Of a stretch of DNA of 57,976 nucleotides, positions 1-57,976 are shown piece by piece. Location of the stretch: the IMG/VR virus record IMGVR_UViG_3300028878_000001, positions 1 through 57,976 of that record; one strand, given 5' to 3'. The position numbers were made by a program, and so were the translations under genes. The DNA is from a virus (lineage: Duplodnaviria; Caudoviricetes). Numbering within the stretch: position 1 is the stretch's first letter; the number at the start of each line of letters is the position of its first letter. A model generated the notes under the pieces. That model saw nothing but the letters and a program-made list of their open reading frames with translations, searched no databases and was not told the origin of the DNA.

Positions 1-270
1 GGCGGCTGGCGGAGGAGGTCCAGCCCGGCCCGACCCCCGCAGCAGCGCGCCACCCCGAACTGGCCGGCCCCGTTGTGGGGTGCCGCCAGGTTGGTGGGCG
101 CGCGCGAGCCCCAGCCGTCGCTGGGGGGCTTAGATGGTCGGGGATGGAACGAGGCGTGCCGCTCCGGACCGCCCACCAGCTGGCCTCGGGGCGGGTGGGC
201 CAAGGCTGGTGGGCGGCCGGAGAAGAGCGCGAGCGGCAGACCTAGGACAGACCGAGGTTCGGGGCCGGGG

Positions 271-756
271 TCAGTCCTGGGCGACGATGTTGGCGGAACG
301 CAGGGCGTTGATGGCCTGCACCAGGGCGGCTCGCAGCTCGGTGTCGACGGTGGCGCCGCCGGTTGGGCTGGCGATGAACGCGGCGTTGACCTGACACATG
401 GCGTCTTCGTCCCAGATGGCCGGGCCGACCTGGGGGCCGGTGCCGGCGATCACATTCGCGTTCCGCAGGGCGGCCAGGATGAGGCCGACAGCGGTGCGGC
501 TCTGGGAGTCGACGGTGGCGCCGCCGGTGGGGTCGGCGATGGCGGCGGCATGCACGTAGGCGAAGCTGTCCTGGTCGATGGCCAGCGGCCCCTTCATGGA
601 GGTGCCGCCGGTGACCAGCCCAGCGGAGCGCATGGCGGTGAGGGCGAGGGCGAACTGGGCGCGACCTTCAACGTCGGGGGTGCCGCCGGTGGCGTCGGTG
701 ACGGCGCCGTGGGCGTGGGTGAAACGGGTTCCATCCCAGGAGGAGGGCTGGCCCAT
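271..756 (-). CDS. Probable head fibre/decoration protein made of three internal repeats
   Basis: Three copies of a (A)I.DPTGGATVD.E.R.A....L.ALR.A..I unit; lies in the late operon downstream of the major capsid gene. Confidence 0.6.
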   Translation of the reverse strand: MGQPSSWDGTRFTHAHGAVTDATGGTPDVEGRAQFALALTAMRSAGLVTGGTSMKGPLAIDQDSFAYVHAAAIADPTGGATVDSQSRTAVGLILAALRNANVIAGTGPQVGPAIWDEDAMCQVNAAFIASPTGGATVDTELRAALVQAINALRSANIVAQD

Positions 757-767
757 GAGGGGGCTCC

Positions 768-1064
768 TTACTTGCCCTTGGCGGGCTTGGTCTTGGCGGG
801 GGCGGGCTTGGCCTTGGGGGCAGGCTTGGGCTTGGGCTGCGGGGGGGCAGGCTTGGGCTGGGTGGCAGCCGGGCGGGTGGTGCGGCGGGCGGTGGTCTCA
901 GGCGCCCCAGCGGCGGCGGTGGTCCGCACCGTGGGCAGCTCAACCCATTCCGCCCAGCCGTGCGCGACCCGCTCGTTGGGGTGGTCGATCAGAGCGGCGT
1001 CGACCACCTCGCCGCAACGGAAGGGATGGTTGGGGATCTCGCACAGCACACGCAGGGTGGCCAT
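768..1064 (-). CDS. Small virion-associated protein with Pro/Lys-rich tail (98 aa)
   Basis: ATG at 1064 behind GGAGG; MATLRVLCEIP...GWAEWVE then PKPKPAPKAKPAP; typical of genes following capsid genes. Confidence 0.6.
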   Translation of the reverse strand: MATLRVLCEIPNHPFRCGEVVDAALIDHPNERVAHGWAEWVELPTVRTTAAAGAPETTARRTTRPAATQPKPAPPQPKPKPAPKAKPAPAKTKPAKGK

Positions 1065-1138
1065 TGGTCCTCCAGAGAGAAGGGTTGGGCACCGTGACGA
1101 TGTGACGGTGCAACAGTGTTCACACTTGCGCCGGCCGG

Positions 1139-1480
1139 TCAGCCGGTGAGGTAGCGGGCGATCGAGAACGTCAACGACGGGGTGCCGCCGGTGATGGTCC
1201 AGACCAGCCGGTAGAACGGCGCCCGCATGGGGAAGGTCTTGAGCTTGGGGGTGGCGGTGGTGATGGCGGCGAACACGTCGGGGGTGTCGGTGCTGGCGAA
1301 GACGGTCCCGTCCATCGACCACTGGACCTCCAGCACCAGGTTCGGGGTGCCGGAGACGGCGGTGACATCGACCAGCAGCGACAGGTTGCTGGCCGGGTTG
1401 GACGCTCGGACCGGGTTGCTGTTGCCGGTGGTGGTCCGCGCGGCTGAGGCCACGACGGTCAGTGCGTCCTCGTAAGCCAT
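1139..1480 (-). CDS. Hypothetical structural protein, beta-rich, possible capsid decoration
   Basis: 113-aa ORF with AAGGAG RBS, first gene downstream of the major capsid gene; Thr/Val-rich beta-strand pattern. Confidence 0.65.
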   Translation of the reverse strand: MAYEDALTVVASAARTTTGNSNPVRASNPASNLSLLVDVTAVSGTPNLVLEVQWSMDGTVFASTDTPDVFAAITTATPKLKTFPMRAPFYRLVWTITGGTPSLTFSIARYLTG

Positions 1481-1625
1481 GGGTGCTCCTTGGGTTGGAC
1501 CCGGCCCCGCCAGCGGCCACGGGTGGGCCAGGCTGGCGGGGCTGGGGGTGGTGCAGGGGTGGTACGCTCCAGGTCCGCCTACGCGTGGCGGTGAAGCACC
1601 CGAAGCGCGCTCCGGAAGAGGTTCT

Positions 1626-1668
1626 GAACGTCCCAGCGGTCAGCGTTTGCCAGACCGCTGGGACGTTC
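1626..1668 (-). terminator. Strong hairpin just after the capsid stop codon (terminator, attenuator or mRNA stabiliser)
   Basis: Perfect 16-bp inverted repeat GAACGTCCCAGCGGTC (1626-1641) / GACCGCTGGGACGTTC (1653-1668); no clear U-tract. Confidence 0.55.
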
Positions 1669-1683
1669 GGCTTCCGGGGTGGA

Positions 1684-2988
1684 TCAGGAGGCCGAGTTGG
1701 CGTAGAGCTTGGCGGCCTGGAGGTCGTCGACGACTCCGCCGAAGCGGGCGAAGCCGAGGAAACCAACCTGGAGGTTGGCCGCGTACAGCTCGTTCAGCCG
1801 CAGCGTCGAGGCGCCCCGAACCCGGCGGATGACATAGGCCGAAGCCCAGTCCCCAAAGCCGATGCTCTTGGCGTTGGCGCCCATGGCCGGCATGTCCTGG
1901 TTCACGACCACGTCGTAGCCGAGCAGGTTGTCCGGCGACCCAGCGGTCAGGCTGGGCTCCCACAGCGGGTGGCCCTGGTTGTCCTTCAGCTTGCGGACAA
2001 CCTTGAGCGAGCTGTCGGCGAGCATGAACGCGCAACCGGGGGCCCGATACGCCGGGTCCACGCTGTGGATCAGGTCGATCAGGTCGTCGTAGGTCACGGT
2101 CAGGGTCTGGCCGGTGGCGCCGGTCTTGCCGGTGGACAGGCCACCAGAGGCGGCGGTGATCCCGGCCGGCTGGCCGGTGCCGGTGCCGGCGGTGAGGTGG
2201 TTGTTGACGATGCGGCCGATGCGGATGGCCTGCTTCTTGGGCAGCCAGCTTCCGAGGTCGAAGGCGTTGTCCTGCAGCAGCTGCAGCGACACCTTGATGA
2301 TCTTGGAGCTGTACAGGAAGGTCGGCAGGGTCCGGGTCCCGAAGGGGGTGGACGCGTCGATGTTGTGCGCGGCGGCCTGGGTGATGATCTCGCCCGAGAC
2401 GCCGGTGTCGTCGGCGGTTGGCCACTCAAGGCTTTCGCCGTCGTCGGTGTCGATGATCGTCGCCACCGAGAACATGCCCCCGAACGCCTTCATGACGTCG
2501 GTGAGCCGCTGCAACCAGCCCGGCGGCACGATGTAGCCGCCGATGTTGTCGGTCGAGGTGATCAGGCCGTCACGGAACTCCTTGTCGAGCGTGGAGCGGT
2601 GCTCTGAGGGGAGCCGGTCGTAGCCGGAGCGCAGGTACAGGTCGAACGCCTTCTCGTAGGCGTACTGGCCGGCGAAGTCGCCCGAGCGGGCGGTCTGGAG
2701 CGCGCTGGCGGTGGCGGCGGTCCCGGCGGGGCCGTCGGGGGTGGCCGGGTGGGCCTCACGGCGGGTCGACACGACGGGGCCGTCGGCGCTGTCGAGCTCG
2801 CCGGCGTACAGGTCGCCGGTCTCGTGGATCTTGATGCTGCGGCCAACCACATCGAGGTCCGCTTCCATCTTGGTCCAGGCGGTCTCTTCCTCGCCGGACA
2901 TGGTGCGGTCTTCGGTGGCGGCCAGGAGGGCCTTCATGCTCTCCCAGATCTGCGCGCGCTTGGCGTACAGGGCGTTGCTTGCGGCCAT
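1684..2988 (-). CDS. Major capsid protein, HK97 family
   Basis: 434 aa; N-terminal delta-like coiled coil, GGYIVP, VSLQLLQD, GTGTGQPAGI, LKDNQGHPLW, LLGYDV, IGFGDW, VGFLGFARFGG. Confidence 0.96.
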   Translation of the reverse strand: MAASNALYAKRAQIWESMKALLAATEDRTMSGEEETAWTKMEADLDVVGRSIKIHETGDLYAGELDSADGPVVSTRREAHPATPDGPAGTAATASALQTARSGDFAGQYAYEKAFDLYLRSGYDRLPSEHRSTLDKEFRDGLITSTDNIGGYIVPPGWLQRLTDVMKAFGGMFSVATIIDTDDGESLEWPTADDTGVSGEIITQAAAHNIDASTPFGTRTLPTFLYSSKIIKVSLQLLQDNAFDLGSWLPKKQAIRIGRIVNNHLTAGTGTGQPAGITAASGGLSTGKTGATGQTLTVTYDDLIDLIHSVDPAYRAPGCAFMLADSSLKVVRKLKDNQGHPLWEPSLTAGSPDNLLGYDVVVNQDMPAMGANAKSIGFGDWASAYVIRRVRGASTLRLNELYAANLQVGFLGFARFGGVVDDLQAAKLYANSAS

Positions 2989-3164
2989 GGGAATGGCTCC
3001 ATTTCGGCTTGTGCCGTGCGGAGCCCGAAGTGACGTGACAGCCGGCCGGCCAGGTGCCCATTGGGCGGCGTGGCGGGTGGCGCTCGATGTCGGCGCGGGG
3101 CGGTGCAGGGTCGGCGGGTTTGCGGGGGGAAGTCGATTACCGAATCAGTAATCCGGTGATCGGG

Positions 3165-4124
3165 TCAGGCGGCGGCAGGGGTGCCCACGGGGGCGGGCGG
3201 CACCTGCGTGAGGGCCTTGGTGCAGGGCGGGCACTTGGCCCGGCTGGTGCCGGTGTGGTCGCCGCGGGAGTGGGCCAGCAGCAGCACATACAGCGGCTGG
3301 TCGTCATCGCCGGCGGGAGTGTCGGCGGTTGGGGGCGAGGTGGCCGCGGGGGTGGCCGGCGTCGCCGGGTTGGTGGGATCGTCACCACGATCACCAGACG
3401 CACCAGCGGTGGTGGGCGTGGTGGGCGTGGGGTCGGTGGCGGCGGGGGCCGGGGCGGGGGCCGCACCAGGATCACCAGACGCACCAGCGGTGGTGGGCGT
3501 GGTGTTCTTGGTGCGAGAGGGGCGGCCGGCAGGGTCCGGGGTGGTGCGGCGGTCGCGGAGCTCACGGGCCATCGTCATGGCGGCCAGGCCACAGTCGGTG
3601 TCCTCATAGGCCGGATAGGTCACGCTGGACACGTCGAACAGCTCGACCTCCTGGAGGGTGCGCCGTTCGATCACCACACCAGGTTCGGTTTCGATCTCCT
3701 CCCACAGCTCACGGACAACCCGGAACCCGAAGCTCATCTGGCTCATATCGCCACGCTCCAGCGACACGGCCAGGTCCTGGCCGTAGCTGGTCGCGGCGAG
3801 CTGGGCGTCGACGGCCAGGCCGATCTTGTCCTCGGCCAGGGTCATGGTCCCGGCGGTGGTGCGGGCCAGGATCAGGTTGGGGTCGTGGTTGATCAGGAAC
3901 CGCACGTCGGACTCGCCGATGGTCTTGGCGAACGCACCCCGGGCGATGACCTCCTGGAAGCCCCACTTGGGGGGGCCGATCCAGGTTGGCGACTCGAAGA
4001 TGGCGGCGTGGCCGGTGAAGCGGATCTCGGTGTCGCCGTCGTCGGTGGTGGCGCGGACGGTGGCGGGGGTTCGGACTCGGCGCACCTCGATAGCGGTCAG
4101 GTCGCGCAGTCTTGGGTTGGCCAT
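3165..4124 (-). CDS. HK97-type prohead maturation protease with low-complexity C-terminal extension
   Basis: FTGHAAIF, FQEVIARGAF, FLINHDPN.ILART, MSFGF, ELFDVSSVTYPAY; between portal and capsid; start may be 4124 or 4136. Confidence 0.95.
   Translation of the reverse strand: MANPRLRDLTAIEVRRVRTPATVRATTDDGDTEIRFTGHAAIFESPTWIGPPKWGFQEVIARGAFAKTIGESDVRFLINHDPNLILARTTAGTMTLAEDKIGLAVDAQLAATSYGQDLAVSLERGDMSQMSFGFRVVRELWEEIETEPGVVIERRTLQEVELFDVSSVTYPAYEDTDCGLAAMTMARELRDRRTTPDPAGRPSRTKNTTPTTAGASGDPGAAPAPAPAATDPTPTTPTTAGASGDRGDDPTNPATPATPAATSPPTADTPAGDDDQPLYVLLLAHSRGDHTGTSRAKCPPCTKALTQVPPAPVGTPAAA
3389..3504. repeat. 35-bp direct repeat inside the protease tail
   Basis: GATCACCAGACGCACCAGCGGTGGTGGGCGTGGTG at 3389-3423 and 3470-3504; encodes TTPTTAGASGD twice. 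Confidence 0.9.
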
Positions 4125-4172
4125 GGGGGAATGCACCTCAGCGGAGGAGAGGGGAGCGCGGGGGGCGCGGGG

Positions 4173-4415
4173 TCAGGCGAGGGGGGTGTAGGGGTGGCCG
4201 ACCGGAAGCACCCACGACAGCCGGGCGGCGAGGGCCTCGGTGCGGGCCAGGGCCCGGTCGGCAGGTGGCGGCAGATCTGCGACCAGCAGCGCCACCGCGG
4301 TGTCGTGGTAGGTGTGGTCGCGGCGGTGGGTGGCGTCGTCGATGGTTCGGCCCACGTCGAAGCCGTGGGCTTGCTGGAGGTGTTCGGCGAGCGACCCGCG
4401 CTCAGGCCAGCGCAT
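4173..4415 (-). CDS. Hypothetical His-rich protein (80 aa)
   Basis: Fills the gap between portal and protease in the same orientation; HLQQAHG..H...H..H. Confidence 0.55.
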   Translation of the reverse strand: MRWPERGSLAEHLQQAHGFDVGRTIDDATHRRDHTYHDTAVALLVADLPPPADRALARTEALAARLSWVLPVGHPYTPLA

Positions 4416-4421
4416 CCGGGG

Positions 4422-5744
4422 TCACGCGGGGGGTTCGGGCTCAGCGCCAGCCGGCGGCTTGGGGGCGGCGGCCGGCGGGCGGGGGGCGGGTTTGGCGGTG
4501 GTGGAGAACGGCACCATCGCCCCTTGCATCAGCAGCTTGTCGCCACCGGGCACCGGGGGGCGGCCTTCGAGCTGGCGGGCCTCATTCACGGTCAAGATCG
4601 ACCCGGCGATGGCTTTGCTGTAGGCGTCGAACCGGCTGGGGGCGTCGCCGCGGAGCAGGTCGGTGAAGTCGATGCGGGCGAGCTGCCCGCGGGGGAGCAG
4701 CTCGTTGGAGACGACCTGCTCGACCCGGGTGGCGGGGGAGCGGAGGGTGTAGGCAACGAACGCCAGCATCTGCTGCTCGATCCCCGTGCCCCACGAGCTC
4801 GAGACCTCCACGTCGCCGAGGAGATGGGGGGGGATGCCGTACAACCGCGCGACTTCGGTGACCCCGAATTTGCGGGACTCGATGAACTGGGCGTCGTTGG
4901 GGGGCAGCGAGGTGGGGACGTATTTGGCGCCGTTGTCCAACACCGCGATCTCATGCGCATGGCTGAGCCCGGCGACCTTGGCCATCCACCGTTCCTTGAG
5001 GGCTTTGGCGTCGTCCTCTTCCAGGTCCGCGTCGGTCTGCAACACCCCACCAAGCAGGGAGCCGGACCCGAAGAGGCGGGCGCCGTACTCCTCAGCAGCC
5101 ACCGCCAGCCCGAGGGCCTGGCGGGCGCAGCCGATGGGGGAGAGGCCACGCTCCATCGAGCTGCCGAAGCCGCGGACATGGAGGACGTCTTGGGGGCCGG
5201 CGAGCTGCTGGTGGCCGCTGTCGTCCAGGATCCCGAAGATTTTGCCGGCGGGACCACCCAGGCCGGTGCGGGAAGGTTTGACGAGCTGGGGGTCGACCCG
5301 CCACGGCACGAGGCGTTCGAGGCGGACAATGTCGGTGCGGACCACGCTGGGGACTTTGACGGCGTAGGCGTTGCCCCAGGAGAACAGGTCCATGTAGAGC
5401 TGTTCCCACAGCACCATCGCCGGGTCGGAGCCGGGGTAGGGGATGGAGCTGATGGGGTCGCGGCCGGCGGGGAAGTCCAGCAGCAGTGAGGCGACCGGGA
5501 CGGGGGCGCCGTCTTCGATCCGGTAGGCCCGCAGCGGCAACGACGCCAGCGTCCCGGCCAGGAGGCTGAGGGCGCGGAACACCGCGATCGACTGGACGGC
5601 GTTGTCGACGGTGACGGTGGGGCCGGCGACGGTGCGGCCCGACCCGCCCATCAGGGCATGGGGGACGGTCTGCCAGCCGTAGAGGTTGTCGGTGCGGCGG
5701 TCGCGGCCGAGCAGGGCGTCGGTGAGGGCGCGGAGGACAGGCAT
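4422..5744 (-). CDS. Portal protein, HK97 family
   Basis: 440 aa; LASLPL, WGNAY, DVLHVRG, GLSPI, DAQFIESRKF...VARLYGIPPHLLG, LLRGD, LTVNEARQLEG.PP.PGGD. Confidence 0.96.
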   Translation of the reverse strand: MPVLRALTDALLGRDRRTDNLYGWQTVPHALMGGSGRTVAGPTVTVDNAVQSIAVFRALSLLAGTLASLPLRAYRIEDGAPVPVASLLLDFPAGRDPISSIPYPGSDPAMVLWEQLYMDLFSWGNAYAVKVPSVVRTDIVRLERLVPWRVDPQLVKPSRTGLGGPAGKIFGILDDSGHQQLAGPQDVLHVRGFGSSMERGLSPIGCARQALGLAVAAEEYGARLFGSGSLLGGVLQTDADLEEDDAKALKERWMAKVAGLSHAHEIAVLDNGAKYVPTSLPPNDAQFIESRKFGVTEVARLYGIPPHLLGDVEVSSSWGTGIEQQMLAFVAYTLRSPATRVEQVVSNELLPRGQLARIDFTDLLRGDAPSRFDAYSKAIAGSILTVNEARQLEGRPPVPGGDKLLMQGAMVPFSTTAKPAPRPPAAAPKPPAGAEPEPPA

Positions 5745-5750
5745 GGGGGG

Positions 5751-6014
5751 TTAGGACCTCAGATCAGCGAGCGTGGCTTCGGCGGCGTCGAACAAGGCGT
5801 CCTCGTCGACGTCGGTGCCGTACCGCCACGGCTCTGTGCCGTCGCCGTCAAGCTGCCATCCGACCGGGTTGCCGGCGTCGTTGTAGACCAGCCCGAGGGC
5901 GTAGCCGCGGGGATGCAGCACCGCCCGGTTGATCAGCCACAACAGGCCGGAGTCGCGCAGCTCACCGAACGGGCGGGGCGGCAGGCCGGCGGGCAGGTCG
6001 GGGAGCAACACCAT
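5751..6014 (-). CDS. Conserved small phage protein (87 aa)
   Basis: ATG overlaps the upstream stop; ELRDSGLLWLINRAVLHPRGYAL resembles a recurrent phage hypothetical family. Confidence 0.65.
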   Translation of the reverse strand: MVLLPDLPAGLPPRPFGELRDSGLLWLINRAVLHPRGYALGLVYNDAGNPVGWQLDGDGTEPWRYGTDVDEDALFDAAEATLADLRS

Positions 6015-6223
6015 CAGGTGCGGCGGGTGCGGAAGTTGGCCGCCACCAGCAGCATGAGCCCGGCCAACCCGACCGCCAGACGCGGCTCGTACAGGCCCAC
6101 ACACACACAGATGAGGGCGGCGCCGGTCAGCTCCACCGTCGGCCACAAGAGGTTGCGGGCGGTGCGGACCGGCCCTGCCAGCAGCCGCCGAAGCTCGGCG
6201 AAGTAGGTGACGAAGGGGCGCAT
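6014..6223 (-). CDS. Small membrane protein upstream of portal (69 aa)
   Basis: Two short hydrophobic segments (LTGAALICVCVGLY, LAVGLAGLMLLVAA); such genes commonly precede HK97 portals. Confidence 0.65.
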   Translation of the reverse strand: MRPFVTYFAELRRLLAGPVRTARNLLWPTVELTGAALICVCVGLYEPRLAVGLAGLMLLVAANFRTRRT

Positions 6224-6300
6224 GGGGGAACTGGCCTCGCAAACGGGGTAGGCTGCCAGGCGCACAGCAGACCGAGGGGGGGAAAGAAGGAGGAGGACGC

Positions 6301-6576
6301 ATGCCAGGTGGACGACTGCAGCCCGGGACGTTCCGGGCCGACGCCATCCAGGGCGACCCCACCGAGTACCTGCGCACCGCGGACACCAGCGGGGCCCCGA
6401 CGATCCTGGTGCTGCCGGGATCGCAGGGCCAGCGCGGCGGTGGCGGTGGGGTGGCGGGCGCGCAGGGGGTGGTGCTGTACCACGACAACGCCGGCGAGAG
6501 CGACTGGTGGACCCGGCTCACCGAGGCCTGCCAGGCCGGCGCGATGATCGAGGCCAGCTTCACCATCAAGAGCTGA
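6301..6576 (+). CDS. Hypothetical protein (91 aa)
   Basis: Strong AAGGAGGAGG RBS before the ATG; first gene of the plus-strand cassette. Confidence 0.65.
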   Translation: MPGGRLQPGTFRADAIQGDPTEYLRTADTSGAPTILVLPGSQGQRGGGGGVAGAQGVVLYHDNAGESDWWTRLTEACQAGAMIEASFTIKS

Positions 6577-6602
6577 CCGCCCAAGCGGGCGATGATCCGG
6601 TG

Positions 6603-6628
6603 GCTGGCCGCCCCGCGGGGCGGCCAGC
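6603..6628. promoter_or_regulatory. 26-bp perfect palindrome upstream of the HU gene
   Basis: GCTGGCCGCCCCG/CGGGGCGGCCAGC, intergenic. Confidence 0.5.
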
Positions 6629-6646
6629 ACCACAAGGGAGGCCGAG

Positions 6647-7204
6647 TTGAATCAGCAGGAACTGGCAACACAGATCGTGGCTCGGGCCCGCCAGGCCGGG
6701 TATGAGATCCCGGTGGAGGTGGTGACCCGAGGGCTGCTGCCGGCGTTCGAGGGCGCCACCGCAGCCGAGATCAAGCGGGGCGGCAAGGTGACCTTGCAGG
6801 GGTTCGGGACCTTCGAGCGTCGCGAACGCAAGGCACGGGTTGCCCGCAACCCCCGTTCGGGGGAGGCGATCAAGGTCAAGGCAACCAAGATCCCTGCGTT
6901 CAAGGTGTCGGCGCCGCTCAAGATCTATGTGGCTGGTGGCAAGTCGACCAGCACCCGCGCTCCGGCGTGGATGGGGATGACCGCGACGCCACGTGGTCGG
7001 GCGGCGGCAACATCGGCGACCCGCGCGACCAGCAGCAGCGGCCGCGGGACCAGCGCAACCCGGACCAGGACGTCGTCGTCCAAGTCGGGGTCGGGTCGGG
7101 GGCCGGGGCCGGTCAAGCGTTCAGCTCGGGCCGCATCCAGCACCCCCAGCTCCAGCTCCAGGTCGTCCAGGTCGTCGGGGTCCAGGCAGAGCCGACGCAG
7201 CTAG
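6647..7204 (+). CDS. hup: HU/IHF-family DNA-binding protein with Arg/Ser/Thr-rich C-terminal tail
   Basis: MNQQELA, GGKVTLQGFGTFERRERKARVARNPRSGEAIKVKATKIPAFK; TTG start with GGGAGG RBS. Confidence 0.92.
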   Translation: MNQQELATQIVARARQAGYEIPVEVVTRGLLPAFEGATAAEIKRGGKVTLQGFGTFERRERKARVARNPRSGEAIKVKATKIPAFKVSAPLKIYVAGGKSTSTRAPAWMGMTATPRGRAAATSATRATSSSGRGTSATRTRTSSSKSGSGRGPGPVKRSARAASSTPSSSSRSSRSSGSRQSRRS

Positions 7205-7337
7205 GCGAGGTGTTGCCCGGCTGCTACCGTCGACCCGGAAGGGTGGTGACCGAACATGCCCAGATGGTTGGTGGAGCACTACCCGTGGGTGACGACGGGA
7301 GCCATGGCGATGGTGGCGGCCGCGGCCGGGCAGCTTC

Positions 7338-7625
7338 TTGGCCGTGGAGGGAACGACGTTGACGCTGATCGAACCGGACCCGGGAACCAACACCGACGCA
7401 CTGCTGACCGGGTGTGAGGTGGCCGGCTGCGGCCGGCCTGTTGCGGGCCTGTTGGAGGTGGAGGTCAGCCGCCCCGGGATCACCTTGACCGACCGGGCCA
7501 GGCTGCATCAGATCGGGTTGTGCTTTGAGGACATGGACCGGATGGCGCAGCGGCCGCCGGTCCTGTCGAGCCGCTACCAGCAGGCCGAAGGTGGCCCATG
7601 GCAGCGGCGACGCAGCTACCGATGA
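7338..7625 (+). CDS. Hypothetical protein with possible Zn-binding Cys
   Basis: CEVAGC...LCFED; co-oriented with neighbours; start uncertain. Confidence 0.45.
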   Translation: MAVEGTTLTLIEPDPGTNTDALLTGCEVAGCGRPVAGLLEVEVSRPGITLTDRARLHQIGLCFEDMDRMAQRPPVLSSRYQQAEGGPWQRRRSYR

Positions 7626-7903
7626 CCGCGCCGGTCGCCGCGACGATCGGGGCGGGCATGGTGGCCTGCACCGAAATGGTGCTGGGGGTGGATGGGCGCT
7701 GGTATCGGGGGTTCGCCGGCGCGGTGGAGATCATCGACGCGGCCGCGGCGTTGGGGATCACCCCAGGCCGCAACGACCAGTCCTGGTATGCGCGGGTCAG
7801 CGGCAACAGCGGGATCGTCTATGTGCCCGGCTGCAAGGTCGCGGCCGTGTTCGATCTGCTGGGGGCTGGGGGCGCTGGGGTCGGTGACGTGCTGGCGTTG
7901 TGA
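7598..7903 (+). CDS. Hypothetical protein (101 aa)
   Basis: Globular composition; GTGA overlap with the next gene. Confidence 0.55.
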   Translation: MAAATQLPMTAPVAATIGAGMVACTEMVLGVDGRWYRGFAGAVEIIDAAAALGITPGRNDQSWYARVSGNSGIVYVPGCKVAAVFDLLGAGGAGVGDVLAL

Positions 7904-8178
7904 GTGCCCAGCGGTTGAGCGCCAAGACCCTCCGCAGGGTCCAGGCCAAGCTCGGCATCCAACACCTGGAGGCGGCCTGGACCGCCACCGGAGGGGTCCA
8001 TCGCCTCGACGGGCGGGTGGTGTACCCCGACGGGTCGCATCGGCATCTGGTGATCGACCGGCATGGCGGCTGGGGGGGCGACTGGAGCTGGCGGTGGGTG
8101 CCGAACGACGGGGTCATCCACCGTTCGAGCTGTCCCAAACCGGAGGCTGAGGTGGAGGTCGCCGGCGGCCGGCTTTAG
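7900..8178 (+). CDS. Hypothetical protein (92 aa)
   Basis: Translationally coupled to the previous ORF; Trp/His-rich. Confidence 0.5.
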   Translation: MSAQRLSAKTLRRVQAKLGIQHLEAAWTATGGVHRLDGRVVYPDGSHRHLVIDRHGGWGGDWSWRWVPNDGVIHRSSCPKPEAEVEVAGGRL

Positions 8179-8295
8179 CATGAGGGGGCTGGCTCACAGC
8201 AGCCGAGTGGGCGGCGGGGCGCGACAAGGTACGCATCCCCCGTCGCCTTCGGCTTACAGTCTCCGGTGCGGTGGTCGAAGCGGTCGCGGCGGGAC

Positions 8296-8436
8296 CGTCG
8301 GGGCTGTGGCCAAGGTCAGGCGAGCACACCGGTAGCCGCAAGGCGCCGGCAGTGGTCAGGCTGAGGGGACACCCCTAGCACCGATCGGGCAGGTGACCCG
8401 GTCCTGGGGTTCGACTCCCCAGCACCCCCGCCGACG
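8296..8436 (+). ncRNA. tRNA-like structured RNA candidate, no recognisable anticodon arm
   Basis: 5' GGGGCTG TG GCC AAGGTCA GGC (D-arm like); GNRA hairpins GCC-GCAA-GGC and AGGG-GACA-CCCT; T-arm CTGGGG-TTCGACT-CCCCAG; closing CGTCGG/CCGACG. Confidence 0.55.
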
Positions 8437-8456
8437 CTAGATTCTAGAATCTAGCG
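8435..8456. promoter_or_regulatory. 22-bp perfect AT-rich palindrome between convergent units
   Basis: CGCTAGATTCT/AGAATCTAGCG. Confidence 0.6.
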
Positions 8457-8542
8457 GCCGGTGTGGCCTGCGGGTCCAAGTCGGGGCGCCACGGCGGGGC
8501 AGTCTCGCGGGATACCCCGTTCGCCTGTCCCCGGGCCGGCTC

Positions 8543-10132
8543 CTACCAGATCCGGGGGGTCTTGGCCTTCTCGGGTTCCAGCAGGGCCCCGTCCTCCACC
8601 GCGCGGCCTCTCGCTTCGTAGGCGAGGATGGCCGCTACCGCAGTGTCGATCCGGGCCGTCCGCTTCCGCTTCACGATGCGGAGGAAGAACGCCCCCAGAC
8701 TGTCGGGGTCGTCGCCGGGGGCCGGGTCGGCATCGCGGGGGGCCTTGCGTTTGCCCTTGGCCAACGCCGAATTCTTGATGTGGCGGGTGAGGGTGGGGTC
8801 GCCGTCATGCGACAGCTCGCCAGCCCGGAACGCGGTGAGGAAGCGGCTGAGGGCGGCGTCCATGCGGGCTTCGGAGTTGGTGGCCAGCTCGACGATCTTC
8901 TTGGGCCACAACCCGGCCCACTTGTCGAGGTAGTCGGTCCAGCGATACGGGTCGCAGAACACATACCAGACGTCGTAGGCGTCCATGACCTGGGCCATGG
9001 TCGCGTCGACCTCGCCGGAGGGGACACGCCAGTCCAGCGGCGCGTCGGCCGGCCGTTCCCACGTCTTGATGGGGAACAGGCGGCCGTCGCGGATGCGGCA
9101 GGCAACCAGGGCAGTGCAGTCTTGGGTCTTGCTGCCATCGAACCCACACGCGATCCGCTCCCCGGCGACCAGGGGGTCGCCTGGGAAGCCGCGGGTGTCC
9201 CAGGCGACCGGGTCGACCAGGTCGCGGTCGCCCACGGTGACCAGGGTGAGGAAGTAGCGGCGAGCATCGGCCGGGCTGGTGGAGGGGTCGAGGATCTCGG
9301 CGATGATCCGGTCCAGGTTCACCCAATGGCTGTCGCCGTAGCAGTGCCGCAACGCACGTCGGAGCTCGCCGCGGTTGTGCAGCGACACGGTGGGGTCGGG
9401 GGCGGGCCGCCAGTCCAGGTACACGTCGGGGGCTTTGGCGCGGTGGGTCCGCTGCGCAACCGAGTCCTCGGACGGGTCGTAGGCATTCGAGATCTCGGCC
9501 CAGCGGCCGTCCATCCCGGCCAGGTTCCGTTTCAGGTTGGAGGCCAGGGTGTGGCCACCCGACGCGCGGGTCCACAGATGCGGCTCCCCGAGGACCGCGA
9601 AGGTGATCCGCGCACCAAGGCGCGAGGGGGCGGCTGAGCTGACCGGCTCGATCAGCCCGCCGGAGGGGAGGTTGATGCGGGTCTGCCCGACATCCAGGCC
9701 GGGGGTGCCCGAGAGGGGGCCGTCGGCAAGCATGGTGAAGATGGGCCGCCAGGTGTTGGCGGTCTGGTCCTCGGAGACGGCGGCGACCTGGATCCAGGGG
9801 GTCGGCCACGGGCGGCCGGCCGGCTCACCGGTGTCGGTCCAGTGGTCGAACAGCACCGGGGCCAGGGCCTCGGCGCACACCATCGCCGCAGCCAGCGGAT
9901 CCTTGCCCCACTTCTGCGAGCGGACGAGCTGGCTGCCGCGGTAGGCGAAGCGGCCGTCGGCCGGGTTGAGGCGGTAGTGGAAGAGCAGGAACCGCTGCTG
10001 TTCGGGGGTCAAAAGGAAGGGGGCGCCGGCCAGGACCCCATCGGGGACCACCAGCCACTTCTCGATCCAGTCGATGACCAGATACCCGAGGGTGGGGAAC
10101 TCCCCAGGGAAGCTCCGACCACGCCAGGGCAT
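8543..10132 (-). CDS. terL: Terminase large subunit
   Basis: 529 aa; RSQKWGKD (Walker A variant), QVAAVSEDQTANT, GFDGS...DCTAL, RIDTAVAAILA nuclease motifs. Confidence 0.95.
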   Translation of the reverse strand: MPWRGRSFPGEFPTLGYLVIDWIEKWLVVPDGVLAGAPFLLTPEQQRFLLFHYRLNPADGRFAYRGSQLVRSQKWGKDPLAAAMVCAEALAPVLFDHWTDTGEPAGRPWPTPWIQVAAVSEDQTANTWRPIFTMLADGPLSGTPGLDVGQTRINLPSGGLIEPVSSAAPSRLGARITFAVLGEPHLWTRASGGHTLASNLKRNLAGMDGRWAEISNAYDPSEDSVAQRTHRAKAPDVYLDWRPAPDPTVSLHNRGELRRALRHCYGDSHWVNLDRIIAEILDPSTSPADARRYFLTLVTVGDRDLVDPVAWDTRGFPGDPLVAGERIACGFDGSKTQDCTALVACRIRDGRLFPIKTWERPADAPLDWRVPSGEVDATMAQVMDAYDVWYVFCDPYRWTDYLDKWAGLWPKKIVELATNSEARMDAALSRFLTAFRAGELSHDGDPTLTRHIKNSALAKGKRKAPRDADPAPGDDPDSLGAFFLRIVKRKRTARIDTAVAAILAYEARGRAVEDGALLEPEKAKTPRIW

Positions 10133-10611
10133 CAGCCGGTGTCTTGGGCCCGGACCCGCGGCCGGGCCGGCGGGGGCTCAGGCGCGGCCGGAGGCATAGA
10201 GGCAGGAGGGGGACTCTCGGCCGTCTGCGGCTCAGGGGGTGTGGGGTCGGCGACGATGTCCCAGCGGAGCCGGGCCAGCGCCATTGGTGTCAGGCCAAGC
10301 CTGTCCTCAAGTTGCCGCAGCTCAGCCAGCGCGGACGTGGCCACATCGGCGGGCACACCAACCTCGGCGGCGACGGTCCAGCGCACGTACCTGGCGACGA
10401 CCCGGGCCAGCCCGGCGCCCATGTCGGCCCAGGCGACCGCCTGCGGGCTTGCCCACAGCTCAGCCCACAGCTGGGCCTCGGGGTCGCCGGCGGCCTGGAG
10501 CGGCCAGGGTGGGGGGGGACCGGGGCGGCCGGCGGCCGGGAGCAGACGAGCGGCCGGGGTGTGGTTGCGGCGGCGGCGGGATGCTTCTGGTGCTGGGGGG
10601 GGACCGGGCAC
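10132..10611 (-). CDS. terS: Terminase small subunit, actinophage type
   Basis: GTG start; PGPPP..RRRRN, WAELWASPQAVAW, ELRQLEDRLGLTP.AL.RLRW; stop overlaps the terL start. Confidence 0.88.
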   Translation of the reverse strand: MPGPPPAPEASRRRRNHTPAARLLPAAGRPGPPPPWPLQAAGDPEAQLWAELWASPQAVAWADMGAGLARVVARYVRWTVAAEVGVPADVATSALAELRQLEDRLGLTPMALARLRWDIVADPTPPEPQTAESPPPASMPPAAPEPPPARPRVRAQDTG

Positions 10612-10623
10612 AATGGCCTCGCG

Positions 10624-10836
10624 ATGACAGGGGATGGCGGCTTGATGCCGGCCCGGTTGCGGCTCCAGGTCACCCGGGGCCGCCAAGGCACCGATGGGAC
10701 GCTGGTGGTGGCGATCCCCTCCCCTGACGACGTCGACGGGGTGGCGGTGGTCGAGACGACCTTGGAGGCCGGGCGGGCCGCGGCGGCGTTGTGGCTGGAT
10801 GCCGTGTTCACCTGGTCCAAGTGGCGCCGGGGGTGA
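10624..10836 (+). CDS. Hypothetical protein (about 70 aa)
   Basis: Divergent from terS; GTGA coupling to the next ORF; start uncertain. Confidence 0.4.
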   Translation: MTGDGGLMPARLRLQVTRGRQGTDGTLVVAIPSPDDVDGVAVVETTLEAGRAAAALWLDAVFTWSKWRRG

Positions 10837-11036
10837 GCGGCCTGGACGACGGCGAGGGGGACGCGCAACAGTGGGGGCGCTGCCACGACTGCGGCGCCGC
10901 CCGGGCGGTGCGGGTGGTCATGCGATCCGAGTCGCAGCAGGTGACCATCCCAACCGACAACATCCCGGTGGGGTCGGCGTGGCCGGAGCTGATCTTGACC
11001 GAACGCTGGTGCCCGGTCTGCGGGCAGGTCGGGTGA
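10833..11036 (+). CDS. Small Zn-ribbon protein (67 aa)
   Basis: CHDC...CPVC; GTG overlaps the upstream stop. Confidence 0.55.
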   Translation: MSGLDDGEGDAQQWGRCHDCGAARAVRVVMRSESQQVTIPTDNIPVGSAWPELILTERWCPVCGQVG

Positions 11037-11160
11037 CTGGCCGCGGACTGGCCGCCGGGGGGAGTGGCTGGCCGGTGACTGGCCCCCGGGGAGTGGTTGG
11101 CCGCCTACTGGCCGGGCGGGGGAGCCCCCGGGAGGCCCCCCTGGCCGGTGACTGGCCGGC
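11033..11160 (+). repeat. Non-coding array A of paired YTGGCC direct repeats at 11-bp spacing
   Basis: TGGCC starts at 11038/11049, 11069/11080, 11098/11109 and 11142/11153; separated by G/C runs. Confidence 0.8.
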
Positions 11161-11191
11161 GCCGGGAGGCACGGAGAGGCTGTGCCAGCGG

Positions 11192-11368
11192 CTACTGTCC
11201 GCCGGCGACGAACCGGAGCCGGGTGGCGGCGTCCTGGAGGCGTCCTTCGAGGCGGGCGTGCCAGCCCGAGTGCTGGTCGCGGTCGACCACGTCGACCCCG
11301 CAGCCGTCGGCGCCGGCGCACACATAGCCGCCCAGCGAGGTTGGGTGGGGCTCGAACTGGATGATCAT
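11192..11368 (-). CDS. Small C2H2-like Zn-finger protein (58 aa, absent from the ORF track)
   Basis: Hand translation [41 protein letters not shown]...; ATGA overlap and GGAGG RBS. Confidence 0.6.
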   Translation of the reverse strand: MIIQFEPHPTSLGGYVCAGADGCGVDVVDRDQHSGWHARLEGRLQDAATRLRFVAGGQ

Positions 11369-11574
11369 GTGGCCTCCAGGAGCCGGGTCAGGCGTTTCCG
11401 TTCATCGACAGCCCGGTAGCGGCCGGTGTCGAGGCGGGCGAGCTGCTGCGCCGGGGTCCGCGCGGCGGCTGCGGCCTGCCGGGCGGCGGCCCGATCGCGG
11501 CGGGCTTGGCGGCGTAGATGGCGGGCACGGCGTTTGAGGTAGGCCGGCTGGTTGTAGTCGGGGTCAGCGGGCAC
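11365..11574 (-). CDS. Small basic helical protein (69 aa)
   Basis: GTG behind GGAGG; [11 protein letters not shown]...ERKRL resembles a recurrent phage hypothetical. Confidence 0.6.
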
Positions 11575-11641
11575 CAGGGGCCTCCGGAAAGGTGACAGAC
11601 TGTCCGGCGCGATCGGGTCGCCGACAGGAAAGGGGCAGGAC

Positions 11642-12133
11642 ATGGGGCGTGTGCGCTGGTTGACCGTTGTGGTGCTGGTGGTGGGGTTGCTGGTGGTGTT
11701 GCCGGGCGGTGTGGGGTTGGCCGCGAGCGTCCATTTCAAGAACCAGCAGCCCCCGGTGTTTGTGGATCTGGGGACCACGCTGAACGTCAGCGGTGCGCTG
11801 GCCGGCCTCGGCAACGGGGATGTCACGGTCACGGTGACGGCCACCGCCGACCCGTCGACCACCTGCACCAACCAGGGCGGCACCCAGGCACCCGGTCAGA
11901 ACCCAGGCGACGTCACTGTCAGCGGCTCCCAGACGATCCCAGCCGCCAAGATCAAGAACGGCAACGTCGCATTCGACGTGACGACCCTGGAGCCGGCGCA
12001 GCCGACCTGGGATCAGGCTGGCTGCCCGAACCCGAACTGGACCGCGCAGATCACCGACCTCGCCTTCACCAGCGCCACGGTCACTGTCGTCCAGGGCGGG
12101 GTGGTGGTGTTGCAGGAGACCTTCGCCCTGTAG
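11642..12133 (+). CDS. Secreted beta-rich protein (moron-like)
   Basis: Signal peptide [28 protein letters not shown]; two Cys; GAAAGGGG RBS; opposite strand to neighbours. Confidence 0.8.
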
Positions 12134-12137
12134 TGGC

Positions 12138-12473
12138 TCAGCCGCCGAGGGCGGTGGCGAGGATCCGGTCGACCCGGCCGCGTTCCACGGTCAGGGCCTC
12201 TTCGAGGGCGTCGACGCGGCCGGCCTGCTGACCGGGCCGGGCGGCACCGGGGGCGGCCGGCAGGACCAGGTCGCGGAGGATCCAGTCGGGCAGCTCCAGC
12301 AGCGGCGGGTCGTCATGGACCATGGCCGCGTCGCGGGTCTCCCACCGCAGCTGGCCGCTGGCGGGGTCGCGGACGGCGACCTCGTACAGGCCGGCCCCGG
12401 CTCCACCGCGAACCAGATGCAGGGCCCAGGTGAGGGTCATGGGGTTGTCGCGCCAGATCGCCCGGGTGTCCAT
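12138..12473 (-). CDS. Hypothetical protein (111 aa)
   Basis: Coupled to the upstream ORF through TGATG. Confidence 0.55.
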   Translation of the reverse strand: MDTRAIWRDNPMTLTWALHLVRGGAGAGLYEVAVRDPASGQLRWETRDAAMVHDDPPLLELPDWILRDLVLPAAPGAARPGQQAGRVDALEEALTVERGRVDRILATALGG

Positions 12474-13009
12474 CAGCCGTTCAGCGCCAAGACCGCGACG
12501 ACGCCACCGACGACGGTGGCGATGACCCCGGCGACCGCCAACAGCAGCCCGGTTGAGCTGGCGGCGCCTTGGGCTTTGCCTTCGGCGAGAGTCAGGCGGT
12601 TGGTCAGGTCACTGAGCTGCTTGCTCTGGGCGGTCATGGCGGTGTCGTAGGTGTCGCGGCTCACCAGCAGCCGGTCGCGGTCGGTCATCGCGCCTCGCCA
12701 CTCGTTCGCGGCGGTGCGCCACTCCTGGGACTGGGTCTCCAGGATCGACGCGGCCCGTTCCTGCGCGGCCAGGGCGGCGCCGAGGGCGCGGTCCTGACCG
12801 GCGATCGACGCGACCAGCTGCTTCTCCAGCCCCGTGACCGACGCGTCGGTCTGCAGACGTTCGGCACCGAACCGCTCGTCGATCCGGGTTGAGCGTTCCT
12901 CCAGGAACCTGGCCCGCTCCCCCGACAGCACCTCGATCAGATGGGCGTTGGCGTCGAGTTTGGCCTGCACCCACGCCTTGAGGTCCGCCAGCGTCGACGG
13001 GTCAGCCAC
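12473..13009 (-). CDS. Coiled-coil protein with C-terminal membrane anchor
   Basis: Long heptad-like region ending GLLLAVAGVIATVVGGVVAVLAL. Confidence 0.7.
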   Translation of the reverse strand: MADPSTLADLKAWVQAKLDANAHLIEVLSGERARFLEERSTRIDERFGAERLQTDASVTGLEKQLVASIAGQDRALGAALAAQERAASILETQSQEWRTAANEWRGAMTDRDRLLVSRDTYDTAMTAQSKQLSDLTNRLTLAEGKAQGAASSTGLLLAVAGVIATVVGGVVAVLALNG

Positions 13010-13129
13010 GACGACGCTCGCCGGCGAGGGCGGTCAGGTACAGCCCAGTGTGGTACAGGTGCAGCGCCAGGGCTTCCAGGAGGCCGGTGCCGGCGAGCGC
13101 CCCGACGGTCTGGTGGAGCAGGTCGAAGA

Positions 13130-13666
13130 TCAGCATGGCCAGCTTCCGGTGTAGTCGCGGCTGGAGGTCCGCACCGCCACCGGGGGCCCGAAGTTGGGGG
13201 TGCCGACCGGGATGGTGGACTGGGGGAAGGTCTGCCAGTCGGTCCAGGTCACCGAGAGGGTCCGGGCCGCATAGGCGGGGGGGCGGAGCCACAGCCAGCG
13301 GGTCAGGCGGCGGCCGAAGCGGGGGCGGCTCAGGCCGGGCCCGGCCCACATGAGCCGCAGCGACCAGCCGAGCACCCGAGGGTGGTCGTGCTTCCAGTGG
13401 TCCCACCAGCTGGCCGGAACCCGGTCGGTGGCCGTCTCGGTGTGGGAGCCGAGCCGCTCGGCGAGCACATGGGCGGTGAGGTGGTAGCTGAGCCGGCGGG
13501 CCATCACGTCGGCGGTCACGTCCAGGTCGGCGTCGGCCAGCAGCTGGCCGGTGACAGACTGGGTGGCGGCGACCCGGAGGCGTTCCAGCACCCGGCCGGT
13601 GAAGGCAACCGCCCGATCCTCGACGGGGCGGGCGGTGAAGTGGTCGGGGGACCACACGCTGATCAT
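13130..13666 (-). CDS. Hypothetical phage protein
   Basis: Likely start MISVWSPDHF overlapping the upstream stop; VPASWWDHWKH motif. Confidence 0.55.
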   Translation of the reverse strand: MISVWSPDHFTARPVEDRAVAFTGRVLERLRVAATQSVTGQLLADADLDVTADVMARRLSYHLTAHVLAERLGSHTETATDRVPASWWDHWKHDHPRVLGWSLRLMWAGPGLSRPRFGRRLTRWLWLRPPAYAARTLSVTWTDWQTFPQSTIPVGTPNFGPPVAVRTSSRDYTGSWPC

Positions 13667-13928
13667 CAGGCTGCCTCGCTGGCGGGTTCGGTCGTATGTT
13701 CGACCGGGCCGGTGGGGAGCCATCCGCCGGGGGCGAACGGGGCCCGGCGGGCGGCGCGGGTCTCGGCGACCATGCGGGTGTGCTGGGTGGTTTGGCGATG
13801 GGCCCAGTAGGTGGTGAACTCGATCCCGCACACACAGGTCTGCGGCGGCTCCCCCGGCCGCCGCTTGGGCCCGAAGCTCAGCGGCCGCAGCACCGTGGCC
13901 CGCTCGCGGACCATCGGCCGGCGGCGGC

Positions 13929-14240
13929 TCATGAGCCAACCTGCTGGCCATCCAGCCAGACGAACTCGACCAGCGGCCGATGCAGCCCGCAGCGGGTGCA
14001 GTAGGTGCCGCCGTAGAAGTCGGGCTGGCGGGCGTAGGTCTCGGCGATCGCCGCGCCCATGCTGGTGACCTTCTGGCACGGCAGATGCTTGTAGGCCTCC
14101 CGCAGCGGCCGCACGAACCCCTTGGCGCGCTCAGCCTCCGACAGCACCAGGTACACCTCGGCCTGGTCGACCGGGGTGAGGTCGGGGCCGTGGGTGAGGC
14201 GCGGGTCCGAAGGGTCGGTGGTGACGCCGGGGCTGGTCAC
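13929..14240 (-). CDS. Conserved Zn-binding hypothetical protein (103 aa)
   Basis: YLVLSEAERAKGFVRP..Y.H..C...T.M..AIAETYAR.P.FYGGTYC..C....P..EFVW. Confidence 0.75.
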   Translation of the reverse strand: MTSPGVTTDPSDPRLTHGPDLTPVDQAEVYLVLSEAERAKGFVRPLREAYKHLPCQKVTSMGAAIAETYARQPDFYGGTYCTRCGLHRPLVEFVWLDGQQVGS

Positions 14241-14461
14241 TGGGCCTCCTGCAGGGGGCTCTGGTCGGCGGCGAGGGCTTCCAGCTCCCAGTCGGCCAGG
14301 TCCTCGCCGACCAGCTCGTCATCGAGGTCGTCGTTGCTGTCGAAGCGGGGCATCGGCAGCGACCACCAGTAGGCCGGGTCTTCCTCGTGGGGTTGGCCGT
14401 CGCAGCCCAGCAGGCAGGGGTCGGTCAGGTCCTCCGCTGGGGGCAGAGACAAGATTGCCAT
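14237..14461 (-). CDS. Small acidic protein (74 aa)
   Basis: GGAGG RBS; D/E-rich C-terminal half. Confidence 0.55.
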   Translation of the reverse strand: MAILSLPPAEDLTDPCLLGCDGQPHEEDPAYWWSLPMPRFDSNDDLDDELVGEDLADWELEALAADQSPLQEAQ

Positions 14462-14665
14462 CGGTTTCCTCCGATAACGCCAGGTCAAATGGGGTGCGCC
14501 CGGATCGGGCGGATCGGGCTCGGGTTGCTCGGTATCCCGTACGAACCGCGAGGTACCAATCTCGGGGGTCACAGGCAGGGTCGGCCGCGAAGTTTCAGCC
14601 CCACCCCGGCCGCGTCGGGCCGGCGTGCGGTGTGCGCGGGCGGGGCGTGGTAGGGTCTGCGGCGT

Positions 14666-14739
14666 CGCGGGGTAGTGCAGCCTGGTAGCACGCCGGACTC
14701 ATAATCCGGAGGTCGGGGGTTCAAATCCCCTCCCCGCCA
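14666..14739 (+). tRNA. tRNA-Met(CAT), initiator-like
   Basis: Full cloverleaf: CGCGGGG/CCCCGCC acceptor with C1xC72 mismatch, GTGC/GCAC D stem, CCGGA-CTCATAA-TCCGG, GGGGG-TTCAAAT-CCCCT, discriminator A; followed by CCG, so CCA is not fully encoded. Confidence 0.93.
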
Positions 14740-14743
14740 CCGT

Positions 14744-14944
14744 TCAGCGGGCCCGCCAGCCAAGCAGGGTCACGGTGTTGGTGGCGACGGCACGCACGTG
14801 GTGGTGGCCGTCGCTGTCGACCAGCTCCACGCTGAGGGCCCGGCCGGCCTCGTGGTACAGGCTGACTTGGGTGGGGCCGAGCTCGACGGTGACCCGGCCA
14901 GGGCCAGGGTCAGCCACGGTCAGGCGTTCGATGCCATCCACCAT
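14744..14944 (-). CDS. Hypothetical protein (66 aa)
   Basis: TGATG coupling to the dioxygenase gene; ends 4 nt from the convergent tRNA. Confidence 0.45.
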   Translation of the reverse strand: MVDGIERLTVADPGPGRVTVELGPTQVSLYHEAGRALSVELVDSDGHHHVRAVATNTVTLLGWRAR

Positions 14945-15819
14945 CAGCCAGCAGCCGCCAGGCGGCGTGCGGTCTGGGTGTCAGCCAACTGCTGGGCACG
15001 CTGGGCCTCAGCCTCGGCGGTGCCGCAGGCGACCATCTTGGTGCGGTAGTAGGCCACCACACTGATCCGCTCGGCATCCTCAGACAGGGGGGTGAGGGTG
15101 GTGTTGCCGTGCCACTCATGGGCGTCCATCAGCAGCAGATCCCCGTCCTGCATATCCACGCCGACCCGGTACTCGGGGAACAGGAAGATCCCCCCGCTGT
15201 AGGTACCCCGACGCAGCACGGTGAGGTTTGAGAAGCCAGCCTCGAGGTCGCCCTTGTCGGTGTGGACCCCGGTGGGGTAGGTGTTGTTGACGGTGATGGT
15301 GGTGAAGGGGGTGCCGGGGATGACCCAGTCCGGCTCGGTGCGGGCCACCTGGGCCATCTGCGCGGCGTAGCGGTCGGGGACCAGCGCAGCGAACTCCTGA
15401 CCGATGGCCTGGAACAGCGGGCGCAGCTCAGCGAACCGTTCGGTCTCCCGGCCGGTCCAGGCGGTCAGGCGGCAGAAGTGGTAGGGGCTGGAGCGGTTGT
15501 AGGCACCGATGATCGCTGAGCTGGTGGGTTTGGTGTAGGTGCGGGAGCCGGCGTACATCCGCACCCGTGGTGTCCCCGAGGCCAGCCCGCGGTTGGTGGT
15601 CTTCTCCGAGCGCAGGCTGTGGAGGGTCGGGTAGGAGGCCTCCAGGAGGGCGGGGGGGAACGCGTGCTTGCGGTAGATGCACAGGATGGTGCCGTCGGGT
15701 TTGCGGACCAGCGTGTCCCTCGTGAGCAGGACGTTGTAGTCGTCGTCGGTGCAGACCTTGCCGATCTTGTCGTCCAGCTCGGCACCACTTACCCGAGAGC
15801 GGATGCGTAGGTCGATCAT
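14944..15819 (-). CDS. TET/JBP-family 2OG-Fe(II) dioxygenase
   Basis: Start MIDLRIRSR (ATGA overlap, GGAGG); FTTITVN.T.PTGVHTDKGD (HxD), LLMDAHEWHGNT (distal H), ERISVVAYYR (2OG-binding R). Confidence 0.9.
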   Translation of the reverse strand: MIDLRIRSRVSGAELDDKIGKVCTDDDYNVLLTRDTLVRKPDGTILCIYRKHAFPPALLEASYPTLHSLRSEKTTNRGLASGTPRVRMYAGSRTYTKPTSSAIIGAYNRSSPYHFCRLTAWTGRETERFAELRPLFQAIGQEFAALVPDRYAAQMAQVARTEPDWVIPGTPFTTITVNNTYPTGVHTDKGDLEAGFSNLTVLRRGTYSGGIFLFPEYRVGVDMQDGDLLLMDAHEWHGNTTLTPLSEDAERISVVAYYRTKMVACGTAEAEAQRAQQLADTQTARRLAAAG

Positions 15820-16382
15820 GGGGTCAGTCCTCCTGGCCAGCACAGCGCCCGCAGATCCTCCGCGGCGCCGGGCCCACCCAGCCGGAGTGCCTGGTAGGCG
15901 TCGGCGAGGTGGGCGGTCTTGGTGATCCGTCCCCGGATCCACCGTTCGTTCTGGGCACGCCAAGGGGTTCGTGCGGCGCGGCGCTGGGCGGCGACGGCGG
16001 GGGGTGTTGCCAGCAGCACCACCTGCAGGTCGATGCCGACCGAACAGCAGATGTCGAAGAAGCGGGCGTTGGCGAGCCGGTCTCCTTCGGCAACGACCAG
16101 CCGGTAGGGGTGGCCGGCGATCCAGGCTTGCGCGGCCGGTTGGATGCTCATGCTGAGGGCGTCGGTGCCGCCGAACAGCTCGCGGGAGCGGCCGAGGTGG
16201 GCGCCGACGACCCTGCCGCTGGAGCAGCCCACAGGGCGGCTCAGCAGCTCATGCGGCACCGGAAGACGTTGGGGGGTGCGCTGGAGCCCGGCGAGGGCCT
16301 GGTTGAGCAGGGTGGTTTTGCCGGCGCCGGGCTCACCGATCACATACACCAGCCGCGTTGGAGGGGTCACCGGAGGGGTCAC
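15816..16382 (-). CDS. P-loop nucleotide kinase, putative 5hmdU-DNA kinase
   Basis: VIGEPGAGKTT, FGGTDALSMSIQP, VAEGDRLAN..F, RAQNERWIRGR.TK; inside the modification operon. Confidence 0.85.
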   Translation of the reverse strand: MTPPVTPPTRLVYVIGEPGAGKTTLLNQALAGLQRTPQRLPVPHELLSRPVGCSSGRVVGAHLGRSRELFGGTDALSMSIQPAAQAWIAGHPYRLVVAEGDRLANARFFDICCSVGIDLQVVLLATPPAVAAQRRAARTPWRAQNERWIRGRITKTAHLADAYQALRLGGPGAAEDLRALCWPGGLTP

Positions 16383-17392
16383 CGGAGGGGTCCGGCCATC
16401 ATCTGGCGGGTAGGGGCGCTCCCGACGATCCAGAACACGCTCTCACCGGCTGCCGGCCGCCAGAACCATCGGAACATGGCCTGATGCTGGGCCATGAACG
16501 TGACCGCCTTGCCTTCGTAGGTGGGATGCAGCGCGATCCCATCCAGGGTGTAGGGCATCCGATCCTGGTAGGTGGCGAACCGCTGGTGGTGGAGGTCGTG
16601 GTACTCCAGCCTGACCGCGGCGAGGGGATCACGGAGCCCCAGCAAGCTGCGGATGCGGTCCAGGCGATCCAGGGTCCAGTCGAGCCGGGAGGGCCCAACT
16701 CCGAACAGCACCAGCCGCTCAAGGGCCGGTGGCAGGTGGTGGGCGAGGCCAACCAGCACCGAGGTGGCGCTGTTGCCGGAACCGAGGGTCATGGCCAGGG
16801 TGCGAGTCGCATCGGGCAGGTTGACGGTCTGGTGGGCCCCGACGGCGTGGAACGCGGCCAGGTCCTCAACCGACGCGCCGGTGGGGGTGCTGATGCCGTA
16901 GGCGAGCCGATAGTGGCCCGAGTACTCCCGGGTGCGGGCCAACTGGCTGACCGCCCGCTGCAACGCCGGGTTGTAGGCGACGGGGGTGTAGCGGAAGCTG
17001 GCGCCGGCGTCTTCGGCGATGGCGACGTTCTCGTGGCGGCGGGCCGAGACGGAGTTGGTCGCGCCGAGCATGATGGTGGCACCGAGCCGGTAGTGCTTGG
17101 CGACCAGCGCCGCCATCGAGACTTGGGGGGAGAGCACGGAGGCGGCGGTGAGGACTCCGGCGCGGCCGCCGGCAGCCCAATAGCGGTGGACGAGGTAGAT
17201 GAGCTGGCGCAGCTTGGACCCGTTGATGCCGCCATACCCCAGCGGCGCGAAGGTGTCCTCCCGCTTCCAGCCGATTCCGCTGTCCCCGGTTTGGATGGGG
17301 GTGAGCCCGGCCAGGTAGTGCTCCCAGCGTACGTCGGCCCGGTCCAAGCTCAGGGTCGGGAAGATGCTGCCGGTCTCGGCCAGGACGGTCAT
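16379..17392 (-). CDS. PLP-dependent enzyme (fold type II), putative decarboxylase/lyase acting on modified DNA
   Basis: WKRED.FAPLGYGGINGSKLRQL (PLP Lys), S..SPQ, GSGNS, LHPTYEGK, FWIVG. Confidence 0.85.
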   Translation of the reverse strand: MTVLAETGSIFPTLSLDRADVRWEHYLAGLTPIQTGDSGIGWKREDTFAPLGYGGINGSKLRQLIYLVHRYWAAGGRAGVLTAASVLSPQVSMAALVAKHYRLGATIMLGATNSVSARRHENVAIAEDAGASFRYTPVAYNPALQRAVSQLARTREYSGHYRLAYGISTPTGASVEDLAAFHAVGAHQTVNLPDATRTLAMTLGSGNSATSVLVGLAHHLPPALERLVLFGVGPSRLDWTLDRLDRIRSLLGLRDPLAAVRLEYHDLHHQRFATYQDRMPYTLDGIALHPTYEGKAVTFMAQHQAMFRWFWRPAAGESVFWIVGSAPTRQMMAGPLR

Positions 17393-18480
17393 CGGCAGCG
17401 CCCAAACCCTTGGGCGTCGACCTTGGCTTGGAAGTCGTTGGTGAAGGCGGGGTCGTCGTGGTCGAGCATCACCTGCTGGCCGGTGAGCCGGTAGTGGTTC
17501 TGCTTGGCTGGCACCATCCCCGGATCGAACGGGGAGTCCTCCAACCTGAGCGCGCGGGGCAAGGCGACGGCGCGGGCTTCCCAGAACAGCCCCAGATCGG
17601 CGGTTGGCCAGCGGTCCTCCATCTGGCGGATGCGGTCATGGAGCATGTCGTTGTAGACGTTCGGGTAGCGGCGGTTGGGACGATGCCAGCTCTTGTAGGT
17701 GCACAGCGCCGACTCCAGGGTGAAGTTGCCGACGTCACCCGCCCAGGGCTGACCGCGGGCGCGGATGCGGGCCTCAGCCAGCAGCACCTTGGCGGCGCCG
17801 GTCAGATACGACAGCTCCGACGGGGTGTAGCGGCCATCGAAGCCCGGGTTGCTGGAGTGCCAGTCGAGGGTGTCCAGGCCCAGCACCTTGCACAGCCCGT
17901 TGCGGTGGCTCTTGGACCCCTGGCGGTCACCGAGCATCAGGGTGTCGCAGTCGAGGACGTTGATGCGGCCGGCGCCGGCGATGCGCAGGTACTCGGTGAA
18001 CGAGAACGCGCTCAGGCGGCCGAAGGTGGGGATCTGCCGGGCGCGACGCCACACCTCAGCGAACCCGCCGTAGGTGGCGTGGTCCCAGTAGGCAGCCTGC
18101 GACGGCCACCCCTTCAGGTTGGCCAGGTAGCCGGCGGTGGCGGTGTCGAGGGCCTTTTTGTGGTAGCGGCGGTCGGTGTCGAACGCGAGACGGCCGTACT
18201 CCCTGCGCCAGAACCGCAGCATCCGCCCGGCTCGGGCGGGGCGGTCGCCGGCGGTGTGGAGCAGCAGCGAGGTGACGGGGTGTTGGGTGTTGCCGTTCAG
18301 GAACGCGAACCACAGGGCCTGCTCCGTATCCCAACCCAGCCGGTCGGCAAGGTGGGGAAGCAGGTAGTAGACCCCACCGGGGTGGGCGCGGTGGCGGAGG
18401 TGGAACTGGTAGAAGCGGTGGAACACCTCCCGCCGCAGCCCAGGGGCGCGGAAGTCCATGCCCGGCTGGAGGTCGATCAT
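17389..18480 (-). CDS. Amino-acid:DNA transferase (aG/PT-PPlase, clade 2-like)
   Basis: HPGGVYY, ALWFAFLNGNTQ, DTDRRYHK, FGRLSAFSFTEYL, SHRNGL, FTLESALCTYKSWH...RRYPNVY.DM. Confidence 0.85.
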   Translation of the reverse strand: MIDLQPGMDFRAPGLRREVFHRFYQFHLRHRAHPGGVYYLLPHLADRLGWDTEQALWFAFLNGNTQHPVTSLLLHTAGDRPARAGRMLRFWRREYGRLAFDTDRRYHKKALDTATAGYLANLKGWPSQAAYWDHATYGGFAEVWRRARQIPTFGRLSAFSFTEYLRIAGAGRINVLDCDTLMLGDRQGSKSHRNGLCKVLGLDTLDWHSSNPGFDGRYTPSELSYLTGAAKVLLAEARIRARGQPWAGDVGNFTLESALCTYKSWHRPNRRYPNVYNDMLHDRIRQMEDRWPTADLGLFWEARAVALPRALRLEDSPFDPGMVPAKQNHYRLTGQQVMLDHDDPAFTNDFQAKVDAQGFGRCR

Positions 18481-18818
18481 CGGCGGTGGCGGGTGAGCTT
18501 GGCGGCTTGGGTGCGGACGAGCCGTTCGAGTTCTTCGGCGACCAGCTCGGCCACGGTGTCGCGGATGGTGGGGTGGCCGCGGACGTCGGTGAGATGCTGC
18601 AGCCCGTTGACCACGCTGGTGTAGGTGGCGGCCGGGTAGCGCATCACCAGCTCCTGGAGATGCACCCGTTCGGCTTGGGGGCCGCGGCGGGTGGCGCGCT
18701 CGGCGGTCTCGGCTTCGGTTTCGGCGTAGCTGCCCCGGAACCGCTCGGGGGTGGTGATGGGGGTGCGGCCGGCCGCGGCGGCGGCGTCGTCGGCCGCGTC
18801 GGCGTCGTCTGGGGTCAT
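18477..18818 (-). CDS. Hypothetical protein heading the modification operon (113 aa)
   Basis: ATGA overlaps at both ends; GGAGG RBS. Confidence 0.65.
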   Translation of the reverse strand: MTPDDADAADDAAAAAGRTPITTPERFRGSYAETEAETAERATRRGPQAERVHLQELVMRYPAATYTSVVNGLQHLTDVRGHPTIRDTVAELVAEELERLVRTQAAKLTRHRR

Positions 18819-19087
18819 GGTTCCTCCGTGGTTGCCCGGCCAGCGCGGGCGCGGGCGACCCGCACCGGCTCGCGTGCGCCGGTGTAGTGCGGGGGCCGCT
18901 GGTGGTGCTGTCGGCGCAGGGTCCCGGCCTGGCGGCCGAGGGCTTGGGAGAACACCCGCTGCAGGGCCCGACGCTGGGTGCGGGTCAGCCACCCCTCGTC
19001 TTCGTCGGGGGGGGTCAGCTCACCCGGGGTCGCCCGGTCAGGTTCGCCGGCGGCCAGCGCAACGTCCGGGGGGTCAAGCTGCTGCAT
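18815..19087 (-). CDS. Hypothetical protein (about 90 aa)
   Basis: Fills the gap between clpP and the next gene with overlaps. Confidence 0.45.
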   Translation of the reverse strand: MQQLDPPDVALAAGEPDRATPGELTPPDEDEGWLTRTQRRALQRVFSQALGRQAGTLRRQHHQRPPHYTGAREPVRVARARAGRATTEEP

Positions 19088-19808
19088 GGGCGATGCCGCC
19101 GCGGACCTCATCGACGAACCCGAGCCGCAGGGCCTCGCCGGCGTCCAGCCACCAGTCCTTGCGCTTCCACTTGCGGGCGATCTGGGTGCGGGTCATCGTG
19201 CTGCGTTCGGCGAGGATGTCGAGGATGCGGTCCTGCAACCGTTTGACGAACACGACTTCGTCCTCGAGCTCGCTGGCGCCACCCCACGCCAAGGAGCTGA
19301 CCTCGTGGATCAGCATGTAGGCGTTGGGGGCCAGCACCCGGTGCGAACCGGCCTGCAGCAGGATCCCGCCCATCGAGGCGGCCATGCCCATCCCGACGGT
19401 GGTGATCTCGTGGCCGTCGGCGCGCAGCTCCAGCAGGTAGTCGAACAGCGCCAGGCCGTCGAACACGCTCCCACCGGGGGAGTTGAAGATGAGCTTGATC
19501 GGCTGGGTGGGGTCGCGGCGAGCCCAGATGCCCAGCTCGGTCAGGGCCTTGGCCACACTGACGGCGCCGACCTCGCCGTAGAAGGTGAGGATGCGGTGCT
19601 CGGAGGCGTCGGCGTTGTCGCGGCGGTGGTAGATCTCGTCCCGCAGATACTGCTGGTCGGTGCGGCGGGTGTCGGCCTTGAGCTTGGCGATCTCGGCGCG
19701 GAGGCGGTCGGCTTCCAGCTCTTCCAGCACCGGCGACACCGGCGACACCACCAGCTCGGCGGTGGCCGGCTCAGCGGCGGCGGCGGGCTTCGGCTTGCGT
19801 GGGGTCAA
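19074..19808 (-). CDS. clpP: ClpP-family serine protease with N-terminal helical extension
   Basis: TTG start behind AAGGAGG; IFNSPGGSVFDG, GMAASMG (Ser), MLIHE (His), KDWWLDA.EAL.LGFVDEV (Asp). Confidence 0.9.
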   Translation of the reverse strand: MTPRKPKPAAAAEPATAELVVSPVSPVLEELEADRLRAEIAKLKADTRRTDQQYLRDEIYHRRDNADASEHRILTFYGEVGAVSVAKALTELGIWARRDPTQPIKLIFNSPGGSVFDGLALFDYLLELRADGHEITTVGMGMAASMGGILLQAGSHRVLAPNAYMLIHEVSSLAWGGASELEDEVVFVKRLQDRILDILAERSTMTRTQIARKWKRKDWWLDAGEALRLGFVDEVRGGIAHAAA

Positions 19809-20110
19809 GGGTTCCTCCTTGGGCAGCCGCCGGTGGTGTGGATCCGGGAGGGCTGGGTCGACCAGATGCGGTCGGGGGCGGCCAGGTCTCGGCAGACCAG
19901 GCACGGGCCCGGGCGATGCCGGCAGGGGGGGCGGCCGGCGGTGGCGGCTGGGGCGTGGGCGTCGCAACGCCACACCCTTGACACGACCGGGACGCGGTCG
20001 ACGGTGGTGACGGTGAGGCGGCGGGCCCAGCGGGCAGGGTCGCCGCAGACCTCACACAGCGGGCCGGCACCCAACCCAACCGGGATCCAGCGGTCGGCGC
20101 CGAAGTTCAC
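19805..20110 (-). CDS. Cys-rich hypothetical protein
   Basis: CEVC...CDAH...CRH..CLVC; coupled at both ends. Confidence 0.45.
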   Translation of the reverse strand: MNFGADRWIPVGLGAGPLCEVCGDPARWARRLTVTTVDRVPVVSRVWRCDAHAPAATAGRPPCRHRPGPCLVCRDLAAPDRIWSTQPSRIHTTGGCPRRNP

Positions 20111-20424
20111 ACGAACACGCGGGCGAGCGCGTCGGTCAGGTTGGTGTTGGTCGGGCTGGTGTAGCGCAGCCAGGAGGTGGGGGTGGGGGTGTAGCGCACC
20201 TGGAACCCGAAGCTGTCGGCCCGCCGTCGCTCCCGGGCACACGCCAGGCAGTCGGGGCGGCAGCCGGCAACGGGACGCAAGGTGACCACGTTGCTGGCTG
20301 GCCTGGGGGTCGGCTGGGCAGGAGGGGGGGTGGGGTCGGGGAAGGTCGCCTCGATCTCGACCTCCCGGACCAGGTTCCCCGAGTCGGCGTCGTAGCTGCG
20401 GGTGGTGGCGCGAACGGTCGTCAT
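20107..20424 (-). CDS. Hypothetical protein (105 aa)
   Basis: ATGA overlap with the HNH stop; GGAGG RBS. Confidence 0.55.
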   Translation of the reverse strand: MTTVRATTRSYDADSGNLVREVEIEATFPDPTPPPAQPTPRPASNVVTLRPVAGCRPDCLACARERRRADSFGFQVRYTPTPTSWLRYTSPTNTNLTDALARVFV

Positions 20425-20795
20425 GGGTTCCTCCGGTGGCGTTGGCTGCCGCCCCGGCTGCTGTTGCCGGCGCGGCACATGACCCGCAGCGGCCCATCCT
20501 CGGGGCCGAAGTCGGGGGGGCCGACCGGGATGAGGTGGTCGGCGGTGAGGGGGTTGCGGTCAGGGTCGGCGCTATGGGGCTGGCTGTCGCTCAGGGGGCA
20601 GCCCGGGCAGACGTAGCCGTGGACCTGGACATGGTTGGCGACCACCTTGGAGCGGCGGGTCCGTTCGGCGGCGCCATAGCCGGGCCGGCGCCGCCGGGGG
20701 CGGGGCGGGTTGCGGTGGGCCTGGCAGCGGGGCCGGTCGGACAGCTCACCGCACAAGCGGGTGAGGTGCAGGCGGGCCACGCACGGCTTGAGCAC
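20421..20795 (-). CDS. Terminase-associated HNH endonuclease
   Basis: PC...C...RC..H N-terminal knuckle, GYG, CPGC, LTADH.IP, LRVMCRAGNSSRG. Confidence 0.82.
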   Translation of the reverse strand: MLKPCVARLHLTRLCGELSDRPRCQAHRNPPRPRRRRPGYGAAERTRRSKVVANHVQVHGYVCPGCPLSDSQPHSADPDRNPLTADHLIPVGPPDFGPEDGPLRVMCRAGNSSRGGSQRHRRNP

Positions 20796-21045
20796 GTTGG
20801 CCTCCGGGCACGCCGAAGCACCCGACCATCAGGGGCAGAGGTCGGGTGCGGAAGAAGGTGGAGCGAGAAGGGGATGTCCGGGCATAGTGCGCCCAGGACG
20901 TTTCGAGCATAGCTCGCCGGCCGAGCGGCTCATACACGGTCAGCCGCTCAGGGCAGCACGAGGCGTGCCCCTCCGGGACGGAGAGGATCAGCCTGGGGGG
21001 TCACCCACCCCAGGCGACGGGAGCCGGGAGAGGACGCGAGAGCGG

Positions 21046-21396
21046 CTAGTGGTGCGGGCGGTAGCGGGTCCGGGCCAGCAGCAGCCCACCCACGCTCAGC
21101 AGCGCGGCCGCGATCCCAGCCTGCGGCACGGCGGACGTGGGGCCGGTCCTCGCCAACGACCCCCCACCGGTGGTGACCGGTGGGCGGTCTGGGTAGAGGA
21201 AGGCTTCGCAGGCCAGCCCGTCGTTGTCGCCATCCAGGTTGTCGGGGTCGCTGGGGTCAGCGTTCAGGTGGGCTTGGGCGTCGGCTTGGCTGGCGAAGTC
21301 GGCGCAATTCTGGTCGTTGGCTTGAGCGGACGCGGCCGGGGCGATCAGCCACAACGCAGCCGCGGTCAGGGCCAAGGTGAACAGGATCCTCCGCAC
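21046..21396 (-). CDS. Secreted Excalibur Ca-binding protein with LAXTG sorting signal
   Basis: Signal peptide ending ASA; DQNCADF.SQ.DAQ...LDGDNDGLACE; LARTG, hydrophobic helix, basic tail RTRYR. Confidence 0.88.
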   Translation of the reverse strand: MRRILFTLALTAAALWLIAPAASAQANDQNCADFASQADAQAHLNADPSDPDNLDGDNDGLACEAFLYPDRPPVTTGGGSLARTGPTSAVPQAGIAAALLSVGGLLLARTRYRPHH

Positions 21397-21855
21397 GGGG
21401 CCTCCTTGAGTGGGAGAAGGGCCGGCGGGAGCCTATCAGGCGTGCCGCTCCGGCACGCCCGCGAACAGGGTGGGGGGCCGGCACCCCAGCGGGTTTGGGA
21501 GCCGGGAGCGGGGCGCGAGAGGTCCTGGCCATGCCATCGGCCACCCCCGGGTGGCATGGCCAGGCCGGTCAGCTACCGGGCATCCGCTGCTGGGTTGGGA
21601 CCGGCAGCAGGGTGTTGCCGCAGGCGCACACCCAGAACCACATGCCGCCGTCGCAGATGTGGACCATGCGGCCGCCGCAGCGGTGGCAATGCATCAGCCG
21701 GTCAGATCATCCGGGCTTCTTGGGCAGCCACATCCAGCGTTCTGCCGTCCACAGCCAGCCCAGCATCCCGACGGTGGCCCATCGGGTCGCGACACCGACC
21801 AGCCGGCGGGCCCGGGGGCCCGGCCAGTGCTTGGAGTCGGGGGTCGGCTTGTTCG

Positions 21856-22320
21856 TCATGGGGTATGCACCTCCTCCCGTTGTCCGATCCAGCCCAGGAA
21901 CGCGGCCAAGAACACGACCTCCAGGGCCACACACGCCACCGGCAGCGGCGCCCAGTCTTCCTGGTAGCCGTTCGGCATCCAGGTGGTCAGCCGCGACACC
22001 ACCAGGGTGGCGGCCATGGCCAGATTCAGGATCGCCCCCGCCCACCAGGCCTCAGTCCGCACCCGCCGGAACGGACGCAGGGCAAGCGCGACCACGACCG
22101 CGGCCAGCAGCACCCCGGTCACCGCGAACAGCGCCCCGACATAGGCGTGGCCCATGGCGACGTGTTCGGCGTTGGTGTGCTCGGGGGTGAGGTAGAGGTG
22201 GAGGGCGGCGTTGCCGGCTGCGGCCAGCGCACCGACGGCGGTGATGGTGGTGCTGGCCAGGCTGGCCCGGCTGGTCCGGACGGGTGCGAGGGTGGCCGTC
22301 ACGGCGAGGCTCCTCTCCAT
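21856..22320 (-). CDS. Four-TM membrane protein with His motif
   Basis: AALHLYLTPEH...GHAYVGALF...VVSR...GYQEDW; four hydrophobic segments. Confidence 0.7.
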   Translation of the reverse strand: MERSLAVTATLAPVRTSRASLASTTITAVGALAAAGNAALHLYLTPEHTNAEHVAMGHAYVGALFAVTGVLLAAVVVALALRPFRRVRTEAWWAGAILNLAMAATLVVSRLTTWMPNGYQEDWAPLPVACVALEVVFLAAFLGWIGQREEVHTP

Positions 22321-22390
22321 GGGAAGGATCGGCCCAACCGGCAGTCTAGACCGAAAGAACTAGTCCGGGAAGGGGGAGCCGGAACGCCAA

Positions 22391-22423
22391 ACAGCCCCGC
22401 CCCCTGGTGCGGGGCGGGGCTGT
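22391..22423 (-). terminator. Probable intrinsic terminator ending the small-gene operon
   Basis: 13-bp perfect stem ACAGCCCCGCCCC/GGGGCGGGGCTGT with a short T run on the minus strand, 30 nt after the last gene. Confidence 0.65.
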
Positions 22424-22453
22424 GGCGGGTGGAGCCGGGATGCTTGTGGTGCG

Positions 22454-22648
22454 TCAGATGGGTTCGGACACCTTGACGGTGAAGTAGCGGGGGCCGCCAC
22501 TGTCGCCCTTCTCCCGCACCCGCACGGTCCGTTCCAGGGTGCTGTGGGGGACGGGCTCGACGGTATAGGTGCCGCCGATGCGGGCGGTGATCCCGGCCAC
22601 GGCAGCGTCGAGGGCGGCGGTGGCGACGGTTTCCTTGAGGCGGTCCAC
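22454..22648 (-). CDS. Hypothetical protein (64 aa)
   Basis: GTG start behind GGAGG; ends GGPRYFTVKVSE. Confidence 0.55.
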   Translation of the reverse strand: MDRLKETVATAALDAAVAGITARIGGTYTVEPVPHSTLERTVRVREKGDSGGPRYFTVKVSEPI

Positions 22649-22649
22649 G

Positions 22650-22922
22650 TCAGGCCTCCTCGGCCACGCGGGCGAAGGCGGCCGCGACGGCACCGTCGAC
22701 GGCGATCTGCTCGGGGCCGATGACCTCCAGCACACGGGTCTGGGTGATGACTGCCCGCAGCTGGGTGGTGGGCTGGAACCCGGTTCGTTCGGTCACCCAC
22801 AGCCGGGCGAACGCGCGGGCGTCCTCCAGGCTGAGGCTGGTCAGCACCTGCATCGGGTACTCGCGGCCGTCCCGGGTCAGGAACCGGTGCAGGGTGTGGG
22901 TGGGTGGAGTCTGGGTGTCCAT
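22650..22922 (-). CDS. Hypothetical protein (90 aa)
   Basis: TGATG coupling; GGAGG RBS. Confidence 0.55.
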   Translation of the reverse strand: MDTQTPPTHTLHRFLTRDGREYPMQVLTSLSLEDARAFARLWVTERTGFQPTTQLRAVITQTRVLEVIGPEQIAVDGAVAAAFARVAEEA

Positions 22923-23332
22923 CAGGGATCCTCCATCGTCACGGTGATGGCCGGGTTGATCTCGGCCAGCAGGTTCCGGGCGGCACCCTCGATCTTGTCG
23001 AAGGCGTCGTTGAGCTTGGCGACCAGGGCGTCGGCGGTGGCGTCGTCGGGGGCCAGGGTGGGGGGGATGCGGACGTTGAAGGTGTAGACGCCGAACAGCA
23101 CCGGCCGGGGCGCGGGCGGGGGTGGGACATAGGCCTGCTCGACGGCCTGGCGGGCCAGCTCGTACCGGTCGAAGGTCTGGATGTAGCTGTCGGTCTGGTC
23201 GTAGGCACGCCATCCGGTTGCGGTGCGGCGGATGGTGCCCATCAGCAGGTTGGCGCCGACGGTGCGGACGTCGATGGTGCCTTCGACCTGGACCAGGTCC
23301 TCGATGGGTGGGGTGGGCTCGGGGGTGGCCAT
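22922..23332 (-). CDS. Hypothetical protein (136 aa)
   Basis: AAGGAG RBS; operon packing. Confidence 0.6.
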   Translation of the reverse strand: MATPEPTPPIEDLVQVEGTIDVRTVGANLLMGTIRRTATGWRAYDQTDSYIQTFDRYELARQAVEQAYVPPPPAPRPVLFGVYTFNVRIPPTLAPDDATADALVAKLNDAFDKIEGAARNLLAEINPAITVTMEDP

Positions 23333-23343
23333 GCGGGGGCTCC

Positions 23344-23661
23344 TTACTGGAGGCTGAGCAGGTCGCGGACGGCGACCTCGCGTTCTTCCCCGTCGGGGAA
23401 GCGGACGATCCACAGGTCGCTGCGGGGCCCGGGGCCGTTGGCGGCCACGAAGGTCACCACACGGTTGGTGCCGCGGCGGTAGTCGGGTGGGCCACCGATT
23501 GGTGAGAACCGGTAGCGGCGCTCACGAGGGCGGGCGTGGGGGTCCAGCCGTTTGGGTGGGCACTTGCGGCAGCCGGCGGGCAGGCCGGGATGCCAGGCGC
23601 CCCCGCCGGTCACGTGCCCGGCCGCGGGGACACCGGGCACGGCCGGCCAGGTGCGAGTCAC
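23344..23661 (-). CDS. Hypothetical protein with SH3-like C-terminus
   Basis: LWIVRFPDGEEREVAVRDL; GTGA coupling. Confidence 0.5.
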   Translation of the reverse strand: MTRTWPAVPGVPAAGHVTGGGAWHPGLPAGCRKCPPKRLDPHARPRERRYRFSPIGGPPDYRRGTNRVVTFVAANGPGPRSDLWIVRFPDGEEREVAVRDLLSLQ

Positions 23662-23870
23662 ACCCCGGCCGGGTTGACGGTGGCGGCGACCCGGCCGACT
23701 TCCTGGTCGGACAGGTGGTACAGGTCACGGACGGCCAGGATCGCGTTGGCGGCGGTGTAGCCGGCCTTGTGGTGGGCGGGGTCGCCGCGCCTGAGCCCGA
23801 ACGCGACCTCGATGCCGGCGGCGACCTTGTCGCCCTGGTGGCGGTCCAGGATGTCCTCGAACAGCCCCAT
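23658..23870 (-). CDS. Hypothetical protein (70 aa)
   Basis: GAGGAGG RBS. Confidence 0.6.
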   Translation of the reverse strand: MGLFEDILDRHQGDKVAAGIEVAFGLRRGDPAHHKAGYTAANAILAVRDLYHLSDQEVGRVAATVNPAGV

Positions 23871-23975
23871 AGGGGCCTCCTCTCTGTTGGGGGGGTGGGT
23901 GACCCCCCACGGGGATGCTGTGCGGCCGGGAGGGGCACGCCTCGTGTCACGGCGGCCCCATCCCGGTGGGCACGG

Positions 23976-24425
23976 TCAGTCGTTGCCGTGCCAGATGCGG
24001 TAGGCGCGTCCCGGGTTCAGCCCCAGCCGGCGGTCGACCTCCGGCCAGCTGCCGGGGGTGCCTTTGGTGCGGTAGCCGTCGGCGACGGTCTGCTGGAACA
24101 CCGCCCCAACGTCGTTGCGGCGCATCCGGGCGGCCATGGCGATCAGGGTGTTGTAGCGGTCGGTGAGCTTGCGCCACTCGGCCACCCGTTCGGCCGGGCT
24201 GGTCAGCCGGGCGATGGGCCGCATCTCGTCTGGGGCACCGGCCGGCAACATGATCCCCCCGGCCGCCGGCACGAACACCGGGTTGCCGTCGGGGCGGTGG
24301 TAGTGGTCCCCGAGGGCGTCGTGGGTGGTGACGGCGTCGGCTTCGGTGGTGCCGGGAGCGACCTCGAACCCGTGGGTCAGCTCCAGGTGCGTCTTGGCGT
24401 CAAGGAACGTGGCGTGGGCGGGCAC
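23976..24425 (-). CDS. Hypothetical protein with His motif and C-terminal HTH-like segment
   Basis: HLELTHG...H....H; SWPEVDRRLGLNPGRAYRIW. Confidence 0.6.
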   Translation of the reverse strand: MPAHATFLDAKTHLELTHGFEVAPGTTEADAVTTHDALGDHYHRPDGNPVFVPAAGGIMLPAGAPDEMRPIARLTSPAERVAEWRKLTDRYNTLIAMAARMRRNDVGAVFQQTVADGYRTKGTPGSWPEVDRRLGLNPGRAYRIWHGND

Positions 24426-24437
24426 GGGGGCCTCCTC

Positions 24438-24887
24438 TCAGATGATGGTGTGGCCGCACTCCAGGGTGAGCGCGGTGGTGGGGTCGGCCGGGTTGACGGT
24501 CCGTTCGCTTGTCACCCGCCGCTGGGGGTGGGTGGAGTCGGGGGCGAACGGGTCGCCTCCGGCCTCGCGGGTGCAGACATAGCAGCCGACCGTCTGGTTG
24601 CACAGCGGGCAGCCGGTCTGGGCGCAGCGGGCGCGGGCGGCGTCGACCATCGGCCGCTTCTCGCCGGCGTCGAGGCTGGCGTAACGGGTCATCGGGTCGT
24701 TCTCGAACGCTTCCACCAGGCAGTGCTCGTAGGCGGCGGCCTCGGCCTGCTCGTAGCGCAGCCGGGCGACGAAGGACGCCACGCCGTGGTGGGCGATGTG
24801 GGCGCGGTCCTCGGCCTCGGCCTGCTCGACCATGTAGGTCTCGTAGGCGGTTTCCTCTTCGTCGGTCAGCTCGATGTTGGCGGTCAT
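24438..24887 (-). CDS. Hypothetical protein with acidic N-terminus and Cys cluster
   Basis: GGAGG RBS; multiple CxxC; ends LECGHTII. Confidence 0.6.
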   Translation of the reverse strand: MTANIELTDEEETAYETYMVEQAEAEDRAHIAHHGVASFVARLRYEQAEAAAYEHCLVEAFENDPMTRYASLDAGEKRPMVDAARARCAQTGCPLCNQTVGCYVCTREAGGDPFAPDSTHPQRRVTSERTVNPADPTTALTLECGHTII

Positions 24888-24888
24888 G

Positions 24889-25260
24889 TCAGTAGTCCTC
24901 CTCGGACCAGGCCTCGCCGGCGTCGTCGGGGCTCCAGTCGGATGGTGGGTGGACGGGGTATCGCTGGTTCAGCTCGGCCTCCCGGTCGAGCCGCTTGCTC
25001 CAGTGGTGCTCGCAGCGGGGGTAGGGGATGCCGGTGCCGGACAGCGACATGCGCAGCTCGACCCGGCCGAAGCAGTCCTCGCTGGTGCCGCCCGGGTCGT
25101 CCAGGCACTCCAGCGGGGGAGCGCACACCGGGCAGTCCTCTTCGTAGCCGACGTGGCGCACGCCACGGTCGACCTGGCCGATGCTCAGATGGGTCGGTTC
25201 GGCGTCGGGGTGGGCGCGCTCAGCGGCGAGCTGGGCGAGGCGGGCGTCGAGGTCGCTCAT
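24889..25260 (-). CDS. Hypothetical Cys-containing protein (123 aa)
   Basis: GAAAGGA RBS; CLD....C.G.VE.R..LSGTG..YPRC..HW; acidic end DAGEAWSEEDY. Confidence 0.65.
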   Translation of the reverse strand: MSDLDARLAQLAAERAHPDAEPTHLSIGQVDRGVRHVGYEEDCPVCAPPLECLDDPGGTSEDCFGRVELRMSLSGTGIPYPRCEHHWSKRLDREAELNQRYPVHPPSDWSPDDAGEAWSEEDY

Positions 25261-25802
25261 GCGGTGGTCCTTTCGGGGTAGGCGGTGTGGAAGGTGGTCA
25301 CCTGTCCGGCGATCCAGGCGGCGGCCGCGGCCGCGTTGGGCAGCTCGATGGCGGCGCGGGTGCCGTTGGGGCGCCGGGCGCTCCAGTAGGCGAACTGGCG
25401 GCACCCGAGGATCTTGGCGACCCGCAGCAGGTACTCCTCGAACGACCGGGGCGGGGTGTAGCGGGCGCCCTTGGGGGAGGCGAGGGCATCGAGGCGGCGG
25501 GTGATGCGCCGCAGACACCGAACCATCCCCTCAGCCCGGGGCAGGTCAACGGCATAGACGTTGCGGTACTCGACCGACCAGCCGTAGCTGCCGTCGCTCA
25601 TCATGTCGTCGGAGGCGTACGCGCCGACCTGGAGGTCGGCCAGCTCGGGGCTGTCGCTGTCCAGGAAGCTGCGCAGCTCGCCGGCGTCGTTGTAGTGGTG
25701 GACGTCGGCGGTCAGCCGCAGGGTGTGCTGGCCGTCGAAGCCTTGGGACAGGTCGGTGTCGAACAGCAGGACAAGGTTGCGGGGGCCGCTGGTGGTGGGC
25801 AT
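25257..25802 (-). CDS. Hypothetical protein (181 aa)
   Basis: GAAAGG RBS; ATGA coupling. Confidence 0.65.
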   Translation of the reverse strand: MPTTSGPRNLVLLFDTDLSQGFDGQHTLRLTADVHHYNDAGELRSFLDSDSPELADLQVGAYASDDMMSDGSYGWSVEYRNVYAVDLPRAEGMVRCLRRITRRLDALASPKGARYTPPRSFEEYLLRVAKILGCRQFAYWSARRPNGTRAAIELPNAAAAAAWIAGQVTTFHTAYPERTTA

Positions 25803-25888
25803 GGCGGGCCTTTCGGTAGGTGGGGCCTGATCACCTCACGCGCGGGGCGTGGGGTGGTCGGGCCTCACCTCCTTCCTTGGTTGAGGGG

Positions 25889-26101
25889 TCAGACCGCGCC
25901 GTAGGCGGCAGCGGCGATCTGGTGCTTGGTGCGGTAGCGGATGACGTCGGCGGCGACCCGCTCGGGCTCAGCGCCGAACAGGTCGGCCAGCAGCATCGAG
26001 CTGATCAGCTCAACCACCGTGGAGGGGTCGCGGTCGCCGGGTTCGTCGTTCTCGGCGATCCAGGCGACCCCAGCCCGGTAGCTGGCCTGCTTGAGGGCCA
26101 T
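25889..26101 (-). CDS. Conserved small phage protein (70 aa)
   Basis: ASYRAGVAWIAENDE...LIS..LLADLFG.....VA.DV..YR. Confidence 0.65.
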   Translation of the reverse strand: MALKQASYRAGVAWIAENDEPGDRDPSTVVELISSMLLADLFGAEPERVAADVIRYRTKHQIAAAAYGAV

Positions 26102-26451
26102 CAGCCGGCCAGCGGTGAGGCATCATCGAGTTGGATGCGGACGGCGCGGGCCTGGCCGTCGACCAGGACCCGGCGGGTGCTGGGGTCGAAGTCGGGGGCC
26201 TCCAGGGTGACGTCCTGGCCGGCCTTGACGACGTCGGCGGCGATGCGGCGGCTGTTGGCCCGGTAGGCGTCCAGGGCGTTCTCGTTGACGGTCAGGACCC
26301 GGAAGTCGGGACCGGCGGCTGACGCCTGCACGGCCAGGATGACCGGCTGGTCGGCGTTGATTGCCCGGGACAGCAACGCCCGAAGCTGGCGGGCCTCGGC
26401 TGGGCTCATGGCCAGGTTGATGTCGGTGTAGCGCGGGGCTTCCATGGTCAC
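26101..26451 (-). CDS. Hypothetical protein (about 115 aa)
   Basis: Coupled at both ends. Confidence 0.55.
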   Translation of the reverse strand: MTMEAPRYTDINLAMSPAEARQLRALLSRAINADQPVILAVQASAAGPDFRVLTVNENALDAYRANSRRIAADVVKAGQDVTLEAPDFDPSTRRVLVDGQARAVRIQLDDASPLAG

Positions 26452-27030
26452 TCCGTTTCGGGGTTGGTGGGGGTGTCGGTCATGGTGGCGGCGCCGGCCA
26501 GCACGGTCAGGCGCAACCGGTTGGTGGCGATGCGGCGCTGGAGGATGGCGACCGGGGTGGGGTCGTGGCCACGGTCGGTGAGGCTGCCCGCGAGGTGGCC
26601 GAGGGCTTCCAGGATCAGGTCGACGGCGAAGTCATCGAGCAGGGGGCGGGCGGCGGGGGTTTCGGCCGCGACTAGCTCGGCCTCGTTCCACCAGCGGCCG
26701 CTGATCTGGTAGTGGTTGTCGCCGTCGTGGAAGCGGCGGCCGGTGATCGGCCCTTTGGTGTTGGCGCCGGTCCAGGCTTGCTGGCCGACCTCGTAGCTGT
26801 ACGGTGGAACGCTCACGGGATGCTCCGTTCGGGGTAGCTGACCCACCCCTCGGAGAGGTGGCCGCTGGCGGTCATGGTGTTGGTGTAGGGGCGAAGGGGA
26901 ACCGGCAGGTCCAGCGGCGCGGCGGCGCCGGTGGCGGTCACGGTGGGCACCCACCGCATGCCTGCCTTGACCTTGCTGCGCCGGTCGTCGTCGCCGAAGC
27001 GGCCACGGTCGCGGATCGCGTTGCCTGGTC

Positions 27031-27534
27031 TCATGCCATCTCCAATCTGGCGTCGATGCCGCACTGGGCGTGGGCGATGACGCTGTTCTTCTGCTCGGGC
27101 TGCCAGAACTCGCCCATCTCGTCATCGGCGGGCTCGCCGCACAGCTCGCAGCCGTTCGGCCACTGGCGGCGGTTCTCGGCTGCCTGACGGTCCTTGATCT
27201 GCAACCACGTCAGGGGCGGGGCGGTACGGGGCGCAGGGGCGGCGGCCGCGGTGGTGGCCAGCGGCTCGCCGGTCGGGGCGGGGGCGTCTTCGTCGCGCTC
27301 GACATAGGCCATGTCGGCCACCTTGACCAGCGGACGGCTGCGGGTGGTGACCAGGATCCGGTAGGCGGTGGCGCCGGCTGCGGTCAGCCGGTAGGTGCCG
27401 CCCTTGGGGCCGAACACGATGTGGCCGGCCTGGACCGTCTCCAGGTGCTTGGCGGTGGCGTCGATGGTGCGGGTGCCGACCCGGTAGACGAACTCGCCCG
27501 GGCGGACGTCGGTGAGCTTGATGCGCTTCTGCAC
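27031..27534 (-). CDS. Hypothetical protein (167 aa) with C-terminal CxxC/HxxC
   Basis: AGGAGA RBS; CELC...HAQC. Confidence 0.6.
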   Translation of the reverse strand: MQKRIKLTDVRPGEFVYRVGTRTIDATAKHLETVQAGHIVFGPKGGTYRLTAAGATAYRILVTTRSRPLVKVADMAYVERDEDAPAPTGEPLATTAAAAPAPRTAPPLTWLQIKDRQAAENRRQWPNGCELCGEPADDEMGEFWQPEQKNSVIAHAQCGIDARLEMA

Positions 27535-27542
27535 GGTGTCTC

Positions 27543-27638
27543 CTACCAGGGGAGCGGCTTGCCGCTCGGGGTGGTGGTGTCAGGGGTGGGGCGAGGCTTG
27601 GGGTGGGGCCGCTTGACCTGAACCCGGATCTGGCGCAT
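27543..27638 (-). CDS. 31-aa Pro/Arg/Lys-rich peptide (absent from the ORF track)
   Basis: MRQIRVQVKRPHPKPRPTPDTTTPSGKPLPW; ATG 1 nt after the upstream stop; its stop overlaps the next RBS. Confidence 0.45.
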   Translation of the reverse strand: MRQIRVQVKRPHPKPRPTPDTTTPSGKPLPW

Positions 27639-27639
27639 G

Positions 27640-27897
27640 TCAGTAGGCCTCGGCGGCGACAACGACGAAGTTGACGCCGCGATAGCCGACCGGGCTGGCG
27701 TGGCGGGCGCAGGTGGTCAGGTGGGTGGTGCGCTTGGGCCCGACGCCGATCTTGTGGGTCCAGAAGTCCTCGGTGTGGCGGACGGTGGCGCGGTAGCTGC
27801 AACCACCAGGGGCCATGGTTGCGCCGCCGCAGAGGCGGCCGGCGGCCCGGTTGGCTTCGAGCCGGGCGTGCTTGGTGTGGCTGATGTCGTAGCCCAT
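27640..27897 (-). CDS. Hypothetical Cys/His protein (85 aa)
   Basis: AGGAGGCCCACCCGC-ATG leader; LCGG..C....CARH. Confidence 0.6.
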   Translation of the reverse strand: MGYDISHTKHARLEANRAAGRLCGGATMAPGGCSYRATVRHTEDFWTHKIGVGPKRTTHLTTCARHASPVGYRGVNFVVVAAEAY

Positions 27898-27911
27898 GCG
27901 GGTGGGCCTCC

Positions 27912-28142
27912 TCACAGTCCGGGGTCGGCGTCGCTGACCACCCCGAAGCCGTCGAAGGTTCCGGAGCAATCAGCGGGGTCGAACCCGTCGTCGTAGGGGT
28001 AGAACGGCTCGGGGCCGCCGTCGTCGGCGTCCACGTCCAGGTCGTCGCGGTCCCAGCCGCCGGGGTCGTCGGCGGCGCCTTCGTCGCTGTCGGCCGTGGC
28101 GGGTGGGAGGCGGTCGAAGTCGGCCGCGTCGGTGGGGCTCAT
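27912..28142 (-). CDS. Extremely acidic small protein (76 aa)
   Basis: Hand count 21 Asp + 2 Glu, 2 Arg, no Lys; ATGA-coupled to the upstream ORF. Confidence 0.6.
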   Translation of the reverse strand: MSPTDAADFDRLPPATADSDEGAADDPGGWDRDDLDVDADDGGPEPFYPYDDGFDPADCSGTFDGFGVVSDADPGL

Positions 28143-28276
28143 GCCTTGCTCTGGGAGGGGCGCACGTTGAGGACGGCGGGAAGCTGGAGGGCGTCGGCGG
28201 GCAGGTCGTCGTTGGAGCTGATCCGGCGGCCGGTGGTGATCTGGCCGTCGTAGCGGGCGGTGTTCTTGTCGGCCAT
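28139..28276 (-). CDS. Hypothetical protein (45 aa, absent from the ORF track)
   Basis: AAGGAGGCCACCCGC-ATG leader; MADKNTARYDGQITTGRRISS... Confidence 0.5.
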   Translation of the reverse strand: MADKNTARYDGQITTGRRISSNDDLPADALQLPAVLNVRPSQSKA

Positions 28277-28316
28277 GCGGGTGGCCTCCTTGAGTGCGCG
28301 GTGCGGATGCTGCGGG

Positions 28317-28360
28317 GCGGGCCGCCGGGGCTCGAACCCGGGTGCATGCCGTTCGGCTCA
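28317..28360 (-). ncRNA. Minimal tRNA-like element (acceptor stem, short D-like loop, T-arm)
   Basis: TGAGCCG-AACGGCATGCAC-CCGGG-TTCGAGC-CCCGG-CGGCCCG-C; intergenic. Confidence 0.55.
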
Positions 28361-28371
28361 CGCGAGGTTGC

Positions 28372-28530
28372 TCACCCGAGGGTGAGGCCTCGCCGCTTGG
28401 CCTCAGCCAAGCAGGTGGGGCACGCGGGGGCGCCCCGGGCCGACCAGTCGGCCGGCAGGTTGGCCCCGCACAGCGGGGCGTCGGTGGTGTCGGGCGGTAG
28501 CCCGAGGAACGTGAGGAACAGATGGGACAT
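28372..28530 (-). CDS. Small Zn-finger-like protein (52 aa, absent from the ORF track)
   Basis: GGGGAGG RBS; H.....LCG....CPTC. Confidence 0.5.
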   Translation of the reverse strand: MSHLFLTFLGLPPDTTDAPLCGANLPADWSARGAPACPTCLAEAKRRGLTLG

Positions 28531-28590
28531 GGGAACCTCCCCGGTTGGTGCGGTGATGCAGGGCGGTGGGCGCCGGTTCCCGGTTGAAGC

Positions 28591-28815
28591 TCAGACCTCG
28601 CGGACTGATTCGATGCGGTCGCGGGGCAAGCCGCTGATCCCGCAGGCGGCCGCGATGGCCTCCAGGCGGGTGTCGGCCTCGATGGTGACGGTCAGGGCGA
28701 TGAACGGGCGGGCCAGCCCGGGCCAGCGAACCTCGTAGGTGCTGGGGCCGGGCACGTTCAGGGCGTCGTGGGGGCGGCGGTTCTCGTAGGGGCTGCGGGG
28801 ATAGGCGATGCTCAT
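28591..28815 (-). CDS. Hypothetical protein (74 aa)
   Basis: ATGA coupling; GGAG RBS. Confidence 0.55.
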   Translation of the reverse strand: MSIAYPRSPYENRRPHDALNVPGPSTYEVRWPGLARPFIALTVTIEADTRLEAIAAACGISGLPRDRIESVREV

Positions 28816-29039
28816 GCGGTGCTCCGGTTCGCGATGTGGACCTGGAGGGCTTCGGCCGCGCTGGCGGCGGACAGACGGCGGGGCAGGCGGGCGATGCGAC
28901 CGGCCATGCGGTAGGTGCTGTCGCCGGCGGCACGGACGCTGACGCGGCCAGAGGCGCGCAGCAGCCAGCGGTCGCCGTCGACGGTGGCCTTGGCGACGAT
29001 CGTGTCGATCAGCGGGGTGTTGTGGGTGCGGTCAGTCAT
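28812..29039 (-). CDS. Hypothetical protein (75 aa)
   Basis: GAGGAG RBS; coupled. Confidence 0.55.
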   Translation of the reverse strand: MTDRTHNTPLIDTIVAKATVDGDRWLLRASGRVSVRAAGDSTYRMAGRIARLPRRLSAASAAEALQVHIANRSTA

Positions 29040-29143
29040 GGGGTTCTCCTCATGCGCAGGTTGCGGACGATCAGGCGGCCGACGCCGGCGAAGTACAGGC
29101 TGGCGAACGGCACGTACCAGTAGGCGTTGCTCATGACGGGCTC

Positions 29144-29293
29144 CTACTTGATGGCGTTGCGCTGGGCGGTGGTGGAGGTGGCCCAGTTGCCGGCGGCGAT
29201 GTTCTGGATGGCGCGGTAGTAGTCGACGACGACGACAGGGGCGGCGGCGGCGGCGGTCTGGGCTTCGGCACGGTGGATGTTGCTGGCGGCCAT
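29144..29293 (-). CDS. First gene of the small-gene operon (49 aa)
   Basis: AAGGAGGCCACCCGC-ATG leader; MAASNIHRAEAQ... Confidence 0.55.
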   Translation of the reverse strand: MAASNIHRAEAQTAAAAAPVVVVDYYRAIQNIAAGNWATSTTAQRNAIK

Positions 29294-29422
29294 GCGGGTG
29301 GCCTCCTTCTGCGGTAGGGGTGGAACGCGCGCTCGCTCGCGAGGCACGCGCGGGGCGGCGGGTGGGCTGCCGGGGCGTAGGACTTGCTGGCTCCTAGCCG
29401 GCGTTGCTACCTGGCCGCGCAG

Positions 29423-29562
29423 TGGCCAGCAGGGACTTGAACCCTTGGCGGCCAGCCCGTAGGCCGGCACCCGCCTCCTTCGGCGGCTGGTCGGTGGTGC
29501 GGTGGTGCGGGGTGGTGCTTTCGCAGATTCAGAGATCGCGCTCTCGGACTCTGTTGCTGGCC
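29423..29562 (-). ncRNA. 140-nt tRNA-like structured RNA candidate in the operon leader
   Basis: Perfect 7-bp acceptor GGCCAGC/GCTGGCC plus A; T-arm AGGG-TTCAAGT-CCCT; internal TGC-GAAA-GCA and GCCGGCC-TACG-GGCTGGC hairpins. Confidence 0.6.
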
Positions 29563-29804
29563 TACGCTCCCGGCTCCGCCGACGTGGGCTCTGCGTTGGA
29601 CCCTCAAAACCGCCCCGGGGGGCGGGTAGGGCCTCACCTGATTTTGTTCCGCGCCGGTCACTGCCGGGCGGGTGGTGCGGGGCTTCAAAGGGGCCGTTCA
29701 GGCTTGCCCGGCACCCCGCTACGCGCTATGCGAGTCACGATTCTCGCGGGGCCCTTCTGGACTGCCTGTGGTTCCCCTTTGAAGTTCTCAACCTTGCAAT
29801 ACCA

Positions 29805-29853
29805 ACAATACACCCCCGGGGGGGAGTATGCAAGGGATTGTTTCAATTATTTC
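29805..29853 (-). promoter_or_regulatory. Sigma70/SigA-type promoter with AT-rich upstream element
   Basis: TTGCAT (29833-29828), 17-nt spacer, TATTGT (29810-29805); upstream AAATAATTGAAACAAT; most AT-rich spot noticed in the window. Confidence 0.8.
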
Positions 29854-29924
29854 TCGGGGGACTTTTCCGCCAACGCAAATTGGCGGCCCTGGCCGGCGGC
29901 CGCCAATTGCCGAAGCAGCCCGGG

Positions 29925-30626
29925 TTAGGGGCTGGGGACGGTCACCTCCGGCACCGTTGTGGGCGGCACCGTCGGGTCCGGCACACTCGGAGCCGGCACG
30001 GTCGGGTCGGGGACGGTGGGGTCGGGGACGCTGGGGACGCTGGGGGCTGGGCTCCCTGAGCCGCCCGGGGCCGGCGCCACCGACCCACCCGGGCCCGGGG
30101 CGGGATTGCTTCCCGCAGCTGCCCCGCCGGGGGCGGCGCTGGGGAGGGTGCGATTGCCGCCGGGGATGGCTGCATCGGCGGCCCCGGCGGGCTCCCGCCC
30201 GGGCCGGGCGGATTGGCTGGTGACGATCACCGCCACCGGCGGCGGCGGGACAGGGGGGTCGAGGTGGATCCCGGCCGCGGCCAGCCCCTCCCCGGCGGCA
30301 TCGGCGACCGCCTGGGCCCGGTCGATGATGACCTGGATGGGTGGCCAGGCGGCCACTTGGGCGCGTTGGTGGGGGAACGCGAACGCCAACAGCGTCCCGA
30401 TGACGGCGGCTAGGCCGGTGGCGCACAGCCCCTGCGCGAGATGGCGCAGGCGTCGCCGGCGGCGGGCGCGGATGCGGGCCAGCTCGGCGGCGGCTGACCG
30501 CTCAGCCGCGAGTGGCGGCGGGACGGCAGGTGGTGTCAGGGGTGGCCTGACACCAGCCGGGGTGGGGGGACGGCCGGGCTGGGTGGTGAGCCCGGGGTCG
30601 GGCCCGGGCGGGTCAGTGGGGGTCAT
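29925..30626 (-). CDS. Membrane-anchored protein with PSVP/PTVP repeat tail
   Basis: Poly-Arg then TM helix GLCATGLAAVIGTLLAFAF; C-terminal (P[ST]VP[DA])n. Confidence 0.6.
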   Translation of the reverse strand: MTPTDPPGPDPGLTTQPGRPPTPAGVRPPLTPPAVPPPLAAERSAAAELARIRARRRRRLRHLAQGLCATGLAAVIGTLLAFAFPHQRAQVAAWPPIQVIIDRAQAVADAAGEGLAAAGIHLDPPVPPPPVAVIVTSQSARPGREPAGAADAAIPGGNRTLPSAAPGGAAAGSNPAPGPGGSVAPAPGGSGSPAPSVPSVPDPTVPDPTVPAPSVPDPTVPPTTVPEVTVPSP

Positions 30627-30719
30627 GGTCCTCCCATCGGTGGCGGCGGCAGAGGTCAGCGAACCACAGCACCAGGATGGCCAGCAGCCCCAGCGGCCCC
30701 GGGCCCGGGTCGGCGGCCA

Positions 30720-31493
30720 TCAGCCCGGCTCGGGGTCGGGGTGGAGGTGGCGGCGGCCGGGCCGGTGGGCGTGCCGATGTGGTGGCTGGCCGGCGTGGGT
30801 GTGGGGGTCGTCGACCAGCCGGTTCCCATGCTGGCGCCAGGCCTGATACTGGCGGCGGTCGACCATGAACCGGGTGCCGCCCGGCTCCAGCAGCGGCACC
30901 CGCTCCGGGTCGAGGTGGACCAGGTCGGTGTCGGCGGCCCGGGCCCGGCACGGCTCGCACACCCCCAGGCCTTGCACCTGCGCTGGCCCGACGATCATCC
31001 TGGGGCGGCCGGCCGGGTCGGTGACCCGCAGCCGGGTGCCTTCGACCGGGATGACCACCGGCCAGATCCGCCCGGTCACCACCCGCGGCCGACCACCCGG
31101 CCAGGTCAGGACCGGCCCGGTAGGGGCAGGGCGGCCGCATTCGTCGCAGCGGAACTCCTCGGTCTGGTCGTGGCTGTCGGTGTGGGTTTCCATGCAGGTG
31201 AAGCAGACCAGCCCCATCGGGGGATGCTGGGCGCAGGCGTAGATGCCGCCCCCGTCCCGGTACTGGACGTGCTCACCGGCGGCCAGCAGATGCTGGCAGG
31301 CCCGAGGCGGGTCGGGGATGGCCGCGGTCTGCTCGTTCAGGCGGTGGGCGACGTTGGGGTACAGCCGCAGGTCCAGGTCGCCCATGCCGACCAGGATGGA
31401 GGCCAGCGCACGGGTGGTGGGTTGCAGCACCCAGCTGATCGGCTGGTCGGAGGGGTCAAGCGCCCACGGCAGGCGCAGCTGGGTCGCGGTCAT
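30720..31493 (-). CDS. Multi-Zn-finger hypothetical protein
   Basis: GGGAGG RBS; CQH, CAQH, CFTC, CDEC, CEPC. Confidence 0.6.
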   Translation of the reverse strand: MTATQLRLPWALDPSDQPISWVLQPTTRALASILVGMGDLDLRLYPNVAHRLNEQTAAIPDPPRACQHLLAAGEHVQYRDGGGIYACAQHPPMGLVCFTCMETHTDSHDQTEEFRCDECGRPAPTGPVLTWPGGRPRVVTGRIWPVVIPVEGTRLRVTDPAGRPRMIVGPAQVQGLGVCEPCRARAADTDLVHLDPERVPLLEPGGTRFMVDRRQYQAWRQHGNRLVDDPHTHAGQPPHRHAHRPGRRHLHPDPEPG

Positions 31494-31905
31494 CGTCGGT
31501 GGCCTCCCTTCTGGCGGTGTGCAGCCCGGACAGCGCACCGACCACGTCGATGATCGCGCCCGGCCCGGACGGGCTGTTCATGGCCACCCCGACCTGTTCC
31601 TCGAAGTCGAGGAGGCGCTCGAGCTCGTCCAGCATCCACGCTTGGGCGTCAGCATCCCAGGTGCGGGTGGCGCGCAGCCCCAGCACCCGAGCGCGGGCCT
31701 CCAGGATGCGGGCCTGGTCGTGGTTGCCGGCGGCGTGGGCGAGGGTGGCGGCCTGCCACCACCACCCGGCGGCCGAGGCCAGCAGCCCGTAGCGGCCGTC
31801 GTCTTCGTCGGCTGGCAGGTCAGCGATGGCGGCCTGGTCGTGGTGGGCGGCGACAAGGCACCGGACCAGTGCGCTGCCGTCACCCGGCGGGGGCTCGCGG
31901 GTCAT
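31456..31905 (-). CDS. Hypothetical helical protein (149 aa)
   Basis: Operon packing. Confidence 0.5.
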   Translation of the reverse strand: MTREPPPGDGSALVRCLVAAHHDQAAIADLPADEDDGRYGLLASAAGWWWQAATLAHAAGNHDQARILEARARVLGLRATRTWDADAQAWMLDELERLLDFEEQVGVAMNSPSGPGAIIDVVGALSGLHTARREATDDDRDPAAPAVGA

Positions 31906-32078
31906 GACCTGATCCGCCAGGAGAACCCGCGGCCCAGGCGCAGGGTGAGCCGGCCGCGGGTGTTCCAGGTGAACGGGCCGAGACGGTGGGAGTAGCTGAG
32001 CCCGGAACGGCTGGCATGGAGGCGGCCGGCGCGTCCGAGCCGCCAGCTGCGGTGGAAGATGAGCCCCATGGGAGGCTC

Positions 32079-32387
32079 CTATCGGTCGGGGCGGTCGCGG
32101 TCGAACACGCCGGCGAGGAGGTCGTTGGCGGTGGCGTGGTCGGTGGCCAGCTCGATCATCTTGGGCAGGTCGTAGCGGGCGCCGGGCGGGACCAGCCCGC
32201 GGATCAGGACCGCGGCCAGGGTCGACACGGCGGTCAGCCGCACGGCCAGCTCGTTCACCTGGAGGCCGGTCAGGTCCAGCCCGGACGCCAGCCCGAGGAC
32301 ACCAGCCAGGTAGCGGTCCTGGTTGTCGGTGATCGCACCGGCGAGCAGGTCGGCGGCGGCCTTGCGGATCTCAGGGTCGGTTGGCAT
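32079..32387 (-). CDS. Hypothetical protein (102 aa)
   Basis: AGGAG RBS. Confidence 0.55.
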   Translation of the reverse strand: MPTDPEIRKAAADLLAGAITDNQDRYLAGVLGLASGLDLTGLQVNELAVRLTAVSTLAAVLIRGLVPPGARYDLPKMIELATDHATANDLLAGVFDRDRPDR

Positions 32388-32396
32388 CAGATGCTC

Positions 32397-32816
32397 CTAT
32401 CGGGTGGGGCGCAGGGCAGGGTCGTCGGGGTCGACGCCGTTGGCTTCGGCCATCGACCGGTAGCTGGGATGGAGACAATGGCCGCCGTCGCTGACCTGCG
32501 CCCACCCGAACAGCCGACCCGCCAGCTTGAGCCGCACCGTCAGGTTGTGTTGGGCACCCGAGGACAGCAGGAACCCGGCGCAGGCCGCCGGTGCCGACAC
32601 CCCGGTCATGTGGCACCCGAAGGTCTCTTGGGCCATGTCGTAGGCGGTGGGGGCGCTGATCCGGAACGCGGCGGCGGGGAAGCTGCCGTCTTGGTCGCGG
32701 CGCCATGGGCATTGCGCGCACGGCACCGGCTGGAACCGCCACGACGCTCCTTCGACCCGAACGACCTGGTTGTTGTCGTCGGCGGGGGTGGCGCGGGTGA
32801 TGCGGGGCTCAGCCAC
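32397..32816 (-). CDS. DUF6283-like Cys/His protein
   Basis: PCAQCPWRRD, FGCH, CAGFL, HNL.VRL, L..SY..MA.ANG. Confidence 0.75.
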   Translation of the reverse strand: MAEPRITRATPADDNNQVVRVEGASWRFQPVPCAQCPWRRDQDGSFPAAAFRISAPTAYDMAQETFGCHMTGVSAPAACAGFLLSSGAQHNLTVRLKLAGRLFGWAQVSDGGHCLHPSYRSMAEANGVDPDDPALRPTR

Positions 32817-32934
32817 GGCTCACCACCCGGGCCAGCAACCCCAGCGGCCACCGCAGGCACGCCGGGTGAGGGTGCGGCACCAGAAGCAGCCGGGGTCATA
32901 CCGCCAGGTGCCGTCTTGGCCCTGGCGGTGGTGG

Positions 32935-33189
32935 TCAGCCACCGGCGGCCCGGCCGGCTTCCAGGGTGGCGGCCACCACCGGCCAGTCGCGCTCGACGTC
33001 GGCCCGGCGGCGGCCAGCCGAGAGGGCCTTGCTGGCACGGTCGGCCAGGATGGCGGCTGCGTCGCGGGCCTGGCGGGTTTGCTCAGCCCGTCGGATCGGG
33101 TTGGGCGAGGGGTCGTAGCGGGCGTACGACACCCGGATGCCGAGGTAGTCGAGCAGGGTGTTGAGGGCATTGGCTTCGGTGATGTTCAC
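32935..33189 (-). CDS. Hypothetical protein (84 aa)
   Basis: AAGGAG RBS; MNITEANALNTLL...A...LA.RA.KAL.AG. Confidence 0.6.
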   Translation of the reverse strand: MNITEANALNTLLDYLGIRVSYARYDPSPNPIRRAEQTRQARDAAAILADRASKALSAGRRRADVERDWPVVAATLEAGRAAGG

Positions 33190-33216
33190 GGGTGTGCTCC
33201 TTGGTGGGCGGCCGGG

Positions 33217-33648
33217 TCAGCGGCCATCTTCGTGCCAGCCGCGTTCCAGCAACGCGAAGGTGGGGGTGCCAGCGAAGGCGGCTTGGATCTGCCGGCCGGC
33301 CTCCTCGTACTGGCGGCGCAGGCCGGGGCTCAGGGCCGGGTGGGTGCGGGTGAGCTGGCAGGCGCCAACCAGCAGGAACGCGGTGTAGGGGCCGGTTGGG
33401 ACCGGGAACCGCTCGCCGGCGGCTTCGGCGTCGACCAGCGCCCGGAGGGTGGTGATGTTGGCGGCGGTGTCGGGGTGGAGCGCGCCAGCCTCCAGCGCAG
33501 CGGCGTAGTCGGTGGCTTCGGGTTGGGTGCCGGTCCAGGTGTGCGGGTTGTCTTGGGGGCCGTCGTCCACGTAGTCGTCGGTGGTGCGATCGAGCACCCC
33601 CCACCGGTCGCGGGTGCCGGCGAGCCGGCGGGGCACATAGCGGGGCAT
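33217..33648 (-). CDS. Hypothetical protein (143 aa)
   Basis: GAGGAG RBS before MPRYVP. Confidence 0.55.
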   Translation of the reverse strand: MPRYVPRRLAGTRDRWGVLDRTTDDYVDDGPQDNPHTWTGTQPEATDYAAALEAGALHPDTAANITTLRALVDAEAAGERFPVPTGPYTAFLLVGACQLTRTHPALSPGLRRQYEEAGRQIQAAFAGTPTFALLERGWHEDGR

Positions 33649-33662
33649 CGGTTCTCCTCGGG

Positions 33663-34310
33663 TCAGGGCCGGCGCATCCGGCTGTCCGCCTCGAACGAGT
33701 GGGGGCCGTCGTCGCCACGCGGGTCGCTGGGGTCGGGGGTGGTGCGGTCGGCCACCCAGGTTGGGCCCATGGTGCAGGGGCCGTCGCAAGCGCATTCGGT
33801 GGCGTCGGCGTCCTCCGGGCCGGCGCAGCCGCACCCGGTCGGGCAGGGGCAGAACGTCTCGGTGGCCTGGCCGTAGACGTTGCCCTGGTAGGACAGGACC
33901 GCGGCCCCGCACGCCTGGTTGGTGCAGGTCCAGCGGGCCACGTTGGAGAGGGCATGGGGCGGGTCCCAGGCGAGGGTGTGGCCACGCCAGCGGGCCTCGG
34001 CTGGTGGGGGCGGGTCAGCGGGGGGTGGTGGGGCGGGGGCGTCGGCGACGTCGATGCCGAGCTGAGCGCACCGTTCCAGGCCGGCGGGGGTCAGGCGCAG
34101 ATAGACGCCGTCGCGGACTGGCCGGTGGGCCAGGTCGAGGGGTGCTTCGGCGGCCAGGCCTTGGCCTGTGAGCCAGTCGGCGGTCTGCCAGTAGACACCG
34201 GCCCGGTTGGGGTCGGGCTGAATGTGGATTGAGGTGCGCCGACACGGGTTGGGGTGGTTGGCGGCCAGGGCTTCCAGTCCTCTGCGGCGGGCGGGGGTCA
34301 GGTTGGTCAT
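33663..34310 (-). CDS. Winged-helix-like protein with Cys-rich C-terminus
   Basis: LTPARRRGL..L, VYWQTADWL...GLA, LTPAG; C-terminal Cys cluster. Confidence 0.55.
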   Translation of the reverse strand: MTNLTPARRRGLEALAANHPNPCRRTSIHIQPDPNRAGVYWQTADWLTGQGLAAEAPLDLAHRPVRDGVYLRLTPAGLERCAQLGIDVADAPAPPPPADPPPPAEARWRGHTLAWDPPHALSNVARWTCTNQACGAAVLSYQGNVYGQATETFCPCPTGCGCAGPEDADATECACDGPCTMGPTWVADRTTPDPSDPRGDDGPHSFEADSRMRRP

Positions 34311-34579
34311 CGGGCGTCCTTGATCCAGCCGGGGCGGTCGTCGTCGAGGCGGCGGCCACCAGGTGGGGTGGGGGGAGGGTCAGGGTTGGGGCGGGGGCGG
34401 CGCAGGGCGGCGCGGATGGGGTCGAACACGTAGTCGAGCGCGGCTGCGCAGAGCAGGAACGTGGTGGAGGTGGCGGCGATGGTCTGCCACAGCGGCCGGT
34501 CGCTGAGGTGGCCGACGGCCACCCCGGCCGTGAAGCTCACGGCGAACAGGCCCAGCCGCCGCAGGTCATGCAGGTTCAT
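34307..34579 (-). CDS. Small two-TM membrane protein
   Basis: GAGGAGG RBS; two hydrophobic segments; LWQTI motif shared with the neighbouring gene. Confidence 0.55.
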   Translation of the reverse strand: MNLHDLRRLGLFAVSFTAGVAVGHLSDRPLWQTIAATSTTFLLCAAALDYVFDPIRAALRRPRPNPDPPPTPPGGRRLDDDRPGWIKDAR

Positions 34580-34955
34580 GGCGGTCCTCCTCGGCGAGCA
34601 GGTGGATGGTGGCGAGGGTGGTGCGGGCGGCTGGCAGGCCACCCGGGTCGGGGATCAGGACCTTGCCGGCGGCGAACGCGCGGGCGTCGGCAGGGTCGAC
34701 GAAGTCGACCAGGACCTGGCCGGGCTCCCAGATGGTCTCCTCTTCGGGGAGGGGGTGGCGGCTCAGGCCGGGAAGCACGGTGTCGATGATCAGCCCGCCC
34801 AGCTCGGCGACGACGACCAGGAACACGATGGTCTGCCACAGCGCGCCGGTGGCGTCGTCGCGGATGAGCGCGCCGACGGCCATGGCGCCACCGACAGCAA
34901 GCCAGAACAGCGGGCGGGGTGGGCGGTCGGGGTGCGGGGGCCAGAAGCGGTGCAT
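34566..34955 (-). CDS. Small two-TM membrane protein
   Basis: Hydrophobic segments; LWQTI motif. Confidence 0.55.
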   Translation of the reverse strand: MHRFWPPHPDRPPRPLFWLAVGGAMAVGALIRDDATGALWQTIVFLVVVAELGGLIIDTVLPGLSRHPLPEEETIWEPGQVLVDFVDPADARAFAAGKVLIPDPGGLPAARTTLATIHLLAEEDRHEPA

Positions 34956-35461
34956 CAGCTTGCTCCTTCGCGGGCTTGGCGGATCAGCTCGAACGCTTGG
35001 CCGATCTTGTCGTAGGTGCGGCGACGAACATCGGTGCTGGTGTCGGTGGTCAGGGTGTCTCCCACCTCCCCGAGCAGCCGTTGGGCTTCTCCCAGCAGCC
35101 CCCGACGGCGGCGGCCAGCGAAGCTGAACTCGTTGTCGGGCAGATGGACCACCGGGGGCAGGTCAGCCAGGAAGGTCAGGTCCTGGCGGTACAGCCACTC
35201 CAGGAACCCCTCGAACAGGGGGCACACCCACACCTGATGCTTCTCCAGGTCCGCGGCCGGGAGCCCACCCGGCCGGAACAGGGCACCCTCGCCGGTGGCC
35301 AGGTCGAGCACCAGCAGGATGTTGGGTGCCCACCGGGCCAGCGGCAGGCTTCCTTCGGCCTCGGGGAGCGCGCTGGCGTAGCCGCGTTCGTGGGTGAACC
35401 GGGCGACCAGGAACTTGCCCCAGTTGCCGGCGCCGTGGGTCTCGATGATCTTGGTCTCCAT
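34955..35461 (-). CDS. Conserved hypothetical protein (168 aa)
   Basis: NWGKFLV, LVLDL.TGEGA.F, DL.KH.VWVCPLFE.FL.WLY. Confidence 0.7.
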   Translation of the reverse strand: METKIIETHGAGNWGKFLVARFTHERGYASALPEAEGSLPLARWAPNILLVLDLATGEGALFRPGGLPAADLEKHQVWVCPLFEGFLEWLYRQDLTFLADLPPVVHLPDNEFSFAGRRRRGLLGEAQRLLGEVGDTLTTDTSTDVRRRTYDKIGQAFELIRQAREGAS

Positions 35462-35682
35462 CAGGCCTCCTCTCTGGATTCCTTGGTGTAGGGAACCTCG
35501 GTCCACCCCTCGCCCAGCTCGGCTTGGACACGGGCTCGGACACCAGCTTCCCGGCCGAACTTGAACTCCCACAGCCCCCACGGCTGACCGTGGGGGCGGG
35601 TGCGCCACTGCCAGCCGCCAAGGGCGGGACGGAGCTGGAACAGCCCGGTGTGGTAGGTGGCTGGCGGGTCAATCAGCGGCAT
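35461..35682 (-). CDS. Hypothetical protein (73 aa)
   Basis: GAGGAGG RBS; TGATG coupling. Confidence 0.5.
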   Translation of the reverse strand: MPLIDPPATYHTGLFQLRPALGGWQWRTRPHGQPWGLWEFKFGREAGVRARVQAELGEGWTEVPYTKESREEA

Positions 35683-36433
35683 CGGCGCGGGCCTCCTCGG
35701 TCACGGCCATCATGATCTCGAACAGTGACGTTTGAGCGGCCTGGTCAAGCTCACCGGCTGGGGGGGCGGGTTGTGGTGCCGGTCCCGCAGCCGGCACCAC
35801 AACCCTGGTCTTGGGGGTCGTGGTGGCCGTGGTGGCGAAGCGGCAGACGACCGGCTCGCCGTGGTGCAGCCCCTTGCAGATGGCCAGGGGCCGGCCGCGG
35901 CCGTCGAACAGGCGCCGGTCGATGCCGGCTGCGGCGACCCGCCGGCCGATGTCGGCTCGCACCTGCCGCTCCAGGTCGTCGATCTGCGAGCCGTGGAGGG
36001 CTTCCATGTGCTGCTGGGCGGCGGCGAAGGGGTTGTCGTCGGGGTGGATGCGGCCGAAGCAGCGACCGTACAGGCCGGTCGCGTCGTCGGTCAGAGGGGC
36101 GACCATGCTCATGCGGGAACAGGCCACGCAGATCTCGGCGTCGGTGCCGGGCCGCAGGTCCTCGCCCTTGGCGGCCCGGGTGGTCAGCTCCCAGGCGTGG
36201 GCTCGGACCAGGAACTCGGTCAGGGGCTCGTCCCAGGTGGGGCGGGTCAGGGTGATGGCGTGGTAGATCAGGTCGGCGGCGTCGGGATGTTCGGCGGTCA
36301 GCTTCTCGGCTTCCTCCTCGGCCCAGCAGACCGGCCCGAACCACTCGCCCACCAGCCGTTGGGTGTCGAGCCACAGGGCCATCACGTCCAGGTTCCCGTC
36401 GGCGTCGAAGAACCGGCTGTCGGGCTCAGGCAT
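35669..36433 (-). CDS. Conserved actinobacterial mobile-element protein (254 aa)
   Basis: WAEEE....HP..AD, RAH..EL..R.A.G.D.RPGT.AE, S..APL, C.G.HHG..V.C. Confidence 0.65.
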   Translation of the reverse strand: MPEPDSRFFDADGNLDVMALWLDTQRLVGEWFGPVCWAEEEAEKLTAEHPDAADLIYHAITLTRPTWDEPLTEFLVRAHAWELTTRAAKGEDLRPGTDAEICVACSRMSMVAPLTDDATGLYGRCFGRIHPDDNPFAAAQQHMEALHGSQIDDLERQVRADIGRRVAAAGIDRRLFDGRGRPLAICKGLHHGEPVVCRFATTATTTPKTRVVVPAAGPAPQPAPPAGELDQAAQTSLFEIMMAVTEEARADAAD

Positions 36434-36938
36434 CAGGGCCGGCCTGGGTGACCTGGAACAGGGGCAGGAACCGCTCGGGCACGTTCGTCCACACATTCGG
36501 GGTGCGGTGGTCGCAGCCGACGATGACCACATCGCCCAGCAGGGCGTAGTCGGTTGGCCAGCCCGTCCCTCGGGACAGGTGGACCCGTTGGGCTTCGGAC
36601 TCGGTCTTGATGTAGGTGGTGGCGCGCCAGTTGATCGGCAACCTGAGGCGGCCGCCGTCCTCGTTGACGACGATGATGGCGTCGCGGTCGTAGCGGGGGG
36701 TTTCGATGTAGCCGCCGACCAGCCGCTGCAGGATGGACAGCTGGCGGCCGCTGTCGCCGGACCCGAGCGGGGTCAGATGGGCGGCGACCTGCGCGTCGGC
36801 GGGGACGACCAGCCCGTGGATCACCCGCGAACCCGGGCCCGGGGTGGGGTCGCAGGTTGGGCAACCTGGCACCCGGTTGGACTCATGGGCGCCGGCCTGG
36901 TGGGCGGCGGCGAGCTGGTCGGCTTGCTCGTCAGTCAT
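36426..36938 (-). CDS. DUF3846-like protein
   Basis: LQRLVGGYIE, VNEDG..L.LPIN.RAT, LLGDVVIVG. Confidence 0.78.
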   Translation of the reverse strand: MTDEQADQLAAAHQAGAHESNRVPGCPTCDPTPGPGSRVIHGLVVPADAQVAAHLTPLGSGDSGRQLSILQRLVGGYIETPRYDRDAIIVVNEDGGRLRLPINWRATTYIKTESEAQRVHLSRGTGWPTDYALLGDVVIVGCDHRTPNVWTNVPERFLPLFQVTQAGPDA

Positions 36939-37192
36939 CGAGGGTCGCTCCTCTGCGGGTGAGTTCGGCCGCGACCGCCATCCGCATGGGGTCGAGGTCG
37001 GGGCGGGCGAACAGGGTCATGGCGTTGGGGTCAAGGTCGGGCATGGACGCGAGCAGACGAAGGGTGTCGGCGCCGGCCAGCACCATCCGCAGCGAGTGGA
37101 GGTCCAGGCGGCCCAGCAGGGTCGGGTCGGTGCCGGCGGCCGCGCACGTTGGGGCGCGGTGGGCGTACCCGCACCGCGGGCACCATGGCGGG

Positions 37193-37702
37193 TCATGGTC
37201 GGGGGGCACGGCGGGTCTCCCGCCATGCGGCTTCGATCAGCGATTCCATGTCCAGGTCGTCCATCGAGCGGCGGCCGGCCAGGACGTCGCCGGCGACCGC
37301 TGCCCACCATCGGGCCTCGCGGCGCAGGTGCGCGGCCTCGCGCGCCGGCATCCCGGCGCGCGAGGCTTGGCGTTCGCAGCGGCCGGCGTTGGTGGCCAGG
37401 TTGCGGGCGGCCCGGCAGACCGGGCAGACCCGGGGGGCGTCCTTGCGGCGCTTGAGCCGTCGTTCCAGGGTCCGGTCGCCGGCCCAGGTCTGGGCGATCT
37501 GGAACCCGATCCCCTGGGCTTGGATGTAGCGGATGATCTTGGCGCTGCGGCCGTTGCCGAGGGTGTGGGTGGTGATCCGGTCCATGAGGACGGCCGCCCA
37601 CCCGTAGTAGTGCTGGGCTTGGCCGTGGGGGTTGTCGGGGTTGCCGATCCGTTCGGTGAAGTGCAGCAGGTAGACGGTTCCCGGGCCGGGGTCAGCTTGC
37701 AC
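37193..37702 (-). CDS. GIY-YIG-like endonuclease
   Basis: GTG behind GGAGG; VYLLHF...HYYGW....RI..H..GNG, ERRLK, CPVC. Confidence 0.75.
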   Translation of the reverse strand: MQADPGPGTVYLLHFTERIGNPDNPHGQAQHYYGWAAVLMDRITTHTLGNGRSAKIIRYIQAQGIGFQIAQTWAGDRTLERRLKRRKDAPRVCPVCRAARNLATNAGRCERQASRAGMPAREAAHLRREARWWAAVAGDVLAGRRSMDDLDMESLIEAAWRETRRAPRP

Positions 37703-37928
37703 GCCGCACCTCCCCCTCGGGCGCGGTGTAGTCGCGGGTGATCGGCGGCGTGTAGCGGCCGGCCATCGACCGGGCGAGGGCGGCTTGGGCGTCGCACTCC
37801 TCAAGGGTGAAGCTCATGTAGAGGGCGCCGTCCTCGGCCTCGTAGGCGTCGGGGCCGTCGGCATACGGGCCGCTCAACGGGATGGTGACGTCGGGCCGGA
37901 GCGGCACGGAGAGGGGCTCGGCGGCCAT
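37692..37928 (-). CDS. Hypothetical protein (78 aa)
   Basis: Operon packing. Confidence 0.5.
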   Translation of the reverse strand: MAAEPLSVPLRPDVTIPLSGPYADGPDAYEAEDGALYMSFTLEECDAQAALARSMAGRYTPPITRDYTAPEGEVRRAS

Positions 37929-37930
37929 GT

Positions 37931-38623
37931 TCAGCCCACCTTCCGGCCGGTGAGGTCGAGGATGGTGCTGATGGTGTCGAGGGTGTCCATCGACCAGTCG
38001 GTCGCGTCGGCCATCGCCGCGGCGATCCGGTCCAGGGCGGCGGCCGGGTCGTTGGCGAGGGTCAGCCGCTCCAGCCAGGCGATCGGGACTTTGACGTCGG
38101 GCTGGTTGGCGAAGCGCCCCATCGGCTGGTCGGGGTCGAAGCTGACCGCGGCGCGGGCCTGCAACACCCGGGCGACGGTGCCGTGGTTGCCGAGCAGCAC
38201 CGAGGACGGGGTGTTGGTGGGGGCGTCGAGGCGGACCCGAACCCGGTCGCCGCGGTGCAAGGTGGGGGCGGCCGCGGCCAGCTCGGCCTGCTTGGCGTCG
38301 AGGGCGGCGTTGCGTAACTGGACCTTGCGGTTGCTGACCGCTTCCAGGATCAGCGGCATGGCGTCGCGGCCTTGGCTGTAGTAGCCATGCTGGATCTGGG
38401 CGATCAGGTCGGCCTGCTCCAGCCCGGTGGGGACCGGGGCCTGGAGGTGGATGGCGCGGCGGTCGTAGCTGCGGCGGCTGCGGGCCATCCGTTCGATGGC
38501 GTCCAGGCGGGCGTCGTGGTCGCCGGCGTCGATGGCCTCGTACAGGGCCATGGCCCGGTCGGCTGACTGGTGCGGAACGCCGACGGTGACGGTGGCGGGG
38601 GTGGGGTGGTCCTTGGTGCCCAT
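37931..38623 (-). CDS. Hypothetical protein with SH3/KOW-like segment
   Basis: GGAGGCCCACCCGC-ATG leader; LHRGDRVRV...GTV.RV...VSFD. Confidence 0.6.
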   Translation of the reverse strand: MGTKDHPTPATVTVGVPHQSADRAMALYEAIDAGDHDARLDAIERMARSRRSYDRRAIHLQAPVPTGLEQADLIAQIQHGYYSQGRDAMPLILEAVSNRKVQLRNAALDAKQAELAAAAPTLHRGDRVRVRLDAPTNTPSSVLLGNHGTVARVLQARAAVSFDPDQPMGRFANQPDVKVPIAWLERLTLANDPAAALDRIAAAMADATDWSMDTLDTISTILDLTGRKVG

Positions 38624-38639
38624 GCGGGTGGGCCTCCGT

Positions 38640-39209
38640 TCAGTCGCGGGGAACGTACAGGTGCTCGACCTGGCCGAGGTCGAGATGCTCTTCGGGGCCT
38701 TCACCTCCGGCGGTGAACTGCTCATGCACCCACACGTGCAGGTCGCCGTTGGTCTTGTGGATGTACCGCTGCACCCGGAGCCGGCGGCCGCCCAGAATCA
38801 GGATGGTGTTGTGGCCGACCGCCCCCCGGGGGATCGCGATGACGGTGGTGACCTGGCCGGGCTCGGGGGGGACACGCAGGTCGTGGATGGTCGGGTGGCC
38901 GGTCAGCCCCTCCGCCCACCGGTCGGCGTGGGGGCCGCAGAAGCGGCGGTCGAGCAGGCGGCCGTCGGCGTACTCGGCCACCACCACCACCGTGACCGGG
39001 GCCGGGCAGGTGGGCCGGGCGCCGGAGTCCCAGGCGCATTCCTCGCGGCGGCCGTCGACGCTCAGCAGCCACACCTGCGGCTGCCCGCCCGCTCCGGTGG
39101 TCAGGGTGACCCGGTGGGCGGGGCCGGGCACCTCCATGAACCCAGCCCGGGGGCTGATCAGCCGCCGGTCGATCACGCGGCCGTCGGTGCCGAACCAGAC
39201 GAGTTCCAT
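38640..39209 (-). CDS. Hypothetical protein (189 aa)
   Basis: GAGGAGG RBS before MELVWFG. Confidence 0.55.
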   Translation of the reverse strand: MELVWFGTDGRVIDRRLISPRAGFMEVPGPAHRVTLTTGAGGQPQVWLLSVDGRREECAWDSGARPTCPAPVTVVVVAEYADGRLLDRRFCGPHADRWAEGLTGHPTIHDLRVPPEPGQVTTVIAIPRGAVGHNTILILGGRRLRVQRYIHKTNGDLHVWVHEQFTAGGEGPEEHLDLGQVEHLYVPRD

Positions 39210-39402
39210 GCGTCCTCCTCTCCCGGCCGCGGGGCGATGCTGACGCCGTGGCGGTCGGCTGGGCAGTCGTGAGCTTCGGGGGTGGTCGCGTACAGGGCCT
39301 CCTCGCGGGCGGGTTCGTTCACCGCGGTGGGGTCGAGGGCGTCGGGGCGGGCCGGGGTCATGTTGCCGCAGCCGCAGCGGCGCGCTCCGTGCAGCGGCCG
39401 GT

Positions 39403-39648
39403 TCATGGGCGGGGGGCGCGGCGGGCCTCAGCCCGGGCGGCGGACAGGGCCCGGCTCCACTTGCCGCTCTTGAGGTCGGTGGCGGCGGCTGCCTTGAGGC
39501 GGCGGTGGGCGAGCCGGCGGATGGCGTCGGTGATGCCGGGTTGGGTGTCGAGCCAGGTGTCGAGGCGGGCGGCGGCGTTGGCGTAGCCGATCCGGAACCG
39601 GTAGTCGGCGCGGGACTCGCGGGTCTCGCGGGTCTGGTTGCGGGACAA
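39403..39648 (-). CDS. First gene of the leftward operon, small basic protein (81 aa)
   Basis: TTG start behind GGGAGG, just downstream of the leftward promoter. Confidence 0.55.
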   Translation of the reverse strand: MSRNQTRETRESRADYRFRIGYANAAARLDTWLDTQPGITDAIRRLAHRRLKAAAATDLKSGKWSRALSAARAEARRAPRP

Positions 39649-39676
39649 GGGGCGGGCCTCCCTCGGTCGATTGCTG

Positions 39677-39731
39677 AAACCATCTGTTGCAAGGGTACCC
39701 CTCGCGGGCGTATTGTTGCAACAGAAGGTTT
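39677..39731. promoter_or_regulatory. Overlapping bidirectional promoter inside an inverted repeat
   Basis: Plus: TTGCAA(39687)-18-TATTGT(39711). Minus: TTGCAA(39721)-18-TACCCT(39697). Arms AAACCATCTGTTGCAA / TTGCAACAGAAGGTTT. Located at the strand switch. Confidence 0.78.
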
Positions 39732-39759
39732 CACCCGCGACGAGGAGGAGGCCACCCGC

Positions 39760-40221
39760 ATGGCCCACACCCGCACCGGCCCCAAGCCCTACACCAAGAA
39801 GACCACCGCCGAGCGTGCCGAGGCCGCCCGGCTGCTGCGTGAGCGGCTGGAGAAGTTCGACCGGGAGCTGGACCCTGAGCAGGAAAGCGAGATCCTGGCC
39901 CGGTTCATGGGCTACAGCGCCCGCAACGCCAAGCTGATCGCGATGCAGGCGGCCGACCTTGGCATCACCGCCACCGACGTGGCCGGGTTCCATGCCTGGC
40001 GTCAGCGGGGCCGCAAGGTCCTCAAGCGGCCCGACCACGTGCCCGAGGGAGGTTGGGGCCTGAAGATCCTGGCGCCGGCCGGCAGCCGCCGCACCCACAA
40101 CAGCGACCCCGGCGGTGACGGCAAGGTTGCCGTGGAGGGGGACGGCGGCGGCGGCGAGGACAAGGTGTTCTTCCACACCGCCACGGTGTTCGACATCGCC
40201 CAGACCGAGCCCGCCGAGTAG
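39760..40221 (+). CDS. ArdC-like N-terminal ssDNA-binding domain protein (stand-alone)
   Basis: RF.GYS.RN..LI.MQ, AT.VAGF.AW...GR.V.K, LKILAP, VFDIAQTE. Confidence 0.85.
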   Translation: MAHTRTGPKPYTKKTTAERAEAARLLRERLEKFDRELDPEQESEILARFMGYSARNAKLIAMQAADLGITATDVAGFHAWRQRGRKVLKRPDHVPEGGWGLKILAPAGSRRTHNSDPGGDGKVAVEGDGGGGEDKVFFHTATVFDIAQTEPAE

Positions 40222-40234
40222 GAGGCGCACACCT

Positions 40235-40543
40235 ATGGCCCGCAAGCCCGACCCCCGCCACCAGCGGCCCCCCAACGAGCGGAGCCGCCGGTGGGTGTCG
40301 GAGCCGCTGGATGCCGGGCTCAGCCCCGACCAGCACCAGGCGAAGCAGCGGCGCCGTCGGGCCGCGCCGGCTGACCGGTGCATCTGTTGGGGGGCGGCGC
40401 AGCCGGGCCAGACCCGACCGCCGCTGCCTGACCCCTGCAACCCCCTGACCGGATGCGACCGCGGCTGCAAGCCGTGCGCGACCCGGGGTCCGTTGGTGAC
40501 TCACGCCGATCTGCGTGAGCTTCTTGGAAGGGACGTGGCGTGA
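40235..40543 (+). CDS. Cys-rich hypothetical protein
   Basis: GGAGG RBS; GTGA coupling. Confidence 0.45.
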   Translation: MARKPDPRHQRPPNERSRRWVSEPLDAGLSPDQHQAKQRRRRAAPADRCICWGAAQPGQTRPPLPDPCNPLTGCDRGCKPCATRGPLVTHADLRELLGRDVA

Positions 40544-40944
40544 GCATGACCCCCTACGCATCCCCGGCTGGCCCGTTCGTGGCTGAGGCCCCCGGGCGGG
40601 AGGCCAGTGTCAGGGCCGGCCTGACACTGGCACCGCGGAAGCGGCGGCAGCGGCGGGAGGTCGAGACCGACCAGTTCGCCGGGTTCGTGGCGCGGATCCT
40701 GCGGGCGTTCGCGCGGCGGGTCGGTGACGACCTGGACGCGCTCGGCACCCTCAAGGACATGCGGGCTGAGCTTGACGCGGCCATGGACGACGCGGTGGCG
40801 CGGCTCCGCAACGACCCCGACCAGCCGGCGAGCTGGGCTGAGATCGGCGCCCAGCTCGGCATCACCCGTCAGACCGCCCAGGAGCGGTTCGCCCACGTCG
40901 GTGGGGCCCGCACCACCGGCGGCCAGCCTGCCCATCTGCGCTGA
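40540..40944 (+). CDS. HTH DNA-binding protein
   Basis: F..RI.RA..RRV..D, SWAEIGAQLGITRQTAQERF. Confidence 0.8.
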   Translation: MSMTPYASPAGPFVAEAPGREASVRAGLTLAPRKRRQRREVETDQFAGFVARILRAFARRVGDDLDALGTLKDMRAELDAAMDDAVARLRNDPDQPASWAEIGAQLGITRQTAQERFAHVGGARTTGGQPAHLR

Positions 40945-40953
40945 GGAGGCGCC

Positions 40954-41214
40954 ATGGCAACCATCATGAGCGGAGGAGGGGCCATGGGCGGCCCCAACGG
41001 TGGCGACCGGCGCTGCGACGCCCGCTGCCACACCGCCACCGAGCCCGACTGCGACTGCATCTGCGGTGGCCGCTACCACGGCTGCGGGTCGTCCGCTAAG
41101 GCCCAAGAGCAGTTGACCGTCGACTGGCTGGGTGCGGACTGGCGTGAGCGGTTCGGCGCCTTCGTGCAGGGCGACCCAGCCCAGCAGAAGCTGGGGGTTG
41201 AGGCCGATGCTTGA
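40954..41214 (+). CDS. Cys-rich metal-binding protein
   Basis: CDARC..A....CDCICGG.YHG. Confidence 0.7.
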   Translation: MATIMSGGGAMGGPNGGDRRCDARCHTATEPDCDCICGGRYHGCGSSAKAQEQLTVDWLGADWRERFGAFVQGDPAQQKLGVEADA

Positions 41215-41641
41215 GCTGACCCCGTCCTCGGCACCCGGCGAGCACCACGGCCGGGTGTCGGTGTTCGTCATGGAACCCGGCGGGACGTTGTGGCTGTGGC
41301 GGTTCGACGCCGGCCGCCGTCGGATCGAGCACATGATCATCCCCCGCCCCCAGCTGCCCCGGTTGCGGGCCTTCCTGGCCAGCCGAAGGACCGACGACCG
41401 GCGGGATCTGCCGCTGGTCCGCCGGACGCAGACCAGGACCCAGCGGCTGACGATCCCAGCCGCCGACGTGGATCGCGTGCGCGAGGCGATCCGGGAGCTG
41501 TTCCGGTTCGAGGCTGACCCTTCACTGCCGGAGTGGAAGACGCGCGGCTACCTGACCGCCGAGGAGGCCGAAGCCATCGCCGACGCCCACCCCGAATGGT
41601 TCACCAACCAAGACGACGACCCCGGGCCCGGACCCGGATAG
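41207..41641 (+). CDS. Hypothetical protein (144 aa)
   Basis: Operon packing; start MLELTP. Confidence 0.5.
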   Translation: MLELTPSSAPGEHHGRVSVFVMEPGGTLWLWRFDAGRRRIEHMIIPRPQLPRLRAFLASRRTDDRRDLPLVRRTQTRTQRLTIPAADVDRVREAIRELFRFEADPSLPEWKTRGYLTAEEAEAIADAHPEWFTNQDDDPGPGPG

Positions 41642-41648
41642 GAGCCCC

Positions 41649-41864
41649 ATGCGAGTGCGTGTGCGAGTGCTGGAGCCTGGCACCAAGGTCAAGGTCACCA
41701 GCCACCGTGAGCCGGCATGGGCCGGCACCTGGATTGTGCATCGTCGGGTTGTCGAGGCCGGCCTGCAAGATGCCAGCTACGACCTGTTCCACTCCCACCA
41801 CGGCCACCATGCGACAGTGCGACGGTCGGGGTTGCGGATCGTCAAGGAGGACACCAATGGCTGA
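41649..41864 (+). CDS. Small SH3-like protein (71 aa)
   Basis: AGGAG RBS; PGTKVKV...GTWIV. Confidence 0.5.
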   Translation: MRVRVRVLEPGTKVKVTSHREPAWAGTWIVHRRVVEAGLQDASYDLFHSHHGHHATVRRSGLRIVKEDTNG

Positions 41865-42114
41865 GGCGGTCATCGTCATGTCGGTTGCGGCGTGGGCCGA
41901 GCAGGGCCACCAGGCCTATCGGGCGCTGATGGCCAAGCGGCCACCCGGCAGCCCCACCACCATCGCCAGCCTGGATGCCGTCGACCACGACCTGTTCGCG
42001 ACGATGATCGAGGCGCTGGTGGCGCTGTCGCAGGTCACCGGGGTCAAGGTGGCGCCCGAGCTGATCAGGTTGGCTGGGCTGCGGCCGGTGGCTGAGGTGC
42101 TGGGGCTCCGATGA
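41857..42114 (+). CDS. Hypothetical protein (85 aa)
   Basis: AAGGAGG RBS. Confidence 0.55.
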   Translation: MAEAVIVMSVAAWAEQGHQAYRALMAKRPPGSPTTIASLDAVDHDLFATMIEALVALSQVTGVKVAPELIRLAGLRPVAEVLGLR

Positions 42115-42374
42115 TCGCGGGGGTGGTGGCGCTGGACGATCAGGTGTTGGCGGTGCTGCGGGACGCTGAGGGGTTCCCGGTCGCGACCGCCGATGTCGTT
42201 ACCGGGGTCGGCGCCGGCCCGTCGAGCACGCGGGCGTTGGCGGTTGGGCGGCGGCTGCGGGCGCTGACCGCCCGGGGGGAGGTCGCCCGCGAGACGGTGG
42301 AGGGGATGCGGTCGGTGTACTGGCGGCTCGCCGAACCACCAGACCAGCAGGAAGGGGAGGACCTGTGCGGGTGA
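42111..42374 (+). CDS. Winged-helix protein
   Basis: VLAVL...P.AT.DV...V.RRL..L...G.V...YWRL. Confidence 0.6.
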   Translation: MIAGVVALDDQVLAVLRDAEGFPVATADVVTGVGAGPSSTRALAVGRRLRALTARGEVARETVEGMRSVYWRLAEPPDQQEGEDLCG

Positions 42375-42572
42375 GCTTCACCATCCACGCCGGCCCGGGC
42401 CAGTGGTTCGACCCGGACGACTTCGCCCCGATGATCGGTCGGGAGCTGGAGCGGCAGCCGGGGGCGGTGCGGGCGTGGCTGGTGGCCGCTGAGGTGTCAG
42501 CCGACGGCCACAGCGTGGACCTGACCGCCGATCTTGTGGAGCCCAGCGTTGGGCTCGAGGAGGACACCCAGC

Positions 42573-43034
42573 ATGGACAAGACCTTTGACGGCGACTTCG
42601 AGTTCCCCGGGCTGCATCCCCGGCAGTTGTGTGTGTGCCGGCTCAGGGTGTACCGCGAAGACCCGTGGAAGGGGATCATCGCGGTCGCGACCGAGCTGGC
42701 CGGCAACCCGGGCGCCAGCATCACCAACGCCATCGAGGGGCTGTGCGGTCGGGTGTGGCGCGACTTCATCCCGGCCAGCGGCTGGCCGCCGGTGTTGTTC
42801 GACCACTACGACAGCTCCAGCTACGGGCCGGGGGGCCGCACCGGTGACGAGTTCTCGTTCGTGACCTTCCATCAGCTCCACGCCAACCGGTTGGAGGTGG
42901 GCCATCCGGACTGGCGATGGTGGCCGGGGGTGATGGTGCGCAGGCTGGTTGCTGACCCGAGCTTGGGTGACGGGGCCGACCGCAAGCTGGACCGGTTGGA
43001 GCCGGGCGACGACTGGACGGAGGTGGCCGGGTGA
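42573..43034 (+). CDS. Conserved hypothetical protein (153 aa)
   Basis: GAGGAGG RBS; VATEL..NPG.SITNAIE, FDHY. Confidence 0.7.
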   Translation: MDKTFDGDFEFPGLHPRQLCVCRLRVYREDPWKGIIAVATELAGNPGASITNAIEGLCGRVWRDFIPASGWPPVLFDHYDSSSYGPGGRTGDEFSFVTFHQLHANRLEVGHPDWRWWPGVMVRRLVADPSLGDGADRKLDRLEPGDDWTEVAG

Positions 43035-43501
43035 CCAGGCTCTACACCGGCACCCGCGAGGGCGACTTCGGGACGGCGATCTTCGTCACCCTGCTGGAGG
43101 CCCCATCCGAGGACAACAGCGGCATGGGCGGGCGGGCGGGGGAGTATCCGCTGCCGTTTGTGGACAAGTACGAGTGGGAGCGGACCCGGCTCGGCACCCC
43201 GATCCCGATGGCCGACACCCCCGACAGCCGCCGCCACGAGTGGGGCTATGAGGGCACCGGCCCGGCCGACACCGCCGCGTCGATTCTGGCGGATTGGTTT
43301 GGGGAGCCGCAGCCGGCCAGGATTGTGCAGGCGTTCAAGCGGGCCATCGTCGCCGGGCTGCCCCGCAACCGGAGCTGGACGTTGACTGGTGATCGGATCA
43401 CCGAGTGGGTCGAGGGCAACCGGGCGATGTTGGCGCAGGCGCGAGCCGAGGCGGCGATGGATGAGACGGTGCTGGGCCATCGTCTCAGGGGCGACGAGTG
43501 A
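43031..43501 (+). CDS. DUF6166-like protein
   Basis: EWGY.G.GPA..A.SILAD, QAFK..IVA.LP...WTLT...I. Confidence 0.75.
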   Translation: MTRLYTGTREGDFGTAIFVTLLEAPSEDNSGMGGRAGEYPLPFVDKYEWERTRLGTPIPMADTPDSRRHEWGYEGTGPADTAASILADWFGEPQPARIVQAFKRAIVAGLPRNRSWTLTGDRITEWVEGNRAMLAQARAEAAMDETVLGHRLRGDE

Positions 43502-43552
43502 GGCGACGACCTGCTAGGCTGGCCTGGCCGAGTTGAAAGAGGAGGTTACAGG

Positions 43553-43972
43553 ATGCAGGACCAGCGGACGCTCGGGCAGCGGGTCGACCGGATCCGGCGT
43601 CGCGCCCAGCGCGACCCAGAAGGTGCGGCGGTGCTGGCGTCGGCGGTCCTGCGGGAATTGCACGGTGGTGGGGGCCCGGCCGGGCCCTACGCTGAGCTGC
43701 ACACCATCCGCGGCCGAGGGGTCGCGCTGATGGCTCTGCGGCTCGGGCAAGACCGCTACGACCAGCGGGTGGCCCGGGCTGGACGAGAACAGGACCTGGG
43801 CCGTCGGACGGCGCTGCTGGAGCTGGCCGAACGGGAACGTCCTCACTGGAGCGCGGCCGGTCGTCAGCTCGGGATCTCCCACACCGCAGCCCGCGACTTC
43901 GGTGAACCTGCCCTGGCGGAAGCCATGACAGAGCAGGGGCTGCCAACGGCCGTGGTTGGGGCGCCGTCATAG
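43553..43972 (+). CDS. HTH-containing protein
   Basis: GAGGAGG RBS; WSAAGRQLGISHTAAR. Confidence 0.6.
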   Translation: MQDQRTLGQRVDRIRRRAQRDPEGAAVLASAVLRELHGGGGPAGPYAELHTIRGRGVALMALRLGQDRYDQRVARAGREQDLGRRTALLELAERERPHWSAAGRQLGISHTAARDFGEPALAEAMTEQGLPTAVVGAPS

Positions 43973-44600
43973 ACGCCGGGGCGAGGAGGCCAGGGACCGC
44001 CTGGCGGCTGGGATCAGGCGATCCACTCATCGCCGGTCACCCATCGTCGTGGCGGCCGGCCCCTCGCCCCGGCCTTGCCTATTGTCGCTGAGCTGGGGCC
44101 GCGGGCTGGTCGCCGGTTGGTCACGGGCCAGTCTCGGCGTGATGTCGATGCCCTGGTCACGACATCCGGGCGGGTTGGTCCCGCGCATGAGCCGGCCGCT
44201 GGTGGGGATAGACTGGGGTTTGGGTGCAAGCGCGTTGGTGCCGCCCAGGTGGCCCACAGCGGTCAGGCGGCCTCTCTCTTCTCCTAGGCTCGACGTTCCC
44301 GCACCGCCAGCGGCGGGGTCAACGCCAGGGCATGTCGCACGAATCTGAGCCGACCGTCCTCGTCCACCGGGGCCACAGCGGCTAGTGGATGTCGACGCCG
44401 GGTGAGGGAGCTAGGCCACCGTCGAGGTGTGCAGGCAGCGATCCACTCAAGTTCTCTGCCTCCTCTTGGCTGGGGTGCTCAATCTCTCACCCGGCGCTGA
44501 GATCCCCCCGACGTCCGTTCCCGCCCGCTCGCGGCGGGACCGGCCGGCCCCCCACCCAGGTTCTCTCCGTGCTGGAGGGGCATCCCTCGTGCCAGCGGGG

Positions 44601-44990
44601 TCATGCGAGCAGGGCCAGCCACTGCGGCGGCACCATCCCCAAGGGTGGCAGCTCGAACAGATGCTCAGCGAACCACCGCCGCGGCCACAGCATGACGTCG
44701 CGGAGGCGGTCGTCCAGCTCCCGAGGGTCAGGCGGGAACAGCCCGACGGGCCATTCCCACGGCAGGTCGCCGTGGTCGACCCGCCACTCCAGGTCGGCGG
44801 CGAGCTCAGCCCGGGCGATCACCCGGTCGATGTCCTCCAGCGGCGGGCCTTGGTCGGCGGGGTTGCGCCAGCCCCGCGACGGGTTCGGCCGGGGGGGCTG
44901 GGTGAGCCGGCCTGTCCCGCTCGAGTAACCACCACCACGCGGCCGGTAGCCGGCCCGGGCCAGCGGTGGGGTGGCCAGCCCACGTCTCAC
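44601..44990 (-). CDS. Hypothetical protein (129 aa)
   Basis: GTGA coupling to the upstream ORF. Confidence 0.45.
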   Translation of the reverse strand: MRRGLATPPLARAGYRPRGGGYSSGTGRLTQPPRPNPSRGWRNPADQGPPLEDIDRVIARAELAADLEWRVDHGDLPWEWPVGLFPPDPRELDDRLRDVMLWPRRWFAEHLFELPPLGMVPPQWLALLA

Positions 44991-45528
44991 AGATACCCTC
45001 CCGGCTCATACGGCGGCTCAGGGTCGGGGCGGTCGCTGCACTCACCAGGGTCGGGGTCGGTGCGGGTGGGGCAGCAGTCCTCCCCGGGGCAGTCGCGGCC
45101 CTGGCGGATGAAGGCGTCCAGCATCGACCCGCTGACCCCCAGGATCTGACGGTTGGGGGTGATCATCGGGGGCGGGTGGGGGTCGGTGGTCAGGGTCGGC
45201 CAGGCCCCACCACAGTCGGGGGCACCGCAGTCGCAGCGGTCGTCCAGGGGGGGAACCTCGACCAGCTCCAGGATGGCCTGGCGGTCGGGGACGGTCAGGA
45301 CCCCAACCTGGCCGTCGTCGCCCATGGCCTTGATCGCGACCATGCCACCGCCCAGCTCGACCAGGCCGTCGGGGAGGACGGTGGCGGGCCCGAAGGTGCC
45401 ACCCCAGCCCCCGGCCGCGACCCGCATGCCTGGTTGGGTGTCGCCGGCGAACAGCGGCCGCGACACCCAGCTGGGGCCGTCGCGAGCTGGTTTCGGGGTC
45501 AGGCCAGCCAACTTGTTGCCTCCTCCGG

Positions 45529-46146
45529 TCAGGCAGCCACCGCGGCGGCCGCGGCAGGCTGGACGGTGCGGCCCAGGCTTTCCCATTCGGTGTAGGGCCA
45601 GCGGGTGCCGCAGTCGTGGCAGACCACCAGCCCAGCCTGCGGCAACCCAACCAGGGTGCCGGTGCAGACCCCACCGTCGTCGATCAGATCCAGGTCGACC
45701 ACCGGGCACGCTACCCCAAGCGGGATCGCGCGGCTGGACAGCCCGAGGACGCGGCGGGCCGCGACCACCAGCGCATGGAGCCAGTCGGCCACCTCCGGGC
45801 CGGTGTCGAGCTCGGCCAGGGCAGGCGCGGCCCGATCCAGGAACCGCAGGGCCTCGGGCACCCGCGGAGACTGCCGATACCGCACATCCAGCGGCCCCGA
45901 AACCCCCATCCCGAGGGCGTTCTTGGCCTGGACTTCCATCTGCAAGCAGGCGGCGTTGACCTCATGGATAAGGTCGATGACGTCCTCGCGGGCCGGGCCG
46001 GGGGGGTCGTTGCGGTTGCTGCTGTTCTTCTCGCGGGCGGCCTGGCCGCGGATGGTGGCGGGGAACAGGTCCGGGTACAGCCGGCCCAGGGTGCGGGCGT
46101 TGCGTTCGATGCGGCCACAGAGCCGCTCGGTGGCGGGGGTGGTCAT
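45529..46146 (-). CDS. Actinophage protein with C-terminal Zn ribbon, possible late regulator
   Basis: ATGA overlap with whiB; ACP...CTGTL...VCHDCG..W....W..LG. Confidence 0.7.
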   Translation of the reverse strand: MTTPATERLCGRIERNARTLGRLYPDLFPATIRGQAAREKNSSNRNDPPGPAREDVIDLIHEVNAACLQMEVQAKNALGMGVSGPLDVRYRQSPRVPEALRFLDRAAPALAELDTGPEVADWLHALVVAARRVLGLSSRAIPLGVACPVVDLDLIDDGGVCTGTLVGLPQAGLVVCHDCGTRWPYTEWESLGRTVQPAAAAAVAA

Positions 46147-46643
46147 GCGGCGCTCCAGGTTCCCGGCCCAGCGGACGGCTTGAGCCGGCCCGGGTCGACG
46201 TGGTTGCGGCGGGCGATGGTCTGGTCGAGGTCGACCATGCGGCGGGCCTGACCGGTGGGGGAGATGCCGGCTTCGGTGTCGAGCTGGCCGGCTCGGGCCC
46301 ACAGATGGATGACCTCCTCGGAGATGCCGAGGAGGCGGGCAGCCTCAGCGACCGGCAGCCAGCGGCCATGGGCGGGGGGGCGGGGGGTGCCGGGCTGCCA
46401 GCGTTGGAGGCGCAGCAGCTCCCGGTCGGTGTCGGTGGTGCCACCCCAGATGCCTTGCAGCGGGTCTCCGGTGGCGGTGCGGCCCCGGTAGCCTTCGGCC
46501 AGGCAGAGGTCGCGGACGGGGCAGCTGGCACAGTCGGCCAGGGCCAGCCACGGGGCGGGGGTAGCCCAGTCGCCTGGTTCAGGGGTGAAGGCGTCGGGGT
46601 TCGGGGTGCCGCGGCATGCGGCGCGGTTGTGCCACCCAGACAT
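46143..46643 (-). CDS. whiB: WhiB-family Fe-S regulator fused to a MerR/Xis-like HTH
   Basis: W..RAAC..., C..CPV..LC, GIWGG; then LPVAEAARLLGISEEVIHLWARAGQL. Confidence 0.88.
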   Translation of the reverse strand: MSGWHNRAACRGTPNPDAFTPEPGDWATPAPWLALADCASCPVRDLCLAEGYRGRTATGDPLQGIWGGTTDTDRELLRLQRWQPGTPRPPAHGRWLPVAEAARLLGISEEVIHLWARAGQLDTEAGISPTGQARRMVDLDQTIARRNHVDPGRLKPSAGPGTWSAA

Positions 46644-46760
46644 GGGCGGGCTTCTTTCTGTTGGCGATCCACTCGCTGTCTATCGTTGCACGCCAACAGG
46701 GCCGCTAATACACGGGGGCCCAACCCGGCCGATGCGGCCGACCGACCACCACCAGCAGCA

Positions 46761-46960
46761 CTCCCGGAGGCTCCCCCCGGCGGCCAGTCACCGGCCAGCC
46801 ACTCCCCCGCCCGGCCAGCCCGCGGCCAGCCACCTCCCGGGGGCTCCCCCCGGCGGCCAGTCACCTCCCGGCGGCTCCCCCGGCCGGCCAGTCGGGCGGC
46901 CAGCCACTCCCCGCGGGCTCCCCCCCGGGCCGGTCCGCGGCCAGCCACTCCCCGGGGCTC
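46761..46960 (-). repeat. Non-coding array B, inverted relative to array A
   Basis: GGCCAG at 46782/46793, 46813/46824, 46855, 46886/46898 and 46928(GGCCGG)/46939; 46782-46808 is the exact reverse complement of 11058-11084. Confidence 0.85.
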
Positions 46961-46963
46961 AGC

Positions 46964-47197
46964 TCACAGCAGCAGCCGGTGGGGGACCGCCAGGGCGGCC
47001 AGGGGGGGGACGGTGGTGAGCAGGTCACGCTCGAAGCCGGCCAGGTCGGCTTCGTCTTCGGTGGGGGTGATGCGGCAGATGAGGGCGATGACCCCAACAC
47101 CGTCGTCGGTGGTGCCTTCCCACACGCGGGCGTTGACCCGGCCAGCGCCGTCGACAAGCTCGACAACCTTGGCGGTGGAGTTGAGAACGATTCGCAC
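46964..47197 (-). CDS. Conserved small protein (77 aa)
   Basis: GGAGG RBS; STAK.V....ARVWEG.T..G..V...I.RI. Confidence 0.65.
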   Translation of the reverse strand: MRIVLNSTAKVVELVDGAGRVNARVWEGTTDDGVGVIALICRITPTEDEADLAGFERDLLTTVPPLAALAVPHRLLL

Positions 47198-47439
47198 GGG
47201 CGGGCCTCCGTGTCAGTAGTCGTCGGGATGGCGCGGGTCGCGCATCCTCAAGGTGTAGTAGAGCGACAGGCGCAGGGCGCGGCGGACCCGCCTGCAGGCG
47301 TTGCAGGCCAACGCTTCGGCGGGGGTGTGGCCTTGGTGGATGGCCAGCAGGGCACGGCGGTCAGCGGGCGGCAGCAGCGGCATCGGTCAGACTCTCCTGG
47401 TGGACGGCTCAAGTTCACCATAGCTCGCAGGCCGGTCAG

Positions 47440-48009
47440 TCAGGTGCTGGTGGTGGCCAGGCGCTTGTCGGCCGGGTCGGTCGGGCAGCTCGCCGCGCCG
47501 GTGGGGAAGCTGCGGACCTGGGGGTAGCCGGGCACCGTCCAGATCAGGCTGACCGAGTCGGCCGCGCCACCAGCCACGGTCATGGGCCGCTCGGGGGTGA
47601 ACGTCTCCCCGGCGCCGACCCGGATCGAAGGGGCGAGCAGGGTCACCTGGCCGTCCTTGTCGAGCTGGCCGACCAGCGACCCGGCGACCGGCCGACCGCT
47701 GTGGTTCTCCAGCCGCCACCCAACCGCGTAGCCGTCGCCGGCGTAGCGGACACAGGCCACGCTGGTGACCAGGACCTGCAAGGGCCCGGGGGCGCTGGTG
47801 GTGGTGAACGCCTCCGGGCCGGACCCGGTCGGGACCACCCCCGGGGTGGTGGTCGAGGTCGGGACGGCCACGCTGGTCGGCGGCAGGGTCGCTGTCGAGG
47901 TGGTCGGGGTGGGGCCGTCGGAGGCGACCGCGGCCACGACCGCGGCGCCAGTGGCCACGACCAGCATCACCAGCACGATGACGGTGCGGCGCGACACGCG
48001 CTCAGGCAT
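47440..48009 (-). CDS. Exported or membrane-anchored protein with Thr/Pro linker
   Basis: RR plus hydrophobic N-terminus, PTTSTAT linker, beta-rich domain with two Cys. Confidence 0.65.
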   Translation of the reverse strand: MPERVSRRTVIVLVMLVVATGAAVVAAVASDGPTPTTSTATLPPTSVAVPTSTTTPGVVPTGSGPEAFTTTSAPGPLQVLVTSVACVRYAGDGYAVGWRLENHSGRPVAGSLVGQLDKDGQVTLLAPSIRVGAGETFTPERPMTVAGGAADSVSLIWTVPGYPQVRSFPTGAASCPTDPADKRLATTST

Positions 48010-48023
48010 CAGCGGGTTCCTCT

Positions 48024-49109
48024 CTACGGCCAGCAGCCGGCCGCGGCCGGCGGGCCGTCGACCGTGCCGTCGGTGTGGTGGAACTGGTGGGTCCAGGTGC
48101 CGCCCTGCCAGCCGGCCGGGCTCTGGCTGACGGCCAGGTCGAGGGTCTCGACACCGAATGCGGGGCCGTTGTAGCGGTAGCGGAGCCCTTCGGGGGCCGG
48201 GTTGACCCGGAAGTCGGTGTGGCTGCGGCCGCCCATCCCTTCGGTGATCTGGCGCATCCCCGACCCGGTCGGGCTGAGGTGCCGGTCCCAGGTCATGGGG
48301 CCGAAGCGGGCCTCGCTGTGGCTGTGGCCGGACATGACCAGGTCGTTGTGCCAGTGGTTGAGGGCCAGCCAGAACTGGCGGGTGGCGTCGTCGTTGGCGA
48401 AGAACCCCGACCCGATGTACTCGTGATGCCAGACCGCGATCGAGCATTTGCGGCCCGAGGTCTGGCCGCCGTGGCGGGCCGCGAAGAAGGCGTTGAGCCA
48501 GCGGACCTGCTCGCCGTCGCCGGCGCAGCTGGCGGTGTCGACGTCGCCGGTGCCGCCTGCGGCCCGGCCGCAGTTGGAGTCGAGGGTGACGATGAACCAG
48601 TCGGGGCGGGCGTCGCGGTTGGTGTCCAGGTCGATGCCGTAGTAGCCGCGCTCAGGCTGGCAGGGGACCGGGTCGGCCTTGCAGGGCAGGCTGGCGAACA
48701 GCTCGGCGAAGTAGGTGTTGAGGCCGGTGGCGCCGGGCCCGGGGGCTGAGGCGTCGTGGTTGCCTGGTGCCGGGCACAGCACCTTGGGGCCGACCAGCCG
48801 GCCATAGCTGCCGTCGTAGCCCAGCGGCGAGCGGAACATCTCGATCTCGCCGTGCTCGTACATCAGATCGCCGGGCTGGCAAATCCCGTCCGGTTTCAGG
48901 CTGACCAGCAGCTCGGCGGTGGCCTGGTCGAAGGGGCCGGTCGTCTCCCCGACGGGTGGGGCGACGTCGGCAACGAACGCCCACCGGGCGCCGCCAGCGG
49001 GCCAGCTGTAGGGGCCGGTGGGGTCGGCGGCGGCCGGTGCCGGCCAGCCGCCAGCCGCCATCATCGCCACGCACAGCACCACCACCAGCAGGAGGCGGGC
49101 GTGTGTCAC
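48024..49109 (-). CDS. Secreted calcineurin-like metallophosphoesterase
   Basis: Signal peptide; motifs AD, GDLMY, GNHD, WHH, SGHSH. Confidence 0.85.
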   Translation of the reverse strand: MTHARLLLVVVLCVAMMAAGGWPAPAAADPTGPYSWPAGGARWAFVADVAPPVGETTGPFDQATAELLVSLKPDGICQPGDLMYEHGEIEMFRSPLGYDGSYGRLVGPKVLCPAPGNHDASAPGPGATGLNTYFAELFASLPCKADPVPCQPERGYYGIDLDTNRDARPDWFIVTLDSNCGRAAGGTGDVDTASCAGDGEQVRWLNAFFAARHGGQTSGRKCSIAVWHHEYIGSGFFANDDATRQFWLALNHWHNDLVMSGHSHSEARFGPMTWDRHLSPTGSGMRQITEGMGGRSHTDFRVNPAPEGLRYRYNGPAFGVETLDLAVSQSPAGWQGGTWTHQFHHTDGTVDGPPAAAGCWP

Positions 49110-49366
49110 TTGGGATCTCCCTTCCCCTTGACCTCGGGGAGCCGCTCCACCGGGGTGTGGGTGCCGCCAGTATGGTCGTTCCAGAACCCAGCGATCAGCT
49201 CGGCGGCATGGGCGCCGGTGACATAGATCGCGCAGCCAAGCCCGCCGGGGATGCCCTGGCACAGGCACGCGGCGTCCGGTGGTGGCATGGGTGGCTTGCG
49301 GGGCCGCCCGGAGGACCGTCGGGGGATGCCGGCGGCCCGGCGGGACACCCGTGGGGGGCGGGCCAT
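49106..49366 (-). CDS. Hypothetical Cys/His protein (86 aa)
   Basis: GTGA coupling to the phosphoesterase gene. Confidence 0.45.
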   Translation of the reverse strand: MARPPRVSRRAAGIPRRSSGRPRKPPMPPPDAACLCQGIPGGLGCAIYVTGAHAAELIAGFWNDHTGGTHTPVERLPEVKGKGDPK

Positions 49367-49516
49367 CAGCAGCCCGATGGTGTCAGGGGTCGCCTGACAC
49401 TAGAAGGGAGCCGGTCGGGGTGGGACGGCAGGTTCAGCACCCAGCACGCTCCAGGGTCAGAGCGGGGTGGCGCCAGCCCGCCGCCGCGTGGGCCGCCACC
49501 ACCCCACAGTTGCGGG

Positions 49517-49615
49517 TCAGTGCCACTTGACGCCGGCACCGAGCGCGGCCGCGGCCGCGGCCAGGCCAGCGAGGCCGGCCAGCACCCGCCAGGTGCGGGC
49601 ACGTAGGGTCTGCAT
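49517..49615 (-). CDS. 32-aa hydrophobic peptide ending GAGVKWH
   Basis: Tandem RBS AAGGAGGAAGGAGG; MQTLRARTWRVLAGLAGLAAAAAALGAGVKWH. Confidence 0.7.
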   Translation of the reverse strand: MQTLRARTWRVLAGLAGLAAAAAALGAGVKWH

Positions 49616-49641
49616 GGATCCTCCTTCCTCCTTCCTCTCTT

Positions 49642-50175
49642 TTAGAGCCCGCAGGCGACCAGGTTGTCGGTGACGGCGAAGGTGGCGCCGTCCTTGTACC
49701 CGCTGCGGGAGAGCCCGGTGGGGGTGACCCGCCATTCCAGATCGGACCCGTAGTAGGTCTGGGTTGAGCTACCCCAGCAGCCCCAGTTGGAGTAGCGGAC
49801 GACGTAGCTCTCGTTGAAGGTGTCGGCGAAGTTGTTGTTCTCGACCACCACGGCGCCGTCGAGGATCTTCACACGCTCGATCAGGCCCCGCCCGTCGCTG
49901 TTGTTGTCGAAGTCCCAGTCGGCGCCGCTGTCGGCGACCCCGCCCTTGCGGACCCGCATCTCGGACCGGACCCGAACCTTGCCGGTGGTGTAGTCGTGTT
50001 GGAGGCAGCGCCGGACCTCGGCGACGGTGCCGTCACCCCAGGCGGCCGCTGTGTCCCAGTCGACCGCGTTTGGGCGGCAGCCGTAGGTGAGGACCGCCGC
50101 CTGCGCGGGGGCGGCCAGGGCGGTGAGGGTGGCGAGGGCCAGCGTCAAGGCGGCAATCGCACGGATGCGTCGCAT
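49642..50175 (-). CDS. Secreted protein (177 aa)
   Basis: Signal peptide MRRIRAIAALTLALATLTALAAPAQA; four Cys. Confidence 0.75.
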   Translation of the reverse strand: MRRIRAIAALTLALATLTALAAPAQAAVLTYGCRPNAVDWDTAAAWGDGTVAEVRRCLQHDYTTGKVRVRSEMRVRKGGVADSGADWDFDNNSDGRGLIERVKILDGAVVVENNNFADTFNESYVVRYSNWGCWGSSTQTYYGSDLEWRVTPTGLSRSGYKDGATFAVTDNLVACGL

Positions 50176-50253
50176 CAGGTGTCCTTCCATGGGTGGGCCA
50201 GAGGGTTAGCCCCAGCGGATCAGCAACGCGAGGAAGGCAGCGAACAGCACCGG

Positions 50254-51246
50254 TCACCTCCTCCCGGTTGGGTGGGCGAGGCGGACCAGCGCCTCCAGGT
50301 CGGCGGGATGGTCCACCAGCCAGCGGCCGGCGACGAACAGCAGATCATCGGCGTCCAGGGTTCCGACGGGGGTGTGACGAGGTTGGGCAACCGCCTGGAG
50401 GTAGCGGCCCGCCTCGGCCAGGTCCTCGGGCTCCAGCGGCCGGCTGCCCCAGTTGCCGTCGAGCAGGAACCGGAAGTGGCGGTCGAACATGACCTCGGGG
50501 GGCAAGGCACGGTCGACCTGCCAGCTGCGGTTGGGGATGCGGATGGGGGGGGCTTGGGGGATCCCAGCCGCCTGGAAGGTTGCCGCAACCATCGCCGGGG
50601 TCGCTGGCGGCCCCAACCCCCGCTGGGCCATGTGCGCCTTGAGGTTCTGGAGGTCGCCGTCGGCTTCGACGATCACACACACCAGCCCGCCGGTCAGCCC
50701 CCCGAGGGCGGCCAGCATCGGGATCAGCCCGTCGACCTGTTCCAGGTAGTAGACGCCATGCAGGTTGGTGACATAGGCCGGGGGCGGGTCCAGCCTCGCC
50801 CCGGCGGCCAGCTGGGCGAGGAGATCTTGGAGGGTGACCGCCAGCACGTTGACATGCACGCCGTAGCGGATGCTGCCGGCGGTACGGCGGGCCAGCTCGG
50901 CCAGCTGGCGGGCGTCGGGCTCTTCGGCGTGCAACACGAACCGGTCGCTGTCGAGCTCGCCGTACAGGTCGCGGGCGACGGTCAGGGTCTTGGCGGCCTC
51001 GCCGGCGCAGGTGTCCAGCGCCGCCAGCTGGCCAGCGCGGGCGAGATGGGCAAGGTGGCGGGAGAAGTCGGGGAGGGCCTTGAGGGTGGCGGCCAGGGTG
51101 GCCGCGTCGCGGAGGTGTTCGTGTTCGATGGCCTTCGAGGTGGCGTAGCTGCGGACATAGCCGTCGCTGACCGCCCGGTCGGGGTGGTAGGCGGCCAGGG
51201 TGGCGGGGGCGTTGGGGCCCAGGTGGGCGGCCAAGTCAGGATGCAT
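50254..51246 (-). CDS. Putative class I SAM-dependent methyltransferase
   Basis: LDTCAGEA (motif I), LHAEEPD (motif II), NLHGVYYL (motif IV), L.GG.VCVIV; GGAGG RBS. Confidence 0.62.
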   Translation of the reverse strand: MHPDLAAHLGPNAPATLAAYHPDRAVSDGYVRSYATSKAIEHEHLRDAATLAATLKALPDFSRHLAHLARAGQLAALDTCAGEAAKTLTVARDLYGELDSDRFVLHAEEPDARQLAELARRTAGSIRYGVHVNVLAVTLQDLLAQLAAGARLDPPPAYVTNLHGVYYLEQVDGLIPMLAALGGLTGGLVCVIVEADGDLQNLKAHMAQRGLGPPATPAMVAATFQAAGIPQAPPIRIPNRSWQVDRALPPEVMFDRHFRFLLDGNWGSRPLEPEDLAEAGRYLQAVAQPRHTPVGTLDADDLLFVAGRWLVDHPADLEALVRLAHPTGRR

Positions 51247-51259
51247 GCGGGGGCCTCCG

Positions 51260-51928
51260 TCAGGTGGTGGGCCAGGGTTGGCGGGCGGCGGCGCAGGTGC
51301 GGGCGTGGGTGGCGGCCGCTCCGCCTGCGGCACCGCCGCTCCACCCGCACGCGCAGTTGTAGTAGACGGCCGGTCGGTAGCCGGGACCGCCCTGCTTGGT
51401 GGTCTTGCGCATGGAGCCATAGGGGCCGTCGACCGTCCCGGCGATCTGGCCGGCGGTCTTGGGCTGGTCGGCCTGTCCGTTGCGGGCGGCGGTGTCGGCG
51501 GCGGCCACATAGTTGGCGTGCTTGGCGGCCATGTGCTGGGCCAGGTTGTTGAAGGGTGCTCGGGAACAGGCGGGGACCGGGCACACGCCGTGGGCGGCGC
51601 GGCGGCGGGCCCGGGTCAACTGCCCTTTGAGGATGCTCTTGGCCTTGCGTTCCTTCCCTTCCTCGATCCGCCACCACTCGGCCGTCTCCCACGCGGCGGT
51701 GAGCGCCCGTTGCTTGGCTTCCAGCTCCTTGCGGAGCTTCTGTTCGGTGGTCTCGCGGTAGACCCGCGGGTGGCCGTTGGGGCAGTACCACGTCTTGCCG
51801 TCGTCCTGGCGTTCCTCCCTCCAGCGGGGCGGGACCGCGAAGCTGATCCCGCACTCGCCGCAGACGATCAGCTCCAGGCGGGTGGTGGTGGTCGGCGCGA
51901 TGTACCGGGTGGCCGTGGTGGCGGTCAT
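51260..51928 (-). CDS. Zn-finger plus coiled-coil phage protein
   Basis: C..CGI.FAVP, YCPNGH, coiled coil, GVCP..C.R.F.NL..HM..KH. Confidence 0.7.
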   Translation of the reverse strand: MTATTATRYIAPTTTTRLELIVCGECGISFAVPPRWREERQDDGKTWYCPNGHPRVYRETTEQKLRKELEAKQRALTAAWETAEWWRIEEGKERKAKSILKGQLTRARRRAAHGVCPVPACSRAPFNNLAQHMAAKHANYVAAADTAARNGQADQPKTAGQIAGTVDGPYGSMRKTTKQGGPGYRPAVYYNCACGWSGGAAGGAAATHARTCAAARQPWPTT

Positions 51929-51953
51929 GGCGGGCCGTCCTTTCCTGGCGGGG

Positions 51954-52370
51954 TCAGGTTTCGATGGCGGTGTAGCGCCAGTGGCAGCGGGCACCGTCGC
52001 CGGTCATGTCCTCGAACCGGATGCCGACCTTCCAGCCGGTGGGGACGTACAGCAGGCCGGTCCAGCACAGCTCCCGGCCGGGTGGGACCTCGACCGGGGT
52101 GATGCCGCCGGGGGCGAAGCGGGCATGGTCGGTTTCGGGGTCTTGGCCGTCCAGCAGCAGGAAGGTGGCCAGGTTGGGGTGGTCTTCGGCGTTGTGGGCG
52201 TAGATGGACTGGAGGATCCACAGCTTGCCGACCGGGACGCCGACGTGGGGGCGGGTCGACACCGCCGGGCCCGGTTTGGAGTCCCACGACACCGACTCCC
52301 CGATGACATCGCGGCCCATCGGGTAGCGGGCGCTCAGCGACCGGATGGGAGTGCGGGTGAAGATGGTCAA
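51954..52370 (-). CDS. Hypothetical beta-rich protein (138 aa)
   Basis: TTG behind AGGAGG, overlapping the GT2 stop. Confidence 0.55.
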   Translation of the reverse strand: MTIFTRTPIRSLSARYPMGRDVIGESVSWDSKPGPAVSTRPHVGVPVGKLWILQSIYAHNAEDHPNLATFLLLDGQDPETDHARFAPGGITPVEVPPGRELCWTGLLYVPTGWKVGIRFEDMTGDGARCHWRYTAIET

Positions 52371-53650
52371 GGGGCCTCCTGGTCCTGGGGTTGGGTGTCG
52401 GCTGACCCGTCGGGACTGATGATGGTGTTGGGCGGCGGTGGCGGCAACACGACGGTCGCTGGTGGTGGGGGGGCGGGGGGCGGCTGGGGTGGCGGAGCGT
52501 ACCGTACCGCGGCGGCGGTCAGCACCACCGCCGTGAGGGTGGCCAGGGCGGCGCGGCGTTCCCGGGTCATGGGGTGGATGACCTTGGTGTGCCCGTGGCG
52601 GCCGGTCCATGCCCCGTAGTGGCGGCCCAGGATCCACTCGCGCACGAAGCTCCACAGGTACAGGGCCTTGTTGTACAGGTTGACCAGCGTGTACGGCACC
52701 GCCCCACACACCGCCTCGCGGGGGCCGACAACAGTGGCGACCAGCATGGTGTTGAAGGCGAGGCGGCCAGCCATGAACCAACCGTAGCCGGCCACCCACG
52801 GCTTGTGGGTGATCAGCCCCCAACCCAGCAGCCCATAGGACAGCGGCAGGGTGAGCAGGTCGAACAGGGCCGTCCACACCACCAGCATCGCCTTGGGGTG
52901 CAACAGCCCACGCTTGTGTTTGGCCATGGTCTGGAAGTAGCCGGCGGCCCACCGTTGCATCTGGGCCCGGTAGGCCGCGAAGGTTTCGGGGTCCATGGTG
53001 AGGGCGGTCGCCCGGCCGATGTAGCCGACCCGGAACCCGGCCCGGTGCAGCGCCCAGGTGGCGTCCATATCGGCGCTGATGCCCACGCTGGGGAACCCAC
53101 CGATGGCCTTGAGGGCGTCGGTGCGGAACGCATAGCAGGCGCCGGTGAGGACCTGGATGCGGCCGACCTTGGACTGCGACCATCGCCACCAGCGCCGACC
53201 CAAGGCGTAGGCGTAGCGGCGGGCGCGGATGAAGAACCCCTTGGCCTGCGCGGGCAGGACGGTGCCGCCGACGGCGTCGTAGCCGCCGGCGAGGGCGGCC
53301 AGCTCCAGCGCGATGCAGTCGGGCTCAGGGAAGGTGTCGGCGTCGAACCCGACCACCACATCGGAGGTGATGGTGGGCAGGACCAGGTTCTGCTTGCCGT
53401 CCTTGGATGGGTCAGGGGTGGTCCACACCTCCACCCCACAGGCGCGGGCCAGGGCGGCGCTGTTGTCGGCGCCGGGGCCGTCGTAGGCCACCACCACCAC
53501 CCGTTCCAGCGGGTAGCTTGAGGCTTGGATGGCGTGCAGGCAGCGGACGATGGTGGGCTGGTCGGCGTGGGCGGGGACCAGCACCGTCGCCGTCAGCCCC
53601 CCACCGCAGGCACCGGCGGCGGGGGGGCTGACGGCGACGGTGGCGGTCAT
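52367..53650 (-). CDS. Processive GT2 glycosyltransferase (PgaC/cellulose-synthase-like)
   Basis: VLVPAH, FDADT (DxD), SADMD (ED-equivalent), QMQRW (QxxRW), C-terminal TM helices. Confidence 0.88.
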   Translation of the reverse strand: MTATVAVSPPAAGACGGGLTATVLVPAHADQPTIVRCLHAIQASSYPLERVVVVAYDGPGADNSAALARACGVEVWTTPDPSKDGKQNLVLPTITSDVVVGFDADTFPEPDCIALELAALAGGYDAVGGTVLPAQAKGFFIRARRYAYALGRRWWRWSQSKVGRIQVLTGACYAFRTDALKAIGGFPSVGISADMDATWALHRAGFRVGYIGRATALTMDPETFAAYRAQMQRWAAGYFQTMAKHKRGLLHPKAMLVVWTALFDLLTLPLSYGLLGWGLITHKPWVAGYGWFMAGRLAFNTMLVATVVGPREAVCGAVPYTLVNLYNKALYLWSFVREWILGRHYGAWTGRHGHTKVIHPMTRERRAALATLTAVVLTAAAVRYAPPPQPPPAPPPPATVVLPPPPPNTIISPDGSADTQPQDQEAP

Positions 53651-54018
53651 CGGGCCTGTTTGCAGCTTACGGTCTGGCCTCGGACCGCCTCGGCGATCTT
53701 GGGGAGCTGGGCGGCGACCTGGGCGTCGAAGCGGGCTTCGGTGGTCTTGCCCTTGTGGTGGTCGTTCGCGACGGTACGGAGGGCCTCGACCGCGACCCTG
53801 ACCGTCTCGGTGTTGATGGTGCATTCGGTGCGGACCACCTCGGAGGCGGTTGGGGCGACCGGCTTGGGCTGCATTCGGGTACCGAGCACGAACGCCCCCG
53901 CCACCATCACCGCCACCATCACCGCAAGCAGCCAGCCCAGCAGCCGGTTGCGGCGGTGGCGGGGGCGGTGGCGGGTGGCGCGGGTGCCGACGATCCCGTT
54001 GTGTTCAGGTTCACGCAT
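53647..54018 (-). CDS. Single-TM membrane protein
   Basis: Basic stretch then LLGWLLAVMVAVMVAGAFVLG; ATGA-coupled to GT2. Confidence 0.6.
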   Translation of the reverse strand: MREPEHNGIVGTRATRHRPRHRRNRLLGWLLAVMVAVMVAGAFVLGTRMQPKPVAPTASEVVRTECTINTETVRVAVEALRTVANDHHKGKTTEARFDAQVAAQLPKIAEAVRGQTVSCKQAR

Positions 54019-54273
54019 GGCACACCTCGAGTGGGAGGCGGAAGAGGGGGGTCAATCGGGGTCGTCGCTGTTGGCCATCCGGGTGACCACCGCAGCGACC
54101 CCACCGAGGAACGCAGCGACTGGGCCGGCCGCGAACGCCAGCACCGCCCCCACCGCGGTGACCACCACCGCCGAGGCGGTCAGAATCGCCGAGCCGATAC
54201 CGGTGAACGGGAGTTCGTCTCCGTACAAGGGGTCTTGTCTCCTCTCGTGGATGTTGCTCGCAACAGTAACCGG

Positions 54274-54537
54274 TCAGGGAGGCTCCTCGGGGGGCCGCCA
54301 CCCCAGCCGCCGCAGCCGGTCCTCCTCGATCTGGCCGCGGCTGGGCAGCCGCCGCACCAACAGCCAGAGCACGAACCCCACCCCGGCCGAGTACGCGACG
54401 ATCCCAAGCGGCCACAGCCAGCCACCGCCCGCCTTGGCGACCAGCCACAGCATGAAGGTGAGAGGCAGCCCCATCGTCAGGTAAGCGAAGGCGGCCGTCC
54501 GCAGCCCTGCCCAGGTTGGCCGCAGCCGAGTCGCCAT
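54274..54537 (-). CDS. Small two-TM membrane protein
   Basis: TGATG coupling; two hydrophobic helices. Confidence 0.55.
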   Translation of the reverse strand: MATRLRPTWAGLRTAAFAYLTMGLPLTFMLWLVAKAGGGWLWPLGIVAYSAGVGFVLWLLVRRLPSRGQIEEDRLRRLGWRPPEEPP

Positions 54538-55814
54538 CACCACCACCGCCAGAAGGTCCGCATCATCCGCTGCGCGCAGACCAGGTCCAGCTCGGCACCC
54601 CGGCACGCCAGCCGGATCGTCTCGGTTGGCACGGCAACGTCGACGTCGCGGCACACCGCCAGGTACAGCCGCCCCTCCAGCCGATCCTTGCGGGTCACCT
54701 CGGCCAGGTTGACCTGCGGCCACACGTTGGATCGGGTGCTGGTGCCGCCGGCCCAGCGGGCCACCAGATGGTCCCACTCGAACACCCGGGTCGACGGGCT
54801 GAAGCCGTAGCCGGCGAGCACCTGCCGCTTGCCGTCGGGGGTCAGCTCACGGCGCGGGTTGTAGCTGGTCTGGCACACCCCGGTGGCGGTCGGGATGACC
54901 GCGCCGGGGGTGAGCTTGGGGCGGGGGCAGCCGGCCCCCAGGGGGCAGCCGTTGGCGACCCTCGGACGCCGCGTTGTCGACGGCCCCAGAGCGACCGTTG
55001 GGGCGGTCGTGGAGGGGCCGACGGTGGCGCTGCTGGTGTCAGGTCCGGCCTGACGCGAGAGCGTGCTTGGTGGCGGGGTTGGGGGCCCGTCGCCGGCGGT
55101 GCAGCCGGCCACGATGAGCGTGCCGGCAACCACACCCGTCAGCAAGCCAAGCAACACGGGATGTTCGCGCCAGCCTCGCGGGCAAGGCAAGCAACCGTTT
55201 GCGGGGTGCGGCCGGGCCGGGAGTGCCGGCCGGGGCGGCATCAGCATCGGAGCTTGCGGAGAGGCTGATGCCGCGGGAGGCCGGTGCGAGCGGCCCGGCC
55301 GCACCCCGCGCCGGGTGGCAGGTCCTGGTGGTGGTTGGAGATACAGGTCCCCCGGTCGCTCGGGGCCGGCGCCGCGGCCCGAGGTGGGGCGGCGCCGGTG
55401 GGTGAGCTTGCCCCAGCCAACCACGACGGCGGTGGTCAGCCAGAGCCCGCGGTTCTTGTTCCCGAACCACAGGACGCTGAGGTCGTGGATGCGCTGGTGT
55501 TCGGGGAGGGTGACCAGCACCAGCTGCCAGGGGAGTTCGCGGCCGACGTTGATGTAGGTCCAGTGGTGGGCGCGGAGGTAGTGGGGGCGGGCGAAGTGGC
55601 TGGGGCGGACAGCGACGGGGCCGGGGTGTCCGGTGACGGCCGAGCGGGCACCGCGGCGGCGAACCAGGTCGGCGGTGACGGCCTGGAACCCTGGCGACCG
55701 GATCCAGGTGTGGTAGTCGTCGCCGCTGATGCGGCCGCGGATCCCGAGGGCCAGGAAGGCGACGAACCCGGTGGCGGCCAGGCCGGCGAGCAGGCCAACG
55801 ACGATGCCGGTCAC
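54537..55814 (-). CDS. Membrane protein with two HNH-like domains and an internal lipobox
   Basis: N-terminal Y..WI.SP...HH.TY..VG.E...L......H..IH; internal LIVAGC; C-terminal EWDHLV...GG....NVWPQ...KDRLE..L...VC. Confidence 0.62.
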   Translation of the reverse strand: MTGIVVGLLAGLAATGFVAFLALGIRGRISGDDYHTWIRSPGFQAVTADLVRRRGARSAVTGHPGPVAVRPSHFARPHYLRAHHWTYINVGRELPWQLVLVTLPEHQRIHDLSVLWFGNKNRGLWLTTAVVVGWGKLTHRRRPTSGRGAGPERPGDLYLQPPPGPATRRGVRPGRSHRPPAASASPQAPMLMPPRPALPARPHPANGCLPCPRGWREHPVLLGLLTGVVAGTLIVAGCTAGDGPPTPPPSTLSRQAGPDTSSATVGPSTTAPTVALGPSTTRRPRVANGCPLGAGCPRPKLTPGAVIPTATGVCQTSYNPRRELTPDGKRQVLAGYGFSPSTRVFEWDHLVARWAGGTSTRSNVWPQVNLAEVTRKDRLEGRLYLAVCRDVDVAVPTETIRLACRGAELDLVCAQRMMRTFWRWW

Positions 55815-56728
55815 GGGCGGCGCCAGATGCGTTGGTGCAGGGGAAGCCGGACACCACCGCCAAGCTGATAGTCGGGGTCAGGGTCGTGGCGAAGGTAGAG
55901 GCCGCTGTACTGGTCGAAGATCCAGCCGTTGATGGGGCCGGACCCTCCTTCCATGAACTGCCGGCGGACCTCGGGGTCGGGGTGGGCGTCGGGGGTGTAG
56001 CCGCGGACCTCAAACTCGCCGCGGCCGGGGTCGTAGCTGTTGGCGGTGGTCATGCCCCCACCGCTCCCGCGGCGGCTGGTGCCTCCGGCGCGGCCGGGGG
56101 CGTGCTTGCCCTTGTAGGTCTCTCCTTCCTTGACGGCCTGGCCGGCCCGCTGGAGCTTGCGGTTGCGCCAGTCACGGAACCGTCGGGTTTCGGTGCGGCG
56201 GCCAGCCCGGTACTCCTCTTGGCGGACGGCGCCGCCGATGTAGCCGAGGCCGTGGTGGAAGGTGCGGAGGGCGACGAACAGCAGGAACAGCAGCAGCAGC
56301 AGCCAGCCGGTGGTGGTGAGGGCCTCGGCGAATGCCAGGCCGGCGTCGTAGCCGCCGTAGCGGATGCGGCCCATGAGGATGGAGGCGAACATGAGGATGG
56401 ACGCGGCCGCGATGACCAGCCGCCAGAACCCCCAGCGGCGGAACGCCAGTAGCAGCCCCCACGGCAGCACCCCACCGAACACGACCGGGTACCGCAGGGC
56501 GAGGTAGGGGACGAGCCCGACAGCCAGCAGCACCAGCGACCACAGCCGGCCGCTGGTCTGGCGGCCGGTCAAGCTGGCGATGAGCCCACCGCCGATCCAG
56601 GCCACCACGGCGTAGATGATGGCGCCGAGCTGCATGGTGTCGGGGTCGACCCCGAACGCGGTGAGCTGCCAGCGTGGCCCGAGCGGGTCGGCTCGCATCG
56701 CGCCGGCGAGATCCCACAGGGCGCGCAT
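55811..56728 (-). CDS. Multi-TM membrane protein
   Basis: Start MRALWDL 2 nt after the upstream stop; about five hydrophobic segments. Confidence 0.6.
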   Translation of the reverse strand: MRALWDLAGAMRADPLGPRWQLTAFGVDPDTMQLGAIIYAVVAWIGGGLIASLTGRQTSGRLWSLVLLAVGLVPYLALRYPVVFGGVLPWGLLLAFRRWGFWRLVIAAASILMFASILMGRIRYGGYDAGLAFAEALTTTGWLLLLLFLLFVALRTFHHGLGYIGGAVRQEEYRAGRRTETRRFRDWRNRKLQRAGQAVKEGETYKGKHAPGRAGGTSRRGSGGGMTTANSYDPGRGEFEVRGYTPDAHPDPEVRRQFMEGGSGPINGWIFDQYSGLYLRHDPDPDYQLGGGVRLPLHQRIWRRP

Positions 56729-56730
56729 CG

Positions 56731-56955
56731 TCAGCTCAGCAGGTGATGGATGGTGCCGGCGACCAGGGGGTGGGTGGCGTGGCCGGCGATGCTGGACAGG
56801 CCACGGAAGGACTCGAACAGCTGGCGGATCCCGAAGCGGATGTTGTCGGCGCCGGCGAGGTCCTGGGCCTTGTTGATGGCGAAGTTGATGAACCAGGCGA
56901 GGAAGATCAGCAGCGCGATCGCAGCGACCGCACCACGGTTCTTGATGACGCCCAT
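56731..56955 (-). CDS. Small membrane protein (74 aa)
   Basis: GAAAGGAG RBS; N-terminal hydrophobic helix. Confidence 0.65.
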   Translation of the reverse strand: MGVIKNRGAVAAIALLIFLAWFINFAINKAQDLAGADNIRFGIRQLFESFRGLSSIAGHATHPLVAGTIHHLLS

Positions 56956-56972
56956 GGGGGGCTCCTTTCGGT

Positions 56973-57976
56973 CTAGCTGACGGCCTTGAGCCGTCGGGTT
57001 GCGGGGGTGGGTTGGTAGGCTTGGGCCTCAGCGAGCCCGTCGTCGGTGGTGACCCATCCGAGCCCGCGGCGGCGCTTCTGCTTGAACGGTGGCACCACGT
57101 CGAACAGCACCCTCCACTGGTTGTTGTCGAGCCATCCTCCGTAGCGTAGATCGAAGCTGTCACGGACATGGCCGATGGCGGCGATGCGGCCGTTGGTGCC
57201 CAACCCGACCAGGTGGTAGCCGGGCTCGCGGCCGCGGTTGGCGCAGAACATGATCCAGTGTTGGGCTTGTTCGATCAGCTTCTTGTCGGGGTTGCTGGGC
57301 AACGGTTTGGTCATCAGCTCGGGCAGCTCGTCGACCACCACCAGCACCCGGCCACGCTGTTCGATCCGCTGGCGGTAGGTCAGTTTGCCGGTCTCGTTGT
57401 CGACGGCGGCCTGCTCGATCTCTTCGGCCAGCTCCTTGAGCCGGGCGACCCGGGCGGTGAGGGTGCGGATGCTGCGGCCGGGGAAGGTGCCTTTGGGGTC
57501 CAACAGCACCGTGCTCCAGTGGTTGGGCCAGCGGTCGCAGTGGGCCAGGATCGTGGCCAGCACCAGCCGGGTCTTTCCCCACCCGGTCCGGGCGATCGAC
57601 AGGAAGTGGGTGGAGTCGATCACCTGGGGGTCGTCGGAGGGGTCGGCCATGTCGTCGGTCTGCCAGTAGAAGCTGCCGCGGCGGCCGGCCGCGAACGGCA
57701 CCATCCACGGCTCGTCCAGCACCACGTCGGGGATCAGCTCGGGTGGGGTGGCCGGCATCCGGGGGGCGAGGGTGATCAGGAGCATGCGGGTGCCGGGCAG
57801 CTGCTTGAGGGTCCACAGCTCGCCGGTGTGGAAGTCGAGGTGGCGGCCGAACGCTTCCAGGTCGTCGGGGTCGAGGCCAAGCCCGGTGAACAGCAGCATG
57901 CGGGAAGGGACCAGCTTGCCGGCGGCGCCGACGGCGACCCCCAGGGGGATGACCGCGCCACGTTCGGGTGTGAGGG
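56973..57976 (-). CDS. FtsK/SpoIIIE (TraB-like) ATPase, 5' end outside the window
   Basis: HFLSIARTGWGKT (Walker A variant), LLDPK, VLVVVDELPELM (Walker B), GREPGYHL (Arg finger); frame open to the window edge. Confidence 0.78.
   Translation of the reverse strand, partial: LTPERGAVIPLGVAVGAAGKLVPSRMLLFTGLGLDPDDLEAFGRHLDFHTGELWTLKQLPGTRMLLITLAPRMPATPPELIPDVVLDEPWMVPFAAGRRGSFYWQTDDMADPSDDPQVIDSTHFLSIARTGWGKTRLVLATILAHCDRWPNHWSTVLLDPKGTFPGRSIRTLTARVARLKELAEEIEQAAVDNETGKLTYRQRIEQRGRVLVVVDELPELMTKPLPSNPDKKLIEQAQHWIMFCANRGREPGYHLVGLGTNGRIAAIGHVRDSFDLRYGGWLDNNQWRVLFDVVPPFKQKRRRGLGWVTTDDGLAEAQAYQPTPATRRLKAVS

Follow-up and report, generated by a model that had tools for sequence, protein, structure and literature searches.

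A five-gene phage cassette predicted to hypermodify thymine in finished DNA from a TET/JBP dioxygenase

Can a phage build a hypermodified thymine entirely on finished DNA, starting from a TET/JBP dioxygenase, and which base would such a pathway leave? A cassette of overlapping genes upstream of the terminase raises this question in the window studied here, an entire IMG/VR contig of 57,976 bp with an estimated completeness of 73% (CheckV); the phage is a high-GC, actinobacterial one. The general pathway and architecture are already published and are not new: Lee et al. (2021) describe TET_JBP contigs that carry T-hypermodification genes and no hydroxymethylase (PMC8989533), and O'Toole et al. 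(2026) describe phage enzymes as post-replicative T-dioxygenases linked to kinases and amino acid:DNA transferases (AADTs), reporting T-to-5hmU conversion by clade C1 and C2 5mYOXs, both in vitro and in E. coli, and a linkage of P-loop kinases and AADTs to clade C1 (PMC13229309). The first-pass annotation of this DNA was right to call the architecture not wholly new, but it set the novelty too high, since both reports make the architecture explicit. We put at roughly two in three the probability that the locus is a five-gene translationally coupled operon that modifies thymine in finished phage DNA, with all enzymatic steps predicted from homologies, motifs and linkage.

Organization of the cassette and its relatives

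The minus strand carries four enzyme genes, and neighboring genes overlap at every junction of the cassette. They encode an AADT (also ADDT, formerly aGPT-Pplase; 17389..18480, 363 aa, PF18724), a fold-type II PLP enzyme homologous to ViI gp226 (16379..17392, 337 aa), a P-loop kinase of the Ploopntkinase3 family that is a putative 5hmU-in-DNA kinase (15816..16382, 188 aa, PF18751) and a TET/JBP Fe(II)/2-oxoglutarate dioxygenase, or 5mYOX, that is a putative thymine dioxygenase (14944..15819, 291 aa, PF12851). ATGA overlaps join the AADT gene to the gene upstream of it, the AADT gene to the PLP gene and the kinase gene to the TET gene; the PLP/kinase junction is a GTGA overlap, and the TET stop is joined by TGATG to a 66-aa minus-strand ORF (14744..14944) with no Pfam match. 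The first-pass annotation had described these four coupled genes, and their positions, strand, families and overlapping junctions are all borne out; it overlooked a fifth coupled gene, which encodes a 113-aa protein with a ParB linker and C-terminal domain (CTD), recognized by its match to a ParB-like profile (18477..18818, minus strand). The ATG of this gene follows GGAGGA and overlaps, as ATGA, the stop of a 90-aa ORF on the same strand (18815..19087), which has no Pfam or PHROG match but a 70% identical counterpart at the same position in locus L036.

We compared the locus with the 30 IMG/VR loci or virus records that hold the nearest TETs (42-56% TET identity), two of which have terminal repeats. 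An ADDT-family gene is present in 13 of these loci and a kinase homolog lies beside the TET gene in 14, including all 13 with an ADDT-family gene; 14 loci have a candidate TET-associated glycosyltransferase and two, L007 and L017, have the PLP enzyme. The gene order in L017 is ParB-ADDT-PLP-kinase-TET, and L007 holds a rearranged set. Because the ADDT-PLP-kinase-TET order is thus repeated in one locus and its members recur, rearranged, in another, the four-gene arrangement is not due to chance.

The dioxygenase, the kinase and the enzymes that would set the base

The dioxygenase matches PF12851 with an E value of 5.4e-21 (74.9 bits; cut-off 34.9). The longest ORF begins at 15963, but the true start is the 15819 ATG, which yields a 291-aa protein, overlaps the kinase stop (ATGA) and comes after AGGAGGA. 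Across 25 relatives H186, D188, H234/H237 and R251 do not vary, and we take these to be the iron- and 2OG-binding residues (HxD...H triad and 2-oxoglutarate arginine). An AlphaFold model of the protein (pLDDT 90.6, pTM 0.87) resembles solved TET structures with their double-stranded beta-helix fold, the top Foldseek matches being CcTet (7vpn), human TET2 (7ne6) and NgTet1 (4lt5) with E values of 2.6e-13 to 1.7e-12 and TM scores of 0.58-0.69; a sequence profile search of the PDB with the same protein returned nothing at E ≤ 1. A C-terminal extension of 25 residues follows C265-G266 and includes a helix in the model (268-290); an extension past the last conserved cysteine is described as a trait of ParB-dependent C1 T-dioxygenases (PMC13229309). 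Association with ParB is itself given as the signature of phage T-dioxygenase clade C1, which has been shown experimentally to yield 5hmU in DNA (PMC13229309), and a full-length ParB-like gene adjoins the TET gene in 24 of the 30 related loci and seven of 10 genome loci; we use this neighbor of the nearest relatives as a proxy for clade C1, separate from placement in the authors' tree.

The kinase belongs to PF18751 (E 3.2e-35), is 40% identical to gp4 of mycobacteriophage Prince and gives no PF18748 or PF18747 match at E ≤ 0.01. Its Pfam family differs from those of all three characterized 5hmdU DNA kinases that we scanned, namely M6 gp54 (PF18748), ViI gp243 (PF18747) and PaMx11 gp49 (PF18748 weakly, 18.1 bits, under the 27-bit cut-off), and BLASTP comparison gave E values of 0.46 with M6 gp54 and 0.023 with PaMx11 gp49. 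We infer a 5hmU-kinase role from the linkage of the PF18751 family to TET and ADDT genes.

The AADT scores 50.6 bits against PF18724 (E 2.8e-13; cut-off 26.2), a family for which the characterized ViI gp247 and M6 gp51 score 197.6 and 159.6 bits, respectively. It is 27% identical to the serine:DNA transferase ViI gp247 (E 3.6e-20), and comparison with the glycine transferases M6 gp51 and PaMx11 gp46 gave E values of 0.9 and 0.08; the closest cultured relatives are mycobacteriophage proteins without a PLP partner, with 54% identity to Prince gp3. The PLP enzyme has no Pfam match at E 0.01, a weak TIGR01275 match and a match to PDB entry 1j0a at E 0.004; among phages it has matches in 349 records, most of them ViI-like. 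Its BLASTP alignment with the ViI gp226 decarboxylase extends over residues 9-332 (33% identity over 380 alignment columns, E 2.5e-59) and includes an identical nine-residue motif, GINGSKLRQ, in which K60 corresponds to gp226 K92, the proposed internal-aldimine lysine (PMC8989533). In ViI, gp247 is reported to place serine on 5-PmdU, and the resulting O-SerT is decarboxylated by gp226, while the N-linked glycine route of M6 requires a radical-SAM isomerase ahead of its PLP step (PMC8989533). The cassette holds no such isomerase, and none was reported in a Pfam scan covering 54 of the window's 114 predicted proteins, which favors a side-chain-linked amino acid. From the matches of both enzymes to the ViI pair we predict an O-serinyl intermediate that would be decarboxylated to a 5-(2-aminoethoxy)methyl-dU-like base. 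The first-pass annotation had left the final base unspecified, and it can be narrowed in this way to a ViI-like, serine-derived one; the identity of the amino acid is nevertheless a guess, because the AADT shares only 27% identity with its ViI counterpart and its closest cultured relatives have no PLP partner.

A ParB C-terminal domain protein beside the dioxygenase

The 113-aa protein matches only positions 131-230 of a 238-position profile that we built from the 24 ParB-like proteins adjoining related TETs (E 1.8e-11). No frame of the window contains a match to profile positions 1-130, and PF02195 has no window match at E ≤ 1. The short form is a real, conserved gene: nine homologs (97-119 aa) have the same start, with 50 invariant columns, an 86.5-kb contig encodes an identical protein, and L036 (83% nucleotide identity) retains the order ClpP-ORF-CTD-ADDT, with a dN/dS of 0.41 for the CTD in this single pair. 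In L037, a TET gene with 55% identity has an independent CTD-only ORF of 114 aa upstream of it.

Published work on ParB176 bears on what such a protein could do. Deletion of the N-terminal domain is reported to leave 0% 5hmU and to abolish TET activity, so that both domains are needed; some ParB-less C1 enzymes were inactive in earlier screens, and 5mYOX176 became ParB-independent when its variable insert was swapped (PMC13229309). By analogy with the truncation, a CTD-only partner may fail to activate the TET enzyme, whereas the insert swap indicates that independence from ParB is evolvable. We suggest tentatively, and as possible rather than probable, that in this lineage the 113-aa linker and CTD, as a naturally minimal activator, would be enough to switch on or target the dioxygenase.

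Proposed pathway, alternatives and relation to known systems

Other sources of 5hmdU or 5mC were sought by six-frame profile searches over the whole window at E ≤ 1, in which positive controls matched. PF00303 (thymidylate synthase/hydroxymethylase; controls positive in 10 of 14 genomes), PF00145 (C5-methylase) and PF20691 (TET-associated glycosyltransferase) all had no match in the window. These results uphold the earlier claim that the window holds no dUMP hydroxymethylase, cytosine methylase or DNA glycosyltransferase. A GT2-family glycosyltransferase is encoded at 52367-53650, but it looks like a membrane polysaccharide synthase, not a DNA enzyme. Among the 30 related TET records PF00303 is found in none and PF00145 in one, PF00303 is absent from the complete Prince genome, and no Pfam match to a DNA polymerase family was reported for the 54 window proteins scanned. 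The missing 27% of the genome may encode a hydroxymethylase, a methylase or a ParB N-domain as a separate protein.

These searches of window, relatives and Prince, together with the ParB association of the nearest TETs, support the post-replicative pathway proposed at the outset, begun by a T-oxidizing TET/JBP enzyme with no 5hmdU from the nucleotide pool. The TET/JBP enzyme would act on T in polymer DNA, hydroxylating its methyl group to give 5hmU, probably at a subset of sites, as judged from tested relatives; partial or site-restricted modification, also suggested earlier, fits published NTR and YTY preferences and conversion of at most about 25-35% of T (PMC13229309). The Ploopntkinase3 enzyme, from its context, would then phosphorylate the new hydroxyl to give 5-phosphomethyl-dU, and the AADT would swap the phosphate for a free amino acid, most likely serine through its side-chain oxygen, since the transferase is ViI-like and the next step needs a free alpha-amine. 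The gp226-like PLP enzyme would decarboxylate the adduct to a 5-(2-aminoethoxy)methyl-dU-like base. As a reduced form of the ParB activator of this TET clade, the 113-aa fragment probably retains a modulating role, acting on the dioxygenase itself or on its grip on DNA. Shielding from host nucleases is the likely gain for the phage.

Where the modified base originates could be read in two other ways. The TET enzyme might oxidize 5mC made by a host or unseen phage methylase, with the kinase, transferase and PLP enzyme then completing a cytosine hypermodification. Phage clade A/B TETs are reported to be 5mC dioxygenases, and Burke et al. raise the idea that in some contigs 5hmC might be a substrate of P-loop kinases (PMC8256090); characterized T-dioxygenases also oxidize 5mC in vitro (PMC13229309), and the contig is incomplete. 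This reading is nonetheless very unlikely in view of the PF00145 results, the homology of the AADT and PLP enzyme to enzymes shown to act on 5hmdU derivatives (PMC8989533) and the T-dioxygenase-type ParB association of the nearest TETs. The unseen part of the genome might instead encode a hydroxymethylase that puts 5hmdU into the nucleotide pool, the ViI and M6 route, with another role for the TET enzyme. This reading has in its favor the missing 27% of the genome and the thymidylate-synthase homologs near the ViI and M6 clusters; it is scarcely credible given the PF00303 results, the 54 scanned proteins with no reported DNA polymerase family and the redundancy of a TET enzyme in such a pathway.

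Two further alternatives concern how far the thymine pathway proceeds. Loss of the ParB N-domain could have left the dioxygenase inactive or nearly so, with little or no T modified and the downstream genes drifting or serving another role, as the truncated ParB176, the inactive ParB-less C1 enzymes and the prevalence of full-length ParB beside related TETs would suggest. We consider this unlikely, because the five genes are intact and tightly coupled with their catalytic residues retained, the short ParB keeps its start in nine further homologs with a dN/dS below 1 in one pair, the short form arises independently in L037, and ParB independence can evolve. It is also possible, if on balance doubtful, that the steps through phosphorylation are as proposed and the later chemistry diverges, with a different amino acid or amine or a non-decarboxylating PLP reaction giving another base: the AADT is closer to uncharacterized mycobacteriophage enzymes than to the serine transferase, AADTs for serine, glycine and putrescine are described (PMC8989533), and the PLP fold family also contains deaminases and desulfhydrases. 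Against this stand the full-length match of the PLP enzyme to the ViI decarboxylase with its identical lysine motif, and the requirement of PLP chemistry for a free primary amine, which favors side-chain attachment (PMC8989533).

The pathway that we favor shares with Salmonella phage ViI (gp67/gp243 kinases, gp247, gp226) a homologous AADT and PLP enzyme and the logic of kinase, transferase and decarboxylase acting in turn on polymer DNA. It differs in that ViI is reported to make 5hmdU before replication and to have its own DNA polymerase (PMC8989533), whereas here the source would be the TET/JBP enzyme; the kinase families are also distinct, and the ViI genes are scattered, in contrast to the single overlapping operon. 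With clade C1 5mYOX176/ParB176 the locus has in common a Tet_JBP domain protein of ~290 aa with a helical C-terminal extension, linkage to a kinase and AADT, the lack of an adjacent C5-methylase and a site upstream of the terminase (PMC13229309), but its partner is a linker and CTD alone and a putative PLP decarboxylase is added. The Prince left-end cassette is annotated as gp1 (ParB-like), gp2 ('thymidine hydroxylase'), gp3 and gp4, followed by the terminase, and Rhodococcus phage Tonitrus has a comparable left-end cassette, also by annotation (PMC11955845). These likewise belong to actinobacterial phages and place related AADT and kinase genes before the terminase; unlike the present locus, the Prince type (L002) keeps a full-length ParB and lacks the PLP enzyme, and its TET is distant (27% identity, E 1e-9). 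Trypanosome JBP1/2 similarly hydroxylate T in DNA as the first hypermodification step, but base J is completed by glucosylation rather than by phosphorylation and aminoacylation.

The locus adds to this family a high-GC actinobacterial phage member with a testable predicted product, ViI-type aminoethoxymethyl-dU made wholly after replication, and its five genes would make a compact means of adding a positively charged group to thymine in DNA in vivo while leaving the nucleotide pool as it is. A conserved natural system with the C-terminal half alone is also a direct handle on which half of ParB matters. If the 113-aa protein is indeed a minimal activator, the CTP-binding N-terminal ParB domain would be dispensable in nature, the CTD, possibly a ribbon-helix-helix-like dimer, would be the part that couples the enzyme to double-stranded DNA, and the lineage would represent a third subclass of phage T-dioxygenases beside the ParB-dependent and ParB-independent ones.

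The putative modification cassette and its setting

The four enzyme genes named in the first-pass annotation were confirmed as real and correctly placed, three by Pfam hits and one by homology to the phage ViI decarboxylase gp226. They lie on the minus strand and encode an ADDT (or AADT; 17389-18480; PF18724, 50.6 bits), a PLP enzyme (16379-17392), a P-loop kinase (15816-16382; PF18751, E 3.2e-35) and a TET/JBP dioxygenase (14944-15819; PF12851, E 5.4e-21). Despite the absence of a Pfam hit, the PLP enzyme is, judged by its sequence, unmistakable: it is 33% identical to ViI gp226 end to end (E 2.5e-59), the motif GINGSKLRQ is identical in the two proteins, and K60 aligns with gp226 K92, which Lee et al. 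propose as the internal aldimine lysine (PMC8989533). The same authors modelled gp226 on PDB 1j0a, and 1j0a was the sole hit when PDB sequences were searched with the window enzyme. The TET start was placed at the ATG at 15819, giving a protein of 291 aa, described as typical among phage enzymes of the TET/JBP family (PMC13229309). A profile of the TET found nothing among PDB sequences at E<=1; its predicted structure (pLDDT 90.6) is closest to CcTet, TET2 and NgTet1 (E ~1e-13). The window TET retains the C-terminal helical extension that O'Toole et al. report solely in ParB-dependent enzymes (PMC13229309). Just upstream of the ADDT gene we found a fifth gene (18477-18818, 113 aa) that the first-pass annotation had not listed; it has ATGA overlaps with both the ADDT start and the preceding ORF, and its own GGAGGA. 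All junctions in the cassette overlap, being of ATGA, GTGA or TGATG type.

The window is one entire IMG/VR virus contig, linear, 57,976 bp long and an estimated 73% complete, with ~71% GC along its whole length and 114 ORFs by a codon-usage gene call, almost all on the minus strand. Recognizable genes encode the capsid (1684-2988), an S78 prohead protease (3165-4136), the portal (4422-5744), the large (8543-10132) and small (10132-10686) terminase subunits, a WhiB-like regulator (46143-46643) and a second protease, of the ClpP family (19074-19808, minus strand), two small ORFs upstream of the cassette. Tail genes are missing, and the contig is therefore cut beyond the capsid gene. Pfam scans, one protein at a time, covered 54 of the 114 predicted ORFs and PHROGs 24, the remaining, mostly small ORFs being covered only by four six-frame family searches; most other window proteins had no match in Pfam, PHROGs or NCBIfam. 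An actinobacterial host is indicated by the WhiB gene, the GC content and related prophage-like loci, whose hosts include Streptomyces, Microbispora, Actinomadura and Haloechinothrix.

An intact tRNA-Met (14666-14739, plus strand; anticodon CAU, CCA end, Rfam tRNA 66.5 bits) occupies the 171-nt gap directly after the cassette, on the strand opposite to every flanking gene; possible readings are a tRNA of the phage and the remnant of an integration site. The cassette is bordered on either side by series of small overlapping ORFs (13929-14572 and 19805-20795, minus strand), with the same ATGA-type coupling, and none of these ORFs has a family match.

Predicted pathway and product

The first-pass annotation proposed that thymine is oxidized within DNA by the TET/JBP enzyme and then hypermodified. 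This reading is supported by published assays of related phage enzymes, by the lack of a source of 5mC or 5hmdU and by the gene neighbors, and on these grounds the TET would convert T to 5hmU in DNA. The kinase would then phosphorylate 5hmU, the AADT would displace the phosphate with an amino acid, and the PLP enzyme would trim the adduct. We give this general scheme, with the TET, kinase, AADT and PLP enzyme acting in that order, a probability of about two in three. The kinase is its weakest step, with a role assigned solely from the constant pairing of this family with ADDT genes: the window protein belongs to PF18751, whereas the characterized DNA kinases that we scanned fall in PF18748 (M6 gp54) and PF18747 (ViI gp243), PaMx11 gp49 matching PF18748 only below the cut-off.

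Searches for absent families covered six frames of the entire window at E<=1, with positive controls detected. No match was found to PF00303 (thymidylate synthase/hydroxymethylase), PF00145 (C5-methylase) or PF20691 (TET-associated glycosyltransferase), in agreement with the earlier statement that the window encodes no such enzymes; PF02195 (ParB N-terminal domain) was likewise without a match. A GT2 glycosyltransferase gene (52367-53650, minus strand, 427 aa) was considered as a DNA glycosyltransferase and rejected: the protein best matches PgaC, NodC and cellulose-synthase models and has a hydrophobic C-terminal half, and 34 kb separate the gene from the cassette. The substrate is probably a glycan of the cell envelope or virion, and not DNA.

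By sequence comparison, the AADT and PLP enzyme are far closer to the ViI pair, the serine transferase gp247 and decarboxylase gp226 (E 3.6e-20 and 2.5e-59), than to the glycine enzymes of M6 and PaMx11 (E 0.08 to 0.9). According to Lee et al., the glycine route requires a radical-SAM isomerase that frees the amine ahead of PLP chemistry (PMC8989533), and the cassette has none. From this closeness to ViI and the lack of the isomerase in the cassette we predict an O-linked serine that is then decarboxylated. The result would be a base like 5-(2-aminoethoxy)methyl-dU, which we offer tentatively, with the odds against this specific product.

Related loci and cultured phages

We compared the cassette with 30 IMG/VR loci whose TETs are 42-56% identical to that of the window, using ORF clustering, Pfam scans of representatives and a home-built ParB profile run over six frames. 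In 24/30 of them a ParB-like gene, whose representative has PF02195, is located upstream of the TET. Among the other six, L006, L015, L026 and L031 have <2 kb upstream of the TET, L023 starts within its ADDT gene, and L007 has no ParB-profile match in its 4.8 kb upstream of the TET. The downstream chemistry of these relatives falls into two branches: one, of 14 loci, has a candidate TET-associated glycosyltransferase (a weak PF20691 match, E 0.005), and the other has ADDT plus kinase, with an ADDT-family gene in 13 and no locus having both ADDT and candidate glycosyltransferase. Kinase homologues occur in 14/30 loci, among them all 13 that bear ADDT. The PLP enzyme is rarer, being present in two (L007 and L017), of which L017 has the gene order ParB-ADDT-PLP-kinase-TET. 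PF00303 was found in none of the 30 records and PF00145 in one; two have direct terminal repeats. In most of these TETs a Cys-rich insert separates the distal His motif from the Arg motif, an insert that is lacking in the window TET.

A similar cassette is present in cultured actinophages, among them the mycobacteriophage Prince (PQ184799), whose genome starts with ParB-like, 'thymidine hydroxylase', AADT, kinase and terminase genes, and in which PF00303 was not found. Rhodococcus phage Tonitrus has a cassette like that of Prince, going by its published annotation alone (PMC11955845). A literature search for assayed thymine modification in actinophages returned annotation-level notes only. Labels in these families vary: the Prince AADT homologue (5930-6904, PF18724) is mislabelled 'DNA glycosylase', its counterparts in sister phages are called 'nucleotide pyrophosphohydrolase' or 'hypothetical protein', and the kinase family carries the label 'terminase small subunit' in PHROGs and several records.

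A short form of the ParB partner

A profile built from the 24 ParB-like neighbors matches the 113-aa protein (E 1.8e-11) only over positions 131-230 of 238, which correspond to the linker and C-terminal domain; positions 1-130 have no match in any frame of the window. The short form is not a one-off truncation, because nine additional proteins (97-119 aa, 67-87% identical) share its start position and 50 invariant columns; because the metagenome fragment L036 (83% nucleotide identity; ClpP-family protease 96% identical) retains the order ClpP, small ORF, short ParB, ADDT; because the gene has a dN/dS of 0.41 (a single pair, window versus L036); and because a separate case exists in the MAG contig L037. 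There, a 114-aa protein (4227-4571, plus strand) matches profile positions 120-222, has no BLASTP match to the window protein at E<=0.01 and precedes genes for a candidate TET-associated glycosyltransferase, a TET with 55% identity (5932-6858) and a large terminase; it is an independent instance of the short form. The L037 contig is labelled Ktedonobacterales. An identical 113-aa protein is recorded on an 86.5-kb contig; DNA relatives of the gene were found neither among viral contigs nor in a first metagenome scan, and a second scan gave one 1.2-kb locus.

In the published system of O'Toole et al., both ParB domains are required and deletion of the N-terminal domain gave 0% 5hmU; a variable-insert swap turned the dioxygenase 5mYOX176 ParB-independent, and the authors leave the role of the N-terminal domain unresolved (PMC13229309). 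Complex prediction for the window TET with two 113-aa copies gave 0.68, 0.00 and 0.01, a median under the mark in runs made with no controls alongside. The model of the 113-aa protein (pLDDT 89.4) had no PDB match in Foldseek at E<=0.001; weak rows to the ribbon-helix-helix proteins Arc, CopA and NikR (E ~1) are a lead, as is a protein-atlas link (0.91) to clusters with PF18064 (CB_ParB_C).

TET neighborhoods of this kind were reportedly first predicted by Iyer et al. in 2013. The scheme of the first-pass annotation is already in print: Lee et al. infer conversion of T to 5hmU within DNA (PMC8989533), and O'Toole et al. show that phages encode T-dioxygenases, those of clade C1 being linked to kinases and AADTs (PMC13229309). 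No description of the short ParB form was found in the literature searched, and the supplements of these two papers, which list many neighborhoods, may contain one. What is new here is the joining of a ViI-type decarboxylase to a TET start, found in 2/30 relatives, together with a product prediction for the cassette and a conserved ParB cut to its C-terminal half.
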